32,000 nucleotides of DNA from an uncultured bacterium. GTDB taxonomy: Bacteria; Patescibacteriota; Gracilibacteria; UBA1369; PNNO01. Shown one piece after another: positions 1-32,000 of this stretch. How positions within the stretch are numbered: the stretch's first letter is position 1; every line of letters starts with the position of its first letter. The stretch lies in assembly GCA_963704705.1 (NCBI GenBank), contig OY969931.1, forward strand, positions 1,140,001 to 1,172,000, read 5' to 3'. The notes beneath the pieces are model-generated. The model ran no database searches. It saw nothing but the letters and a program-made list of their open reading frames with translations, and had not been told where the DNA came from. The translations under genes and the position numbers were made by a program.

Positions 1-250
1 TAAGAGTAATATGAGTACTTATGTTCAGTTAATTGATGACGACGCAAATAAGACATTAACTTGCATATCAGACGTAAAAGATAAAAAGCCAACTAATGTT
101 GAAAGCGCAAAGAAAATCGGTTTGGAAGTTGCAAAGAAAGCAAAAGAATTAAAAGTTGATACCTGCGTATTTGATCGCAATGGATATAAATATCACGGCT
201 TAGTTAAAGCATTAGCTGATGCTGCTCGTGAAGGAGGACTAAACTTTTAA
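1..250 (+). CDS. rplR: 50S ribosomal protein L18, C-terminal part (5' end off-window)
   Basis: The frame is open from the window edge. The C-terminus VFDRNGYKYHGLVKALADAAREGGLNF matches the conserved L18 C-terminal signature. It lies directly upstream of rpsE, as in spc operons. Confidence 0.9.
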   Translation, partial: KSNMSTYVQLIDDDANKTLTCISDVKDKKPTNVESAKKIGLEVAKKAKELKVDTCVFDRNGYKYHGLVKALADAAREGGLNF

Positions 251-280
251 TTACTAATTACTAATTTCTAATAACTAATT
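251..280 (+). repeat. r-protein operon spacer repeat, copy 1 (TTACTAATTACTAATTTCTAATAACTAATT), upstream of rpsE
   Basis: Near-identical to the spacers at 5967-6004 and 6805-6833. Built from ACTAAT-like units, with stops in all three frames. Confidence 0.85.
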
Positions 281-286
281 ATAGAT

Positions 287-838
287 ATGGGAAAACCAGC
301 ACATAAAAAAGGTAGATCACCAATGAAAGAAGTTAAGGAATACGAAGAAGAAGTAATTCAGATTGATCGTGTTACCAGAGTAGTAAAAGGTGGACGAAGA
401 CTTAGATTCAGAGCAACTGTTGTTATTGGCAACAGAAAAGGTAAAGTCGGAATCGGTATCGGAAAATCTACCGAGGTTGCTGCTGCAATTCAAAAAGCAA
501 TCCAAAAAGCTAAACGTTCACTAATTATTGTTCCTATTTTCAGAGATACAATCCCGCACGATATTAAACATAAATTTAAGAGTTCAAGAATTATGATGAT
601 GCCTGCTGGAGAAGGTACCGGTATTATTGCAGGAGGTGCAGTTCGTAAAGTTGTGGAATTGGCTGGAATTAAAAATATTTTAAGTAAATCGTTTGGAACA
701 AATAATAAAGTGAGTAATACTCAATGTGCTTATGAAACTTTAAAACTATTAAGAAAAAGAACAGAAAGACCAAAAGCAGGAGCGACCAAAGCGGAGCTTC
801 TTAAGGAGCAAAGCGAAGCGAAACCATCAAAAGAATAA
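287..838 (+). CDS. rpsE: 30S ribosomal protein S5
   Basis: DRVTRVVKGGRRLRFRATVVIGNRKGKVGIGIGKSTEVAAAIQKA is the S5 dsRBD/S5 signature. It sits between L18 and L15. It carries a Lys/Glu-rich C-terminal tail. Confidence 0.95.
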   Translation: MGKPAHKKGRSPMKEVKEYEEEVIQIDRVTRVVKGGRRLRFRATVVIGNRKGKVGIGIGKSTEVAAAIQKAIQKAKRSLIIVPIFRDTIPHDIKHKFKSSRIMMMPAGEGTGIIAGGAVRKVVELAGIKNILSKSFGTNNKVSNTQCAYETLKLLRKRTERPKAGATKAELLKEQSEAKPSKE

Positions 839-858
839 TTCTATAAATTTAATTTAAA

Positions 859-1410
859 ATGACATTAACAGTATTAAAAAGCAATCAGGGAGCAAGGCAT
901 AAAAGCAAACGTCTTGGACGTGGTAACGGTTCAGGAAAAGGAACTTATAGTGGAAGAGGTATGAAAGGTCAGAAAGCAAGAAGTGGCGGTGGAGTAAGAC
1001 CGGGATTTGAAGGAGGACAAACTCCTTTCGTTCAAAAAATGCCTAAATTAAAAGGATTTAGAAATCCAAATCATATTAATTATCAGGTTGTGAATGTTAA
1101 AGATCTTGAAATGTTTGATAGCGGAGCAGCAATTGATGCAACTTCACTATTTGAAAAAGGATTGGTTGCAAAGAAAAATTTCCCTGTTAAGATTTTAGGA
1201 GATGGTGAAATTACAAAAAAATTAAATGTTAAAGTAAATAGTATTTCAAAAAGTGCTGAAGAAAAAATAACTAAAGCAGGCGGTAAGTGCGAACTTCTAC
1301 CTAAGAAAGAAAAGATTGAAGGAAAAAAAGCAAAAGCTATAAGAGTAGCTAAAGAAGAAAAAGAAGCAAAAGCTGAAGAGGCTCCAGCTGAAGAAGAGCC
1401 TAAAGCATAA
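859..1410 (+). CDS. rplO: 50S ribosomal protein L15 with K/E/A-rich C-terminal extension
   Basis: The N-terminus has GRGNGSGKGTYSGRGMKGQKARSGGGVRPGFEGGQTP, the typical L15 glycine-rich motif. It follows rpsE after only 20 nt, so no L30 gene is present. Confidence 0.93.
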   Translation: MTLTVLKSNQGARHKSKRLGRGNGSGKGTYSGRGMKGQKARSGGGVRPGFEGGQTPFVQKMPKLKGFRNPNHINYQVVNVKDLEMFDSGAAIDATSLFEKGLVAKKNFPVKILGDGEITKKLNVKVNSISKSAEEKITKAGGKCELLPKKEKIEGKKAKAIRVAKEEKEAKAEEAPAEEEPKA

Positions 1411-1424
1411 CCCTCCCCTACTAA

Positions 1425-2723
1425 ATGATTAAATATTTAAAACAAATCTGGAATTCAAAGGATTTACGAAAAAAAATCCTTTTTACAATTTCAATTCTAG
1501 TTATTTATAGAATTTGTACTCAAATATCTATTCCGGGTGCAGATTTGGATGCTATCAGAACAGTAATCAATAAAAACCAATTACTTGGTATTTTCAGTGC
1601 ATTAACAGGTGGATCAGCAAAAAACTTTTCTATTATTTTGATGGGACTTTCACCTTACATCAATGCATCTATCATAATGCAGCTTTTGACTGTAATTGTG
1701 CCGAAACTTGAAAACTTATCGAAAGAAGGTGAAGCAGGAAGAAGAAAAATTAATCAGTATACAAGATGGATGGCTGTGCCAATCGCATTCCTTCAGTCTT
1801 ACGGAATGATTGTACTTATTAATTCACAGGCTGCAGTGCCTATTGTGCCAAATATTGCCGACCCTGCTGTTGTATTGCCGATAATGCTAACTATCACAGC
1901 TGGAACAATATTCTTGATGTGGCTTGGTGAACTTATTACTGAAAGCGGTATCGGAAATGGTATTTCACTTATAATCTTCGCGGGTATTATCGCAAATATA
2001 CCTACAATGTTAGGGCAGATTTTATCACTCGCTTCAGCTGAAACTGAACGTTTGATACCTTTTGTTTTAATGCTTCTCGTAACCATCGCGCTCCTTATTT
2101 TTGTAATTATGGTTACTGAGGCAAACAGACAAATACCAATTATTTATGCCGGAAGAGGAACACGTGGTAAAAGTGACCATGCTGTACTTCCAATAAGAAT
2201 AAATCAGGCCGGAATGATACCTATTATCTTTGCTGTTTCAATGGCAACTTTCCCAGGTGTTCTGGCTCAGTTATTTTCTAATTCCGCTAATGAAACATTA
2301 AAAGCAATAGCAACCGGAATTCAAACATATTTCCACATTAACAGTCCTTTATATATTCTTGTATATTTCGGGCTTGTAATTGCGTTTACGTTCTTCTACG
2401 TAAGCATTACTTTCAATGCGGAACAGGTTGCTGATAATCTTCAAAAACGAGGCGGATATATTCCGGGAATCAGACCAGGAAAAGAAACTTCAGATTATCT
2501 GGGAAAAGTATCAAGCAGATTAAACTTATGGGGAGGTTTGTTTATAGCATTTATTGCTGTTCTTCCTATTATTCTGGGTTCTTTATTTTCATCGCTTAAT
2601 ATGGGAAGTGTTCCATTACTTATAAGCGGTGCAGGAATGATCATCATAGTTGGTGTTGTTCTTGAACTTATAAGACAGATAAACGCTCAGCTTGTGATGC
2701 ACGATTATAGTAAGTTCTATTAA
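1425..2723 (+). CDS. secY: Preprotein translocase subunit SecY
   Basis: 432-aa polytopic membrane protein in the canonical position after rplO. Contains SecY-like segments (GISPYINASIIMQLL-type, GTIFLMWLGELITE, RPGKETSDYL). Confidence 0.97.
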   Translation: MIKYLKQIWNSKDLRKKILFTISILVIYRICTQISIPGADLDAIRTVINKNQLLGIFSALTGGSAKNFSIILMGLSPYINASIIMQLLTVIVPKLENLSKEGEAGRRKINQYTRWMAVPIAFLQSYGMIVLINSQAAVPIVPNIADPAVVLPIMLTITAGTIFLMWLGELITESGIGNGISLIIFAGIIANIPTMLGQILSLASAETERLIPFVLMLLVTIALLIFVIMVTEANRQIPIIYAGRGTRGKSDHAVLPIRINQAGMIPIIFAVSMATFPGVLAQLFSNSANETLKAIATGIQTYFHINSPLYILVYFGLVIAFTFFYVSITFNAEQVADNLQKRGGYIPGIRPGKETSDYLGKVSSRLNLWGGLFIAFIAVLPIILGSLFSSLNMGSVPLLISGAGMIIIVGVVLELIRQINAQLVMHDYSKFY

Positions 2724-2764
2724 CAGAGGCGCGAACTTTTTAGTGAGCGCAGTGAAAATCACTA

Positions 2765-2794
2765 TTGACAATACATTAGTGTCAAAGGTTAAAT
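2765..2794 (+). promoter_or_regulatory. Possible internal promoter before adk (TTGACA-N18-TTAAAT)
   Basis: A perfect -35 hexamer is present. The TTGACA is part of the inverted repeat TTGACA-N9-TGTCAA. The -10 is weak. Confidence 0.35.
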
Positions 2795-2823
2795 GTTTTA
2801 GTGTGTAATTAATTTTTCTTATT

Positions 2824-3462
2824 ATGGATATTCTAATGTTCGGGATTCAGGGTTCAGGAAAAGGAACTCAAAGCAAACTTTTAAAAGACTATTATGAAAT
2901 GGCTTATTTTGAGACAGGAGCGGAACTTCGAAAACTTGCTCAGGAAGACAGTGAACTTGGTCATAAAGTAAAAAGCATTATTGAAGCAGGGCATCTTGTT
3001 GATAATGATGTTGTTATGGAGATAGTTGAAAATTTTATGAAGAGTGTGCCTGAAGGAAAAAGTGTTATTTTTGATGGCATTCCAAGAAAAATGGAACAAA
3101 AAGAAACTCTGGACGCTTTATTAAATGAGCATGGCCGTGAATTTAAAGTTGTTATTTTGGATTTATCAGAAGAGCAGGCATTGGATCGATTAACTAAAAG
3201 AAGAATATGCAGTAAATGCAAAGAGGTCTATCCCGCAAAATATGATAAAGATGTTTGTGAAAAATGCGGAGGAGAACTAATTACACGAACCGATGACAAT
3301 GCTGATAGTATTAAAGTGCGATTAAAAGCTTTTACAGACGAAACCATGCCTGTTATAAATAAATATGAAGAAGAAGGTAAGCTTATCCATGTTGATGGTT
3401 CAGGCGCAATTGAAGAAGTTGATAAATTATTACATGAAACCTTAGATCCAATTTTAAAATAA
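2824..3462 (+). CDS. adk: Adenylate kinase (zinc-lid type)
   Basis: P-loop GIQGSGKGTQ. LID domain has a CSKC...CEKC four-Cys motif. Canonical position after secY. Confidence 0.95.
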   Translation: MDILMFGIQGSGKGTQSKLLKDYYEMAYFETGAELRKLAQEDSELGHKVKSIIEAGHLVDNDVVMEIVENFMKSVPEGKSVIFDGIPRKMEQKETLDALLNEHGREFKVVILDLSEEQALDRLTKRRICSKCKEVYPAKYDKDVCEKCGGELITRTDDNADSIKVRLKAFTDETMPVINKYEEEGKLIHVDGSGAIEEVDKLLHETLDPILK

Positions 3463-3468
3463 TAAGGA

Positions 3469-3493
3469 GTGAGCCGGCCTTGAGGCGGCTCAC
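3469..3493 (+). other. GC-rich hairpin after adk (GTGAGCCG-9 nt-CGGCTCAC)
   Basis: Perfect 8-bp stem with no U-tract. It is followed by the tandem 9-mer AACTCGTTT x2. Confidence 0.4.
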
Positions 3494-3531
3494 GATTACG
3501 CTCGCGAGAAACTCGTTTAACTCGTTTCTGA

Positions 3532-4278
3532 ATGGCAATAATTATTAAAACACCAGAGGAGATAGCAATAATGCGTGAAGCCGGTAAAATACTTCACGAT
3601 ATTTTGGAAGAACTCAAAGGTTTGGCTAAAGTCGGCATAACAACCAAAGAACTCGACCAGCACGCTGAAAAACTTATGAAAAAATATGGTGTAATAGCGT
3701 CATTTAAAGATTATAAAGGCTTTCCTGCTACTTTGTGCACTTCTGTAAATGAAGAAGTTGTTCACACAATTCCCAATAATAGAAAACTTGAAGACGGAGA
3801 TATTCTTACAATTGACTGCGGTGTTTATCATAAAGGTTTCCATAGTGATTCAGCTATTACAATTTTAATCGGGAATGTGGATGAAAAAGTTAAGGAATTT
3901 TGTTTTGTTGTGAAAAAAGCATTAACCGAAGCTATTTCAAAAGTTAAACCCGGAGTTCAGTTAAATGTTATTGGTGACACTATACAAAAAATCATTGAAG
4001 AAAAACATGGCTACAGTGTAATCAAAGAACTTACCGGCCACGGCATAGGCAGACAGCTGCATGAAGATCCTTTTGTATTAAATTATAAAGATATTTCAAA
4101 GGGGCCTGTTCTTGAAGAAGGCATGACAATTGCAATAGAACCGATTGTTGCAATGGGCTCAAGCGAAATTATTACCCTTGATGACAACTGGACAATTGTA
4201 ACAGCTGATAAAATGCCTGCATGCCAATGGGAGCATACGGTTGCGGTTACAAAAGATGGTTGTGAGGTTTTAACTTAA
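3532..4278 (+). CDS. map: Type I methionine aminopeptidase
   Basis: Metal-ligand context DGDILTIDCGVYHKGFHSDSA, TGHGIG, AIEP and WEHTV. Canonical position after adk. Confidence 0.95.
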   Translation: MAIIIKTPEEIAIMREAGKILHDILEELKGLAKVGITTKELDQHAEKLMKKYGVIASFKDYKGFPATLCTSVNEEVVHTIPNNRKLEDGDILTIDCGVYHKGFHSDSAITILIGNVDEKVKEFCFVVKKALTEAISKVKPGVQLNVIGDTIQKIIEEKHGYSVIKELTGHGIGRQLHEDPFVLNYKDISKGPVLEEGMTIAIEPIVAMGSSEIITLDDNWTIVTADKMPACQWEHTVAVTKDGCEVLT

Positions 4279-4284
4279 GTGCCT

Positions 4285-4331
4285 TTGCCAGGCAATGTAG
4301 GATTGGTCGGTAAAGTGAGATTGCCGGGCAA
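4285..4331. terminator. Twin palindromes TTGCCAGGCAA / TTGCCGGGCAA between convergent map and the patatin gene
   Basis: Two near-identical 11-nt palindromes lie 25 nt apart. They can fold locally or pair with each other. They may form a bidirectional terminator. Confidence 0.35.
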
Positions 4332-4334
4332 ATG

Positions 4335-5357
4335 CTAGTTGTCCGGATTTCCGTATAGAAGTTCTTTAAGTTTTGGAAGTGCTTTTAACATTGCTTCTTT
4401 GCCTCTTTCAATTGCGGCTTCAGCTTTATCAAATTCCAAAAGTCCGCATTCAACTGTTGGTTCAATTAATAAATCCGGATTTGCTTCTTTAATTCTTAAT
4501 TCTGTACTGTCTTTTGAAGCAATATCAAGTGCACGAAGTGTAATGCCAACTAGTAGTTGCGTATCTTGTTTTCTCTTATTCATAAAATTCTTTAAAAAGT
4601 TCATTTTTTTAAATAAATTTTGGTATTTCTGTTGATGATATTTTGCATAAACCATTCCTGAAATATTTTGCCGTGAAGTAAAGTTAACTAACTTAACCCC
4701 CATTATTACATTGGGGGTCATTTTGTCTTCTCCCTCCCTTAAACAGTTTAAAGGAAGATTATTTAATACTCCCCCATCAATCAAATAATGATCCTGGTAA
4801 AAAGTTGGTGGAAATATTATCGGAATTGATGCCGAAGCTTTAATTGCAGGTTTTAACAAACCTTTCTTAAATATCACTTCCTTTCCGCTTTCCAAATCAA
4901 CTGCAATTGTTGTAAATGGAATTATGCAGTCTTCAAATGTTTTATCTCTAAATAATTGAGTTAAAGCATCCTCAATAAAATCATCTTTTAGAATACTTTC
5001 ATGCAAAAGATTTAAATACCTTGTTGGAGTAATATGTAAATTCTGAAAATTCATAACAATTTTCTTGATTTTATCCAAAGGATATCCAACCGCATACATG
5101 CCGGCCATAATAGCCCCCATACTTGTCCCTGCAATCATATCCGGTTTAATTCCTGCATTTTCTAATACTTCCAATACTCCGACGTGGGCAAAACCTCTGG
5201 CGCCACCACCACCCAATGCTAATCCGAATTTCTTTCGTTTTGGTAATGATTCGCTGCTTGACATTGCTATTTTATTATGTGATTGTATATATTTTACCAA
5301 ATTTTCCGCATAAACACAACCGATTCGACTAATTGCCACCATATTATCAAATATCAC
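4335..5357 (-). CDS. Patatin-like phospholipase (RssA-like). The true start is probably the internal ATG at 5264.
   Basis: Oxyanion motif GLALGGGGARG, nucleophile elbow GTSMG, and catalytic Asp in IDGGVLNN. The track start at 5357 is GTG. M32 (ATG at 5264) would give the short N-terminus typical of this family. Confidence 0.85.
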   Translation of the reverse strand: MIFDNMVAISRIGCVYAENLVKYIQSHNKIAMSSSESLPKRKKFGLALGGGGARGFAHVGVLEVLENAGIKPDMIAGTSMGAIMAGMYAVGYPLDKIKKIVMNFQNLHITPTRYLNLLHESILKDDFIEDALTQLFRDKTFEDCIIPFTTIAVDLESGKEVIFKKGLLKPAIKASASIPIIFPPTFYQDHYLIDGGVLNNLPLNCLREGEDKMTPNVIMGVKLVNFTSRQNISGMVYAKYHQQKYQNLFKKMNFLKNFMNKRKQDTQLLVGITLRALDIASKDSTELRIKEANPDLLIEPTVECGLLEFDKAEAAIERGKEAMLKALPKLKELLYGNPDN

Positions 5358-5422
5358 GGTGCAATATTTTTAATAATTTGCAAGTCAATTTTTTAAATAT
5401 CAGAAATTTTGTTAAAAAGTAC

Positions 5423-5451
5423 TTGATTTAAGGAAATGTAACAAGTATTAT
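5423..5451 (+). promoter_or_regulatory. Putative promoter for infA-rpmJ-rpsM... (TTGATT-N17-TATTAT)
   Basis: The hexamers and the 17-nt spacer were read directly. The site lies in the 153-nt divergent gap. Confidence 0.55.
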
Positions 5452-5510
5452 CTCTTCGCTGTTTTTTAGTCAAAAAGAGGTATAAACCTTTATTTAAAAC
5501 CCAAATTTAC

Positions 5511-5840
5511 ATGGCAAAAGAGGTGATCGAAATACTTGGTGAAGTTATTGAAACTCTCCCGAACACCACATTTAAAGTCAAATTGATAGACGAGAACTAT
5601 CCTGACCATACAGTATTAGCGCATTTGTCAGGGAAAATGAGGGTTAATTACATCAAGGTTGTACCAGGAGACATAGTTACATTGGAACTAACTCCATACG
5701 ACTTAACAAAAGGCAGATTAACTTTTAGACATAAAACACTAGAAGCAGCTAAAGAAATGATGGCTGAAAGATCAAACAAAGGTAAAAGCGCAGGAGAAGA
5801 CGAACCCGAAGAATCAAACAATACCGATCCTAATAACTAA
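5511..5840 (+). CDS. infA: Translation initiation factor IF-1 with ~37-aa acidic C-terminal extension
   Basis: S1-like core [15 protein letters not shown]...[34 protein letters not shown], followed by a non-canonical tail. It precedes rpmJ. Confidence 0.93.
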
Positions 5841-5845
5841 TAATC

Positions 5846-5959
5846 ATGAAAGTAAGATCCTCTGTTAAAAAAATATGTGATAAATGCAAAATAATTCGCC
5901 GTGACGGTGTAATTAGAGTTATATGCAAAATTAAAAAACATAAGCAGAGACAGGGATAG
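5846..5959 (+). CDS. rpmJ: 50S ribosomal protein L36
   Basis: Hand-translated 37-aa [40 protein letters not shown] with the L36 zinc ribbon pattern. It is below the ORF-track length cutoff. It lies between infA and rpsM. Confidence 0.9.
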
Positions 5960-5966
5960 ACTATCA

Positions 5967-6004
5967 ATTACTAATTACTAATTTCTAATTACTAATAACT
6001 AATT
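5967..6004 (+). repeat. r-protein operon spacer repeat, copy 2 (one extra TACTAAT unit), abutting the rpsM ATG
   Basis: ATTACTAATTACTAATTTCTAATTACTAATAACTAATT. The first 22 nt after the leading A are identical to copy 1. Confidence 0.85.
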
Positions 6005-6379
6005 ATGGCTAGAATCGCAGGTGTAAATCTACCAAAAGAAAAAAGAATCGAAGTTGGATTAACTTCAATCTTTGGAATAGGACGAAGTTTAAGCAAAAAG
6101 ATACTTAATGAATTAAATATTGATTTAAATATAAAAGTTAAAGATTTATCAGATGCTGAAGTAGGAAAATTAAGAGAAGCAATTGGAAAATTGACTCTTG
6201 AAGGTGATCTTAGAAGAAAAGTTTCAATGGATATTAAGCGTCTTCAGGATATCGGGAGCTACAGAGGCTTCAGACACAGAAAAAGATTACCTGTAAGAGG
6301 ACAACGAACTAAAACAAATGCACGTACTAAACGCGGAAAGAAAGTTACTATCGCAAATAAAAAAGTTGCTACTAAGTAA
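6005..6379 (+). CDS. rpsM: 30S ribosomal protein S13
   Basis: [10 protein letters not shown]...[11 protein letters not shown]...[23 protein letters not shown] is the S13 signature. Confidence 0.96.
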
Positions 6380-6385
6380 AACATT

Positions 6386-6403
6386 AACTACTGACTAATA
6401 ACT
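6386..6403 (+). repeat. Degenerate copy of the spacer repeat (TAACTACTGACTAATAACT), abutting the rpsK ATG
   Basis: It shares the 3' CTAATAACT end of the motif. Confidence 0.4.
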
Positions 6404-6799
6404 ATGGCTACAAAAAAAGCTACAACAACTAAGAAAAAAGGTAAAAAAAGAGTAAGCCCTGAATGTAACGCTTACATACAGGCTTCATATAATAATACTA
6501 TTGTTACGATCACTGAACCAACAGGCGATACTATCGCATGGTCTTCAGCAGGTTCAAGCGGCTTTAAAGGCTCAAGAAAAGCAACTCCTTATGCTGCTCA
6601 GGTTGCTGCTGAAAATGCAGTTGAAAAAGCAAAAGCAGCAGGAATCGAAAAAGTTGCTGTATTTGTTAAAGGAGTCGGGCCTGGAAGAGAACAAGCAATA
6701 AGAGGATTAAACGCATCAGGACTTCAGATAATGGCAATCACTGATGTTACACCTGTTCCTCATAATGGTTGCCGTCAGAAAAAACAACGAAGAGTATAA
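6404..6799 (+). CDS. rpsK: 30S ribosomal protein S11
   Basis: [44 protein letters not shown] and the C-terminal [18 protein letters not shown] are S11 signatures. Confidence 0.96.
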
Positions 6800-6804
6800 C
6801 TTCA

Positions 6805-6833
6805 ATTACTAATTACTAATATCTAATAACTTA
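6805..6833 (+). repeat. r-protein operon spacer repeat, copy 3, upstream of rpsD
   Basis: ATTACTAATTACTAATATCTAATAACTTA. It has one mismatch to copy 1 over the core TTACTAATTACTAAT(T/A)TCTAATAACT. Confidence 0.85.
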
Positions 6834-6835
6834 TA

Positions 6836-7462
6836 ATGGCAAGATACACAGGACCAAAAGCAAAAATCGCACGAAGAGAAGGTTTAAGCCTTGCAGCTTT
6901 CGGTAATTACGAAGGTAGTGCATTAAAAGCTTGTCAAAAAAAGAACTATCCTCCGGGACATGCTGGTAAAAAAGGAAGTTTTTCAAAACCTTCTGAATAC
7001 TCAAAACAGCTTAGAGAAAAGCAAAAAGCTAAAAGAGTATATGGGATTTTGGAAAAACAATTCCGAAAATACTATACAAGAGCTGATAAATCTCACACAG
7101 CTACTCACAATGCTCTTCTTACACTTCTTGAAAAAAGGCTGGACAATTTTGTTTACAGAGGAGGCCTTGCAGATTCAAGAAGACAAGCAAGACAAATGGT
7201 TACTCACGGCCACTTTAAATTAAACGGAAAAAGAATCGATATTCCTTCTATTGAAGTAAAAGTAGGTGACGTGCTTGAGGTTCGTGAAAAGAATCAAAAA
7301 TCCCCTCTTTACGAAGAATTCACTAAGAGAAAACCAAATTCTCCAAAGTGGATTAAACCAGATTTAAAAGGTCTTAAACTTGAAATGTTACGTGAACCTG
7401 AATTGGAAGACCTTGAACACATTATCGACGCTCGACTTATTGTTGAGTACTACTCTAAGTAA
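6836..7462 (+). CDS. rpsD: 30S ribosomal protein S4
   Basis: MARYTGPKAKIARREG N-terminus. S4 RNA-binding domain: RLDNFVYRGGLADSRRQARQMVTHGHFKLNGKRIDIPS. Confidence 0.96.
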   Translation: MARYTGPKAKIARREGLSLAAFGNYEGSALKACQKKNYPPGHAGKKGSFSKPSEYSKQLREKQKAKRVYGILEKQFRKYYTRADKSHTATHNALLTLLEKRLDNFVYRGGLADSRRQARQMVTHGHFKLNGKRIDIPSIEVKVGDVLEVREKNQKSPLYEEFTKRKPNSPKWIKPDLKGLKLEMLREPELEDLEHIIDARLIVEYYSK

Positions 7463-7486
7463 TTACCAATTAATAATTTTATCTCC

Positions 7487-8464
7487 ATGCATCAAATACA
7501 AGAAGAAATTGGAATTCCAAAGTTTCAGCCTCAAAAAAAGGGTGATAATCATATGATATTTACTCTTGGGCCGTTGCCTCCGGGCTATGGAATGACAGTT
7601 GGTAACGCATTAAGACGCGTTTTACTTTCTTCACTTCCTGGAGCAGCAGTTACGGGTGTGAAAATCCAGGGTGTTAGCCATGAATATTCAACCGTTAAAG
7701 GTGTTAAAGATAGTGTACTTGATATAAACCTAAACCTTAAAAAGCTTTATATTCAAAAAGATACCAAAGAACCTTCAACTCTTGAATTGAATGTTTCTAA
7801 ACCGGGAATTGTAAAAGGAAAAGACATTAAATGCCCTACAGGTGTTAAAATTCTTAATCCTGATCAATACATAACTACTATCGAAGGTAAAACAGCAAAA
7901 CTAAAAATGGAACTAAGAGCTGAAAAAGGTGTAGGTTACGAACCGGCTTCCGTAAGAATCAAAACTGAAACAGACCCTAATATTATTGTTTTGGATGCTG
8001 TTTTCACTCCAGTTATTAAAGTTAGATACGAAGTTGAAAATACCCGTGTAGGACAAATGACAAACCTTGATAAATTAAGTCTTGAAATTCAGACTGACGG
8101 AACAATTACTCCTGAAGATGCACTTAAATTCTCTTCTAATATCCTTACTTCTTACTTCAATTTATTTAATGAAGAAGGAATTATGGTTGAAGAAGATTAT
8201 ATGAGTGATTTCGCTAAAATAGCAGCTAAAGAACAAGAACAGGAGAAAACAAAACCTGTTCAGGAATCATACACTCCAATTGAAATTTTAGGATTCTCAC
8301 CTAGAACTCTAAATGCTCTTATTAACGGAGGTATTGGTTCAATTGAACAATTATCAAAATGTACTGAAAGCAAACTTTCTAATCTAAGAGGTTTCGGAAA
8401 GAAAGCTCTTACTGAAGTTGCTGAAGCACTTGATAAAAAAGGCCTTAAATTGGCGGAGGATTAG
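7487..8464 (+). CDS. rpoA: DNA-directed RNA polymerase subunit alpha
   Basis: GNALRRVLLSSLPGAAVTGVKIQGVSHEYS (alpha NTD) and a C-terminal HhH-like ILGFSPRTLNALINGGIGSIEQL (alpha CTD). Confidence 0.95.
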   Translation: MHQIQEEIGIPKFQPQKKGDNHMIFTLGPLPPGYGMTVGNALRRVLLSSLPGAAVTGVKIQGVSHEYSTVKGVKDSVLDINLNLKKLYIQKDTKEPSTLELNVSKPGIVKGKDIKCPTGVKILNPDQYITTIEGKTAKLKMELRAEKGVGYEPASVRIKTETDPNIIVLDAVFTPVIKVRYEVENTRVGQMTNLDKLSLEIQTDGTITPEDALKFSSNILTSYFNLFNEEGIMVEEDYMSDFAKIAAKEQEQEKTKPVQESYTPIEILGFSPRTLNALINGGIGSIEQLSKCTESKLSNLRGFGKKALTEVAEALDKKGLKLAED

Positions 8465-8544
8465 AGCGGAACCACGGCGGAGCTCTTTGGAGCGCCAGCG
8501 GAGCGGAAAAATTAAATACCTATAAACTATATTAATTACTTACA

Positions 8545-8898
8545 ATGCGTCATCAAAATCGAATCAGAAAAATCGGAACAGACCACTCTCACAGAAAATC
8601 TTTAATTAGAAATCTGGCTATGAATGTTGTAATTCATGAAAAGATTAAAACAACTTTAACCAGAGCAAAAGCTGTTCAGCCTTTTGTAGAAAGAATTATC
8701 GGAATCGGGAAAAAAGAGAATAAATTACATGTAATAAGAGAATTAAACAAACTTGTTAACCACGAAAATGCCAGCAAAAAAATTATGGAAGTGTTGGCAG
8801 ACAAGTATAAAGACAGAAATTCCGGTTATACCAGAATTACAAAAGCAGGCTTTAGAGCCGGCGACAACGCATCAATGGTTTATTTAGAACTTGTATAA
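8545..8898 (+). CDS. rplQ: 50S ribosomal protein L17
   Basis: MRHQNRIRKIGTDHSHRKSLIRNLA...GYTRITKAGFRAGDNASMVYLELV is the L17 signature. It follows rpoA. Confidence 0.94.
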   Translation: MRHQNRIRKIGTDHSHRKSLIRNLAMNVVIHEKIKTTLTRAKAVQPFVERIIGIGKKENKLHVIRELNKLVNHENASKKIMEVLADKYKDRNSGYTRITKAGFRAGDNASMVYLELV

Positions 8899-8942
8899 CG
8901 GACGCGAGCGCAAGCGAGTGTCTATAAAAATAATCTAAGATA

Positions 8943-9368
8943 ATGAAAACTTATTCACCAAAAAAAGCAGATATTAACAGAAAGTGGTACCTTGTAGATG
9001 CTAAAGGGCAGACACTTGGAAGACTTGCAACAAAAGTAGCTGTTAAACTTAGAGGCAAAGATAAACCTCTTTTTGCTCCACACGTAGATTGCGGGGATTT
9101 TGTTGTTGTAATCAATGCAGCTGAAGTTGCGGTTACAGGAAATAAAATGGATCAAAAAATGTATTACAGACATAGTGGTTATCCGGGTGCAATTAAAAAG
9201 ACTCCTCTTAAAAAGATGATTCAGTTAAAACCTGAAAGCGTAATTGAAAAAGCTGTTGAAGGAATGATCCCCGGAAACAGACTTAGAAAAGATATACTCA
9301 AAAAACTTAAAGTTTATGCAGGATCAGAACATCCGCATGAAGCACAAAAACCTGAAATTTTAACTTAA
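8943..9368 (+). CDS. rplM: 50S ribosomal protein L13
   Basis: [47 protein letters not shown] is the L13 signature. Confidence 0.95.
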
Positions 9369-9375
9369 TTTTAAT

Positions 9376-9795
9376 ATGCCAGCACAGCCTAAAACTAAAA
9401 AGAAGAATAATTATCATTACGCTAACGGAAAGCGAAAATCATCTATTGCCCGTGTAAGATTAATTCCGGGTGGTAAAGGTGATATCACTATTAATGACAA
9501 AACACTAAAAGAATTTTGTTGTGTTAAGGCTCAAATGGATTGCATTGTTGCACCACTTGAATTATGCGGACTTTCAGGCAAAGTTGATATTACAGTAAAA
9601 GTATTCGGCGGAGGATTCAATGCTCAGGCAGAAGCTATTCGTCATGGAATTTCACGCGCATTGATTGAACTTGATGACGCAAACAGAGTAAGTCTTAAAA
9701 AAGCCGGATTCGTTACAAGAGATTCAAGAATCAAAGAAAGAAAGAAATACGGATTAAAAAGAGCACGTAGAGCTCCACAATTCAGTAAGAGATAA
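9376..9795 (+). CDS. rpsI: 30S ribosomal protein S9
   Basis: [12 protein letters not shown]...[19 protein letters not shown]...[26 protein letters not shown] is the S9 signature. It forms the usual rplM-rpsI pair. Confidence 0.95.
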
Positions 9796-9820
9796 TTTAA
9801 GCTCATTTCAATTTACATTT

Positions 9821-9841
9821 CCGTCCCGGGACGGGATTTTG
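9821..9841 (+). terminator. Rho-independent terminator after rpsI
   Basis: Perfect palindrome CCGTCCCGGGACGG followed by GATTTTG. Confidence 0.7.
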
Positions 9842-9912
9842 CTAATTGCCAAATAAGCCCTAGTTAATGCGTGAAATCAAACTTTAACGCTTCAGCACCT
9901 GAAAATTCATAT

Positions 9913-9942
9913 ATGACAATATGTCAAAAATAATGGTATAAA
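9913..9942 (+). promoter_or_regulatory. Putative trmD promoter (ATGACA-N18-TATAAA)
   Basis: It lies between the rpsI terminator and trmD and contains the inverted repeat TGACA-ATA-TGTCA. Confidence 0.4.
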
Positions 9943-9966
9943 GATTGCAGTCATAATAAATAATAC

Positions 9967-10614
9967 ATGCGATTTGATATCTGCACTCTATTCCCTGAAA
10001 TGTTTAAGTCTTATTTGGACGAAAGCATTCTTAAACGCGCACAGAAAGCGGGATTGCTTGAAGTGCATTTTCATAATATCCGTGATTTCAGCAAAGATAA
10101 GCATAAAAAAGTTGATGATACACCTTATGGCGGAGGAGCAGGAATGCTTATGACTCCCCAACCCCTTTATGATTGCATAACAACGGTTAAAAAGCTTAAT
10201 AAAGGGCCGGTTATTTTCATGACACCTCAGGGTTCAAAATTGACCCATACACGCACGAAAAGGTTCGCAAAGCATTACGACTCATTAATTATTGTATGCG
10301 GCCGATACGAAGGTATAGATCAACGAATTCGCGATCTTTTAATTGATGAGGAGATATCGATTGGAGATTATGTTTTAACGGGCGGAGAATTACCTGCAAT
10401 GGTGTTTATTGATACGGTGGCGCGCTTTATTCCGGGAGTGCTTGGCGATGATAATTCAGCGGAGGAGGATTCGTTTAGTCGTCGTTTGGGCGGCAAAAAA
10501 GAATATCCTCATTATACAAAGCCAGCAGTCTTCAAAGGCCTGGAAGTGCCGGAAGTTTTGCGCAGCGGAAATCACGCGGAAATAGAAAAGTGGAGGAAGA
10601 GGCATTTGAGGTAA
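9967..10614 (+). CDS. trmD: tRNA (guanine37-N1)-methyltransferase
   Basis: Motifs include MRFDICTLFPEMF, CGRYEGIDQRIRD, SIGDYVLTGGELPAMVFIDTVAR and GNHAEIEKWR. These match TrmD (SPOUT knot). Confidence 0.93.
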   Translation: MRFDICTLFPEMFKSYLDESILKRAQKAGLLEVHFHNIRDFSKDKHKKVDDTPYGGGAGMLMTPQPLYDCITTVKKLNKGPVIFMTPQGSKLTHTRTKRFAKHYDSLIIVCGRYEGIDQRIRDLLIDEEISIGDYVLTGGELPAMVFIDTVARFIPGVLGDDNSAEEDSFSRRLGGKKEYPHYTKPAVFKGLEVPEVLRSGNHAEIEKWRKRHLR

Positions 10615-12336
10615 CTATTCCTTAAACTCCACTTGATACATTTTACTTAAAAATTCAAGCATTGCTGCTCGTACAGTTGCAGGATCTTTCCCGTTTCCAA
10701 ACAATCTATGATTTAATTGTTTGAGTCGTACACCTTTAAACCTAAAAGTGTATATTTCTTTCTTATCTTCACAATTCAGAAAATACTCAAAATCTGGATT
10801 CGCTTTAACAAATTCTATTCTCCACTTTTCATTATCCCAATTTTTAGTTTCTTTTTTATATCTTTTTAATTCTAATTGTTCTTCAATACATTGATGGCCT
10901 TGACCATAAATCAATTCAGCAAATTCAGCTAAAACAATTTTACTTGAAGTTATATTTTTAACTCTTCTATTAAATAATATATGTGCAATTTCAAGTAATC
11001 CTTTCCCTTCAATTCTAAAATTTCTCATTTCTTCACCAGTCATCGCCATAAATTCTTCTGCGGTTTTTTTGTATAACATTATTTCTTGTATCCATCTCTC
11101 TTTCGACCAATCTCCTGTATCTTTATTTAAATCAACTTTCTTTAAATATTCTTCTAAGGTTTTAGTTCTAACCGGATGAACCATATCCAAAAATACCGCT
11201 AAGTCATTATTTGAACTCGTTGGTCTAATTTTTTTATTTCCAATTAAGATTTTAGCAACAGCATCCAAATTCATCCCAAATACAACCAAAGATCTCCTAT
11301 TACCTTTAGGATTCTCGAACAATTCATCAGGGTTAGGGTATTTATCAATAAAAGCTTGTCTTTGTTCTGCCAGTGTCATTTCTTTAAACTCTTCAGCTTG
11401 AATGGAATATTCTCGAAGCATTTTTAATTCTGCTTCGTACTTTTCTCCTAAATCTCTATAAACAACTTTAGCAAATGTCAGTCTAAGCAATCTGTTTTTT
11501 GCTATTTTTAATCCACTTTGACCTAATACAACGGTTCCAACTCTTGTTATATTTTTTCCATAAAAAAACAAATTATCTAATGTTTTACTTTTAACTTCAA
11601 TGAAGGCTTCAGCAGTTTTAAATTTTGCTTTTACGGCATCTATATAGTCTTTAACTAATTCTGAATGCAGTTCTTCGGAACTTTTATCAGAATCAGCTAA
11701 ATTTGTAAGTAAATCCAAATGTATATTTCTTCTGAAACCATGTGGTGCACTTCTTCTAAATTGTCTTCTTGTTGCCCCAAATTTAATTTGTAATTCATCT
11801 TTGGTACTATTAAAAATCTTTTCCGGTTCATTTTGGCCACCAATTACAAATGTTGATTGTTCATGTTCAGGATTAATTAAAACTACCGAGTTTAATTCTG
11901 GAATATCAAAATATAAATAACTTCTCTTTATTGAACCTGCAGGTGCTATACCTTCTATAACACTTACTGTTTTAAAGTTTATTTCTAATCCTTCTAAAAC
12001 TTTGATTAATTCTTTTATTTTTGTTAATCCAAGATCAACTTTCTTTAATTTCTCACTTGATTTAGCTGTTTCATCTATTTGTTGTTCTGAATCTTTTTCC
12101 CCTGGTTTAACAATTACATTTTCTGTTTTAATGTAGTTTATTTTACTTCCCTCTAATAATTCCATTAAATTTGTATCTAAAACAGCATTTATTTTTTTTT
12201 CAATTTCAATTAAAAGATTTTCTATTAATTGAATCTGCATCTCGACATTACTTGAAGTCGGATCTATTGAATCAATCATTTCTCCAATACTCTGAATTGC
12301 AAAGCTGATTTGTTCTTGAGTTTCTGTAATAGCCAT
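10615..12336 (-). CDS. Orphan 573-aa protein: coiled-coil N-terminus plus about four degenerate ~60-90 aa C-terminal repeats
   Basis: Long uninterrupted ORF with host-like AT-rich composition. The internal repeats were seen by eye (details in findings). No family was recognised. Confidence 0.7.
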   Translation of the reverse strand: MAITETQEQISFAIQSIGEMIDSIDPTSSNVEMQIQLIENLLIEIEKKINAVLDTNLMELLEGSKINYIKTENVIVKPGEKDSEQQIDETAKSSEKLKKVDLGLTKIKELIKVLEGLEINFKTVSVIEGIAPAGSIKRSYLYFDIPELNSVVLINPEHEQSTFVIGGQNEPEKIFNSTKDELQIKFGATRRQFRRSAPHGFRRNIHLDLLTNLADSDKSSEELHSELVKDYIDAVKAKFKTAEAFIEVKSKTLDNLFFYGKNITRVGTVVLGQSGLKIAKNRLLRLTFAKVVYRDLGEKYEAELKMLREYSIQAEEFKEMTLAEQRQAFIDKYPNPDELFENPKGNRRSLVVFGMNLDAVAKILIGNKKIRPTSSNNDLAVFLDMVHPVRTKTLEEYLKKVDLNKDTGDWSKERWIQEIMLYKKTAEEFMAMTGEEMRNFRIEGKGLLEIAHILFNRRVKNITSSKIVLAEFAELIYGQGHQCIEEQLELKRYKKETKNWDNEKWRIEFVKANPDFEYFLNCEDKKEIYTFRFKGVRLKQLNHRLFGNGKDPATVRAAMLEFLSKMYQVEFKE

Positions 12337-12363
12337 TTTTTTATATTACAAAATGGCTATTAC
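12326..12363. promoter_or_regulatory. Perfect 14-bp inverted repeat (GTAATAGCCATTTT-10 nt-AAAATGGCTATTAC) spanning the start codon and -10-like box of the 573-aa gene
   Basis: One arm contains the ATG plus the first 8 coding nt. The loop contains TAATAT. Confidence 0.6.
12343..12348 (-). promoter_or_regulatory. -10-like TAATAT, 6 nt before the ATG of the 573-aa gene
   Basis: Read directly. It fits the recurrent N6 pattern. Confidence 0.35.
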
Positions 12364-12394
12364 CGTACAGCAAAAAGGGCAATCTGTCAAGCAG

Positions 12395-12766
12395 CTATCC
12401 ATTAAACTCTTCAAAACCGAATTTCTCGCTCAAATCCGCAAGCATATGTTTTAAACCTTTTATTAAATGATTTAAATCTTCATCTGATAATGCTTCGATA
12501 TTGGGATTTTCCTTGATTTTTTTATGTAATTTCTCGAATTTATCCAAGATATGTTCATGATTTTCAAAAAATTGATCCAATTTATCGCAATATTCCTTTG
12601 CAACACCTATAAAGCATTGCTTGATAGCATCTAAATTTTCCTCAATTTGCATCCATGCCCAAAAAAAATGCTCTTTATCGCGGCTTTCGATTACTCCGAG
12701 CATTTGCTTTATGTTGTCAGCTGCCATATACAGCTTTTGGCGTTCCTGTTTTAATAAATCTTCCAT
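12395..12766 (-). CDS. Orphan 123-aa acidic helical protein
   Basis: Clean ORF immediately upstream of, and co-oriented with, the 573-aa gene. A -10-like TAAAAT lies 6 nt before the ATG. No family was recognised. Confidence 0.6.
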   Translation of the reverse strand: MEDLLKQERQKLYMAADNIKQMLGVIESRDKEHFFWAWMQIEENLDAIKQCFIGVAKEYCDKLDQFFENHEHILDKFEKLHKKIKENPNIEALSDEDLNHLIKGLKHMLADLSEKFGFEEFNG

Positions 12767-12772
12767 ATTTAT

Positions 12773-12778
12773 ATTTTA
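12773..12778 (-). promoter_or_regulatory. -10-like TAAAAT, 6 nt before the ATG of the 123-aa gene
   Basis: Read directly. It fits the recurrent N6 pattern. Confidence 0.4.
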
Positions 12779-12813
12779 ACCAATAAAATTATTTTCTGCC
12801 ACCTCTTATAGTG

Positions 12814-12842
12814 GTGACAAGCTAAAAAATCCATGTTATAAT
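12814..12842 (+). promoter_or_regulatory. Promoter GTGACA-N17-TATAAT with the ATPase ATG exactly 6 nt downstream (leaderless geometry)
   Basis: The hexamers, spacer and distance to the ATG at 12849 were counted base by base. Confidence 0.6.
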
Positions 12843-12848
12843 ATACTA

Positions 12849-15662
12849 ATGGAAACAAAAACAATCGAGCAAATCTATAAAGAATTAAACACATCAGCTG
12901 AAGGGCTAAGTTCTTCTGAAGCTGCTTCGCGTATTGAAAAATATGGTAAAAACGAACTTAAAACAAAAAAGAAAACACCATGGTGGGTTGCGTTTTTAAA
13001 GGAATTTGCAGATTTAATGGTAATTATCCTTATAATTGCCGCTGTTTTTGCTTATTTTGCAGGTGATACAAGAGACGCAGTAGTGATCTTCTTTATAGTA
13101 CTTTTAAATGCAATTATAGGCTACATTCAGGAATATAAAGCTGAAAAAGCAATTGAAGCACTTAAAAAAATGATGGCTCCAAATGCAAGAGTGATAAGAG
13201 GAGGCAAAGAAATTGAGATTAATGCCAAACTTCTAGTTCCGGGTGACATTATTGTTCTTCAGGAAGGGGACAAAATAACTGCCGATGCCAGAGTTATTGA
13301 AGAAAATGAGCTTGAAACACAGGAAGCAACTCTTACAGGCGAATCGACTCCGGTTTCAAAGCATTCAGAGCCCGGCGACCCATCAAACTTAATTTACATG
13401 GGAACAGATGTGGCTCATGGAAGCGGTAAAGCGGTTGTTATTAGTACTGGAATGCAAACCAAGTTCGGAAACATAGCAAAGCTAACTACTCAGACAAAAA
13501 AAGATAAAACCCCTCTTGAAAAAGAATTATTCAAACTTGGTATGTTCGTTGGAAAAATCACTTTGGTAATTTCAGCCATACTTATAGCGGTTGGTATTTT
13601 TATTCAGGGGCAAGACATTATATATGCATTTATATTTGCTGCTTCTGTTGCCGTTGCTGCAGTGCCTGAAGGTCTGCCTGCCACTGTAACCATAGCACTT
13701 GCATTTGGTGTTCAGCGTCTGGCTAAGAAAAAAAGTATTATCAGGCAGCTTTCATCGGTAGAAACTTTAGGTTCAACAACACATATTTGTACAGATAAAA
13801 CAGGCACGCTCACAAAAAATGAAATGACTGTTAAAAAAGTATATTTAAATGAATATGATGCACAGGTTGGCGGAGTGGGTTATATGCCATGGGGAGCGGT
13901 TCTGTTTAAATCAAAAACAAAACATCATTTTTTAATTGGTGATATTGATTCGCAGGAAGAGGAATTTGAAAAGAGAAAAACACAACTTGAAAAAATAAAA
14001 GCAGATGAAAAATCACTTTATGATTCACTTGAGATGTTGGGTACGATTTGCAATCTTTGTAATAATGCAGCACTTACACCTGAAGAGAATGAAAATCATG
14101 AAAGGGTTTATACAATGCTTGGAGATCCCACTGAAGGCGCACTTCTTACATTTGCTCAAAAAATAGGATTTAATCCTGATGAAACAAAAGAGAAATATAA
14201 AAAACTTCATGAGCTGGCTTTTGATTCGGATAGAAAAAGAATGAGTGTGATTATGAAAGATAATAAAACAGAGAAAAATTATGTATTCACAAAGGGCGCT
14301 CCGGATGCGCTTTTGGAAATTTCCAAAAAGATTATGATTAATGGAAGGATTATTAATCTGGATGAAGAAACAAAGAAAAAAATCCTTGAGAAAAATGAAA
14401 ACATGGCAAAACAGGCTTTAAGGGTGATTGGCTTTGCTTATAAAGAAATAGAAAATAAAGATCATTTTTCAATTAAAGAAGACGAGAGTGATTTGGTTTT
14501 TGTAGGATTGGTGGGAATGATTGATCCGCCAAGACGCGATATTAAAAGAGCCATTGTTCTGGCAAAAAAAGCCGGAATTAAAGTTTATATTGTAACCGGA
14601 GATCAGGGTCTTACTGCTGAAGCTATAGCAAAACAAATAGGTCTTGTTAATCATGGAGGCCATGAAATAATAACAGGCAAAGACCTCGCTGCAATGAAAG
14701 ACGAAGATCTGATAAAGATTTTTAAAGATCAGGAAAAAGAAGTTATTTTTGCAAGAACTTCGCCTGAAGACAAGCTTAGAATTGTTTCTTTATTAAAGAG
14801 CTTAGACCATGTTGTTGCTGTGACAGGTGACGGAGTAAATGACGCTCCTGCACTTAAACGTGCTGACATAGGTATTGCGATGGGTTTAACTGGAACAGAT
14901 GTTTCAAAAGAAGCATCTAATATGATACTTGCGGATGACAGCTTCTCAACAATAATTACCGCTGTTCAGGAAGGCCGCACGATTTATGAAAACCTTAAAA
15001 AATTCGTATTCTATATATTTAGTTGTAACACAGGTGAATTGATAGTTGTATTTAGTGCGGTTGTTTTTGCAATACCGGCACCTTTAACTGCAATTCTTAT
15101 TTTATGTGTTGATCTTGGAACAGATGTATTACCTGCGCTTGCGTTGGGTGTTGATCCTCCTGAAAAAGGCATTATGGAACTGCCGCCGCGTAGTCCAAAA
15201 GCTAAGATTATGGATCGCGCATTTATAGGCAGATTCCTTTATTTGGGATTATTCATTGGAGCAATTGTGGTTGGAACATACTTCTGGTCGCTATTTGAAC
15301 AGGGATGGCACTGGGGTGAGCCTCTTGCTGTAACAGATACAATGCATATAAAATCTTCAACATTTGCATTTGCGATTCTGGTATTAATTCAGATGGTTAA
15401 TGCTTATAACTCAAGAAGTTCAGTTAGATCGGTTTTTCAGATGGGATTCTTTAATAATTTATGGCTCTTGGGTTCTGTGGCTATTTCAGTTGCAACGGTT
15501 TACATGCTCGTTGAAGTACCTTTCTTTAATACATGGATTCACACTGCACCACTTGCATGGTATGAATGGCTTGTAATTATAGTCGGCTCATTCGCAATAC
15601 TGGTGGTTGAAGAAATACGTAAATTGGTGGTACGATTACGCATGCGTACAGTTAAATCATAA
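12849..15662 (+). CDS. P-type II (SERCA-like) cation-transporting ATPase, probably Ca2+
   Basis: Motifs include TGES, ICTDKTGTLT (phosphorylation site), TGDGVNDAPALK, the M4 motif PEGLP, M5 NTGE and M6 DLGTD. They resemble the Ca2+-site residues of P2A ATPases. Confidence 0.93.
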   Translation: METKTIEQIYKELNTSAEGLSSSEAASRIEKYGKNELKTKKKTPWWVAFLKEFADLMVIILIIAAVFAYFAGDTRDAVVIFFIVLLNAIIGYIQEYKAEKAIEALKKMMAPNARVIRGGKEIEINAKLLVPGDIIVLQEGDKITADARVIEENELETQEATLTGESTPVSKHSEPGDPSNLIYMGTDVAHGSGKAVVISTGMQTKFGNIAKLTTQTKKDKTPLEKELFKLGMFVGKITLVISAILIAVGIFIQGQDIIYAFIFAASVAVAAVPEGLPATVTIALAFGVQRLAKKKSIIRQLSSVETLGSTTHICTDKTGTLTKNEMTVKKVYLNEYDAQVGGVGYMPWGAVLFKSKTKHHFLIGDIDSQEEEFEKRKTQLEKIKADEKSLYDSLEMLGTICNLCNNAALTPEENENHERVYTMLGDPTEGALLTFAQKIGFNPDETKEKYKKLHELAFDSDRKRMSVIMKDNKTEKNYVFTKGAPDALLEISKKIMINGRIINLDEETKKKILEKNENMAKQALRVIGFAYKEIENKDHFSIKEDESDLVFVGLVGMIDPPRRDIKRAIVLAKKAGIKVYIVTGDQGLTAEAIAKQIGLVNHGGHEIITGKDLAAMKDEDLIKIFKDQEKEVIFARTSPEDKLRIVSLLKSLDHVVAVTGDGVNDAPALKRADIGIAMGLTGTDVSKEASNMILADDSFSTIITAVQEGRTIYENLKKFVFYIFSCNTGELIVVFSAVVFAIPAPLTAILILCVDLGTDVLPALALGVDPPEKGIMELPPRSPKAKIMDRAFIGRFLYLGLFIGAIVVGTYFWSLFEQGWHWGEPLAVTDTMHIKSSTFAFAILVLIQMVNAYNSRSSVRSVFQMGFFNNLWLLGSVAISVATVYMLVEVPFFNTWIHTAPLAWYEWLVIIVGSFAILVVEEIRKLVVRLRMRTVKS

Positions 15663-15665
15663 AGC

Positions 15666-15890
15666 ATGTACTTAAGAATAAAAGTTCATCCTAAATCAAA
15701 AGATTCGGGAGTGTTCGACACAATGGAGGACGGCACTTTAAAAGTGCGCGTTAAAGCACCGCCTGAAAAAGGCAAAGCAAACAAAGAGGTAATAAAGGTA
15801 TTAGCCAAAAAATATGGTGTTAAAAAGAGCGAAGTTGAAATTGTGAGCGGGGCTACCGATCAGATCAAACTAATAAAAATCTCCAAATGA
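15666..15890 (+). CDS. DUF167 (YggU-like) small protein
   Basis: LKVRVKAPPEKGKANKEVIKVLAKKYGVKKSEVEIVSGATDQIKLIKI matches the DUF167 pattern. Its stop overlaps the rsmA start (ATGA). Confidence 0.8.
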   Translation: MYLRIKVHPKSKDSGVFDTMEDGTLKVRVKAPPEKGKANKEVIKVLAKKYGVKKSEVEIVSGATDQIKLIKISK

Positions 15891-16612
15891 TTCAGGCGAA
15901 AAAATCTTTAGGCCAGAATTTCTTGAAAGACCGTTCGGTTTTGATGAAAATTGTTGAAGCTGCGGAGCTAAGCGATTCGGATTATGTTGTTGAAGTCGGG
16001 CCCGGTAAAGGTGTGCTGACCCACGAGTTGATTGAACGAGCCGGTCACGTTACGGCGATTGAGCTTGATCACAGGCTAATTCCTGAATTAAGTAAAATTG
16101 AAGGTTTGGATTTGATTCATGGAAACGCTTTGGACTTTCAGCCACCTGAAGAACCTTATAAGGTTGTTGCCAATATCCCCTACTATATAACTTCGCCTTT
16201 GATTTCGCACTTTCTTGAAGCTAAAGTGCGGCCAACAAAAATGGTTTTGCTTGTTCAAAAAGAAGTTGCGGAAAAAATCTGCGCCGAACCCGGTGATATG
16301 AATGTTTTGTCGATTCATGTTCAGGTTTTTGGGAAGCCGAGGATTGTATGTAATGTTAAGGCTTCGGCATTTGATCCAGCGCCAAAGGTTGATTCCGCTG
16401 TAATTGTGATTGATGTTTATGAAAAGCCTTTGGTTGAAGATTACAAGAAGTTCTTCGGAGTTGTTCATCGCGCTTTTAGCGGTAAGCGAAAAAAGCTTTC
16501 AAATACATTGCGGGATTTAAAGCCGCGATTGATTGAACTTGGCTTTCAGGACTTAAGACCGGAAAGGCTTAGTGTTGATGATTGGAAAAAATTGGGGATT
16601 GGGCAGTTTTGA
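15887..16612 (+). CDS. rsmA: 16S rRNA (adenine1518/1519-N6)-dimethyltransferase
   Basis: KKSLGQNFLKD, SAM motif VVEVGPGKGVLT, and NIPYYITSP. Confidence 0.93.
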   Translation: MIQAKKSLGQNFLKDRSVLMKIVEAAELSDSDYVVEVGPGKGVLTHELIERAGHVTAIELDHRLIPELSKIEGLDLIHGNALDFQPPEEPYKVVANIPYYITSPLISHFLEAKVRPTKMVLLVQKEVAEKICAEPGDMNVLSIHVQVFGKPRIVCNVKASAFDPAPKVDSAVIVIDVYEKPLVEDYKKFFGVVHRAFSGKRKKLSNTLRDLKPRLIELGFQDLRPERLSVDDWKKLGIGQF

Positions 16613-16624
16613 GACTTGCCTAGG

Positions 16625-17017
16625 TCAGGTGGGGTCGTCGGTGAAGTCGAAGGACTGCTGGGGATCGTTGGCTCTGAGTTGCTGTTCGTGAAGTTCTGCG
16701 AACTTGGGCAAGCCGTACACGGCTATATAAACCATCGTCAGCAAAACAGAAATATTGATCGTGCCGGGGTCTGTTGAGGGACTAAAATATTCAGCCATCA
16801 GCAGCAAAAGAAGAATTGCCAGATAAATCAGTGAAGAGAATAGTCTGAAGCGCTGTCTGATGCTGACGATACAGATGACGAGACCGAAGCCCAGTTGCAC
16901 CTGAAGAGACAGCATCGTCTTCCACTCGAAGTAGTCATGCAAACTCGCAAAAATAAAGAGCGGAATGATCAGCCAAAAGGACCTGAAGGCAATCCTGGCG
17001 ATCTGCTTCGTGGACAT
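16625..17017 (-). CDS. Orphan 130-aa membrane protein (about four hydrophobic segments) in a GC-rich patch
   Basis: Hydrophobic ORF. A hand count of 16625-16700 gives about 58% G+C, against about 34% in nearby host genes. A purine-rich GAAGGGGA lies 6 nt before the ATG, and the gene has its own consensus promoter at 17147-17175. Confidence 0.6.
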   Translation of the reverse strand: MSTKQIARIAFRSFWLIIPLFIFASLHDYFEWKTMLSLQVQLGFGLVICIVSIRQRFRLFSSLIYLAILLLLLMAEYFSPSTDPGTINISVLLTMVYIAVYGLPKFAELHEQQLRANDPQQSFDFTDDPT

Positions 17018-17146
17018 TTTATATCCCCTTCCCGGAAGTTATTCAACTTCCTGCAGTTGTTGTTCGAATCAAAGAGCGACAGTAGTTAGGTTTATTTCAG
17101 CTAAACCAAAAGCAAAGCGATTACACCTTATACTACCTGAATTAAA

Positions 17147-17175
17147 ATTATGCATTACTATTGTTATTTTGTCAA
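17147..17175 (-). promoter_or_regulatory. Consensus promoter TTGACA-N17-CATAAT for the GC-rich 130-aa membrane gene
   Basis: It lies immediately downstream of the pyrF stop and is followed by a ~120-nt leader. That leader carries the hairpin GGAAGTT-GAAT-AACTTCC just before the SD. Confidence 0.65.
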
Positions 17176-17179
17176 CCTA

Positions 17180-18106
17180 TTATAAAACTGATTTTAAATC
17201 TTCCTTCATAGCAATTACCGCTGCCCTTGCAGCTTCTGCGTAAGTCTTTTCATCGAATGAATCGTTTTTTTCATACGCAAAAATCACACCCCTTGAAGAG
17301 TTAACTATCGCACCCATTCCATCTTCATTAAAACACGCACGCACATCTTCTGCGCCTCCTCCTTGCGCGCCGTATCCCGGAACCAAAAATATTGAATTCG
17401 GCATAATTTTTCGCAATTTTTTTGCCTGTTCAGGATAAGTTGCGCCAACAACCGCTCCAACAAAACTATATCCGCTTTCACCAATATCGTCCGCTCCCCA
17501 TGAATCAACAAAGTTACCTAAAATTTCATAAACTGTGTTGCCATCATCCATTTTTAAATCCTGAAGATCAATTGATGTTGGATTTGAAGTTTTAACCAAA
17601 ATAAAAATACCTTTTCCGAATTTTCTGCAATTTTCAATAAAAGGCTTAATTCCGTCATATCCGAGATAAGGAGTAACCGTGATCGCATCAGCATCAAAAA
17701 CAGCCCGCGATTCACCATAAACATCAGTCATTCCCAAATATGCATCAGCGTAAGCTTTTGCAGTTGAACCAATATCATTTCGCTTAACATCAGCAATAAC
17801 TAAAAGCCCTTTGCTCTGGGCATAATCAATTGTTTCTTTAAAAGCCTGCATTCCGGGTGCTCCATAAATTTCATAAAATGCAATCTGCGGTTTAACACAT
17901 GGTACCAAATCATGAACCGCATCAATAATTCCTTTGTTAAATTCAATAATCGCTGCTGCTGCCGCAACAAACGGGTCTTTTTGTTCTTTTGCCGCTGCTT
18001 CAGTTATTTGCTGAGGAATCTGATTTAAACGCGGATCCAAGCCAACGCAAATCGCGCTGCCTTTAGCTTTAATTGCCTCATTCAATCTATCTGCAAAATT
18101 TTTCAT
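17180..18106 (-). CDS. pyrF: Orotidine-5'-phosphate decarboxylase, type 2
   Basis: ICVGLDPR and ADVKRNDIGSTAKAY motifs with a ~308-aa length typical of long-form PyrF. It is the last gene of the pyr operon. Confidence 0.9.
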   Translation of the reverse strand: MKNFADRLNEAIKAKGSAICVGLDPRLNQIPQQITEAAAKEQKDPFVAAAAAIIEFNKGIIDAVHDLVPCVKPQIAFYEIYGAPGMQAFKETIDYAQSKGLLVIADVKRNDIGSTAKAYADAYLGMTDVYGESRAVFDADAITVTPYLGYDGIKPFIENCRKFGKGIFILVKTSNPTSIDLQDLKMDDGNTVYEILGNFVDSWGADDIGESGYSFVGAVVGATYPEQAKKLRKIMPNSIFLVPGYGAQGGGAEDVRACFNEDGMGAIVNSSRGVIFAYEKNDSFDEKTYAEAARAAVIAMKEDLKSVL

Positions 18107-18109
18107 AAA

Positions 18110-18748
18110 TTATTTACGGTTAGGTCCCCATTCCTGAGGATTTTTGAAATATTCACGAACCTGCTGGGCTTCTTCTTCAGTTACATTTCCACCTTTAACT
18201 GCAACATCAAGCAACACTGAAACATTTGTTAAAGTAGAAGCTGCCACGCTTGCCTCTCTAAAGCCGTTTTCTGCTTTCTCGGTTCCATAAGTGAAAATAG
18301 CAAAAACATCATGAACAATGCCTTTGCCTTCACCTCTTAAAGCTTCAACGGTTTTAAGTGCGCTTCCGCCGGTCGTAATTAAATCTTCAATAACCAAAAT
18401 TGATTTTCCTTCAGGAAGATATCCTTCAATTTGTTTTCCTGCGCCGTGACCTTTTGGTTCAGATCTTACATAGACCATTGGCAATCCCATTATTTCAGCA
18501 ACAAATGCTGCCCATGGAATTCCCGCAGTTGAAGTTCCGGCAATATAATCAGGCTTCAATCCTTTTTCCTCAGCCATTTTCACAAGACCGTCCACAACAA
18601 CGCTTCGCTCATCAACATAAGAAATCAAAACACGGTTGTCAGTGTAGATTGGGCCTTTTAAACCAGAAGTATATTGAAAAGGTTCTTTAACATTTAATTT
18701 AACGGCATTCACCTTCAGCAGAATCTCCGCAACTTGGGGTGCAAGCAT
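18110..18748 (-). CDS. pyrE: Orotate phosphoribosyltransferase
   Basis: PRPP-binding motif ILVIEDLITTGGSALK and FQYTSGLKGPIYTDNR. The track start overlaps the pyrK 3' end by 50 nt. Confidence 0.92.
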   Translation of the reverse strand: MLAPQVAEILLKVNAVKLNVKEPFQYTSGLKGPIYTDNRVLISYVDERSVVVDGLVKMAEEKGLKPDYIAGTSTAGIPWAAFVAEIMGLPMVYVRSEPKGHGAGKQIEGYLPEGKSILVIEDLITTGGSALKTVEALRGEGKGIVHDVFAIFTYGTEKAENGFREASVAASTLTNVSVLLDVAVKGGNVTEEEAQQVREYFKNPQEWGPNRK

Positions 18749-19565
18749 TTTCTTTTGGGGTTATAAAATATTCTTTTTTTCCAACGCTGTCGCGATGATA
18801 TTTTCCAAAGTCATCAAACATTTTTGCGACTTTAAAGTTCATTACGGGTCCGCTTACGCAAGTTCTTATTCCAAGCGGATCAACAACGCACTGACCGCAG
18901 ACTCCGAATCCGCATTTCATGTATCGTTCTATTGAAACAAACGTATTAACACCTGCATTTTCTCCTATTTCTCCGACTTTTTGCATCATAATTTCAGGAC
19001 CGCATGTCATAATTTTATCAACTTTTACATCTTCTAAAACCTTCTTCAAAACTTCTGTGTTGTATCCTTTAAACCCTTCTGATCCGTCATCAGTTGAAAT
19101 ATGTAAATTCACATTTTCGAGCGCTTTTAATTTTTCCATATAAACCAAATTCTCTTTGCTTCGCGCTCCTTCAATAAATTCAATTTTGCATCCCATTTTT
19201 ACTGCTTCATGAGCAACAAAATAAAGTGGAGCCGCGCCATAACCTCCGCCAACAAGAGCCAATGTTTCACCTTCAACAAAATGAAAGTTTGTTCCGAATG
19301 GTCCCCTAATTCCAAGCTTATCTCCCACTTTCATTTTTGCCATTTCTTGAGTTGTTTTGCCACGCGAACAAATGGTTAAAACCAGCTGCTTGCCATCATC
19401 AAGCGCAATTGAGATTGGCTTTTCATCAACCCCGGGCATCCAAAGCATTACAAATTGGCCGGGTTTTGAATCCAAACTTATATCAAAATAAAAATTTTTA
19501 ACGATTTCATTTTCGTCTTCAATTTTTACAATTGGCACTACTTTTGGGAGTTGTTCTTTGTTCAT
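18699..19565 (-). CDS. pyrK: Dihydroorotate dehydrogenase B electron-transfer subunit
   Basis: FNR-like fold with a C-terminal 2Fe-2S motif CGFGVCGQCVV...C. ATGA overlap with pyrD. Confidence 0.9.
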   Translation of the reverse strand: MNKEQLPKVVPIVKIEDENEIVKNFYFDISLDSKPGQFVMLWMPGVDEKPISIALDDGKQLVLTICSRGKTTQEMAKMKVGDKLGIRGPFGTNFHFVEGETLALVGGGYGAAPLYFVAHEAVKMGCKIEFIEGARSKENLVYMEKLKALENVNLHISTDDGSEGFKGYNTEVLKKVLEDVKVDKIMTCGPEIMMQKVGEIGENAGVNTFVSIERYMKCGFGVCGQCVVDPLGIRTCVSGPVMNFKVAKMFDDFGKYHRDSVGKKEYFITPKENACTPSCGDSAEGECR

Positions 19566-20482
19566 AATTTTACGGTTCCGATTATTTCAGAGGCGTCCTT
19601 AACGCCGTTTTTGTCGCACCAGTCAGACATTTCTTGCGCAACCTTTCTAAAAACATCAGCGCCGCGGTAAAACACAGCTGAGCCGATTCCAACAAGTGTT
19701 GCGCCAGCCATCATAATTTCAAGCGCGTCTAAGCCTGTTGTTATTCCGCCTGTTCCTATTATTGGGAGTTTTGTTGCCTGATAAATGTCACTCACTTTTT
19801 TAACTGCGAGCGGTTTGATTGCGGGTCCGCTAATTCCGCCGACTTTGTTTGCTAAAATTGGCATTCTTGTTTCAAGATTTATTGCGAGTCCCGGGCCTAA
19901 AGTATTGATTGCACAAAATCCGTCCGCACCGCCTTCTGCGCATGCGTTAGCTATTTCTACAATGTTGGTCACGTTCGGACTAAGCTTAATTATAACCGGT
20001 TTGTTCTTTGCTACTTTTTTAACTTCTTGTGTTACTTGTTTTGCATCCATTGCAACACATGCAAAAGGCAGCCCGAGTTCATCTTCAACATTCGGACAAG
20101 AAATATTCACCTCGATAATATCCACATCAAGTTTATCAATCTCCTGCGCAATCTTTGAAAATTCATCTTTTTTGCCTGCCATAATGTTAGCAATTAATGG
20201 TGCAGGTTTATTTTTTGAATAAAGTGCGATCTCTTCTTTGGCTTTTTCTATACCCGCATCAGGAGCTCCAACCGCATTCATCATCCAGTGTTCTGTTGTT
20301 ATAATTGTTGGATTCGGATGGCCAATGTGTTCGTTAAGCCAGATTGATTTTGTTGTGATTCCGCCTGCACCACTGTTCACCACACTTTTCCATGTTGATG
20401 CGGTCACGCCTAAAACGCCTGAAGCTAGAACCGTTGGGTTCACAAATTCAGTTCCAAGATATTTTACTTTAAGGTTGGCCAT
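19562..20482 (-). CDS. pyrD: Dihydroorotate dehydrogenase, class 1B catalytic subunit
   Basis: Motifs include FVNPTVLASG, NISCPN, GGISGPAIKP and GTGGI. It is paired with pyrK. Confidence 0.93.
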   Translation of the reverse strand: MANLKVKYLGTEFVNPTVLASGVLGVTASTWKSVVNSGAGGITTKSIWLNEHIGHPNPTIITTEHWMMNAVGAPDAGIEKAKEEIALYSKNKPAPLIANIMAGKKDEFSKIAQEIDKLDVDIIEVNISCPNVEDELGLPFACVAMDAKQVTQEVKKVAKNKPVIIKLSPNVTNIVEIANACAEGGADGFCAINTLGPGLAINLETRMPILANKVGGISGPAIKPLAVKKVSDIYQATKLPIIGTGGITTGLDALEIMMAGATLVGIGSAVFYRGADVFRKVAQEMSDWCDKNGVKDASEIIGTVKL

Positions 20483-20488
20483 TTGGTT

Positions 20489-20494
20489 AATTTA
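20489..20494 (-). promoter_or_regulatory. -10-like TAAATT, 6 nt before the pyrD ATG
   Basis: Read directly. It would let pyrDKEF be expressed independently of the inserted cassette. Confidence 0.35.
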
Positions 20495-20588
20495 GGGTCC
20501 TTCAGAGACGCAAGTCTCTAGCGAGCAAAAACATATCGCGAGCTTAGCATGAGTCCCGCTAAGCGGGATGAATTCCTTTAATATTTAA

Positions 20589-20633
20589 TCATAAAAGTAG
20601 GAGGCTGACTAGGAAAAGATTTAAGTGTTTCAT
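20589..20633 (-). CDS. Possible 14-aa hydrophobic micro-ORF (MKHLNLFLVSLLLL)
   Basis: Hand translation. GGAGGG lies 5 nt upstream of the ATG. The ORF is very short, so it is only tentative. Confidence 0.25.
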   Translation of the reverse strand: MKHLNLFLVSLLLL

Positions 20634-20643
20634 ATTTGCCCTC

Positions 20644-20781
20644 CTACTTGATGATCCCATACACGATGAGTCCCAGAAGCACTATGCAGAAGACTATAAG
20701 TCTGATGTACAGCCATACTGCTTCGGCATCTTCGATCGCCTTGAGTTCCTCAGGTGTCGGGTTCTCAAACATTTTAAACAC
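20644..20781 (-). CDS. 45-aa single-TM micro-protein (GTG start; 42 aa if ATG at 20772)
   Basis: Hand translation (M)FKMFENPTPEELKAIEDAEAVWLYIRLIVFCIVLLGLIVYGIIK. AGGAGG at 20789-20794 lies 7 nt before the GTG. It is below the ORF-track cutoff. Confidence 0.5.
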   Translation of the reverse strand: MFKMFENPTPEELKAIEDAEAVWLYIRLIVFCIVLLGLIVYGIIK

Positions 20782-20818
20782 TTCGGTTCCTCCTTTCTAG
20801 TCAGCCGTTAGCTGACGT

Positions 20819-20962
20819 TCAAGCGAACAAAACAACGAGATCTGCAACTGCAAGCGCAAAAGCACCATGAACCATGTAGTTCGGATTGCTAAGCGCAACA
20901 ATAGCAGCCCCAAATCCGACAACAAATGCTCCAACGCAAAGTGCTGCCATAAGTTTAGACAA
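20819..20962 (-). CDS. 47-aa two-TM micro-protein (TTG start; 43 aa if ATG at 20950)
   Basis: It is the C-terminal part of the track's 106-aa ORF. AGGGGGG lies 5 nt before the TTG. Sequence: (M)SKLMAALCVGAFVVGFGAAIVALSNPNYMVHGAFALAVADLVVLFA. Confidence 0.45.
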   Translation of the reverse strand: MSKLMAALCVGAFVVGFGAAIVALSNPNYMVHGAFALAVADLVVLFA

Positions 20963-20985
20963 TTTTGCCCCCCTTTTTACAATAT

Positions 20986-21102
20986 CTAGCTCAGGTTGAT
21001 GTTTTGGTAGATGCAGAACCCCACGAACAGAGCCTCTGTTCCTACCATGAAAGCAAAAATCAAAACGTCCCAATGCTTTTGGATCCACTTGCGAGTCGTC
21101 AT
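20986..21102 (-). CDS. 38-aa single-TM micro-protein
   Basis: Verified codon by codon as MTTRKWIQKHWDVLIFAFMVGTEALFVGFCIYQNINLS. GGAGGG at 21110-21115 lies 7 nt before the ATG. It is in a different frame from the track's 106-aa ORF. Confidence 0.5.
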   Translation of the reverse strand: MTTRKWIQKHWDVLIFAFMVGTEALFVGFCIYQNINLS

Positions 21103-21122
21103 TCTGTGTCCCTCCGTTTAAC

Positions 21123-21148
21123 GCCAGCCCTGTTTTCAAAGGACCAGC
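21123..21148 (-). promoter_or_regulatory. Conserved 5'-leader hairpin, copy A (minus strand GCTGGTCCT-TTGAAAAC-AGGGCTGGC), upstream of the 38-aa ORF
   Basis: 26-nt element paralogous to 21685-21710. The stem is kept through G-U wobbles that work only on the minus-strand RNA. Confidence 0.55.
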
Positions 21149-21284
21149 ACTAAAACACTTTGTTTGAAGGTTTGTAGCGCAAAAAACCCTTTAAGGTGAG
21201 TATAGTAAAGTATTTAAAATTTTAAAACAAGTTTTTATTTGGGAATTCGGCTGGCGGGGTTGTTGTGCCGAATTGGAAGGATTC

Positions 21285-21527
21285 TCATGACTTTGGCTTT
21301 AGTGCGATGATGAGAAGATAGATCATGAGACCTATCAATCCCAATGCACAAAGCGATGCACATATTCCGAAAATGATCGAACCCAGAGCAAAGGGCTTGC
21401 CTCCGGCCACGAAACGGTCGGCATCACAGCATGAGAGCATGAGAAGAAAGGTGAGAAGCCCGATGCATGCAAACAGCATCAGTGCTTTTTTGATGGGAGA
21501 GGGCTCGTAAGGTTCAAGTTTCTTCAT
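21285..21527 (-). CDS. 80-aa two-TM micro-protein
   Basis: ORF-track entry with hydrophobic segments ALMLFACIGLLTFLLML and LGSIIFGICASLCALGLIGLMIYLLIIAL. The ATG overlaps the stop of the upstream 46-aa ORF (ATGA). AAGGAA lies upstream. Confidence 0.6.
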   Translation of the reverse strand: MKKLEPYEPSPIKKALMLFACIGLLTFLLMLSCCDADRFVAGGKPFALGSIIFGICASLCALGLIGLMIYLLIIALKPKS

Positions 21528-21664
21528 GGTTTCCTTTCATGTAAGTTTACGTTGCAGCTTGGGGCCTTTAAATCTCCTCTTTCGAGTGAAACCGAGAATC
21601 CCAAGGCCAGCATCAGTGCCATCAGCACGAATGCGAACAACACGAACGCGTTACTTCCCTTCAC
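21524..21664 (-). CDS. 46-aa N-terminally hydrophobic micro-protein (GTG start)
   Basis: Verified codon by codon as (M)KGSNAFVLFAFVLMALMLALGFSVSLERGDLKAPSCNVNLHERKP. GGAGGA at 21671-21676 lies 6 nt before the GTG. It is translationally coupled to the 80-aa ORF. Confidence 0.5.
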   Translation of the reverse strand: MKGSNAFVLFAFVLMALMLALGFSVSLERGDLKAPSCNVNLHERKP

Positions 21665-21684
21665 TTTTTGTCCTCCAATTTTCC

Positions 21685-21710
21685 GCCAGCCTGATTTTCA
21701 AAGGTCTGGC
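21685..21710 (-). promoter_or_regulatory. Conserved 5'-leader hairpin, copy B (minus strand GCCAGACCT-TTGAAAATC-AGGCTGGC), upstream of the 46-aa ORF
   Basis: It has the same position relative to the SD/start as copy A. Confidence 0.55.
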
Positions 21711-21782
21711 TAAATCTGCTTGTTTTGCGATTCTAACCTAATCCTTTGGAAAAGAATTAAAGCACAGGGTAAACAAATTTGC

Positions 21783-21809
21783 AAATAGTCAAATTTTCCC
21801 CGGGGAAAA
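21783..21809. repeat. 27-nt exact repeat AAATAGTCAAATTTTCCCCGGGGAAAA, copy 1, abutting the pyrC stop codon; likely the pyrBC terminator
   Basis: It contains the 16-bp perfect palindrome TTTTCCCCGGGGAAAA. On the minus strand this is followed by TTTGACTATTT. It is identical to 29052-29078. Confidence 0.9.
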
Positions 21810-23117
21810 CTATAATGAAACCTCGGCACCCTTCAAATCTCCTGAATTTACTATCTTGCCATCTTTCATTCCCAATATACCATTAACAAATGTCATTACT
21901 GGCCAGCCTTTGAGCTTTCGGCCATTGTACGGTGACCATCCGCATTTGGTATAAAGCTCAGAATTCTTGACCTCACGCATCAAATTCATATCAACAACAG
22001 TTAAATCAGCGTCATAACCTGCTTTAATTTGCCCCTTTTTCTTTAAACCGAATAATTCAGCAGGTTTTCTGCTCAACAATTCAACAACATGTTTTAATTC
22101 AATTTTCTCATCATTAACAGCATTAAGCATTAAAGCCAGCGTAGTATCAAGTTCGGGAATTCCTGATGGAGCTTCAATATAAGGTTTTTCTTTCTCTTTT
22201 TTCAGATGCGGAGCATGATCCGACGCTATTATTGTAATTATTCCGTCATTTAATGCCTTCCACAAAACATCTTGATCGTGCTGGCCGCGCACAGGCGGAT
22301 TAACTTTAATAAAATTTCCTAGCCTGACATAATCGCGAATCGCCAAAAATAAATGGTGCGGAGCAACTTCGCATGTAATTTTTTTGCTGCCGAATTTACG
22401 CATTAAGCCAACTTCTTTTTTAGTGCTCATGTGGCAAAGATGCAATCTGCCCTCTGTTTTTTTTGCAATGTGTATTGCTTTTTTTGCTGCCTCAAAAGCT
22501 ATTTCGTCGCTGCGAATTAAGCTGTGCACTTCAGGTGTGTTGTCGCCTTTATATGTATCAGCGTGTTTTTTCATCAGACTTTCATCTTCAGCATGAATCG
22601 CAACAATACGCTCTGTTGAATTAAGCATTTTTTCCAAAACTTCAGATGACTTTTCTATACCGTCCTTAATTTGAATTCCTGTTGTTGCACCCATATAAAC
22701 TTTATATCCAACAATACCTTCAGCTTTCATACACTCATCAAAGTTGTCAGGCCCTGCTCCAAAAAACAAACCATAATTCACCAAAGCCTTCTTGCTAATA
22801 ATCGCGCGTTTTGCCTCAAGCGCCTTAACTGTTGTTGTTGGAGGTTTTGTATTAGGCATGTCAAAAACAGTTGTGAAACCTCCTGCTAAAGCTGCCTTTG
22901 AACCTGTTGTCCAGTCCTCCTTTTCTTCGTTACCAGGTGTTCTAAAATGAACATGAGCGTCAATACAGCCCGGAATCAAATATTTACCTGTTAAATTATA
23001 TTCTTTATCAGCTTTCACATTAATTGTTTCTGCAACCTTTTCGATTACTGCGCCGTTCACAAGCACATCTTTGGTTGTTCCGTCAGCTAATTTTGCATTT
23101 TTGAATAGGGTTTTCAT
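21810..23117 (-). CDS. pyrC: Dihydroorotase
   Basis: Amidohydrolase metal motif CIDAHVHFRTPG, then HLCHMST and ASDHAPH. ATGA overlap with pyrB. Confidence 0.93.
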   Translation of the reverse strand: MKTLFKNAKLADGTTKDVLVNGAVIEKVAETINVKADKEYNLTGKYLIPGCIDAHVHFRTPGNEEKEDWTTGSKAALAGGFTTVFDMPNTKPPTTTVKALEAKRAIISKKALVNYGLFFGAGPDNFDECMKAEGIVGYKVYMGATTGIQIKDGIEKSSEVLEKMLNSTERIVAIHAEDESLMKKHADTYKGDNTPEVHSLIRSDEIAFEAAKKAIHIAKKTEGRLHLCHMSTKKEVGLMRKFGSKKITCEVAPHHLFLAIRDYVRLGNFIKVNPPVRGQHDQDVLWKALNDGIITIIASDHAPHLKKEKEKPYIEAPSGIPELDTTLALMLNAVNDEKIELKHVVELLSRKPAELFGLKKKGQIKAGYDADLTVVDMNLMREVKNSELYTKCGWSPYNGRKLKGWPVMTFVNGILGMKDGKIVNSGDLKGAEVSL

Positions 23118-24004
23118 GCTAGGAGTGTTAAGAGCGCCATCCTTACAGCAACTCCATATTCAACCTGTTTAAAATATTTTGCGTTTTCCATCTCATCCAC
23201 ATCATGCGAAATTTCATGAACTCGTGGAAGCGGGTGCATAATTATAGCATTCGGACACAATTCTTCAATCAGCTTTTTATTCAAAATATATACATCTTTT
23301 AATGTTTCATATTCCTGACTGTCAGCAAACCTTTCCTGTTGGATTCTTGTGCAGTACAAAACATCAGCCTCTTTAATGCCCTCCTTAAAATCTTCTGATT
23401 CTTCATATTTAATTCCCTTTTCATCCAAAAACTCTTTAACTTCAGGCTTCATTTTAAGTTCAGGAGGAGAAACAAATTTAAATTCAACATCATAATTCGC
23501 AAGCAGATAAGCCAGAGAATTCGGACATCTTCCATATCTCAGATCACCGGTCATCACAACTTTAAGTCCATCAAGCTTTCCCAGTTCTTTTTGAATCGTA
23601 AATAAATCCAATAATGCCTGAGTTGGATGCTGGCCAGCCCCGTCGCCTGCATTTATAACCGGAACGCTTGAGTTTTTCGCGAAAATAGTTGCTGAACCAC
23701 TGTCTGGATGTCTTACAACAATCACATCCGCAAACTTAGAAACAACTTTTGCAGTGTCATCAAGAGTTTCGCCTTTAACAATTGAACTAGCACCTACATC
23801 AGTCACACTAATTACACTGCCTCCTAACTTATGCATTGCTGTTTCAAATGAAAGGCGTGTACGTGTAGAAGGCTCATAAAAAAGGGCTGCGAGGATCTTT
23901 CCTTTTAAATCGTCACCTCTGTAATTCAAAAAAGACTCAGCTTTCTGAAGTATCTCTTCAATTTCTTTTTTAGAAAGCTGTTCTGAGTTAAGTAAATGTT
24001 GCAT
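23114..24004 (-). CDS. pyrB: Aspartate carbamoyltransferase catalytic subunit
   Basis: STRTRLSFE, HPTQALLD and HPLPR motifs. Confidence 0.95.
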   Translation of the reverse strand: MQHLLNSEQLSKKEIEEILQKAESFLNYRGDDLKGKILAALFYEPSTRTRLSFETAMHKLGGSVISVTDVGASSIVKGETLDDTAKVVSKFADVIVVRHPDSGSATIFAKNSSVPVINAGDGAGQHPTQALLDLFTIQKELGKLDGLKVVMTGDLRYGRCPNSLAYLLANYDVEFKFVSPPELKMKPEVKEFLDEKGIKYEESEDFKEGIKEADVLYCTRIQQERFADSQEYETLKDVYILNKKLIEELCPNAIIMHPLPRVHEISHDVDEMENAKYFKQVEYGVAVRMALLTLLA

Positions 24005-24012
24005 GCTACTTG

Positions 24013-24018
24013 ATTATA
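24013..24018 (-). promoter_or_regulatory. -10 TATAAT, 8 nt before the pyrB ATG
   Basis: Read directly on the minus strand as TATAAT-caagtagc-ATG. Confidence 0.4.
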
Positions 24019-24090
24019 ATTGTAAACAGTTTAACACTTTACAAAAAAATTCAAAGTGGTAAGATCTCCACCTATACATAATCTAAAAAT

Positions 24091-24999
24091 ATGTCAGAAA
24101 AATTAATTTTAAATAAACCTAATAAAGCAATTGATTGTATGAAAAGATGGATGGCAATGGATTTTGAACAAATGTCCGACACTGATCATTTTGCTGCATT
24201 CTATGGTTATTGCGAAATGTTAGCTGAAGAACTTGAATCAACACAAGGTATTGATTTAAGTATTATAAAAAATAAATTAAATAAAATGCTGGGTACCTAT
24301 AAAGAATTAATGGACATACGTTACCCTGATGCTATGTCAGGATTAGATTCCAGTTATTCTCATTTTACTCCATTGGAAAGGATTTCAATGCGAAACGAGC
24401 CTATGCTTCTTGAAATTAGTATGAATCAGTTAATGATTGAATTCAAAGAAATTGCTGAAAGACTCCTTGAAATGATTGAAGATGATGAATCCCCTGACAA
24501 AGTATATGATTTCAAAATTCTGGGAGATGATGTTGAGCAACAACTGGAAAGTATTGTAGGAGAAGTTGAATCATTATCAACCATTCCTGATGATGTTGAA
24601 ATGGACAGACTTATTTTTAGAAATTTATACGAGCATACAAGTATTCTTTTACAGCTTATAATTGAAAGAGGTAAATTAATCAGCCTATCACAAGAAGATA
24701 CTGATAAATTCATAGGCATGATAACTGCTATAGAAGAGGTTTTATTTGATGCTGAAATTGATCAAAACCGGCTTAAAGATGGCTACGATGAAATGGCTAA
24801 AGTAGCGCAAACTTTTCTGAATCGAATAAAAGTAACTCCTGAAGAACTTGAAGCAAATCAGACAGAAAGGGACGAATTTAATGATATTGCAGTAGGAAGC
24901 ACTTTGGGCGCGGTAGTCGAAGGAGTACGTGAAAAACTTATGGGCGCTTTGGTATTAATTAAAGGTGATAGACCTAAAGACCCATCCCAAAGTAATTAA
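24091..24999 (+). CDS. Orphan 302-aa highly acidic helical protein
   Basis: Clean ORF with host-like composition. No motif was recognised. Its 3' end overlaps the ugd 3' end by 26 nt (convergent). Confidence 0.6.
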   Translation: MSEKLILNKPNKAIDCMKRWMAMDFEQMSDTDHFAAFYGYCEMLAEELESTQGIDLSIIKNKLNKMLGTYKELMDIRYPDAMSGLDSSYSHFTPLERISMRNEPMLLEISMNQLMIEFKEIAERLLEMIEDDESPDKVYDFKILGDDVEQQLESIVGEVESLSTIPDDVEMDRLIFRNLYEHTSILLQLIIERGKLISLSQEDTDKFIGMITAIEEVLFDAEIDQNRLKDGYDEMAKVAQTFLNRIKVTPEELEANQTERDEFNDIAVGSTLGAVVEGVREKLMGALVLIKGDRPKDPSQSN

Positions 25000-26167
25000 A
25001 ACCGGCCAGCCTTACTTCATCCGGTTCATAAATATTTCGGCCATCAATCAATGTGTCGCCTTTCATTAATCTGCGCGCTTTTTTAAGGTCGAGCCCCTTA
25101 AATTCATCCCACTCGGTAAGGATAATCAGTGCGTCGGAATCATCACAAACTTCATATGGATTTTGGCATGTATTGTGTTTAGATTTTGCCTGAGGATCGT
25201 AGCAAGCCACATTTGCGCCTTCTTTGTGAAGTGCATTGATTATTTCAAGTGATGGAGCGTCGCGCATGTCATCGGTATTTGGCTTAAACGAAAGCCCTAA
25301 AATACCAATTCTTCTTCCGCGTAAATCCATTTGAGATTTTAATTTTTCAATGACTCTTTGTTTTTGGATTTTGTTTGCTTTGTCAGCGCCGCGCAGTACA
25401 AGAAAGTCGTTTTCTTCTGATTGATTTAAGATCGCCTGTAGATCTTTTGGAAGGCATGATCCTCCGAAACCAACTCCGGCTTCCAAAAATTCAGGGCCGA
25501 TTCGTGTGTCGTATTTAAGAGATTGCTGAAGTTTTTTAAAATCAGCTCCTGTTTTTTCGCAATAATTCGCGAATTCATTAATAAAAGAAATCTTTGTTGC
25601 AAGATAAGCGTTTGCAGCATATTTGCTAAGTTCTGCGGTTTTTAAATCAGTAAAAATAATCGGAGAATCAAATGGTTCATACAATTGCTGCATAATCGCT
25701 TTGCTTTCTTCATTTTCAGTTCCAACAACAATTCTGTCTGGTTCAAGCGTGTCTTTTATTGCGCTGCCCTGACGCAAAAACTCAGGATTCATTATTACAT
25801 TTTCATTGTTGATTTCACTGCAGGTACCAAGCGGAACAGTTGACTTCATAACAAAAAAATCACCCTTATTTGCATGCTTTTCAATTACCTCGTTAACTGC
25901 TGTTAAATCAACTTTGCCATCAGCATCGCTCGGAGTTCCAACACAGCACATTACAATATCAGCTTTATTAAAATCCAAATCAAAACTTAAATTTTGATTG
26001 GACAAAAGTTCCGAAAGCCCTGGTTCAAAAAACGGAGCCTCCCTTTTTTTTAGTTGCGTGATTTTTTCTGCATTCTTATCTATGCAAATAACTTCATGCC
26101 CCTGCCTGGCAAAACATGCTCCTGTAATTAAGCCAACATAACCAGTACCTATAATCGCAATTTTCAT
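24974..26167 (-). CDS. ugd: UDP-glucose 6-dehydrogenase family protein
   Basis: N-terminal Rossmann motif MKIAIIGTGYVGLITGACFA and catalytic-Cys motif GFGGSCLPKD. The family is clear; the exact sugar nucleotide is not determinable by eye. Confidence 0.88.
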   Translation of the reverse strand: MKIAIIGTGYVGLITGACFARQGHEVICIDKNAEKITQLKKREAPFFEPGLSELLSNQNLSFDLDFNKADIVMCCVGTPSDADGKVDLTAVNEVIEKHANKGDFFVMKSTVPLGTCSEINNENVIMNPEFLRQGSAIKDTLEPDRIVVGTENEESKAIMQQLYEPFDSPIIFTDLKTAELSKYAANAYLATKISFINEFANYCEKTGADFKKLQQSLKYDTRIGPEFLEAGVGFGGSCLPKDLQAILNQSEENDFLVLRGADKANKIQKQRVIEKLKSQMDLRGRRIGILGLSFKPNTDDMRDAPSLEIINALHKEGANVACYDPQAKSKHNTCQNPYEVCDDSDALIILTEWDEFKGLDLKKARRLMKGDTLIDGRNIYEPDEVRLAGFNYFGMGL

Positions 26168-26173
26168 GTTTGA

Positions 26174-26179
26174 ATTTTA
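26174..26179 (-). promoter_or_regulatory. -10-like TAAAAT, 6 nt before the ugd ATG
   Basis: Read directly. Confidence 0.4.
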
Positions 26180-26230
26180 CAACATTTTTTATACTTGCGT
26201 AAGTATATGTGTTTTATATAGAATCAATCA

Positions 26231-27304
26231 ATGATGAAGAAAGCATTTTTAGTCCTTGAGGACGGCACAAAATTAGAAGGAACTTCTTTTGGAGCAGATA
26301 CTGATTCTGCGGGAGAGGTAGTTTTTAATACAGGAATGACGGGGTATCCTGAGAGCTTAACTGATCCATCTTATAAGGGCCAGATACTTACTTTCACTTA
26401 TCCGCTTATTGGCAACTATGGCGTGCCCGGAGACGAGAAAGATGAATTTAAAATCCTTAAAAATTTCGAAAGCGGACAAATCCAGGTTAAAGGACTTGTA
26501 GTCAGCGAATACTGCGAAAAACCAAGCCACTGGAACAGCAAAAAAACACTCGGCCAATGGCTGAAAGAGCAAAAAATCCCTGCAATAAGCGGAATCGACA
26601 CAAGGGCTCTCACGCAAAAACTTCGCGAAAAAGGAACAATGCTTGGAAAAATAATGCGTGATCCATCAAAAGAACTCGCATTCTACAACCCTGACCTTGA
26701 AAATGTTGTTGCAGAAGTTAGCTGTAAAAAACCAATCGAATATAAGGCAGGCAGAAAAAAAGTCGTTTTAATTGATTGCGGTGCAAAAAACAATATTGTC
26801 CGAAGTTTGCTGGCCCGAAATTTAACAGTAATAAAAGTGCCATGGAACTATGATTTTATTGAAAAAGGATTGAAATTTGACGGGGTGTTTATTTCTAACG
26901 GTCCCGGAGACCCTGCGGTTGTAAAAGAGACTCACGAAATAATTAAAAAATGCTTAAAATCAGACAAACCCATAATGGGAATCTGCCTTGGAAATCAAAT
27001 AATGGCAATTGCTGCCGGTGGTCAGACTTATAAATTAAAATACGGACACAGAGCGCAAAATCAGCCTTGCATAGATGTTAATACCGGACGCTGTTACATT
27101 ACTTCGCAAAACCATGGGTTTGCTGTAAAAGCGAAAACACTTCCTAAAGGTTTTGAACCTTTATTTATTAATGCAAACGATAAAACAGTTGAAGGAATCA
27201 AACATACACGAAAACCTTTTATGGCAGTGCAATTCCACCCCGAAGCAACACCGGGACCAAACGACACAAATTACCTTTTTGATGAATTTGCTGGAAAACT
27301 TTAA
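26231..27304 (+). CDS. carA: Carbamoyl-phosphate synthase small (glutaminase) subunit
   Basis: Class I GATase triad context GICLGNQ, HGF and QFHPE. The CPSase small-chain N-domain has TGMTGYPESLTDPSYKGQILTFTYPLIGNYG. Confidence 0.95.
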   Translation: MMKKAFLVLEDGTKLEGTSFGADTDSAGEVVFNTGMTGYPESLTDPSYKGQILTFTYPLIGNYGVPGDEKDEFKILKNFESGQIQVKGLVVSEYCEKPSHWNSKKTLGQWLKEQKIPAISGIDTRALTQKLREKGTMLGKIMRDPSKELAFYNPDLENVVAEVSCKKPIEYKAGRKKVVLIDCGAKNNIVRSLLARNLTVIKVPWNYDFIEKGLKFDGVFISNGPGDPAVVKETHEIIKKCLKSDKPIMGICLGNQIMAIAAGGQTYKLKYGHRAQNQPCIDVNTGRCYITSQNHGFAVKAKTLPKGFEPLFINANDKTVEGIKHTRKPFMAVQFHPEATPGPNDTNYLFDEFAGKL

Positions 27305-27894
27305 AGCAGGGTTCGGGTTTTTTTGATATATTCTGGATATTGTTTTGGAAAAACTGCATTAAGAATTTCTTCTTCAACCTTCATTCGAAGGATTACCAAG
27401 GGAATTACAAGTATTAAAAACAGTAAAATACTGCCCTTTAAAAGCATTAAACCGGTAGCTAAAATAGCTAATATCAAAGCGCCATATTGGGGATATCTAA
27501 CTTTACCGTAAGGGCCTGATTTAATTAAAAGTTTTTTATCGTGACTATATGTTCTATCCCAACTGCAATTAGAACTTATCGCTATCCTCGCTCTTATATA
27601 AATAACCTGCGCAATTAAAAAAATTATAAACCCAAGTCTCACAAAATAAGGTTTTGTAATACTGGTAAGATCATCAAACCCGGGAATTATAAACTGGTAC
27701 GAAACAAAAAATGCAAGTAAGAGATACGCTAAAATCAAAAATCTAAGCACCCATTTTTCCTTATTTGTAAGAGGATAATTAGCCATATTATAAATACCTC
27801 CACCGCATCGATGCACCTTGATTTTTGTAATCGAATAAGTGGTTGCCATTACGGCCCATAAAATAACCACAGCTGTCCAGGCAATATCTATCAT
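27301..27894 (-). CDS. ICMT/PEMT-family membrane methyltransferase-like protein
   Basis: Multi-TM protein with LIKSGPYGKVRYPQYGALIL and a C-terminal EEEILNAVFPKQYPEYIKKT. These resemble the isoprenylcysteine carboxyl / phospholipid methyltransferase signature (..TxGPYxxVRHPxYxG..EExxL..FGxxYxxY). Confidence 0.78.
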   Translation of the reverse strand: MIDIAWTAVVILWAVMATTYSITKIKVHRCGGGIYNMANYPLTNKEKWVLRFLILAYLLLAFFVSYQFIIPGFDDLTSITKPYFVRLGFIIFLIAQVIYIRARIAISSNCSWDRTYSHDKKLLIKSGPYGKVRYPQYGALILAILATGLMLLKGSILLFLILVIPLVILRMKVEEEILNAVFPKQYPEYIKKTRTLL

Positions 27895-27900
27895 GACATG

Positions 27901-27909
27901 ATAATATCA
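27901..27909 (-). promoter_or_regulatory. Extended -10 TGaTATTAT, 6 nt before the ATG of the ICMT-like gene
   Basis: Read directly. It lies between the ncRNA terminator and the ORF. Confidence 0.45.
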
Positions 27910-27932
27910 CGAATAGTCTGGGGTAGCGAAAC

Positions 27933-27959
27933 AAAAAAACCCGCCACAAGTGACGGGTT
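27933..27959 (-). terminator. Rho-independent terminator (minus strand AACCCGTCAC-TT-GTGGCGGGTT + T7)
   Basis: The stem has about 9 bp including one G-U and is followed by seven U. It works only on the minus strand. It sits upstream of the next minus-strand gene, so it ends a separate transcript. Confidence 0.7.
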
Positions 27960-28380
27960 AAATCTTATCAACTGTCTAATTAAAGAAGTTCAAGATTTGT
28001 TTTTGTTTTAAACGTGACGAGCGCCATACTTTGCTTAAGCTTCGGAGTGAATTTAAAGTCTTTCCAGGGACTGTCCGTTTGATGCGGTTATCTACAGAGG
28101 CAATAAAGCGCTCTGGAAACCACCGGACTAAGGGGCCTTTCTAAGGCATGGGCCGATTAAGTTGTCGTCTTTTCGGCCATCGCTTCAGCAGAGAAGGAGA
28201 GAGGTTGAAACAATTTCGAGGCTTTTCTAGGGCGTGTACATTTTTTTGATGTAAGGGCTCGAGTGGTCATTAGTGACCGTACGTTTCAACACCTCATCTT
28301 TTTCTGCTTTTTATTTTTGATTTTTTAAGGGTCGATTTGATTTCTGTTTTTGTGTTTTTTTGTTTTTGATTTTTGAAATC
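27933..28380 (-). ncRNA. Candidate structured RNA of unknown family (~450 nt): A-tract-rich 5' part plus a GC-richer ~290-nt core
   Basis: It is bounded by a consensus promoter (28386-28414) and an intrinsic terminator (27933-27959), both on the minus strand. Stops occur in all six frames. The core (about 28015-28300) is visibly GC-richer than its surroundings. Long-range complementary pairs include GAGGTGTTGAAAC/GTTTCAACCTC and GAGCGC/GCGCTC, with several local hairpins. Confidence 0.5.
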
Positions 28381-28385
28381 ATGTC

Positions 28386-28414
28386 ATTGTATGAAATTGA
28401 ACGAGATTTGTCAA
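28386..28414 (-). promoter_or_regulatory. Near-perfect sigma70-type promoter TTGACA-N17-TACAAT
   Basis: The hexamers and the 17-nt spacer were counted base by base. It fires leftward into the non-coding region. Confidence 0.7.
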
Positions 28415-28671
28415 AAATATAGGTAGGACATGTGTGGGAAATATGTTTTAGTTTTTTGAGTACAAGCTGACTTAGATGGCTTGGAAAAGGATGTTGGCGC
28501 GATTGCAGGCCTCTATATTCAAGCTGTATTTTTATCTAATTTTAATTTTTGGATGGAGTGCTATTTAGGTGAGTATCCGTACACCATTTATCTCAAAAAG
28601 TCCAGTTAAAATGCTGGAAATTGCTTTGCAATTTTAGTATTATTTAAGTGCGAATATTAACAAATACAAAT

Positions 28672-29469
28672 ATGACTGATAAAGAGTTATTTAAATTATG
28701 TCAGGAGTATGGCGCAAAAGCACGCATGTGGAAGAACAAATTTATTGCCTTGCTTCCGGAGGTGTATAAAAGGCGATTGTATAAAAAGCGCGGTTATGGA
28801 TCGATTTTTGAGTTTGCTGCAAAGCTTGGAGGAGTTAGTAAAAATGTAGTTGAAGATGTTTTGCGATTGGATGTGCAATTTGAAGATAAACCAAAACTTA
28901 AAGCTTTAATTCCAGAAATTGGTGTGAGCAAGTTAAAAACTATTGCTTCTGTTGCAAGCATTGAAACAGAAAATCTTTGGGCTAAAAAAATCCAAACAAT
29001 GTCCAGGGCAGCAATAGAAACAGAAATTAGAGATCAAAAAAATAATGTAGAAAATAGTCAAATTTTCCCCGGGGAAAATTTTGAAACATTCACTGCGAAG
29101 CTTTCTCCAAGAACAATCCAAAGACTAAAAATCATTAAAGTTAAAATGGGGCAAGGCACAACATGGGAAGAAGTTTTTTGTAAGCTTGCGGGCCTTGCGA
29201 CCCCTGAGCCAAAACGCGAATACAAGCAGAGGCCAAGCAAATCGCGGGCCGTGCCTGCCAAACAAAAACGAGAACTTCCTGAAATTTGCGAAATTCCCGG
29301 CTGCAACAAGCCGGCCGAAGAAATCCATCATAAAAAACCATGGGCAATATTTAAAAAACACGACAAGCTTAAAGCTCTGTGCAAAGCCCATCATGAGCTT
29401 GAACATCAGGGCGACACAGTGATCGACAAAAAATATAGGGCCTATAAATGGCAGGCCGCATTATTATGA
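28672..29469 (+). CDS. HNH endonuclease with DUF222-like helical N-terminal domain
   Basis: C-terminal HNH/zinc motif CEIPGCNKPAEEIHHKKPW...LCKAHHELEH. The N-terminal pattern (YKRRLYKKRGYGSIFEFAAKLGGVSKNVVEDVLRL...LIPEIGVSKLKTI) resembles DUF222-HNH proteins. The track start at 28648 is GTG, so the ATG at 28672 is preferred. Confidence 0.85.
   Translation: MTDKELFKLCQEYGAKARMWKNKFIALLPEVYKRRLYKKRGYGSIFEFAAKLGGVSKNVVEDVLRLDVQFEDKPKLKALIPEIGVSKLKTIASVASIETENLWAKKIQTMSRAAIETEIRDQKNNVENSQIFPGENFETFTAKLSPRTIQRLKIIKVKMGQGTTWEEVFCKLAGLATPEPKREYKQRPSKSRAVPAKQKRELPEICEIPGCNKPAEEIHHKKPWAIFKKHDKLKALCKAHHELEHQGDTVIDKKYRAYKWQAALL
29052..29078. repeat. 27-nt exact repeat, copy 2, inside the HNH ORF (encodes NSQIFPGE)
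   Basis: Identical to 21783-21809. The palindrome is followed by TTTTG on the plus strand, giving an intragenic terminator-like hairpin. Confidence 0.9.
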
Positions 29470-29500
29470 CGTGGCACTTGCTACTGTAAGCCCGATCCCC

Positions 29501-29506
29501 TATTAT
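29501..29506 (+). promoter_or_regulatory. -10-like TATTAT, 6 nt before the dinG ATG
   Basis: Read directly as TATTAT-gacttc-ATG. Confidence 0.4.
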
Positions 29507-29512
29507 GACTTC

Positions 29513-32000
29513 ATGTACATCTCACTCGACATAGAAACAACCGGACTTTCACCTGAGCGCGACTCGATTATTGAGATCGGGGCCGTGAAGTTTGACGAGA
29601 AAGGTGTTCATGAAAAATATAAGACGTTCATTCATTATGATGAGCCAATTCCGGAGCTAGTTACTCATATTACGGGAATTACAAATGAGGATTTGGAAGG
29701 CGCGCCGTCACTTGAACAGATTGCTGATTCGCTTTATGAGTTCGTGGGTGATTTGCCGATTCTGGGGCACAATGTAAATTTTGATATGGATTTTTTGAAG
29801 TCAAAAGGTTTTAACTTTAGCAATAAGCTGTTTGACAGTTTGCCGCTTGCGCAGATTTTAAGGCCGGGGCTTCCAACATACAGCCTTGATATGCTTACCC
29901 AACATTTTAATATAAAGCATGAATCAAAACATAGGGCGCAGGATGACGCAGAAGCAACAGCCTTGCTTTTTAATATGATGGTTAAAGATATTAGTGATAT
30001 CGATGCACAAACTTTGGATAGAATCAAAGATATTTTAAACAGAAGCAATTGGGCTCTTAAAGAAATTTTTCTGGATGTGGAATCGGACAAAGATATGGAA
30101 GTGCCAAAAAAACCTGAGGCTGAAGAGGAATCTGACATGCTGGAATTTGATAAAGAAAAAATTCTGGATCAGTTTAAAGATAACGGGCTGGTTAAGGATT
30201 TTGAAGAGCGCGGTCCGCAAATTGAAATGGCTGAAAAAATTACAGATGCATTTAAAGATCATAAAAATTTAATAATTGAGGCGGGCACAGGCACAGGTAA
30301 GTCGTTGGCGTATTTAATTCCATCTATTTATAAAGCTCTGAGCGATCAGACAACGGTTGTAATCGCGACGCACACAAAAAATCTGCAGGATCAGTTGTAC
30401 AAAAAAGACCTGATTACAGCGCAAAAAGCAGTAGGTGCCAAATTTAAAACCGCAGTACTTAAAGGAAGGCAAAACTATTTGTCTGCCGAACGTTTGGCCC
30501 AGTTTATGAAAAAGTCGTTTTTTTACGACCACGAAGTTACCATGTTGATTAAAATTTTAACGTGGCTTCCGCACACTGAAAACGGTGAAGTGGACGAGCT
30601 GGCTTTGCAGGGGCGTGAACATTTTTCATGGCTTGATGTTTGTTGTGACGGGATTAAATGTCCGCATAATAAACCTGAATACGCAAACAAATGTTATCTT
30701 TATCGTGCAAGACAAAAGGCTGCGAAAGCTGACCTGATTATTACAAATCACTCACTTGTTTTAACAGATACTATAGGCCCTACACAAATTTTACCTGAGT
30801 ATAAATATCTGGTTGTGGATGAAGCACATCATCTTGAATCTGAGGCAACAAACGCATTAACAATCACTTTTACGCTCGATGGAATAAACAGGCCACTTGA
30901 TAATCTTAAAGATCTGCTAAAACGCGAACCTGAATTTGTTGAGAAAATTGATGAGCTGCAAAGCAAAGTTGAAATGTTTTTTGGATTTTTGGGAATCTGT
31001 TATGAAAAGTTCATTAAGTACATAAATAATATTCAAAATTTAACGGTTAGTGATTATATTCGCGAATCTATTGAATGGGAAAGGCTAAAAAGCTCAACGG
31101 AATCAGTGGTTGTTAAAGCTGAAAATTTATATAAGAGTTTGCATGAATTTGCCGAGAACCATGACAATGAAGAATTCGCGAACTATGTTCAGTTCGAAAT
31201 GGAATCGATTGCGGAAATTGCCCGAAAACTGGGATTTGTGATTTTGGAGGACGGGGTGAGTGATTTTGGCCAGAGTATTGTCTGGATATTTGCGAAATAT
31301 GATGGTTCTCTTGGTATTAATTGTGCGCCTTTGCAGGTGCGTGAACATTTAAAAGGCACTTTGCTGCACGATAAAGAAAGCATAATTTTAACTTCAGCCA
31401 CTTTAACAGTTGATCATAAATTCGACTATATAAAGTATCAGCTTGGGCTTGATGATACTTTTGAAGGTGTAATGCTGGCTTCGCCATTTAAATATGAAGA
31501 TCAGGTTGAGGTTATTTTCTATAAAAACATGAAAGCGCCTGCCACCCCTGGTTATTTTGATGAAACCTGCGAAATAATTAAACGCGAAGCAATTGAAAAT
31601 GGCGGTAAAATGCTGGTTTTGTTCACAAGTAAAAAAGCCATTGAAGCTACATATTTAAAACTTGCGCCTGAACTTAAACTAAAAAATATTACTATTCTTG
31701 CACAGAATATGAGCGGAGGCAGAAATAAAATAATTGAACTTTTTAAGCAGGATCCAGATAATTGCGTGATTTTTGGAACAAACAGTTTTTGGGAAGGAAT
31801 AGACATAAAAGGCGGTGCACTAAACACTGTTATTATTCAAAAACTGCCGTTTGACCCGCCGGACGACCCTGTTCATTCGGCGAGGGGCAACTTATTTGAT
31901 AATTCATTTTTCGATTATCAGGTGCCGCGCGCGATTTTAAGGTTTAAGCAGGGCTTTGGCAGACTTATTCGTTCAACAAAAGACAGCGGACGTGTGATTG
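29513..32000 (+). CDS. dinG: DinG-family ATP-dependent helicase with N-terminal DEDDh (DnaQ-like) 3'-5' exonuclease domain; 3' end off-window
   Basis: Hand-translated open frame not listed in the track because it has no stop in the window. The Exo I motif is MYISLDIETTGLSPERDSIIEIGAV, followed by HNVNFDMDFL and HRAQDDAEA. Helicase Walker A is IIEAGTGTGKSLAYL, and the DEAH box is VVDEAHHLE. A Cys cluster VCCDGIKCPHNKPEYANKC is also present. Confidence 0.9.
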   Translation, partial: MYISLDIETTGLSPERDSIIEIGAVKFDEKGVHEKYKTFIHYDEPIPELVTHITGITNEDLEGAPSLEQIADSLYEFVGDLPILGHNVNFDMDFLKSKGFNFSNKLFDSLPLAQILRPGLPTYSLDMLTQHFNIKHESKHRAQDDAEATALLFNMMVKDISDIDAQTLDRIKDILNRSNWALKEIFLDVESDKDMEVPKKPEAEEESDMLEFDKEKILDQFKDNGLVKDFEERGPQIEMAEKITDAFKDHKNLIIEAGTGTGKSLAYLIPSIYKALSDQTTVVIATHTKNLQDQLYKKDLITAQKAVGAKFKTAVLKGRQNYLSAERLAQFMKKSFFYDHEVTMLIKILTWLPHTENGEVDELALQGREHFSWLDVCCDGIKCPHNKPEYANKCYLYRARQKAAKADLIITNHSLVLTDTIGPTQILPEYKYLVVDEAHHLESEATNALTITFTLDGINRPLDNLKDLLKREPEFVEKIDELQSKVEMFFGFLGICYEKFIKYINNIQNLTVSDYIRESIEWERLKSSTESVVVKAENLYKSLHEFAENHDNEEFANYVQFEMESIAEIARKLGFVILEDGVSDFGQSIVWIFAKYDGSLGINCAPLQVREHLKGTLLHDKESIILTSATLTVDHKFDYIKYQLGLDDTFEGVMLASPFKYEDQVEVIFYKNMKAPATPGYFDETCEIIKREAIENGGKMLVLFTSKKAIEATYLKLAPELKLKNITILAQNMSGGRNKIIELFKQDPDNCVIFGTNSFWEGIDIKGGALNTVIIQKLPFDPPDDPVHSARGNLFDNSFFDYQVPRAILRFKQGFGRLIRSTKDSGRVI

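What the first reader, a model, noticed from the sequence alone, without database searches (positions are those of the whole stretch)
12767..12851. Recurrent -10 box exactly 6 nt upstream of start codons: widespread leaderless, SD-less gene expression
Seven transcription-unit-leading genes show a TAnnnT-type hexamer followed by exactly 6 nt and then ATG. They are the ATPase (GTGACA-N17-TATAAT-atacta-ATG 12849) and the 123-aa gene (TAAAAT-ataaat-ATG 12766). Next come the 573-aa gene (TAATAT-aaaaaa-ATG 12336) and pyrD (TAAATT-aaccaa-ATG 20482). The last three are ugd (TAAAAT-tcaaac-ATG 26167), the ICMT-like gene (TGaTATTAT-catgtc-ATG 27894) and dinG (TATTAT-gacttc-ATG 29513). pyrB has TATAAT-N8-ATG. 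This spacing places +1 on the A of the AUG. Internal operon genes also lack SD motifs. Caveat: AT-rich spacers make such hexamers fairly likely by chance.
Basis: partly seen in the sequence, partly recalled or inferred. Interest (0 to 1): 0.6.

Follow-up and report, generated by a model that had tools for sequence, protein, structure and literature searches.

The report
Minority leaderless genes, SD-less CPR genome
In this ultra-small uncultured bacterium (Peregrinibacteria, CPR) a small but real set of genes has its promoter placed so that the mRNA should begin exactly at the start codon. Almost no gene has a classical ribosome-binding site, and most genes have very short leaders, so leaderless expression is real here but not widespread.

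Summary
All seven -10-box/N6/ATG arrangements are in the sequence as described.

**Enrichment.**
- TANNNT starting at -12 precedes 12.7% of 749 operon-leading genes. Other in-frame offsets give 4.5% (p about 6e-19).
- A promoter matrix trained only on leadered promoters gives about 292 strong sites at -44..-26, almost none at -25..-16, and a spike of 26 exactly at -12.
- These sites carry the -35 TTG, the TG extension and a pyrimidine at -1.
- Predicted leaders are therefore either 0 nt or at least 14 nt.

**Scale.**
- Leaderless genes are a minority, about 35-50 genes. That is 3-4% of genes and about 8% of strong promoters.
- This window is the most enriched in the genome, so "widespread" is overstated.
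- Of the seven cases, three are strong (ATPase, 123-aa gene, ugd), two moderate (dinG, ICMT-like) and two probably chance (573-aa gene, pyrD).

**Shine-Dalgarno (SD) use.** SD-lessness holds genome-wide: 2-5% of genes have an SD core, against 45-48% in E. coli. The 16S anti-SD is intact.

**Relatives.**
- The -12 peak recurs in a congener and in three distant CPR genomes.
- The ATPase became leaderless through a 15-nt difference that removes the leader.

No transcription-start data could be obtained. The mechanism is known, and this scan has already noted leaderless genes in other CPR genomes. Verdict: new member of a known kind.

The parts
12767..12848 (.). 82-bp divergent intergenic region holding two back-to-back promoters, each with its -10 box 6 nt from an ATG
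   Evidence: The arms 12761-12780 and 12835-12854 form a 20-nt, 80% complementary inverted repeat.
12814..12819 (+). -35-like hexamer GTGACA of the ATPase promoter, 17 nt before the -10 box
   Evidence: Sequence. Homologous to cTGACA in the congener G001.
12834..12842 (+). Extended -10 element TGtTATAAT of the ATPase promoter. The predicted +1 is the A of ATG 12849.
   Evidence: Full promoter score 8.4 bits at N6; only 0.25% of control offsets exceed 6 bits.
12849..15662 (+). P-type cation ATPase gene, predicted leaderless
   Evidence: Pfam Cation_ATPase_N aligns from residue 3. Orthologues in 10 or more relatives share this start but have leaders.
12773..12778 (-). -10 box TAAAAT of the 123-aa gene, 6 nt before ATG 12766
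   Evidence: Promoter score 9.1 bits at N6.
12395..12766 (-). 123-aa gene of unknown function, predicted leaderless
   Evidence: (no Pfam family).
26174..26179 (-). -10 box TAAAAT of ugd (ATG 26167), predicted leaderless
   Evidence: Score 7.6 bits. The N6 arrangement is kept in the congener G004 with a different hexamer, TATTAT.
29501..29506 (+). -10 box TATTAT of dinG (ATG 29513) with TTGCTA 17 nt upstream; moderate candidate
   Evidence: Score 5.5 bits, above the 99.5th percentile of control offsets. The exonuclease domain starts at residue 4.
27901..27906 (-). -10 box TATTAT (with TGa extension) of the ICMT/PEMT-like gene (ATG 27894); moderate candidate
   Evidence: Score 3.0 bits. The G004 orthologue is leadered.
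12343..12348 (-). TAATAT 6 nt before ATG 12336 (573-aa gene); probably a chance match
   Evidence: N6 score -10.8, against +14.4 for a promoter whose hexamer starts at -31.
20489..20494 (-). TAAATT 6 nt before pyrD ATG 20482; probably a chance match
   Evidence: N6 score -13.3. pyrD lies inside the operon pyrB-pyrC-[island]-pyrD-pyrK-pyrE-pyrF.
26219..26224 (+).
   Evidence: N6 score -0.9.
24013..24018 (-). TATAAT 8 nt before pyrB ATG 24004; predicts a 1-2 nt leader
   Evidence: Sequence. Confirmed as pyrB by Pfam, with the domain starting at residue 2.

Best explanation
The organism is a Peregrinibacteria (CPR/Patescibacteria) with a 1.37-Mb, 35.5% G+C genome. Its housekeeping RNA polymerase uses a canonical sigma-70-type promoter: TTGACA, a 17-nt spacer, then TGnTATAAT.

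**Two classes of promoter placement**
- In most transcription units this promoter lies so that the mRNA has a short, A-rich, G-poor leader of about 14-32 nt without a Shine-Dalgarno (SD) sequence.
- In a minority the same promoter sits with its -10 hexamer at -12..-7 from the ATG. This class is about 35-50 genes, or about 8% of strong promoters.
- For that minority, transcription should start on the A of the AUG and give a leaderless mRNA. Such an mRNA would be translated through its 5'-terminal AUG, as shown experimentally in other bacteria.
- Leaders of 1-13 nt are avoided.

**Turnover**
- Genes switch between the two states by small indels. The ATPase of this window has the same promoter as its congener but lacks the congener's 15-nt leader.

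**Status of each step**
- Shown: the motifs, their positional statistics, their promoter flanks, the lack of SD, the intact anti-SD, the recurrence in relatives and the 15-nt difference.
- Inferred: the actual transcription start sites and the mode of ribosome loading.
For: 1. Positional peak: 95/749 leading genes at -12 against 34 expected at in-frame offsets (p 6e-19). TGnTANNNT at -15 occurs 17 times against a mean of 1.4 per other offset.
2. Gene-call-free test: the N6 spacing alone is enriched for first-ATG-of-long-ORF.
3. N6 hexamers carry T-35 (46%), T-34 (53%), G-33 (34%), T-15 (48%), G-14 (26%) and a pyrimidine at -1 (80%). Their flank score exceeds that of control-offset hexamers (p 1.6e-5).
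4. The matrix trained only on -45..-22 gives about 292 sites at -44..-26, 0-4 per position at -25..-16, and 26 at -12. About 1.9 are expected at -12 from control offsets.
5. The peak is stronger for divergently oriented genes (15.6%) than for operon-internal genes (7.5%; Fisher p 2.5e-4).
6. Independent genome of the same genus: 36/277 against 12 expected (p 6e-9). Orthologue pairs share the N6 state (odds ratio 8.3, p 0.0013), sometimes with a changed hexamer and diverged flanks.
7. The same spike appears in G007 and G013 by matrix. The peak appears in three distant CPR genomes: 15.2%, 9.2% and 14.5% against 3.6-4.9%.
8. E. coli control: no peak, and SD cores in 45-48% of genes.
9. SD cores are found in 5.1% of leading and 2.0% of internal genes. 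The anti-SD is present.
10. The ATPase promoter is homologous in G000 and G001, and a 15-nt leader is present only in G001. In a second gene (1-based genome coordinate 727558) the same TATAAT is followed by 6 nt before the ATG in G000 and by 24 nt in G004.
Against: - No 5'-end data exist.
- Plain TANNNT at -12 also occurs in 7.5-8% of operon-internal genes, because of a position-specific A/T-rich context. Many individual N6 matches are therefore not promoters.
- Start codons come from my own first-ATG rule. Only some were checked against domain boundaries.
- Some N6 genes may also be transcribed from upstream promoters.
Confidence: 0.8

Rival explanations
1. All N6 hexamers are chance products of A/T-rich upstream sequence, of in-frame TAA/TAG stops, or of a non-SD translational context. 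No gene is leaderless.
For: Internal genes show TANNNT at 6-8% for offsets -15..-12. The third hexamer base is A in 68% of N6 hits, as TAA stops would give. Two of the seven window cases score as chance.
Against: - Other in-frame offsets give 4.5% against 12.7%.
- The -35 element, the TG extension and the pyrimidine at -1 accompany N6 hits.
- A matrix trained elsewhere spikes only at -12, with 26 sites against about 2 expected.
- The state is conserved in orthologues of a congener.
- There is no peak in E. coli.
Confidence: 0.04
2. The N6 promoters are real, but they are secondary or weak. These genes are mainly expressed from upstream promoters as leadered or operon-internal mRNAs, so leaderless translation contributes little.
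For: dinG lies 43 nt behind a co-oriented gene. 9 of the matrix hits at N6 belong to genes less than 40 nt behind a co-oriented neighbour. One N6 gene (1-based genome coordinate 596989) has a conserved upstream TATAAT as well.
Against: For the strongest cases (ATPase, 123-aa gene, ugd) the 63-82 bp divergent spacers hold no better-scoring promoter. Enrichment is greatest for divergent genes, which cannot be read through from an upstream gene.
Confidence: 0.12
3. Leaderless initiation is the dominant mode. My analysis undercounts it because many promoters deviate from TANNNT or because starts are miscalled.
For: Pyrimidine at -1 is common in all leading genes (64%). Earlier notes of this scan report a third to a half of genes as leaderless in other CPR lineages.
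Against: About 292 strong canonical promoters lie at -44..-26, against 26 at -12. The hump shows no 3-nt periodicity, so it is not made of miscalled starts. T at -1 is just as frequent (55-57%) in operon-internal genes, which cannot be leaderless.
Confidence: 0.04

Closest known systems
TA-led (leaderless) genes of bacteria, as defined by Zheng et al. 2011 (PMC3160421), and GeneMarkS-2 'group C' genomes (Lomsadze et al. 2018, PMC6028130). Examples are Mycobacterium, Streptomyces and Deinococcus.
   Same: - A TANNNT Pribnow box whose first T lies about 12 nt before the start codon.
- Restriction to first genes of operons.
- Turnover of the state between orthologues with phylogenetic distance.
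   Different: - The class is small here, about 8% of strong promoters. Group C genomes have 25-50% of operons leaderless, and D. deserti has 47-60% (PMC4007540).
- The genome is low-GC.
- The remaining genes use no SD at all, whereas leadered genes in Actinobacteria do.
Non-SD genomes of the Bacteroidetes type (GeneMarkS-2 'group B'; 'atypical genes' of Zheng et al. 2011)
   Same: - SD cores are absent before nearly all genes, internal operon genes included.
- The anti-SD is retained.
- A weak A/T-rich, G-depleted, position-specific context precedes all genes: T at -15/-14, A at -13..-11, A at -3.
   Different: - The phylum is different (CPR).
- A distinct leaderless class is superimposed.
- Whether the anti-SD is sequestered, as reported for Flavobacterium ribosomes (from my own knowledge, not checked here), is unknown.
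Leaderless-rich CPR genomes noted earlier in this scan (Paceibacteria, Kaiserbacteria and others)
   Same: The phylum is the same and the promoter sits on the start codon. My own sampling of three distant CPR genomes also shows the -12 peak.
   Different: Those notes report a third to a half of genes as leaderless. This Peregrinibacteria lineage has only a few per cent and relies on short leaders instead.

Membership tests
Leaderless (TA-led) bacterial genes | A -10 box TANNNT at a fixed position, with its first T about 12 nt before the start codon, enriched over other positions | tested here: met
   12.7% against 4.5%, p 6e-19. The gene-call-free test singles out the N6 spacing.
Leaderless (TA-led) bacterial genes | The hexamer is part of a complete promoter (-35 at about 17 bp and/or a TG extension) | tested here: met
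Leaderless (TA-led) bacterial genes | The transcript 5' end is mapped at, or within about 5 nt of, the start codon | not testable with these tools
Leaderless (TA-led) bacterial genes | The ATG behind the hexamer is the true translation start | tested here: met
   For the named genes, Pfam domains begin at residues 1-7, and the ATPase N-terminus aligns with its orthologues. This was not checked genome-wide.
GeneMarkS-2 group C genome (frequent leaderless transcription) | A substantial share of operons is leaderless (25-50% in group C, PMC6028130) | tested here: not met
   About 8% of strong promoters (26 of about 318) and 37-50 of 1217 genes.
Non-SD ('group B'-like) genome | No SD consensus before genes, internal operon genes included | tested here: met
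   SD 4-mers in 5.1% of leading and 2.0% of internal genes, against 9.5% in coding sequence. E. coli gives 45-48% by the same measure.
Non-SD ('group B'-like) genome | A non-SD motif at a fixed short distance before all genes | tested here: inconclusive
   A weak context (T -15/-14, A -13..-11, C -11..-9, A -3, T -1) is shared by internal and leading genes. No sharp motif was defined.
Non-SD ('group B'-like) genome | Anti-SD retained in 16S rRNA | tested here: met
   The 16S 3' end reads ...GGACCACCTCCTTTCT.

The most novel reading that the evidence does not exclude
Peregrinibacteria, and perhaps CPR bacteria in general, may initiate translation without any SD pairing although the anti-SD is intact.
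- They would accept either a 0-nt leader or an unstructured A-rich leader of at least 14 nt as equivalent substrates.
- Leaders of 1-13 nt would be selected against.
- Genes would flip between the two states by single small indels, as the ATPase did.

This would point to one default loading mode for both mRNA types, for example 70S or 5'-end-dependent loading, in a reduced ribosome.
Probability: 0.25. Interest if true: 0.6.

Novelty: new member of a known kind. Interest (0 to 1): 0.38.

Why it matters
**Annotation.** Gene callers that expect an SD site will misplace starts in these genomes. The rule '0 nt or at least 14 nt of leader, no SD' can guide start prediction in Peregrinibacteria.

**Biology.** The result adds a CPR lineage to the bacteria with leaderless mRNAs. 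It also shows that the share differs strongly within the phylum: a few per cent here, against a third to a half reported by this scan for other CPR groups.

**Evolution.** The ATPase pair, with the same promoter and a leader of 0 or 15 nt, is a natural experiment on leader loss.

The mechanism itself is well known, so the finding is of modest general interest.

Tried and rejected
- **In-frame stop artefact.** Rejected, because the other in-frame offsets show no peak.
- **Miscalled starts as the source of the -26..-39 hump.** Rejected, because the hump has no 3-nt periodicity.
- **Loss of the anti-SD as the cause of SD-lessness.** Rejected.
- **Missing bS21 or bS1.** Tsurumaki et al. 2022 (PMC9297842) report frequent bS21 loss in this clade. 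Both proteins are present here: bS21 at 28.6 bits, just above the cut-off, and a four-domain bS1. In a phylum sample, 51 of 61 genomes (G000 included) had a bS21 match. No link to the finding emerged.
- **Rfam scan of the window.** No RNA family was found.
- **Literature.** Searches for leaderless together with CPR or Patescibacteria found no paper describing this.
- **Conservation of the ATPase N6 arrangement.** Not conserved; all examined orthologues are leadered.
- **Function of the 123-aa and 573-aa proteins.** Neither has a Pfam family, and they were not pursued.
Full report
**What the DNA is.**
- The window lies at 1,140,001-1,172,000 of a single 1,374,545-bp contig with 35.5% G+C.
- The genome reads open under table 11. 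My own greedy ORF caller (first ATG of each long ORF) gives about 1,220 genes covering 90% of the sequence.
They are a P-type cation ATPase, pyrD, ugd, a PEMT/ICMT-like methyltransferase, a DinG-like exonuclease-helicase and pyrB.
- The Pfam domains start at residues 1-7, which supports the start codons.

**The observation.**
pyrB has TATAAT-N8-ATG.
- Three more N6 matches were not listed: carA 26231, the gene at 24091 and rplM 8943.

**Is it more than chance?**
- Among 749 genes with at least 40 nt of upstream spacer, TANNNT starts at -12 in 95 (12.7%).
- The in-frame offsets -6, -9, -15, -18, -21 and -24 control for the stop codon that must close the frame. They average 34 (4.5%), giving a binomial p of 6e-19. 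Shuffling the 30 upstream bases gives z = 8.9.
- TGnTANNNT starts at -15 in 17 genes, against a mean of 1.4 at other offsets.
- A test that uses no gene calls agrees. Of all genomic TANNNT-N6-ATG, 13.9% are the first ATG of an ORF of at least 100 codons. Spacers of 2-13 nt give 2-7.5%. For TAWAAT the figures are 32.5% against 18% or less.
- The same pipeline on 300 kb of E. coli K-12 gives no peak (2 of 152, with 2.2 expected).

**Are the N6 hexamers promoters?**
- The 94 N6 hits of the first gene set (95 after the gene calls were redone) show T at -35 (46%), T at -34 (53%), G at -33 (34%), T at -15 (48%) and G at -14 (26%). They have a pyrimidine at -1 in 80%, with G in 2%.
- Promoters of leadered genes have the same architecture, with consensus TTGACA-N17-TGnTATAAT.
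- The flank score of N6 hits exceeds that of TANNNT at control offsets (p 1.6e-5).
- The clearest result comes from a 30-column matrix trained only on sites at -45..-22. Sites above 6 bits number about 292 at -44..-26 and 0-4 per position at -25..-16. There are 26 at exactly -12, with 0-3 at its neighbours, and 8 at -15.
- At control offsets only 0.25% of positions exceed 6 bits, so about 1.9 are expected at -12.
- With the usual 7 nt from the hexamer end to +1, predicted leaders are 0 nt (sometimes 3 nt) or 14-32 nt. Leaders of 1-13 nt are almost absent.

**How common is it?**
- Operon-internal genes cannot be leaderless, yet they carry TANNNT at 6-8% for offsets -15..-12. A position-specific context common to all genes causes this: T at -15/-14, A at -13..-11, C at -11..-9, almost no G, A at -3 and T at -1.
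- Against that background the excess in leading genes is about 40 (Fisher p 0.005). For divergently oriented genes the rate is 15.6% against 7.5% (p 2.5e-4).
- By matrix score, 37 genes exceed 6 bits at N6, 50 exceed 3 bits and 70 exceed 0 bits. About 20 are expected above 0 bits.
- My estimate is 35-50 leaderless genes. That is 3-4% of genes and about 8% of strong promoters.
It has 10 of 22 leading genes with an N6 hexamer (the overlapping 32-kb scan finds 10 of 25), and outside it and its overlapping neighbour the most is 5. The chance of this is P = 1.6e-4 for the one window. 'Widespread' therefore came from an outlier.

**The seven cases, graded by matrix score.**

| Grade | Gene | Score at N6 (bits) | Note |
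|---|---|---|---|
| Strong | 123-aa gene | 9.1 | |
| Strong | ATPase | 8.4 | |
| Strong | ugd | 7.6 | N6 state kept in congener G004 with a different hexamer |
| Moderate | dinG | 5.5 | |
| Moderate | ICMT-like gene | 3.0 | |
| Probably chance | 573-aa gene | -10.8 | a 14.4-bit promoter starts at -31 |
| Probably chance | pyrD | -13.3 | operon-internal |

pyrD sits inside pyrB-pyrC-[1.3-kb island]-pyrD-pyrK-pyrE-pyrF.

**Shine-Dalgarno (SD) use.**
- A four-base SD core occurs at -20..-5 in 5.1% of leading genes and 2.0% of internal genes. It occurs in 9.5% of equal-sized coding stretches.
- E. coli scores 45-48% by the same measure.
- The 16S rRNA ends in ...CACCUCCUUUCU, so the anti-SD is intact.
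- bS21 and a four-domain bS1 are encoded.
- A few micro-ORFs in the GC-richer island do have GGAGG before the ATG.

**Relatives.**
- A genome of the same genus (G004, 535 kb sampled) repeats the peak: 36 of 277 against 12 expected (p 6e-9).
- Among 109 orthologue pairs that are leading genes in both genomes and whose N-terminal alignments begin at the same residue, the N6 state is shared more often than chance allows. 7 of 16 G000-positive genes are also positive in G004, against 8 of 93 G000-negative genes (odds ratio 8.3, p 0.0013). In several pairs the flanks or the hexamer itself have diverged.
- Another genus of the family (G007) and another family of the order (G013) show only weak TANNNT peaks. 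By matrix they show the same pattern of hump, gap and spike at -12. Both are equally poor in SD.
- Three distant CPR genomes chosen only for being single contigs also show the -12 peak: 15.2%, 9.2% and 14.5%, against 3.6-4.9% at control offsets. Their SD use is higher, up to 45% of internal genes.
- The leaderless class is therefore a CPR-wide habit of varying size. Near-total SD-lessness belongs to this order.

**Turnover.**
- ATPase orthologues in ten or more relatives share the start codon. Their TGnTATAAT lies further upstream, predicting leaders of roughly 15-35 nt.
- In congener G001 the promoter is plainly homologous to that of G000, but 15 nt (aattaaaaataaaaa) stand between the predicted +1 and the ATG. 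In G000 the ATG follows directly.
- A second gene (1-based genome coordinate 727558) shows the same TATAAT followed by 6 nt before the ATG in G000 and by 24 nt in G004.
- Zheng et al. 2011 described such switching between orthologues as a function of distance (PMC3160421).

**Mechanism.**
- Most likely, sigma-70-type holoenzyme starts on the A of the ATG in the N6 class. The 5'-terminal AUG then recruits the ribosome without a leader, as established in Actinobacteria, Deinococcus and E. coli model mRNAs (PMC4633059 and PMC4007540, listed).
- All other genes rely on short, unstructured, A-rich leaders without SD pairing.
- The start sites and the ribosome loading mode are inferred, because no RNA data could be obtained.

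**Novelty.**
- The TANNNT-at-12 signature is exactly the 'TA-led gene' of Zheng et al. 2011 and the group C model of GeneMarkS-2 (PMC6028130).
- This genome fails the group C criterion of abundance. It is better described as a non-SD genome with a small leaderless class.
- I found no paper describing leaderless genes in CPR.
- This scan has already reported leaderless genes in other CPR genomes, and other first readers noted them in other windows of this genome.
- Verdict: a real feature, a new member of a known kind, of modest interest.

Noticed in passing
window 241-285, 5958-6004, 6796-6835; also 1-based genome coordinates 1339183 (+) and 183129 (-): A conserved leader element, caATTACTAATTACTAAT(t/a)TCTAAT, occurs five times in the genome. 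In all three window copies it lies 28-35 nt before an ATG, and two of these are small genes in the ribosomal-protein cluster (starts 6005 and 6836). For the two copies outside the window the gene caller found no called start within 200 nt. It is not a promoter by matrix score. It could be a translational or regulatory leader.
   Followed up: partly
window 12761-12780 and 12835-12854: The two divergent leaderless promoter-start units are near mirror images (20 nt, 80% complementary). Both genes begin with ATGGAA.
   Followed up: partly
genome-wide, positions -15..-1 before start codons: All genes, operon-internal ones included, share a weak position-specific context: T at -15/-14, A at -13..-11, C at -11..-9, G at 0-6%, A at -3 and T at -1. 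This may be a non-SD initiation signal like that of Bacteroidetes.
   Followed up: partly
genome-wide; predicted leader lengths: Strong promoters are almost absent at hexamer offsets -25..-16, so leaders of 1-13 nt seem to be avoided. The same gap is seen in G004, G007 and G013.
   Followed up: partly
window 20504-20519 (minus strand): A perfect 6-bp hairpin, AGAGAC-TTGC-GTCTCT, lies 22-37 nt upstream of pyrD at the edge of the 1.3-kb island that splits the pyr operon. No T-run follows it.
   Followed up: no
window 20483-21809: The GC-richer island inside the pyr operon holds micro-ORFs, some preceded by GGAGG (for example 21100-21115, minus strand). They are the rare SD users in an SD-less genome. 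An earlier report of this scan had already covered the island.
   Followed up: partly
window 28600-28671: The 265-aa gene at 28672, which has no Pfam family, has one of the best leadered promoters of the window (11.6 bits, hexamer starting at -34).
   Followed up: no
L181-L240 (G033, G074, G083): Three distant CPR genomes differ widely in SD use: 7-45% of internal genes carry an SD core. All three show the -12 promoter peak.
   Followed up: partly

Follow-up and report, generated by a model that had tools for sequence, protein, structure and literature searches.

How does a biosynthetic operon with overlapping genes come to be split by more than a kilobase of tiny open reading frames (ORFs), and are these ORFs genes? 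The question is raised by the pyr operon in a 32-kb stretch of DNA from an uncultured bacterium, which was analysed at its full length and is called the window below. An earlier note on this DNA had described a cassette of six small membrane-protein ORFs, led by Shine-Dalgarno (SD) motifs, and had taken it for a horizontal acquisition, possibly from a donor of higher GC content. We compared the region with the corresponding loci of relatives (numbered with an L), and quantified selection, composition and SD strength.

The pyrC-pyrD gap and its six ORFs

The gap, which had been estimated at about 1.3 kb, measures 1327 nt (20483-21809), and the claimed overlaps of pyrB/pyrC and pyrD/pyrK were borne out at 4 nt each. 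All six small ORFs (6/6) were recovered in the gap on the operon strand (Table 1). Their description as hydrophobic and transmembrane-like held for five, which have 15-residue hydropathy maxima of 2.3-3.1, but the 14-aa ORF could not be upheld as a conserved peptide. No mobility gene was present among the ORFs of the gap, and no direct repeats were found flanking it. Palindromes centred on CCCGGG were considered as marks of the island borders and rejected; they are unspecific and are carried by coding regions, too. Leftward extension of the sequence revealed ribosomal protein genes only.

The compositional step at the gap could reflect an assembly chimera, in which foreign DNA was joined to the operon. 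However, over 16.5 kb across both junctions the identity to an independent Logan assembly (L028) is 99.99%, and the same architecture recurs in genomes from single cells, in metagenome-assembled genomes and in several metagenomes. As far as assemblies can tell, the probability of a chimera is negligible.

Table 1. Features of the pyr operon and of the pyrC-pyrD gap, with positions counted in the window
Feature	Position	Strand	Description
pyrB	23114-24004	minus	Pfam match
pyrC	21810-23117	minus	Pfam match
Candidate promoter of unit A, extended -10-like box TGcTTTAAT	21756..21764	minus	TG.TTTAATT invariant in nine loci; putative promoter role
Leader hairpin A, GCCAGACC-UUUGAAAAUCA-GGCUGGC	21685..21710	minus	Followed by SD GGAGG at 21672-21676
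p46 gene, GTG start	21524-21664	minus	Predicted N-terminal transmembrane helix; conserved motif GDLKxPSC
p80 gene	21285-21527	minus	Overlaps p46 by ATGA; putatively coupled to p46
3' hairpin of unit A, stem AAUUCGGC/GCCGAAUU	21244..21274	minus	CCGCCAGCC, complementary to the box of the leader, is located in the loop and 3' arm
Candidate promoter of unit B, TTTAAA-16-TATACT	21199..21226	minus	From a consensus scan only
Leader hairpin B, GCUGGUCC-UUUGAAAACA-GGGCUGGC	21123..21148	minus	Followed by SD GGAGGG at 21110-21115
p38 gene	20986-21102	minus	Predicted single-pass membrane protein
p47 gene, TTG start	20819-20962	minus	Predicted two-helix hairpin with conserved NPxY turn
p47-p45 hairpin, GUCAGC-UAACG-GCUGAC	20800..20816	minus	Made of the same box as the leader
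p45 gene, GTG start	20644-20781	minus	Acidic N-terminus and predicted C-terminal transmembrane helix
Terminal hairpin, GUAGGAGGGC...GCCUCCUAC + UUUU	20592..20650	minus	Terminator-like; contains the 14-aa ORF and its 'SD'
p14 (14-aa ORF)	20589-20633	minus	ORF with SD-like motif
Box TGATTAAAT, candidate extended -10 upstream of pyrD	20583..20591	minus	Part of motif TTTTATGMTTAAAT, fully or almost fully conserved in every locus
76-nt insertion with three small hairpins	20498..20573	minus	Between the TGATTAAAT box and the pyrD ATG; lineage-specific
pyrD	19562-20482	minus	Pfam match
pyrK, pyrE, pyrF		minus	Pfam matches
130-aa ORF, multi-pass membrane orphan	16625-17017	minus	Downstream of pyrF; SD -7.9, GC3 0.65; hairpin immediately before SD

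Five of the ORFs are genes for small membrane proteins

The ORFs p46, p80, p38, p47 and p45 are real genes. Each of them is conserved in length, in the position of its start and in its SD site among three close lineages, and the dN/dS check that had been suggested for them returned values of 0.10-0.59 (three-way comparisons, mostly P<0.05), compared with 0.045-0.11 for the pyr genes. The dN/dS values of the small ORFs are 2-8 times those of the pyr genes. All five products are predicted to be membrane proteins with one or two helices. For these proteins and the 130-aa ORF, searches of Pfam, PHROGs, PADLOC and NCBIfam yielded nothing below E = 0.1.

The p46 gene (dN/dS 0.10-0.19, P<=6.5e-4) has homologues in L020, L022 and L001. 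The p80 protein (dN/dS 0.19-0.59) combines a signal-peptide-like helix, which has a lipobox-like MLSC|C, with a short loop of variable sequence and a transmembrane helix at the C-terminus, and AlphaFold2 modelled the protein as two helices (11-40 and 46-76; pLDDT 70). Its N-terminus, MKKLEPYEPSPIKK followed by ALMLFACIGLLTFLLML, has the charged n-region and the hydrophobic h-region of a lipoprotein signal peptide, and from its sequence p80 may be lipid-anchored. Measured against the lipobox consensus [LVI][ASTVI][GAS]C, MLSC is found in the window genome, L020 and L022, the canonical LSGC in L007 and L014, and deviating sequences in L003 and L001. The protein is a mosaic, as its signal part and its mature part have conflicting nearest relatives, and the family has 3 matches only among 1.84 billion cluster representatives.

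Downstream of p80, p38 shares 82% identity with its L020 and L022 counterparts (dN/dS 0.22-0.38) and has a further homologue in L002; for p45, the identity in L020 and L022 is 78-87% (dN/dS 0.27-0.33, P<=0.03). The p47 protein is 47-48 aa long in 7/7 family members, and its homologues have an ATG start codon at the identical position. AlphaFold2 predicted helices 3-25 and 27-46 for p47 (pLDDT 87), and 6 matches only were found among 5.8 billion proteins.

The 14-aa ORF falls within a conserved hairpin

The claim of a cassette of six ORFs failed at the last of them. The 14-aa ORF sits in a hairpin with a U tract that is conserved at the nucleotide level, and its frame varies between loci, with MKHLNLFLVSLLLL in some and MxTLKSFPSQPPTFMIKx in others, while L003 has no ATG. 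Because two different frames occur among relatives, a conserved leader peptide was rejected. The same fold of the hairpin was found in 9 loci, with two compensatory pairs in L005; its loop is unusually large for an intrinsic terminator, and the U tract is lost in L020. The block before pyrD is near-invariant in alignment A1. The 76-nt insertion is missing from L025 and the other relatives, and 40 nt of it recur inverted in L014 (1741-1780).

The position of a U-tract hairpin and of a short ORF led by an SD just before pyrD would also fit a non-coding regulatory spacer of the pyr genes, an attenuator or leader peptides, in which the ORFs are incidental. Pyr attenuation is exemplified by the E. 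coli pyrL leader peptide and by Bacillus PyrR, and these systems share with the island a short ORF within a U-tract hairpin ahead of a pyr gene. In contrast to them, the island has a promoter-like conserved box between the hairpin and pyrD, the frame of the short ORF is unconserved, and no Rfam match to the PyrR-binding RNA motif was obtained at the gathering threshold or at E<=5. The whole window gave no Rfam match at the gathering threshold, and the only matches in the gap at E<=5 were two chance eukaryotic ones. In addition, five ORFs have conserved lengths and are under purifying selection, and the content of the island varies, from 0.95 to 4.4 kb. A purely regulatory spacer is therefore highly improbable.

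SD-led starts and high GC3 set the island genes apart

A purine-rich motif is located 5-10 nt before the start codons of the small ORFs and, likewise, of their homologues in relatives. The duplex energies with the canonical anti-SD, which may not be the tail of the host, ranged from -5.6 to -11.6 kcal/mol for the six small ORFs, whereas the 31 long host genes had a mean of +0.3 and a minimum of -5.4 kcal/mol with the same anti-SD. The difference in SD strength between the five real ORFs and the host genes was significant (Mann-Whitney P = 2e-4), and the contrast persisted with the variant 16S tails reported for Peribacteria. The assertion that host genes have no SD motif was correct for 31/32 long genes, but one host ORF has an SD. 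The 130-aa ORF belongs to the gene class of the island, being SD-led and GC3-rich.

An Rfam scan found no rRNA in the 32-kb window. The 16S tails of related Peribacteria are given as CUUCC, not CCUCC (PMC10783764, S4 table), those of other Peregrinibacteria are CUUCC or UUCCC, and Peribacter riflensis is given as SD-scarce (PMC10783764). Pairing of the ribosome with the SD motifs depends on the host 16S tail, and a tail complementary to GGAGG or AAGGAAGG would support true SD use.

The GC content of the gap is 44.1%, compared with 37.1% for the whole window and 38.7% for pyrC. The gap is thus GC-richer, as the earlier note had claimed, but the difference had been overstated (47-50% versus 34% in pyrC); a value of 50% is the peak in one 300-nt segment. 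The gap represents the GC maximum of the window, in that only 1.1% of all 1327-nt segments attain its value and nearly all of these overlap it. The difference resides in the third codon position, where the small ORFs have a GC3 of 0.53 versus 0.28 +/- 0.09 for the host genes, while GC1 and GC2 are equal. Across all genomes, of which about 60 kb per neighbourhood were sampled, the island genes combine SD-led starts with GC3 values of 0.5-0.66, and the neighbouring housekeeping genes show neither. Among 122 long ORFs in 9 loci, all GC3 outliers but one have a strong SD. Polarised synonymous changes were 20 weak-to-strong and 23 strong-to-weak and, with these small counts, showed no GC3 decay.

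The island is present in all informative relatives

In all informative relatives, the pyrD genes of which are 77-95% identical, the island occupies the pyrC-pyrD site or lies directly upstream of pyrD (L001-L004, L006-L010, L012, L014, L015 and L020-L027). Its length among these loci is 0.95-4.4 kb. Each of four elements, namely a kinase gene, units of 28 aa and 50 aa, and an ORF of 206 aa, is present in some islands and absent from others, and even close relatives differ by the presence or absence of whole units. Between close lineages, the dS values of the small ORFs are similar to those of the flanks.

These results bear directly on the proposed recent acquisition, by which a horizontally transferred cassette from a higher-GC, SD-using donor would have been inserted into the operon. 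The elevated GC3, the use of SD motifs in an SD-free background and the orphan status of the families are features that such an import would explain. It is largely refuted by synteny, since relatives with pyrD identities as low as 77% all have an island at this position. Furthermore, the dS values match those of the flanks and no sign of amelioration was seen, the gap contains neither integrase nor transposase, and no homologues from a donor, or from anywhere outside the clade, were found in 5.8 billion proteins, 1.84 billion cluster representatives and viral contigs. A phage origin was rejected, the leader motif and relatives of p80 not being found in IMG/VR. We regard a recent import as very unlikely. 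It is probable, in our view, that a clade of marine Peregrinibacteria has long maintained a rapidly evolving accessory island in the pyrC-pyrD spacer.

A kinase gene accompanies the small genes in many relatives

A single-pass Hanks-type Ser/Thr kinase is encoded in the islands of L001, L002, L004, L007-L010, L012 and L014, in most relatives between two units. It matches generic Ser/Thr kinase models only, below their curated cut-offs, and its identity is 29-47% where pyrD is 76-93% identical. No kinase gene was found in the island of the window genome, which has apparently lost it from the locus, or elsewhere in the 32-kb window.

By analogy, the micro-proteins might be small membrane modulators that bind the transmembrane or outer domain of the kinase and tune its signalling. 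MgrB and SafA are small membrane regulators of the sensor kinase PhoQ, and the likeness consists in single-pass proteins of about 40-80 aa that are encoded beside a membrane kinase or act on it. Micro-ORF units flank the kinase in L001, L002, L007, L009, L010 and L014, and the SD motifs, the GC3 signature and the leader motif are common to micro-ORFs and kinase. However, the window genome, L020, L022, L003 and L006 have no kinase at the locus and their ORFs are still under purifying selection, whereas L004 and L008 have the kinase without micro-ORFs. The small proteins have no sequence similarity to MgrB, SafA or other known modulators, and the kinase of the relatives is of the Hanks type, not a histidine kinase. 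A kinase-linked role is not required, because a genome without a kinase at the locus keeps the small genes under constraint, and a function as dedicated kinase modulators appears unlikely.

Leader motifs and complementary boxes bracket the units

Leader A and leader B form a direct repeat of 44 nt with 73% identity. Of the tandem module duplication that had been suggested (46+80 aa versus 38+47 aa), only this leader part stands, and paralogy of the ORF modules (p46/p38 and p80/p47) was rejected at an hhalign probability of <1%. One full copy of the leader per locus was detected with nhmmer, and a partial copy precedes unit B in every locus. RNAalifold found 8 pairs for the leader hairpin, with variants that are all compatible through G-U wobble pairs and none that is compensatory on both sides; it gave no support for RNA structure beyond this 8-pair hairpin. 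The z-scores of single-sequence folds were weak (-0.8 to -2.0).

The units have a common layout, with a GGCUGRC box in the leader hairpin at the start and its complement, GYCAGCC, in a hairpin at the end. The 3' hairpin of unit A is kept in 8 loci. In L014 both partners are changed, to GGCUGGUGG in the leader and CCACCAGCC in the 3' element, so that a compensatory change for a long-range 5'-3' duplex is seen in one lineage only. Several local hairpins are formed from this one box, so that the complementarity could be a side effect.

Hydrophobic peptides of less than 60 aa, strong SD motifs, structured leaders, complementarity of the mRNA 5' and 3' ends and lineage-restricted families are also characteristic of type I toxin-antitoxin systems, such as hok/sok, tisB/istR and aapA/isoA. 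The units could be loci of this kind, in which membrane toxin peptides would be held in check by the leader structure, 5'/3' pairing of the mRNA and an antisense RNA. In the island, p46, p38 and p45 have fewer than 50 aa and one predicted transmembrane helix, complementary 5' and 3' boxes bracket every unit, the distribution is narrow, and a promoter-like site on the antisense strand (20956-20983) agrees with 10/12 consensus positions. This site is only partly conserved (L020, L022), however, and no antisense terminator was evident. In contrast to the known systems, the units are polycistronic and apparently coupled, some include the lipoprotein-like 80-aa protein or, in relatives, the kinase, and the 5'/3' pairing leaves the SD uncovered. 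PADLOC and Pfam gave no matches. We consider a toxin-antitoxin function quite unlikely, and the toxin/immunity and holin-like roles that the earlier note had suggested are conjectural.

The boxes suggest a further possibility, namely that the locus is an array of self-contained micro-cassettes, each with a leader hairpin containing GGCUGRC, an SD, tiny membrane ORFs or a kinase, and a 3' hairpin with the complementary box. Such cassettes would be swapped, gained and lost between Peregrinibacteria by recombination at the boxes; pairing of the boxes within the RNA would, moreover, delimit or process the transcript of each cassette, and the genes would form an SD-dependent, GC3-rich 'second translation class', of which the remainder of this SD-free genome makes no use. 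We judge this scheme rather unlikely.

Discussion

Most likely, the pyrC-pyrD spacer is a hypervariable island for envelope proteins with expression signals of its own. Its genes are organised in two units, A with p46 and p80, which appear to be translationally coupled, and B with p38, p47 and p45, with strong SD motifs and often GTG or TTG start codons. Judging from consensus matches, a separate extended -10 promoter would drive each unit; island transcription would end at the final hairpin with its U tract, and pyrDKEF transcription would restart at its own conserved box. The long structured leaders may be the reason that the island genes need an SD, while the other genes appear to be leaderless or to start in AU-rich contexts. 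The proteins would reside in the cell membrane with only short, highly variable loops exposed, as envelope or surface components that may formerly have worked alongside the kinase; neither family matches nor folds nor gene context pointed to a biochemical activity. Turnover could be driven by frequent recombination under diversifying pressure from phages or from host contact, and recombination might, speculatively, hold GC3 high via GC-biased gene conversion.

Flexible (hypervariable) genomic islands are found in marine bacteria, for example HVR2 of SAR11 and the islands of Prochlorococcus. The pyr island shares with them a fixed position between core genes, variable content, very high divergence, deviant composition and, presumably, envelope-related cargo. 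It differs from them in its size of 1-4 kb, its location inside a biosynthetic operon, and its cargo of micro-ORFs with or without one kinase, as well as in its own SD initiation mode and the shared leader and bracket motifs. A rare SD-led gene in bacteria that avoid SD motifs is rpsU in Flavobacteria; in both cases a few genes keep a strong SD while others deplete G upstream of their starts. However, rpsU is a ribosomal autoregulatory gene, whereas the SD-led set of the island consists of accessory, GC3-rich and hypervariable membrane genes.

The island adds five orphan micro-protein families with evidence of selection. Its fixed place between two housekeeping genes makes it simple to locate and compare across metagenomes. 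The prevailing view of CPR bacteria is that they live attached to other cells, and to our knowledge their rapidly evolving surface components are almost undescribed. Within a single genome, the island also lets SD-led genes be compared with SD-free ones, a natural contrast that matters because the reported 16S tails of the phylum depart from the canonical anti-SD sequence. If SD motifs and high GC3 indeed mark a class of genes that is translated separately or driven by recombination, this would bear on the partition of initiation in SD-poor bacteria, and on how accessory genes can stay foreign-looking without being foreign.

Five small membrane genes within a pyr operon

The minus strand carries the operon pyrB-pyrC ... 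pyrD-pyrK-pyrE-pyrF (Pfam), and the overlaps between pyr genes were found as the earlier note had described them. The pyrC-pyrD gap, here called the island, comprises 1327 nt. An independent Logan assembly matched window positions 10541-27017 with two mismatches and spanned both junctions; the gap is therefore no assembly artefact, and a chimera is excluded at the level of assemblies. PyrD was 77-91% identical to proteins from genomes, both single-cell and metagenome-assembled, that carry the labels Peregrinibacteria, Peribacteria or Patescibacteria, with a maximum of 95% for a JGI metagenome contig.

All six small ORFs proposed for the island were present, but the genes number five, because the frame of the 14-aa ORF is not conserved. 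Two close lineages (related loci L020 and L022-L027) share all five ORFs and their order. Their lengths and start positions are conserved; p47, for example, measures 47-48 aa across seven sequences, and homologues have an ATG at the position of its TTG start. Pairwise dN/dS values were 0.10-0.59, mostly significantly below neutrality, compared with 0.045-0.11 for the pyr genes. All five proteins are strongly hydrophobic. AlphaFold2 predicted a two-helix hairpin for p47 (pLDDT 87) and two long helices for p80 (pLDDT 70). The latter opens with a stretch resembling a signal peptide, at whose end stands a lipobox-like MLSC (LSGC in L007 and L014); after a short loop comes a C-terminal helix that bears a basic tail. 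p46 combines a single helix with a conserved GDLKxPSC motif. Profile searches retrieved 6 proteins among 5.8 billion for p47 and 3 matches among 1.84 billion representatives for p80. A search with the 130-aa protein encoded downstream of pyrF returned only itself, viral contigs gave no match to p80 or the leader, and protein-family libraries recognised neither it nor the five small proteins.

Features of the window and kinases of related islands (kinase positions in the numbering of each locus)
Feature	Position	Strand	Remarks
Island	20483-21809		
p46	21524-21664	-	unit A
p80	21285-21527	-	unit A
p38	20986-21102	-	unit B
p47	20819-20962	-	unit B
p45	20644-20781	-	unit B
14-aa ORF	20589-20633	-	
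76-nt insertion	20498-20573	-	three small hairpins; between conserved TGATTAAAT box and pyrD start
Palindrome	~21790-21805	-	perfect, 16 nt, TTTTCCCCGGGGAAAA; directly after pyrC stop codon
Promoter-like site	20956-20983	+	TAGACA-16-TACAAT; 10/12 consensus positions
130-aa orphan	16625-17017	-	multi-pass membrane protein just downstream of pyrF; SD-led, -7.9 kcal/mol; GC3 0.65
573-aa orphan	10615-12336	-	no SD, no Pfam match
302-aa orphan	24091-24999	+	no SD, no Pfam match
Heptamer repeats	upstream of 287, 6005, 6404, 6836	+	TACTAAT/ACTAATT, tandem, 2-4 copies
TATAAT-like boxes (examples)	24005-24020 (pyrB), 12835-12848, 26217-26230		
Kinase, L001	3459-5171		
Kinase, L007	2799-4697		
Kinase, L008	3817-5823		
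Kinase, L004	279-2114		
Kinase, L010	2379-4100		

GC3 and Shine-Dalgarno usage set the island apart

Within the window, GC content peaks in the gap, with a smaller contrast than the earlier note had estimated (44.1%, versus 37.1% for the whole window and 38.7% for pyrC). GC3 carries the difference, at 0.53 in the five small ORFs versus 0.28 +/- 0.09 in 32 host genes; GC1 and GC2 were unchanged, so amino-acid composition cannot account for the shift. SD usage differed strikingly: with an anti-SD, the six ORFs gave duplex energies of -5.6 to -11.6 kcal/mol, against a mean of +0.3 kcal/mol for host genes, whose upstream regions are nearly G-free. This difference persisted with CUUCC and UUCCC, variant 16S tails tabulated for other members of the Peregrinibacteria (PMC10783764, S4 table). 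GTG or TTG serves as the start codon in three of the five small genes.

Among 122 long ORFs from nine loci, all GC3 outliers but one were SD-led, including island kinases (GC3 0.57-0.66). The exception, in L001, is a frame of 105 aa extending across the p80 homologue (GC3 0.47, SD energy -4.1). The original observation is confirmed and proves stronger than stated, since its contrast is one of GC3 and holds throughout the clade.

The 130-aa orphan is the only other SD-led gene of the window and is also a GC3 outlier. A perfect 7-bp hairpin lies immediately 5' of its SD, and L020 lacks the gene and has a 41-aa ORF without an SD at that position. This locus seems to be a second site of variation beside pyrDKEF. 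The signature is not common to all orphan genes of the window: the two large orphan ORFs have a GC content of 29-33%.

Putative expression signals

An invariant TGnTTTAATT box resembling an extended -10 element precedes unit A in nine loci. About 45-65 nt past it follows a hairpin, GCCrGaCC-UUUGAAAAU-GGCUGGC, and then the SD. A shorter copy of this leader precedes unit B in every locus and the kinase in some. The proposed tandem duplication is thus borne out by the shared leader, but not by the ORFs, which have no detectable similarity to each other. Leader variation was always wobble-compatible and never compensatory on both sides, so that formation of an RNA structure is plausible, not proven. 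A second hairpin 3' of p80 contains CCGCCAGCC, which is complementary to the leader box, and in L014 both partners are altered (GGCUGGUGG and CCACCAGCC). In every locus, every unit has GGCTGRC upstream and its complement downstream, an arrangement compatible with pairing between RNA ends, with a protein-binding site common to the units, or with joints for recombination.

The nucleotides of the 14-aa ORF are conserved, yet the frame in relatives differs (MxTLKSFPSQPPTFMIKx) and the ATG is missing from L003. The ORF sits inside a terminator-like hairpin of about 10 bp (GUAGGAGGnC/GCCUCCUAC) followed by UUUU, and what appeared to be its SD is the 5' arm of the stem. The folding is identical in nine loci, with two compensatory pairs in L005, and a motif between hairpin and pyrD, TTTTATGMTTAAAT, is conserved or nearly conserved in all loci. 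These consensus-level features are consistent with termination of the island transcript at the hairpin, after which pyrDKEF would restart independently.

The 76-nt insertion looks like a small mobile repeat; it is absent from close relatives, an inverted stretch of 40 nt from it is found again in L014 (1741-1780), and a different insertion, about 75 nt long, lies close to this position in L020. The region's best promoter-like match is antisense to the cassette and faces p38 (L022 equivalent, TTGACA-16-TACAGT), and might drive an antisense RNA. Elsewhere, the heptamer repeats, directly 5' of several ribosomal-protein genes, may serve this lineage as a non-SD signal for expression or translation. 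About ten genes, most apparently operon-first, have a TATAAT-like box starting 10-17 nt before the ATG (most at -12 to -15), a spacing that suggests leaderless host-gene mRNAs, unlike the long leaders of the island.

An old, hypervariable island

The island, 0.95-4.4 kb in size, occupies the pyrD-upstream site in every relative with sequence there. In most relatives it encodes a single-pass protein of 570-670 aa whose N-terminal part is a Pkinase domain, situated between units A and B of small SD-led membrane ORFs; in the two deepest, L004 and L008, the kinase stands alone. On this distribution, the island was ancestrally linked to a kinase, and the window represents it after kinase loss. Kinase identity was 29-47% between genomes with 76-93% identical PyrD proteins. 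Past the transmembrane helix, the kinases have in common a C-terminal domain of about 170 aa that is basic, contains Cys and Trp, and matched no Pfam family. The small proteins might be kinase modulators; however, the island kinase is missing from the window, L020, L022, L003 and L006.

p80 is a mosaic: its signal part is 88-97% identical to L020/L022 and 29% to L014/L003, whereas the mature part, with its loop motif DRFVxGGKPFAxGSII, is nearest to L014 and L003. L022 has the alternative E(D/N)PF type, as in L007, L001 and L010. Whole units are gained or lost among close relatives, as with a 28-aa membrane-ORF unit that is present in L022 and L007, at the position of the palindrome, and not in the window. 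CCCGGG was rejected as a mark of island borders, to which it is not specific.

Parsimony-polarised synonymous changes in the island comprised 20 weak-to-strong and 23 strong-to-weak (small counts), implying an equilibrium GC3 of 0.54 versus the current 0.57; in pyrC and pyrD (GC3 0.31) the numbers were 100 and 64. Within these small counts, there was no decay of island GC3 towards host composition, and dS of the small ORFs resembled that of the flanks. Both results argue against recent import, as does the island's presence in all informative relatives, and the recently acquired foreign cassette envisaged in the earlier note is not upheld. They point to a stably maintained GC3 signature, which selection, or else biased gene conversion linked to recombination, would uphold. 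The island is old and hypervariable, with its own expression signals. Toxin-like peptides are a rival reading of its products; we favour micro-proteins of the envelope or surface that are subject to diversifying pressure.

Follow-up and report, generated by a model that had tools for sequence, protein, structure and literature searches.

Leader hairpins with matched terminators in a pyr operon island of an uncultured Peregrinibacteria-like bacterium: a candidate end-pairing RNA switch

The island between pyrC and pyrD

The window, i.e. the whole stretch of 32,000 nt that was analysed, derives from a 1.37 Mb genome assembled in one contig (35.5% G+C), the dihydroorotase of which has its best named relatives in 'Candidatus Peregrinibacteria' and 'Patescibacteria group' bacteria. 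The 16S rRNA is bacterial by score (1505 bits, vs 1038 bits with the archaeal model). On the minus strand, pyrB-pyrC are split from pyrD-pyrK-pyrE-pyrF by an island of 1.3 kb, which interrupts an otherwise tightly coupled pyr operon. The G+C content of the island (42-47%) exceeds that of the genome, and the region hosts five small hydrophobic ORFs, each preceded by a strong Shine-Dalgarno (SD) sequence. SDs are rare in this organism: a 4-mer SD was found within 20 nt in 37 of 983 long ORFs of the genome (G000), a crude count in which the first ATG of each ORF was taken as the start. Despite such rare SD use, the 3' tail of the 16S rRNA features CCUCCUUUCU.

The island is plausibly organized in transcription units having a common layout: a sigma-70-type promoter, a leader of 60-90 nt, one to six ORFs and a terminator hairpin. 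Units, start sites and 3' ends were all predicted from consensus promoter and terminator motifs. The window includes units A, B1 and B2; relatives also feature a unit K, encoding a Ser/Thr kinase. One further unit was identified at another locus of one genome of the genus (G001), and two in a sister genus. Close relatives differ in the genes located between the conserved ends, since the kinase may be present or missing and ORF A1 may be replaced. The core of each leader, denominated X', is GGCUGGC or a variant of it plus 2-9 flanking nucleotides, and has two alternative partners: a proximal one (X*), with which it forms a 26-nt hairpin, and a distal one (X), located in the terminator hairpin of the same unit. 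The features of the window are listed below; promoters, leader ends and terminators are predictions.

21756..21784 (-): unit A promoter, TTGCAA, 17 nt, TG-n-TTTAAT (extended -10), located just after or overlapping the end of pyrC
21743..21749 (-): CCAAAGG, predicted 5' end of the unit A leader; conserved motif, pairing in folds of the long-range state with CCUUUG of the hairpin
21685..21710 (-): leader hairpin A, 5' arm GCCAG-A-CCU, loop UUGAAAAUC, 3' arm AGGCUGGC; X' core at 21685-21691
21683..21691 (-): X'(A), the 9-mer GGCUGGCGG, complement of the unit A 3' element
21524..21664 (-): ORF A1, 46 aa, one hydrophobic helix, conserved GDLK-x-PSC motif, no Pfam match
21285..21527 (-): ORF A2, 80 aa, lipobox-like LSCC, C-terminal hydrophobic helix, no Pfam match
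21244..21274 (-): unit A 3' hairpin, AAUUCGGC, 15-nt loop, GCCGAAUU
21249-21257 (-): X(A), CCGCCAGCC, within the unit A 3' hairpin, running from the 3' part of its loop into the 3' arm, of which it takes the first 3 nt
21202..21230 (-): unit B promoter, TTGTTT, 17 nt, TACTAT, kept in B-type leaders
21123..21148 (-): leader hairpin B, 9 bp including U-G and G-U; X' core GGCUGGC at 21123-21129, followed by GUU
20986..21102 (-): ORF B1, 38 aa, hydrophobic
20819..20950 (-): ORF B2, 43 aa, hydrophobic
20797..20819 (-): mini hairpin with two roles, preceding ORF B3
20810-20819 (-): 5' side of the mini hairpin, AACGUCAGCU, 10 bp with the flank of leader B
20797-20806 (-): 3' side of the mini hairpin, GGCUGACUAG, 10 bp with the final terminator
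20644..20781 (-): ORF B3, 45 aa, hydrophobic helix near the C terminus
20591..20647 (-): final terminator, GUAGGAGGGC, loop of ~32 nt, GCCUCCUAC, then UUUUAU
20603-20612 (-): X(B2), CUAGUCAGCC, within the final terminator

The TGnTTTAAT box is kept in all A-type leaders. An alternative promoter candidate adjoins the predicted unit B promoter. Searching Pfam at E <= 0.1, no family was assigned to any of the small island ORFs. Homologues of ORF A2 were found at 64-76% identity. ORF A2 and the homologues L012:1755-1955 and L011:1808-2047 feature the lipobox-like motifs LSCC, LSGC and ALCC after an N-terminal hydrophobic stretch, in addition to the C-terminal helix, and on these sequence signatures may be small lipoproteins. 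A 14-aa ORF at 20589-20632 (23 aa with an upstream start) was discarded as non-coding, because conservation concerns the nucleotides (89-95%) and not the frame, which changes from genome to genome; the segment corresponds to the loop of the final terminator.

Some sequences at the borders of the island deserve mention. Between the final terminator and pyrD there is an addition of about 80 nt (20483-20577), with two or three hairpins rich in GC; it is missing in G002, G003, G004 and Lg198, and L193 and L206 have different extra sequence at this place. An exact 27-nt repeat containing TTTTCCCCGGGGAAAA is found beside the pyrC stop (21783-21809) and, 7 kb away, at 29052-29078.

In most relatives a gene encoding a 555-640-aa Ser/Thr kinase (Pkinase) is located between units A and B, and has its own matched leader and terminator (L010:2372-4084, L011:2310-4208, L201:5202-7121, L203:7127-8896, L205:7285-8952). 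The gene is missing in the window genome, in G002 and in L193. A search for kinase homologues was swamped by generic kinases and yielded no new loci. In L202 (5976-6610), two tandem leader motifs match one 3' element, the first of them matches also a site 136 nt downstream, and a gene of >1400 aa follows the leaders in place of the kinase.

Conservation of the leader hairpins

The 26-mers at 21123-21148 and 21685-21710 had been picked out in a sequence-only reading of the window as paralogous leader hairpins. Both are found with the sequences quoted there, 8-12 nt upstream of an SD, and both fold as minus-strand RNA, hairpin A at -11.3 kcal/mol (9 bp, z -3.17) and hairpin B at -9.6 kcal/mol (z -2.47). 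That folding is specific for the minus strand holds for copy B, which on the plus strand reaches only -3.2 kcal/mol (z +0.38); it does not hold for copy A, a near-perfect palindrome which folds on both strands. The changes in the 5' arm between the two copies are C-to-U and A-to-G, as had been read. The similarity of A and B extends over 44 nt (73% identity), through the SD to the start codon. A degenerate 20-nt pattern covering loop and 3' arm matches exactly two sites in the window, vs 0.04 expected from shuffled sequences, and the two leader hairpins are the only strong matches in the 1.37-Mb genome.

Two further hairpins preceding SDs had been regarded as unrelated. The reading is wrong for the one found upstream of the ORF starting at 20781, which belongs to the same system because it features the same arm motif (GUCAGC / GGCUGAC). 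The hairpin upstream of the ORF starting at 17017 does look unrelated to the leader motif. In this region (16625-17175) pyrF is followed by a 130-aa membrane ORF with a promoter to itself (TTGACA-17-CATAAT). The leader hairpin is GGAAGUU-GAAUA-ACUUCC, and the SD region of the ORF is linked to its 3' end by a 6-nt match only (GGGGAU/AUCCCC).

Collecting homologous leaders and building a covariance model, as had been suggested along with the original reading, recovered the conserved hairpin in relatives. The model (43 nt) was built from nine copies. Over 151 genomes of the order, it gave strong matches in the genus, including a third copy at the other G001 locus, and identified one copy in the sister genus (G010), again between pyrC and pyrD. 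Beyond the genus, only the G010 match looked real, the other weak matches in the 151 genomes being devoid of the expected context. More copies came from metagenome and Logan contigs found via pyrD, ORF A2 and pyrC. Overall, the hairpin is present in all the related genomes and contigs that carry an insert between pyrC and pyrD, in at least 19 distinct copies, and when the four other genomes of the genus are compared, conservation across the island peaks at the hairpin regions. Nothing matched in Rfam, whether the whole window was searched at gathering thresholds or the island at E <= 10. A pattern scan of genome contigs, too loose with its 15 specified bases, returned chance matches plus one copy already known, and viral contigs returned chance matches only. 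An ordinary-looking intrinsic terminator found elsewhere in a relative (L152, G002:C54:336-378) has a similar loop (GUUGAAAAUC) on an unrelated stem, which is probably a coincidence.

Aligning 15 copies, 94.5% of the stem cells are occupied by standard pairs, vs 23-68% in slid registers, and none of 500 shuffles reached the observed values, keeping in mind that the alignment was fitted to the model and favours the structure. The sense strand is the more stable in 12 of the 15 copies (means of -13.4 kcal/mol for sense and -8.3 kcal/mol for antisense), a comparison which overstates independence because the copies are related. The 5' arm occurs in at least eight forms, some of which have lost the bulge or shifted register, and all still pair, C or U being found opposite G, and A or G opposite U. 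The 3' arm is nearly invariant across the homologous copies, in line with what had been noticed in the window, and the distance from hairpin to SD is constant. The notion of a functional RNA structure rather than a DNA site is therefore sustained in part. Pairing and strand bias across copies support a structure of the sense-strand RNA; the hairpin is not a stand-alone element, and the changes in its GC stem are all one-sided, because the 3' arm hardly varies. Interpreting TTGAAA / CTGGC as a sigma-70 -35 box or a sigma-54 site was rejected, because no -10 or -12 element is found at the right spacing, a position taken by the SD.

Complementarity between leaders and terminators

The invariance of the 3' arm is accounted for by the second partner, as X' is held also by X in the terminator region. 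In every unit of which both ends have been recovered, X' and X are complementary over 9-16 bp and lie 200-1900 nt apart; this amounts to 28 distinct leader/terminator pairs from 17 assemblies. Two or three types of Watson-Crick pairs are found at each of the helix positions 4, 6, 7, 8 and 9, with the proviso that leader and terminator sequences come from roughly two genera and are not independent, the separate compensatory events being perhaps 6-8. Positions 8 and 9 had been left free by the pair search; the former is Watson-Crick in 27 of the 28 pairs (two types), the latter in 24 (three types). The energy of the duplex is unexceptional, chance sites throughout the genome reaching -25 to -28 kcal/mol vs -22 for unit A, and the case for the putative long-range helix rests on rarity of the sequence, position and covariation.

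The 8-mer CGCCAGCC or its complement occurs at 13 sites in the genome. Three of these fall within 560 bp in the island, and correspond to the two leader hairpins and to an inverted copy located just after ORF A2. The latter is part of the unit A 3' hairpin, which in every relative is formed by (AA)UUCGGC, a loop and GCCGAA(UU), and its X element CCGCCAGCC is the exact complement of the leader GGCUGGCGG. L181 and L201 have GGCUGGUGG in the leader and CCACCAGCC at the 3' element, so that a C-G pair is exchanged for U-A between segments ~370-390 nt apart.

B-type units follow the same rule with different flanks. In G004, G002 and L205, GGCUGGCUA pairs with UAGCCAGCC, and in L181 the unit B helix grows to 16 bp. 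In the window, the leader sequence GGCUGGCGUU of unit B pairs with AACGUCAGCU, the 5' side of the mini hairpin, and the 3' side of the same hairpin, GGCUGACUAG, is in turn the leader element of unit B2, forming 10 bp with CUAGUCAGCC in the final terminator. A three-way change is found at position 6 of the mini hairpin, where X*, X' and X are U, A and U instead of C, G and C.

Kinase leaders feature the homologous motif CCUUGAAAAYC-R-GGCYGACGAGA, which matches over 10-14 bp the 3' arm UCUCGUCGGCC of the terminator. Relative to units A and B, the pairing of GGCCGACGAGA with UCUCGUCGGCC involves two double changes (U-A to C-G and G-C to A-U), and U-G intermediates of these exchanges are found in four lineages. 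Loop-like motif, X' and match to the terminator are all kept in kinase leaders; the local 5' arm is weak and variable. Paired elements were identified also at the second locus of G001 (AGGCUGGCGU and ACGCCAGCCU) and in the sister genus (GGGCUGGCG with CGCCAGCCC, GGGGCUGGUG with CGCCAGCCCC). The flanks of the helix are typical of the unit, and are GG/CC, UA/UA, GU/AC or GUU/AAC. A 9-bp inverted repeat in L206 (GAGCUAAGG with CCUUAGCUC) was left aside, since it may have arisen by chance.

In all five terminator types, X is located at the junction between the 3' part of the loop and the 3' arm. The loops are unusually large (8-35 nt), and X covers the beginning or the whole of the 3' arm. Because of this position, the long-range helix and the terminator hairpin are mutually exclusive; the long-range helix similarly excludes the leader hairpin.

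The main rival to pairing of RNA ends reads the same segments as DNA. Inverted repeats would bracket each SD-plus-ORF segment downstream of a fixed promoter, and would be sites for inversion (phase variation) or cassette exchange, their identity being kept by recombination and the RNA hairpin being incidental. Repeats of 9-16 bp in inverted orientation, having a core that is conserved and flanks typical of each unit, would suit this role, as would the variable gene content between conserved ends in close relatives, and repeats kept by recombination would covary too. However, all units have one orientation in all the 17 assemblies, and no recombinase gene is found in or beside the island. Most departures of the helix from Watson-Crick pairing are wobbles of the sense RNA, U-G for the kinase and G-U for B units, with one A-C in L193, and the wobble pairs and register shifts by which pairing of the 5' arm is kept are meaningless for DNA. 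Recombination also leaves unexplained why the 3' copy should always sit where terminator loop and 3' arm meet. We consider this reading improbable. A relation to integrons was rejected. The attC site is an imperfect palindrome of 57-141 nt with R'' and R' core sites, found at the 3' end of the cassettes in an array; the stem-loops described here measure 26-36 nt, GTTRRRY follows only some of the B copies, the model recognises just two copies genome-wide, and every unit is served by a promoter of its own.

A candidate end-pairing switch and its known counterparts

Folding predictions were obtained for nascent and full-length RNAs. When the RNA was ended before the 3' end, the local hairpin was kept in all of 12 units. 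When whole units were folded, the long-range helix was part of the minimum-energy structure in 21 of 26, mostly with a probability near 1, and the 21 include four kinase mRNAs of 1.9 kb; in the remaining five, the minimum-energy structure features the local hairpin. Any helix of >= 9 bp joining 5' and 3' ends was found in 7 of 120 random genomic segments of similar length. When the RNA was made to begin at the predicted start sites, the extreme 5' end of the leader paired with the released 5' arm and CCUUUG in 13 of 13 units (9 A-type, 4 B-type), the partners being CCAAAGG and its variants, and GGCG with UGCC. The long-range state thus explains the conservation both of the loop and of the motif at the 5' end of the leader.

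With the same start sites, the mean predicted accessibility of the SD decreases from ~0.6 to ~0.24 in the full-length fold, and is lower in 12 of 12 units. The partner of the SD falls within the last ~45 nt in 11 of the 12, and is often pyrimidine-rich; in unit A of G002 it is located mid-transcript. The drop is to be regarded as fragile, because a first run with arbitrary 5' ends gave no consistent change.

The hairpin could alternatively act by itself, as a local 5'-UTR element. It might be a protein site made up of the UUUGAAAAU loop and the GGCUGGC arm, an mRNA stabiliser or a ribosome standby site, the match to the terminator being a by-product of reused GC-rich stems. A loop and a 3' arm nearly invariant over at least 19 copies, placed at a constant distance from the SD and folded in all nascent RNAs, would fit such an element. 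It leaves unexplained, however, the compensatory change found 370 nt away in L181, the matched flanks specific for each unit, and the kinase leaders, in which the terminator match is kept next to a weak and variable 5' arm. Shared ancestry of stems does not explain the match either, because the hairpin stem bears no relation to the terminator stems of units A and B. A purely local role seems to us unlikely.

Conservation, double complementarity, compensatory changes and thermodynamic predictions, taken together, make a switch of the hok/aapA kind, in which a local hairpin alternates with pairing of the two ends of the mRNA, a moderately probable interpretation; transcription of the units and all functional consequences are what we infer from them. 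During synthesis, the local hairpin would hold X' and leave the SD accessible. Once the 3' end is made, X' would switch to X, releasing the 5' arm and CCUUUG to join the extreme 5' end of the leader, and the SD region would be taken up by pyrimidine-rich sequence on the 3' side. The outcome would be a closed, end-paired mRNA, less translated and probably more stable.

Because the X'-X helix overlaps the 3' arm of the terminator, it could instead, or also, be a long-distance antiterminator, i.e. a variant of the switch with another output. Free X' would capture the loop and 3' arm of the nascent terminator so that the polymerase continues to the next unit and ultimately to pyrD-F; the local hairpin would be the anti-antiterminator, restoring termination. 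All five terminator types show the overlap, their large loops (8-35 nt) offer a toehold ahead of the 3' arm, and the island lies in the middle of a tightly coupled pyr operon. Against this, the 5' arm of the terminator is adjacent and should win kinetically, a U-tract is missing from the unit A 3' hairpin, the genome has neither PyrR nor an Rfam match to a PyrR site, and no signal can be named as a candidate; we give this output a low probability. The PyrR attenuator proper (RF00515) was discarded, as no Rfam match was obtained at the gathering threshold or at E <= 10, and PyrR (NF003545), found in control genomes, is absent from this one.

The end-pairing switch may also be framed more broadly, as a modular system of matched ends. 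The leader of each inserted unit would recognise its own terminator across 0.2-1.9 kb, the local hairpin acting as the switch, and would govern translation of the unit as well as the continuation of transcription to the next unit and pyrD-F, combining remote sequence-addressed antitermination and end pairing in an SD-poor host. This is speculative, and of low probability. If the switch is real, the island provides naturally replicated compensatory variants for the study of co-transcriptional refolding, and illustrates the control of foreign, SD-dependent genes by a host that rarely uses SDs; looking for leaders matched to terminators would in addition be a rule by which to search for such switches elsewhere.

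To our knowledge, long-distance pairing of the 5' and 3' ends of bacterial mRNAs has been described in only a handful of cases (hok, aapA, icaR, hbs). In hok mRNA, the 5' element tac pairs with the 3' end element fbi, and the full-length RNA is closed and untranslated; in the nascent RNA, tac is kept by a metastable hairpin formed locally, and coupled covariations reveal the pathway (PMC9841398). The island shares several traits with hok/Sok. The ORFs encode peptides of 38-80 aa with a single hydrophobic helix apiece; pairing of a 5' element to the 3' end of its own RNA is indicated by sequence covariation and predicted folds; a local hairpin holds this element in nascent folds and is replaced in full-length folds. 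As to hiding of the SD in the closed form, the folds diverge, accessibility being lower in 12 of 12 units with predicted start sites and showing no consistent change with arbitrary 5' ends. There are differences too. Island ORFs have no homology to Hok/Gef (no Pfam match), and a weak, consensus-based scan of 23 units found no positionally conserved antisense sigma-70-like promoter corresponding to that of Sok. Units have 1-6 ORFs, and one encodes a protein kinase. The nascent hairpin is predicted to leave the SD open, whereas in hok the SD is blocked, and the local partner is located upstream of the shared element, and not downstream as in hok. Membership of the island units in the hok family is not established.

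In aapA1 of Helicobacter pylori, folding makes the full-length transcript translationally inert, the rearrangement depends on the 3' end, and homologues have been found via the conserved structure of the mRNA (PMC5416894). Refolding to a closed transcript is predicted to depend on the 3' end in the island as in aapA1/IsoA1, in a different phylum (CPR). The similarity to icaR of Staphylococcus aureus, in which 5'-UTR and 3'-UTR pair at the SD (PMC3868564), and to hbs of Bacillus subtilis, in which a 14-bp helix between 5'-UTR and 3'-UTR modulates access of RNase Y (PMC5737220), is looser, and consists in complementary 5' and 3' segments on what motifs indicate to be one transcript. Unlike icaR and hbs, the units are tandem paralogues, each having its own matched pair and a competing local hairpin, and the 3' partner is embedded in a terminator hairpin. 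Three mutually exclusive pairings inside a pyr operon recall the classical attenuators, such as the PyrR-controlled pyr leaders; in contrast to these, the terminator is 200-1900 nt away, past the ORFs, and neither a PyrR gene nor a match to a PyrR site is found. The logic of 5'-3' pairing would here be embodied in a family of co-evolving leader/terminator pairs on several tandem units, ranging from multi-ORF operons of small membrane proteins to a protein kinase gene, in an uncultivated, ultra-small (CPR) lineage akin to Peregrinibacteria.

Follow-up and report, generated by a model that had tools for sequence, protein, structure and literature searches.

The 27-nt sequence AAATAGTCAAATTTTCCCCGGGGAAAA is present twice on the plus strand, without a single mismatch, in the 32-kb stretch of DNA analysed here (the window), which belongs to a low-GC (37%) Patescibacteria genome. 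One copy directly follows the stop codon of pyrC, the other lies inside a gene of an HNH nuclease-like family. The HNH copy is the original and the pyrC copy is derived. On balance we favour the view that the latter is a recent, one-off scar, i.e. that a deletion of about 250 nt was filled with sequence from the neighbouring HNH gene. Read in this way, the locus would represent a clean natural case, from a streamlined and uncultivated bacterium, of a templated patch spanning a deletion. The 27-mer by itself amounts to a small scar. The more significant finding is the family-wide palindrome in the linker of the HNH genes from which it derives, which yields a testable hypothesis for how multi-copy nuclease genes recognise DNA and spread. 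The features discussed are collected in Table 1.

Table 1. Features of the window referred to in the text, with positions counted from its first nucleotide.
Feature	Position	Strand	Remark
Intergenic palindrome CCGTCCCGGGACGG, followed by GATTTTG	9821..9834		CCCGGG-centred; -8.6 kcal/mol
pyrC-pyrD spacer	20483..21782	-	about 5 small membrane-peptide ORFs; ancestral
Derived (ectopic) 27-mer copy	21783..21809	+	directly after the pyrC stop; missing at the orthologous site in L031, L032 and L033
AAATAG, probable junction microhomology	21783..21788	+	native to the locus, also in the HNH donor
Non-native filler TCAAATTTTCCCCGGGGAAAA, 21 nt	21789..21809	+	in place of the 248-250-nt segment of L033/L032
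16-nt perfect palindrome TTTTCCCCGGGGAAAA	21794..21809		hairpin of -3.4 to -3.9 kcal/mol
pyrC (dihydroorotase)	21810..23117	-	amidohydrolase family match; C-terminus intact compared with relatives
Conserved upstream element and TGGTATAAT-type promoter	28565..28671	+	marks where homology to other HNH loci starts on the left
HNH-family gene, encoding P0001 (265 aa from MTDKEL)	28672..29469	+	the source genome has at least 5 paralogues, this one included
Donor (ancestral) 27-mer copy	29052..29078	+	in the HNH gene; encodes NSQIFPGE in the linker
22-nt perfect palindrome, centre CCCGGG at 29068-29073	29060..29081		longest among the 8 HNH genes with DNA

The two copies and the junction behind pyrC

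An earlier note on this DNA had described an exact repeat in the same orientation, which it considered to be beyond chance and flanked by diverging sequence. These observations are borne out: 100 dinucleotide-preserving shuffles produced no 27-mer match, the window holds no third copy even if up to 3 mismatches are allowed, and local alignments of the 60-nt and 150-nt flanks of both copies score no better than shuffles, which rules out a larger, decayed duplication. The note had also placed one copy flush against the pyrC stop codon, whose complement CTA indeed occupies positions 21810-21812, and the other inside an HNH ORF, where we find it translated in frame as (E)NSQIFPGE(N). The 16-bp palindrome reported there is perfect, and in the HNH gene it extends to 22 nt. 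Among GTDB species genomes, the 19-mer AAATTTTCCCCGGGGAAAA has 23 matches, all with unrelated flanks; the 21-mer TCAAATTTTCCCCGGGGAAAA has 4 matches in JGI metagenomes, likewise with unrelated flanks, and none in IMG/VR. The AAATAG arm accompanies none of the matches to these 19- and 21-nt cores. Rfam searches at gathering and permissive thresholds as well as tRNA and tmRNA scans returned nothing relevant. A different repeat of the window is a 52-nt A+T-rich sequence containing CAATTACTAATTACTAATTTCTAAT, whose three copies (231-282, 5948-5999 and 6786-6837) are 79-81% identical and lie between genes in the first 7 kb.

The minus strand carries, in this order, pyrB, pyrC, the 1.3-kb spacer, pyrD, pyrK, pyrE and pyrF. 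On its right, pyrB is followed by an ORF, ugd, carA and a PEMT-like gene; after about 0.7 kb of non-coding DNA come the HNH gene and then a DnaQ-DinG gene. The 7.2 kb separating the two copies accordingly hold pyrC, pyrB, the ORF, ugd, carA and the PEMT-like gene, plus half of the HNH gene. In homologues of the HNH gene in other Patescibacteria, the corresponding codons are AAATAGTCAAAAAATCCCCGGGGAT; at L029, L030 and L034, with about 50% protein identity, they read AA(T/C) AGT CAA AAA (A/T)TC CCC GGG GAT. Since HNH homologues of other genomes have the motif at the same codons, the 27-mer is native to the HNH gene and the pyrC copy is the derived one. The contig that encodes one of the homologues, P0007, also has a pyrC locus, and the motif is missing from the latter. 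Within the source genome itself, four other paralogues were found, and NSQIFPGEN is encoded by none of them.

At the pyrC end of the spacer, three relatives were compared, with pyrC identities of 89% (L033), 88% (L031) and 82% (L032), and in none of them is pyrC followed by the 27-mer. The distance from the pyrC stop to CTAATTGCAAATT is 248 nt in L033 and about 250 nt in L032, compared with 21 nt in the window. The segment present in these two relatives comprises a leader and the gene of a 28-aa membrane peptide, and no copy of it exists elsewhere in the window. L031 shows a different, simple deletion at the pyrC junction. Parsimony over the four sequences, rather than a tree, polarises the difference as a deletion in the window and not an insertion in L033 and L032. 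In pyrC sense, the window junction reads TTTTCCCCGGGGAAAATTTGA (21 nt) followed by CTATTTGCAAATT. AATTTGCAAATAG of the window and AATTTGCAATTAG of L033 are identical at 12 of 13 positions, AAATAG itself being matched at 5 of 6; this homology could be assessed at one junction, the left one.

The earlier note had described the spacer as a GC-rich cassette, possibly mobilised through a recombination or insertion junction. The spacer is richer in G+C than the window, though only modestly so (0.41-0.53 in 100-nt windows vs 0.37, with pyrC and pyrD at 0.40-0.45). Two parts of it, 20595-21260 and 21424-21724, are 81-82% identical to L033, the pyrC DNA showing 79%. The nearest relative has the spacer in the same gene order and with about 81% identity, and it is therefore ancestral and not a mobilised insert. 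What remains of the former proposal is that the pyrC copy lies exactly on a rearrangement junction; the event itself, however, appears to be a deletion of about 250 nt with a templated filler.

The gap between pyrC and pyrD is variable in this lineage (window 20483-21782 vs L031:4540-7824 and L032:5876-14361). It measures 1.3 kb in the window and 8.5 kb in L032, where it encodes a toxin-antitoxin pair, a kinase and a protein of 1429 aa; L031 has a kinase there as well. Each small membrane-peptide gene of the gap is preceded by a conserved leader, i.e. (GCCAGA)CCTTTGAAAATCAGGCTGGCGG, about 10 nt, GGAGG and the start codon, found in the window at 21661-21704 and 21099-21142 (minus strand) and in the relatives at L031:4616, 5121 and 7269, L032:5963 and 6207, and L033:1921 and 2183. 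This leader can form a stem (GCCAG..CTGGC), has no Rfam match and may be a cis-regulatory element. The gap of L032 further contains an inverted repeat pair of 136 nt (L032:11005-11140 and 14166-14301; 90% complementary), with the 20-nt palindrome ATTCATGCCCGGGCATGAAT in each arm. The pair flanks a 3-kb segment encoding a Ser/Thr kinase and a ParE/RHH toxin-antitoxin pair, with which it could form an invertible or transposon-like unit.

According to the reading favoured here, the sequence directly downstream of the pyrC stop, with the peptide gene and its leader, would have been lost in this lineage, and a short patch copied from the HNH gene, which lies on the same strand at a distance of 7.27 kb, would have closed the gap. 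Of the 27 bases 21 would then be foreign, and AAATAG, present in both places, probably provided the microhomology for a template switch. Such a switch may have occurred by microhomology-primed template switching in replication or by synthesis-dependent end joining. The donor would be the CCCGGG-centred 22-nt palindrome together with its upstream AGTCAAA arm, a motif that is conserved throughout the family of HNH genes. Because long perfect palindromes stall replication forks and fold back, the donor stretch would be a likely template-switch partner. The patch ends exactly where the 16-nt palindrome ends, and a nascent strand folding back and leaving its template would fit this end. Both the enzymology and the palindrome as the cause of the switch are what we infer from this arrangement. 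A second, independent intergenic spacer containing a fragment of an HNH linker is found at L001:20436-20582 (see below).

A palindrome maintained at the DNA level in the HNH family

The protein P0001 is composed of a helical HTH-like N-terminal domain, a disordered linker, a small helical domain and a Cys/His-containing, HNH-like C-terminus. In the latter, C206, C211, H220, C237, H240 and H241 are invariant in the family and H219 nearly so, and the predicted model shows a beta-beta-alpha region. A word-indexed search returned 166 family matches and an exhaustive search 655 clusters at E<=1e-30; some homologues are labelled 'HNH endonuclease signature motif containing protein' by NCBI. P0001 itself matches no Pfam or NCBIfam entry even at E up to 1-10, DUF222 included (E up to 10), and no PDB entry by sequence. 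The AlphaFold model reaches a pLDDT of 90.9 overall, and the linker, which holds a Pro-Gly (PG) dipeptide, is its sole low-confidence stretch (about 59). The best PDB match in Foldseek is 6y93_B, the DNA-binding domain of Noc on its binding site NBS (ATTTCCCGGGAAAT; PMC7383237), a weak match (E 0.87, probability 0.77, TM 0.55 on the target). An hhalign comparison of P0001 with an approximate Spo0J sequence found nothing.

The HNH genes are mobile and multi-copy, with at least 5 per genome and differing neighbourhoods in relatives. Upstream of the HNH genes of the window, L001, L030 and L034 lies an element of about 45 nt (GGTGAGTAT..GTACACCATTTATCTCAAAAAGTCCAGTT.AAA) followed by the TGGTATAAT-type promoter. 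With about 90% conservation, it surpasses the coding sequence of the HNH genes, with which it travels. Further upstream in the window, about 600 nt of non-coding DNA (27960-28565) contain G+C-rich, structured-looking stretches; apart from the terminator hairpin at 27938-27959, Rfam has no match in this region. Between the HNH genes of the window (28702-29440) and of L001 (10001-10819), DNA identity is mosaic: the N-terminal part reaches 84%, the stretch between about 28882 and 29078 has 53-61%, and from 4 nt past the 27-mer onwards the value is 87-88%. The palindrome is positioned at the edge of a hypervariable segment of the gene.

The linker PG is nearly invariant in the closest 20 homologues, while only about half of the family members have it. 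In all 8 HNH genes whose DNA was read (window 29068-29073, L001:10379, L029:6454, L030:5149, L034:5409, L036:10379, L038:5346 and L040:10418) it is encoded by CCC GGG, although in the window CCC accounts for 8.7% of the Pro and GGG for 7.7% of the Gly codons. Other PG dipeptides are encoded by CCCGGG in 2 of 28 instances. Moreover, the codons flanking PG are reverse complementary in 7 of the 8 genes (TTC/GAA, GAT/ATC, ATC/GAT twice, CAT/ATG, CGT/ACG and CTG/CAG), and the pairs CAT/ATG, CGT/ACG and CTG/CAG had been predicted from the protein before the DNA was read. On the protein level, 61 of 75 PG homologues carry a flanking residue pair compatible with reverse-complement codons, compared with 13.6 ± 3.2 expected by permutation (maximum 28 in 5000 trials). 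If each pair type is counted only once, 17 of 26 are compatible (4.3 ± 1.8 expected), and among independent representatives, taken from 150 with at most 50% mutual identity, the ratio is 49 of 63 (16.2 ± 3.1). The two protein sets together contain at least 22 different residue-pair types. For the second-layer codons at -2/+2 there is a slight excess only (26 of 61 vs 18.5 ± 2.7).

The palindrome is therefore maintained at the DNA level within a disordered linker. PG sits in the low-confidence linker of a model that is confident elsewhere, and so its invariance has no evident cause in the protein fold. What fixes the rare codons CCC GGG and constrains their neighbours is thus selection, or a mutational mechanism, at work on the DNA and not on the protein. 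These 'invariant residues' of the HNH family are a DNA signal, which calls for caution on the side of annotators. A role as a hairpin, in RNA or in single-stranded DNA, is unconvincing for most members, a 12-nt palindrome giving a 4-bp stem of -2.7 to -4.9 kcal/mol. The palindrome could be the HNH protein's own binding site. Self-recognition of this kind, comparable to parS inside parB, would account for outer bases that vary from gene to gene while keeping their symmetry. Otherwise, palindromes might be perfected by a mutational process, or a different factor might recognise them.

CCCGGG palindromes outside the HNH genes and rival readings

In the 172.8 kb of Patescibacteria loci surveyed (the window, L001, L029-L034, L036, L038 and L040), 17 of 26 CCCGGG sites lie in palindromes of at least 10 nt and 14 of 26 in palindromes of at least 12 nt, compared with 7.5% and 2.3%, respectively, for the other 63 six-base palindromic cores. 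This class, which we write NNNCCCGGGNNN, comprises in-gene as well as extragenic members, 7 of the 14 palindromes of at least 12 nt being located outside HNH genes. The 12-nt core CGTCCCGGGACG of the palindrome at 9821-9834 is the only palindromic way to encode R-PG-T, and R-PG-T is the linker of the paralogues P0003 and P0023 of the source genome, as judged from their protein sequences; TTCCCCGGGGAA is the arm-swapped counterpart of this core. At L038:233, AGTCAAATTT is followed by TTTCGTCCCGGGACGAAA, whose 12-nt core is shared with the HNH gene at a distance of 5 kb. A 24-nt palindrome, AAAAGTGTGCCCGGGCACACTTTT, is found at L040:2302-2325. Alignment scores for HNH remnants around the extragenic palindromes (two in L032, window 9825, L038:233 and L040:2314) are all at null level. 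The palindromes are not conserved across relatives, those of L032 being missing from L031. A genuine remnant does exist at L001:20436-20582, where 147 nt, the whole spacer of two convergent genes, are a relic of the HNH central region (Smith-Waterman score 93 vs a null of 43 ± 4.6). The relic agrees with the P0027 gene at 21 of 21 positions in its core, AGTCAAAAATTCCCCGGGGAT, and at 60-65% of those in its flanks. Also in L001, the AMMECR1 gene holds an 18-nt perfect palindrome, ATCCGTCCCGGGACGGAT (19815-19832), which encodes IRPGTD and shares its 12-nt core with the R-PG-T HNH genes, and about 9 nearly perfect tandem copies of the 18-nt unit ATTACCAGGTAATGTGGG (2275-2449) lie upstream of a gene for a large SLH-like protein.

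As CCCGGG palindromes are over-represented outside the HNH genes too, the pyrC copy may be a functional site rather than a neutral scar. In this case the palindrome would be bound, and possibly cut, by the HNH protein, and the pyrC copy would be a working extragenic target, at which the nuclease, for example, starts recombination or deletion or blocks transcription. This proposal concerns the role of the copy and is compatible with a templated origin; we regard it as conceivable but unlikely. It is in line with the rare codons of the linker, with their symmetric neighbours, with the location of PG in the low-confidence linker and with the non-coding relic of L001, whose core is intact between decayed flanks. 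Furthermore, extragenic palindromes match the local HNH types, as seen for the 12-mer with its AGTCAAATTT arm at L038:233 and for R-PG-T at 9821-9834, and the best fold match is a domain bound to a CCCGGG-centred site. Binding and cleavage by the HNH protein are, however, putative, the fold match is weak and comes with no sequence link to ParB/Noc, the extragenic palindromes are unconserved, only about half of the family has the PG, and the ectopic palindrome has 16 and not 22 nt. A more specific version, which we put forward tentatively and consider unlikely, would assign to the linker DNA of each family gene its own CCCGGG palindromic target with co-varying outer bases, recognised by the encoded protein through its ParB/Noc-like domain and HNH motif, so that the extragenic copies (the pyrC 27-mer, 9821-9834 and L038:233) are working sites of the matching paralogue. 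If true, these genes would encode a selfish nuclease with its recognition site in its own coding sequence, which seeds recombination, deletion or its own spread.

The remaining readings concern the origin or the nature of the repeat. An HNH gene might once have stood between pyrC and the peptide genes, deletions on both sides having left 27 nt. The mobility and copy number of these genes and the clear relic in L001 speak for this, but an insertion and two deletions, flush with the intact pyrC stop and with native sequence, would be needed, and the identity of 27/27 without flank homology differs from the roughly 140 nt of decayed homology at the L001 relic. None of the three relatives has an HNH remnant at the locus. 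Requiring these flush events and leaving no flank homology, this scenario is less parsimonious than a templated patch, and we consider it quite unlikely. The duplicated terminator module suggested by the earlier note fares worse, and it is very unlikely that the copy is retained to end pyrC transcription. In pyrC sense a hairpin does begin at the first base past the stop codon and leads into a U-rich tract (UUUUCCCCGGGGAAAA-UUUGACUAUUU), and other CCCGGG palindromes with T-runs are terminator-like (9821-9834 with -8.6 and the L032 pair with -11.7 kcal/mol). Its stability of -3.9 kcal/mol with 2 G-C pairs is nevertheless poor compared with -12.3 kcal/mol for the canonical terminator at 27938-27959, the terminator scan did not call it, and its folding z-score is 0.23. 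In the relatives, pyrC has no terminator and runs straight into the peptide genes, and the L040 palindrome cannot be a terminator because it lies between two divergent gene starts. A REP- or MITE-like palindromic repeat scattered through the genome, which the earlier note had named as the finding that would undo its own readings, is highly improbable. A palindrome with an asymmetric arm at the 3' end of a gene resembles REP elements, and CCCGGG palindromes are common in these genomes, also within the 136-nt inverted pair of L032; against this, the window contains two copies only, the GTDB, JGI metagenome and IMG/VR scans gave unrelated matches, and one copy is ancestral coding sequence. Finally, an exact direct repeat with abruptly unrelated flanks recalls the attL and attR sites that flank an element after its integration by a site-specific recombinase. 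This reading, to which we assign hardly any probability, is contradicted by the lack of a recombinase or integrase among the housekeeping genes separating the copies and by the order from ugd to pyrC, which is kept in L031 and L032, neither of which has the repeat. Excision would, moreover, destroy the pyr cluster and the HNH gene.

Comparison with known systems

The preferred reading, a deletion bridged by a templated patch, has its counterpart in the templated fillers at deletion junctions that result from MMEJ with synthesis or from the short-range template switches of FoSTeS/MMBIR (reviewed in PMC12426944 and PMC7954356). Here too, a non-native patch at a deletion junction equals sequence elsewhere on the same molecule, probably with a few shared bases at the join: it is absent at the orthologous site in the three relatives, native sequence has, by parsimony, been lost, and an identical native donor exists at 29052-29078. 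The known cases are, however, mainly eukaryotic, whereas here a Patescibacteria genome is concerned, the donor is located at a distance of 7.3 kb, and the patch, a perfect palindrome, stops at the palindrome edge. To our knowledge, templated fillers are poorly documented in bacteria. Template switching associated with quasipalindromes or hairpins has reportedly been described in bacteria by Ripley and by Lovett. It shares with our case the palindromic sequence as template-switch partner; the classical events are intramolecular, within one quasipalindrome, whereas here sequence would have been transferred to a locus kilobases away.

For the HNH genes themselves, the REP13E12 / DUF222-HNH repeat genes of mycobacteria, which are integration targets of phiRv1, offer a parallel. 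They, too, are multi-copy, apparently selfish HNH genes with an internal recombination target, but in the present family no DUF222 or HNH Pfam match and no phage or integrase is found. High-copy REP/BIME elements and the Rickettsia palindromic elements, which insert in frame into genes, likewise feature a short palindrome that is translated in a protein and also occurs between genes. The in-gene palindrome of the HNH family differs from these in being ancestral, at one fixed position and accompanied by flank covariation.

An analogy for the linker palindrome is offered by the ParB family. In B. subtilis, parS is found inside the spo0J/parB gene, just as the site considered here lies inside the gene of its candidate binding protein. 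In both ParB-parS and Noc-NBS, the protein is an HTH dimer and its site a palindrome of 14-16 bp. Like NBS, the HNH palindromes are centred on CCCGGG with A/T-rich arms, and the Noc domain bound to NBS is the best, albeit weak, PDB fold match of P0001. P0001 nevertheless shows no sequence similarity to ParB and Noc. It lacks a CTPase and a ParB N-terminal domain and carries an HNH-like nuclease motif at its end, and the outer bases of its palindrome vary from gene to gene within the family.

Follow-up and report, generated by a model that had tools for sequence, protein, structure and literature searches.

The window (the whole 32,000-nucleotide stretch of DNA that was analysed) carries an ICMT-like methyltransferase gene on its minus strand, with its ATG at 27894, and a divergent gene for an HNH protein on the plus strand from 28672. 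The intergenic gap, 27895-28671, had been described in the initial annotation as closed by stops in all frames, and it indeed contains only short open reading frames. A near-consensus sigma-70 promoter, TTGACA-17-TACAAT (28414..28386, minus strand), points into this gap; it makes 11 of 12 consensus matches and ranks first among the 8 promoter-like sites in 27200-29600. At the far end lies an intrinsic terminator (27959..27933, minus strand) with a 9-bp stem that includes 5 GC pairs, a 4-nt loop and U7, 38 nt from the ATG of the next gene. Both elements are as first reported, and by their consensus matches they enclose a predicted minus-strand transcript of ~445 nt, for which we infer a start site at ~28380 (minus strand). 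The core of this transcript is GC-rich, as had also been noticed (GC 0.42-0.53 over 28000-28250, against 0.23-0.27 over 28300-28450).

Read from the HNH gene toward the ICMT-like gene, the features of the locus are:

28672..29469, plus strand: divergent HNH gene of a multicopy family, listed as context; its 265-aa product carries a ParB-like HTH, and the gene adjoins the RNA at every locus
28386..28431, minus strand: promoter, with -35 TTGACA at 28414-28409, a 17-nt spacer and -10 TACAAT at 28391-28386
28309..28380, minus strand: A-rich, unstructured 5' leader with (U)CAAAAA units, found as direct repeats
28283..28308, minus strand: P1 5' strand, purine-rich AGCAGAAAAAGAUGAGGUGUUGAAAC; 94-100% of cells paired, with one-sided, wobble-compatible changes only
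28212..28282, minus strand: P1 apical region, variable in length and content in the alignment of 10 sequences
28265-28278, minus strand: hairpin GGUCACUAAUGACC in the P1 apical region, present in the window only and missing from 9 homologs
28221-28235, minus strand: invariant 15-mer ACGCCCUAGAAAAGC in the P1 apical region, in 10/10 sequences
28187..28211, minus strand: P1 3' strand, pyrimidine-rich, within a 29-nt block that has a single variable position
28182..28189, minus strand: P2 5' strand GCUGAAGC of a tentative long-range helix, paired with 28033-28040 by RNAalifold
28151..28178, minus strand: P3 hairpin GGCCG...CGGCC with conserved loop AAGAyGACAACUU; 3 pairs changed on both sides, 92.5% paired
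28135..28147, minus strand: variable hairpin GCCUU-AGA-AAGGC, in the window, L001, L004 and L007 (GCCAU/AUGGC) and deleted in the other six sequences
28073..28128, minus strand: P5 long hairpin, GUCCG GUGGUU UC CAGA ... UCUG .. AACCGC AUCAAA CGGAC; its A-rich 3' bulge is conserved
28043..28066, minus strand: P6 hairpin with conserved loop GACUU(G/U)AAA and covarying pairs
28033..28040, minus strand: P2 3' strand GCUUAAGC; its 8 nt form a perfect palindrome inside invariant AAGCUUAAG
27998..28032, minus strand: linker that holds the conserved motif CGUCAyG and A-rich UAAAACAAAAA; invariant columns, no helix predicted
27961..27997, minus strand: 3' hairpin AAUCUUGAAC...GUUGAUAAGAUU with an invariant stem and a variable loop, 100% paired
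27933..27959, minus strand: intrinsic terminator, a GC-rich stem with a 4-nt loop and U7; 3 pairs changed on both sides
27901..27909, minus strand: extended -10 of the ICMT-like gene, TGaTATTAT, 6 nt before its ATG and not part of the RNA

Conservation and fold of the RNA

We recovered nine further distinct homologs of this RNA, all on Peribacteria-type Patescibacteria contigs, and the comparisons below cover 10 distinct sequences (the window plus 9 homologs) from one clade. All ten share the promoter, an A-rich leader of 50-87 nt, a folded core, the invariant 3' hairpin and the terminator, so that promoter, body and terminator have been kept as one unit, as the earlier claim of an independent transcript would have it. 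The promoter reads TTGACA, a 17-nt spacer and TA[CT][AG]AT in 10/10 sequences; the upstream block TGTCCTAyCTATATTT is a conserved part of the promoter region, and conservation on this side weakens beyond about -50. Likewise, U6-7 follows a GC hairpin in every homolog.

The RNA is more similar between loci than its surroundings. The core of the homologs is 74-86% identical to that of the window, against 63-77% nucleotide identity for the adjacent ICMT gene and 47-58% at its third codon positions, and 188/318 ungapped columns are invariant. The conserved tracts comprise the 29-nt block GUUUCAACyUCUCUCCUUCUCUGCUGAAG, with one variable position, the invariant 15-mer and several invariant 9-11-mers, all kept across species whose neighbouring proteins share just ~55% identity. 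From these identities, purifying selection on the RNA gene looks stronger than on the neighbouring proteins.

Exact-pattern scans with the invariant CU-rich block as search pattern gave 3 true matches among 8 in GTDB species genomes, 2 true matches among 38 in JGI metagenomes and none in IMG/VR. Two other conserved blocks gave only chance or coding matches in IMG/VR, and a blastn search against phages did not find the RNA. Because the GTDB, JGI, IMG/VR and phage searches yielded so little, we do not extend the family past one clade: it is uncatalogued, has a length of ~370-450 nt, and is so far confined to a single Peribacteria/Peregrinibacteria (CPR) clade.

Several measures point to a conserved structure. 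The minimum free energy of the window sequence is -105.5 kcal/mol, compared with -84.6 +/- 6.0 for shuffled sequences (z = -3.5); the homolog L011 has a fold z-score of only -1.3. The consensus fold pairs 95.3% of cells, where slid controls give 31-43%, and shows changes on both sides in 14 pairs; 0/500 shuffles reach these values, a shuffle statistic that sequence relatedness inflates. The earlier proposal of a structured RNA is thus backed by compensatory base-pair changes across 10 sequences, and the recommended homolog collection and covariation check, with its 9 homologs, came out in its favour. The minus strand is taken as the sense strand because of the orientation of promoter and terminator and because the fold contains G.U pairs (~36 cells, by our own tally), which would be A.C mismatches if the opposite strand were transcribed.

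The consensus fold is multi-domain (P1, P3, P5, P6 and the 3' hairpin) and spans 330-380 nt. It can be divided into three modules: the A-rich leader of 50-87 nt; a core of ~280 nt, comprising the long purine/pyrimidine helix P1, at least three covarying hairpins (P3, P5 and P6) and invariant loops and joining segments; and a 3' module of linker, hairpin and terminator. P5 has 5 pairs changed on both sides and is 91-100% paired; in P6, pairs 267-284 (CG 4, AU 3, UA 2) and 269-280 (UA 4, AU 3, GC 2) covary; and P3 reaches a single-sequence probability of 0.64-1.0 in 8/10 sequences. Double-sided covariation is absent from P1, P2 and the 3' hairpin in the 10 sequences. Two registers of P1 fit equally well, leaving its register ambiguous, and 9/10 pairs of the 3' hairpin never vary, with a single-sequence probability of 0.87-0.93 in 9/10 sequences. 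The P2 helix, on which the multi-branch architecture depends, is a tentative element of the model: it is 100% paired with only two one-sided changes, and its single-sequence pair probability is 0.00-0.29. An automated scan for further covarying helices returned none, with little power at 10 sequences.

These comparisons sort the helices that had been listed from the window sequence. The GAGGTGTTGAAAC/GTTTCAACCTC long-range pairing proved to be part of the long conserved helix P1, the ATGGCCGA/TCGGCCCAT hairpin is P3 and covaries, and the AAATCTT/AAGATTT hairpin is the invariant 3' hairpin. The GCCTT-AGA-AAGGC hairpin exists in 4/10 sequences and is missing from the remaining six. Two others fell away: the GGTCA-CTAA-TGACC hairpin is an insertion confined to the window and absent from the 9 homologs, and the GAGCGC...GCGCTC helix is not maintained in homologs, being broken in L004, L011 and others when the alignment is read by eye. 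Three further candidate interactions were set aside, as none showed consistent compensation in the alignment (by eye): a CUGGAAA/UUUCCAG pseudoknot, pairings between CGUCAyG and the P3 loop, and a pairing between GUUUCAAC and the P6 loop.

A promoter and a terminator of its own, conserved together with a covarying body, are what marks a stand-alone ncRNA gene, and from this sequence comparison we consider it very probable that the locus encodes an independent structured ncRNA of a new family. The original account of a novel RNA therefore stands as to independence and novelty; two of its listed helices are unconserved, the closing long-range helix can be proposed only tentatively, and the family covers a very narrow group, Peribacteria-type CPR only.

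Neighbouring genes

In the window and in all nine homolog loci the RNA is co-oriented with the ICMT-like gene and lies directly before it, which raises the question of whether the RNA is instead a riboswitch or attenuator leader of that methyltransferase gene, the alternative named at the outset. The strong terminator between core and gene would fit such a leader, in which a ligand or protein acting on the core would choose between termination at 27959-27933 and read-through. Against this, every lineage, distant homologs included, keeps a promoter between the terminator and the ICMT-like gene: the extended -10 TGaTATTAT proposed earlier is both present and conserved, and the ICMT-like mRNA is probably leaderless. 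The spacer from terminator to ICMT-like gene ranges from 38 nt to >200 nt, and L010, whose ICMT protein is the same as in L011, has HU and topA before that gene and no RNA. By eye, the alignment shows no conserved antiterminator pairing and a terminator stem that varies, an observation with little power at ten sequences; and a 50-87-nt leader joined to a 280-nt core with an extra invariant hairpin would be atypical of a riboswitch. Because the ICMT-like gene has its own promoter, a variable spacer and, at L010, no RNA, we treat the RNA as independent of it and regard the leader reading as extremely unlikely.

On the other side, an HNH homolog adjoins the RNA wherever the flank suffices (the window, L002, L007-9, L011, L013, L014, L015, L018, L048 and L055), and does so even where gene orientation flips (L014, L015 and L018). 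This adjacency could mean that the RNA is functionally tied to the HNH/ParB-HTH protein, as cofactor or guide, as regulator, or because both belong to one mobile element. HNH genes of this family are multicopy, however: the window's own 1.37-Mb contig carries at least 6 paralogs, and the paralog loci L062, L063 and L064 have no RNA homolog. The protein itself resembles a DNA binder: its best fold match, a weak one, is Spo0J-parS, some members give weak Pfam matches to HTH_ParB and RecA_dep_nuc, and it has no RuvC or RNA-binding domain. HNH identity, at 33-53%, is far below that of the RNA. Moreover, the RNA loci are all syntenic relatives (dinG - HNH - RNA - ICMT - carA), so that the adjacency may be inherited, or a selfish gene may have inserted repeatedly into one spacer; a search for flanking inverted repeats that could explain the orientation flips found none. 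We judge a functional tie to the HNH protein improbable. The suggested co-occurrence check accordingly had a divided outcome, with the HNH and ICMT-like genes both adjoining the RNA at its loci and the HNH paralogs and the L010 ICMT gene lacking it.

A ~300-nt structured RNA beside an HNH-motif gene, in a region of mobile or multicopy character, also recalls the HEARO/omega RNAs of IscB/TnpB. Unlike those systems, the neighbour here has a ParB-like HTH and no RuvC, its paralogs occur without the RNA, and the RNA comes with a separate promoter and terminator, in variable orientation relative to the HNH gene. For the missing RuvC, the varying relative orientation and the lack of an Rfam HEARO match, a HEARO/omega identity was rejected.

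Known RNA families and coding potential

Against Rfam 15 the window gave 0 matches at gathering score, as did 14 related loci (107 kb). At E<=10, the window and homologs (three tested) gave only terminator or promoter artefacts, which differed between homologs, and ARAGORN found no tmRNA and no tRNA in the window. These searches uphold, for the window and its homologs, the earlier failure to match RNase P, tmRNA, SRP, 6S or riboswitches. In the literature we found no such RNA described for CPR or Peregrinibacteria.

A very divergent housekeeping RNA (RNase P RNA, tmRNA, 6S or SRP RNA) could nevertheless have been missed by the Rfam models: the core size of ~330-380 nt lies within the RNase P/tmRNA range, and conservation is extreme for a 1.37-Mb genome. 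There are also short apparent resemblances to bacterial RNase P RNA. The segments ACAG..CC..GCUUA and GAC.GUCC at 28033-28075 seem to resemble conserved regions of E. coli RNase P, and GAAGC/GCUUA may correspond to a P4-like pairing. Yet no covariance model matches, even at E<=10 in three homologs, the RNA ends are unpaired, with no P1/P2-type closing helix in the consensus fold, and no specificity domain is recognisable. The window's CR-I-like GGAAAG is unconserved, reading GGCAUG, GGCGUG or GGUAGG in homologs. On these grounds RNase P RNA was rejected. So was tmRNA, since ARAGORN found none and the RNA lacks both a tRNA-like domain and a CCA end, the 3' end being the terminator hairpin and the 5' end A-rich and unpaired; and so was 6S RNA, the consensus fold being multi-domain and not a ~180-nt rod with a central bubble, with no 6S/6S-Flavo match. 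Altogether, a divergent housekeeping RNA seems to us very improbable.

An mRNA for a small protein was likewise rejected: no ORF of >=25 codons is positionally conserved, two homologs lack any on the sense strand, and indels among homologs are not multiples of three. The same holds for the leaders, whose length differences are not multiples of three; across the 10 sequences they are 50-87 nt long, contain 62-77% A but just 2-6% G, and carry 3-7 CAAAA(A) units.

A different relation to the ribosome is conceivable. In the SD-independent initiation of Bacteroidetes, an unstructured A-rich region is the expected initiation signal. The organism studied here appears, from its sequence, to do without Shine-Dalgarno sites: 29/31 ORFs of >=100 aa in the window have no upstream SD-like motif, and the other two have a weak AAGG only. 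With so few SD-like motifs, an A-rich unstructured region would be the expected initiation signal here as well. The RNA carries such a region ahead of AUG-N6-UGA (28297-28286, minus strand), a 3-codon mini-ORF inside the P1 5' strand that is present in 10/10 sequences without indels. The RNA might thus be an mRNA mimic or a dual-function RNA in which leader and mini-ORF recruit ribosomes (or S1), so that translation would open P1, or the RNA would titrate initiation factors. However, the AUG and UGA lie inside a helix whose sequence is constrained regardless, the start codon is paired in P1, and the peptide is unconserved (MRC, MRR, MGS). We consider this reading very unlikely. An mRNA-like A-rich RNA in an SD-poor organism could nonetheless inform on translation initiation.

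A proposed role

How might a stand-alone structured RNA of this kind work? We propose, as a possibility we hold tentatively and by analogy only, that it is a trans-acting RNP scaffold or sponge. The RNA would act in trans and would be stable and probably abundant; a conserved partner, be it a protein or a second copy of the RNA, would recognise the invariant single-stranded blocks and helix sequences, and the A-rich tracts could serve as a single-strand binding platform. The RNA would then be an RNP scaffold or a sequestering RNA, comparable to 6S, CrcZ, OLE or raiA RNAs. The retention of invariant blocks despite ~55% identity of the neighbouring proteins is consistent with a trans-acting, partner-binding role. 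Taken as a single proposition, a new-family ncRNA gene with a scaffold or sponge mechanism is the account that we moderately favour.

Strong conservation together with a near-consensus promoter suggests that the RNA gene specifies an important, probably abundant component that current annotation has missed. CPR bacteria have tiny genomes (~1.4 Mb) and their RNA biology is poorly understood. New large structured RNA classes are rare, and new biochemistry has repeatedly followed from them, as with OLE, GOLLD, ROOL, raiA and HEARO/omega RNA; for ROOL, GOLLD, OLE and raiA, higher-order particle assembly has recently been described. A more speculative reading, and in our view an unlikely one, is of a new class of large, ornate and essential RNA specific to one CPR lineage that would self-assemble through its palindromes (GCUUAAGC, CUAG), or that would be an mRNA mimic engaging SD-independent translation. 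The alignment and fold presented here can now be used for model-based searches.

Like OLE, raiA, ROOL and GOLLD, the RNA is stand-alone, several hundred nucleotides long, multi-helix and lineage-restricted, has long invariant stretches, and was flagged as a GC-rich stretch between genes of an AT-rich genome. It also shares with OLE and oapA a position directly upstream of, and co-oriented with, a gene of a predicted membrane-enzyme family (Pfam PEMT/ICMT). Unlike these four classes, it has no Rfam sequence or structure match, belongs to the CPR phylum and carries a long A-rich unstructured leader; it is also smaller than OLE, ROOL and GOLLD.

With 6S, CrcZ/CrcY and RsmZ/CsrB the RNA has in common a strong, constitutive-looking promoter, an intrinsic terminator and a mode of action that would be in trans. 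Its leader CAAAAA units (3-7 each) resemble the A-rich Hfq/Crc-binding motifs of CrcZ, to which the sole Rfam match is at chance level (8.8 bits). Unlike 6S and RsmZ/CsrB, it has no rod with a central bubble and no GGA hairpins, and in sponge RNAs the structured part is far less elaborate and less conserved than its core.

A conserved structured RNA in Peribacteria-type bacteria

The predicted minus-strand RNA is, judged by sequence comparison, a genuine new family of structured non-coding RNA with a narrow distribution: ten related sequences, from Peribacteria-type CPR bacteria. The initial annotation proposed an independent novel RNA, and comparison bears this out: the transcription unit is conserved, covariation backs the fold, the RNA is non-coding in character and it is separate from the downstream ICMT-like gene. 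The promoter, terminator, separate -10 element of that gene and GC-rich core read earlier from the window are all present in its sequence.

Elements of the transcription unit and most conserved blocks
28414..28386, minus strand: promoter TTGACA-17-TACAAT, 11 of 12 positions matching; top promoter-like site in 27200-29600
28221-28235, minus strand: invariant 15-mer ACGCCCUAGAAAAGC
about 28183-28211, minus strand: GUUUCAACyUCUCUCCUUCUCUGCUGAAG, 29 nt with one variable position
27959..27933, minus strand: terminator, a 9-bp hairpin plus a run of seven U, 38 nt ahead of the ATG of the ICMT-like gene
27909-27901, minus strand: extended -10 (TGaTATTAT) of the ICMT-like gene, kept in close relatives

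GC content is 0.42-0.53 over 28000-28250 versus 0.23-0.27 in the A-rich 28300-28450 region, and the fold of the 448-nt transcript has a z of -3.5 against shuffles. Two features together fix the minus strand as sense: promoter and terminator are oriented this way, and the G.U pairs of the fold, one of them invariant in the pair table of a core alignment of 10 sequences (A6), would turn into A.C if the other strand were read. The window belongs to the chromosome of a CPR bacterium (Peregrinibacteria, Peribacteria-type) with a GC content of about 35-40%, and it also holds ribosomal-protein and pyrimidine genes (carA, pyrB and a dihydroorotase-like gene).

The ICMT-like protein occurs with 100% identity on a 1.37-Mb contig, and proteins related to it carry a Patescibacteria annotation. 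Contigs fetched for such relatives, which share 52-82% identity with it, have a clear RNA homolog upstream of the ICMT-like gene in eight distinct species-level sequences (alignments A1 and A2). Scanning GTDB species genomes with the 19-mer CTCTCCTTCTCTGCTGAAG gave 8 loci, 3 of them true, with one new sequence (L018); an 18-mer scan of JGI metagenomes gave 38 loci, of which nhmmer supports only L048 and L055, two copies of one identical sequence. No member was found in the viral collections searched. The family numbers 10 distinct members, all of one clade, and its DNA matches sit in records titled Candidatus Peribacteria, Candidatus Peregrinibacteria or Patescibacteria SAG.

All ten members share TTGACA, a 17-nt spacer and TA[CT][AG]AT. 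The TGTCCTAyCTATATTT block ahead of these is conserved too, and conservation falls off farther upstream. In all of them the A-rich leader, 50-87 nt long (62-77% A, 2-6% G, 3-7 CAAAA(A) units), is followed by the core, a 3' hairpin with an invariant stem, and a terminator that is GC-rich and ends in U6-7; the sequence of the terminator stem varies in a compensatory manner. Core identity to the window is 74-86%, and that of the adjacent ICMT gene 63-77% at the nucleotide level, with third codon positions saturated (47-58% identical); 188 of 318 ungapped columns of the RNA are invariant. Leader lengths differ by amounts that are not multiples of three, and no conserved ORF was found in the RNA among homologs.

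The initial annotation could not match the RNA to RNase P, tmRNA, SRP, 6S, T-box or common riboswitch cores. Rfam 15 gave zero matches at gathering score across the whole window, with only weak terminator-driven matches at E<=10, and ARAGORN found neither tRNA nor tmRNA there. The RNA belongs to no Rfam family, and the features that define tmRNA, RNase P RNA, 6S RNA, riboswitch leaders or HEARO/omega RNA are missing from it. Short stretches that we take to resemble conserved regions of RNase P are not conserved across homologs and gain no model support.

Predicted fold and proposed role

The consensus fold was computed with RNAalifold on alignment A6.

Predicted helices and associated elements, all on the minus strand
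28283-28308 with 28187-28211: P1, long imperfect helix, its 5' strand rich in purines and its 3' strand in pyrimidines
28286-28297: AUG-N6-UGA, three-codon mini-ORF (MRC, MRR, MGS) in the P1 5' strand, 10 of 10 homologs
GCUGAAGC/GCUUAAGC: P2, tentative long-range helix (RNAalifold)
28151-28178: P3 hairpin (RNAalifold)
28135-28147: optional hairpin GCCTT/AAGGC
28073-28128: P5, long hairpin (RNAalifold)
28043-28066: P6 hairpin (RNAalifold)
27961-27997: 3' hairpin, after an A-rich linker and before the terminator

Paired cells make up 95.3% of the total, versus 31-43% in a control with partners slid by 1-3 columns, and none of 500 shuffles reached the observed values. Changes on both sides occur at 14 pairs (31 cells), mostly in P3, P5, P6 and the terminator. 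In P1, P2 and the 3' hairpin almost nothing varies, and the only changes there are one-sided and wobble-compatible. P1 fits equally well in two registers, and its apical region is variable yet always carries the invariant 15-mer. Single-sequence probability of P2 is low (0.00-0.29), and multi-branch closure through this helix is provisional; scanning for more covarying helices turned up none. Among the helices initially annotated, P1, P3 and the 3' hairpin were recovered and GCCTT/AAGGC proved optional (4 of 10 sequences), while GGTCA/TGACC is an insertion in the window only and GAGCGC/GCGCTC is not kept in homologs.

We infer that the RNA is stable and acts in trans. Its invariant parts (loops, joining regions and even the sequences of helices) would serve as recognition surfaces for a conserved partner, and its A-rich tracts as a single-strand binding platform. 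The most economical model, which we favor but hold tentatively, is that it may be an RNP scaffold or a sequestering (sponge) RNA, a logic akin to that of 6S, CrcZ, OLE and raiA. Closest in kind are the orphan large structured bacterial RNAs OLE, raiA, ROOL and GOLLD. The invariant palindromes GCUUAAGC and CUAG could mediate self-association.

In P1 a purine strand resembling a Shine-Dalgarno (SD) sequence (GAGGUG; L007 and L048 have GGAGGUGA) pairs with a pyrimidine strand resembling an anti-SD, and the invariant mini-ORF lies directly 3' of the A-rich leader. Of 31 ORFs of at least 100 aa in window positions 1-29469 (surveyed upstream regions include 257-286, 5975-6004 and 6806-6835), 29 have no SD-like motif upstream and two have only a weak AAGG; several ORFs in the 0.3-7.5 kb region, among them those of a predicted ribosomal-protein cluster, instead have a repeated ACTAAT/TCTAAT upstream (TTACTAATTTCTAATAACTAATT). 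Together, the scarcity of SD motifs and these repeats suggest SD-independent initiation with a lineage-specific upstream signal. An SD-poor window, an SD/anti-SD-like P1 and a mini-ORF could point to something more unusual, and so could the palindromes.

Relation to neighboring genes

The alternative raised initially, that the RNA is a long attenuator leader of the ICMT-like gene (27301-27894, minus strand), is unsupported. In every lineage a promoter-like element intervenes between the terminator of the RNA and the ICMT-like gene; in the window, the ICMT-like (ICMT/PEMT-like) mRNA is probably leaderless, because the extended -10 ends 6 nt before the ATG. The terminator-to-gene spacer ranges from 38 nt in the window to more than 200 nt in L011 and L015. 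Finally, the related locus L010 encodes the same ICMT protein as L011 with HU and topA upstream, and has neither the RNA nor the HNH gene; sequence shared by the two loci starts directly after the terminator position.

One sub-lineage shares an element of ~200 nt that contains GC-rich palindromes (GGGGGCACCAAGGTTCCCCC...) and is placed between the terminator of the RNA and the ICMT gene (L010:3735-4000, L011:3792-4000, L015:3793-4000). In L010 it comes right after an HU gene, which takes the place of the RNA. This layout points to a recombination junction, or to a small mobile or repeat element.

The HNH gene (28672-29469, plus strand; most likely start ATG 28672, 265 aa) encodes a C-terminal CxxC...HH...CxxHH motif, and its protein has no significant Pfam or NCBIfam match. 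Wherever a locus has enough flank, a homolog adjoins the RNA; the two diverge in most loci and run in the same direction in L014, L015 and L018. A functional link between the two is improbable in our estimation. The HNH gene changes orientation in place among close relatives, and no inverted repeats were found on its flanks. Several metagenome assemblies break off at the start of the gene or no more than about 200 nt from it. The family is multicopy: the window's own 1.37-Mb contig alone carries at least 6 paralogs. No RNA homolog was found at paralog loci L062, L063 and L064. Matches number 618 proteins, several named 'HNH endonuclease signature motif containing protein' by NCBI, and some members weakly match Pfam HTH_ParB and RecA_dep_nuc. 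The AlphaFold model is confident (pLDDT 90) and has as its best, weak, fold match the Spo0J/ParB-parS DNA-binding domain. Across the window and loci L001, L003-L006, L014, L015, L018 and L062-L064, the gene behaves like a selfish, repeatedly inserting gene, and we read it as a putative selfish DNA-binding HNH nuclease with a ParB-like HTH, occupying the dinG-RNA spacer rather than an RNA-guided enzyme.

Beyond it, 29471-32000 (plus strand) is an open frame of 843 codons for a DinG-like helicase that carries an exonuclease domain at its N terminus, syntenic in relatives; it runs off the window end and is therefore absent from ORF lists, so that 2.5 kb looks empty. A 1.3-kb stretch without a long ORF (20483-21809, minus strand) contains small hydrophobic ORFs of 45, 106, 80 and 46 aa, possibly small membrane proteins. 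Between pyrB and the UDP-glucose dehydrogenase gene lies a 302-aa ORF (24091-24999, plus strand) without a Pfam or NCBIfam match; its position is a variable slot, holding an ORF of 302 aa in L001/L002, none in L004/L005 and, in relatives further removed, other ORFs of 157-179 aa.
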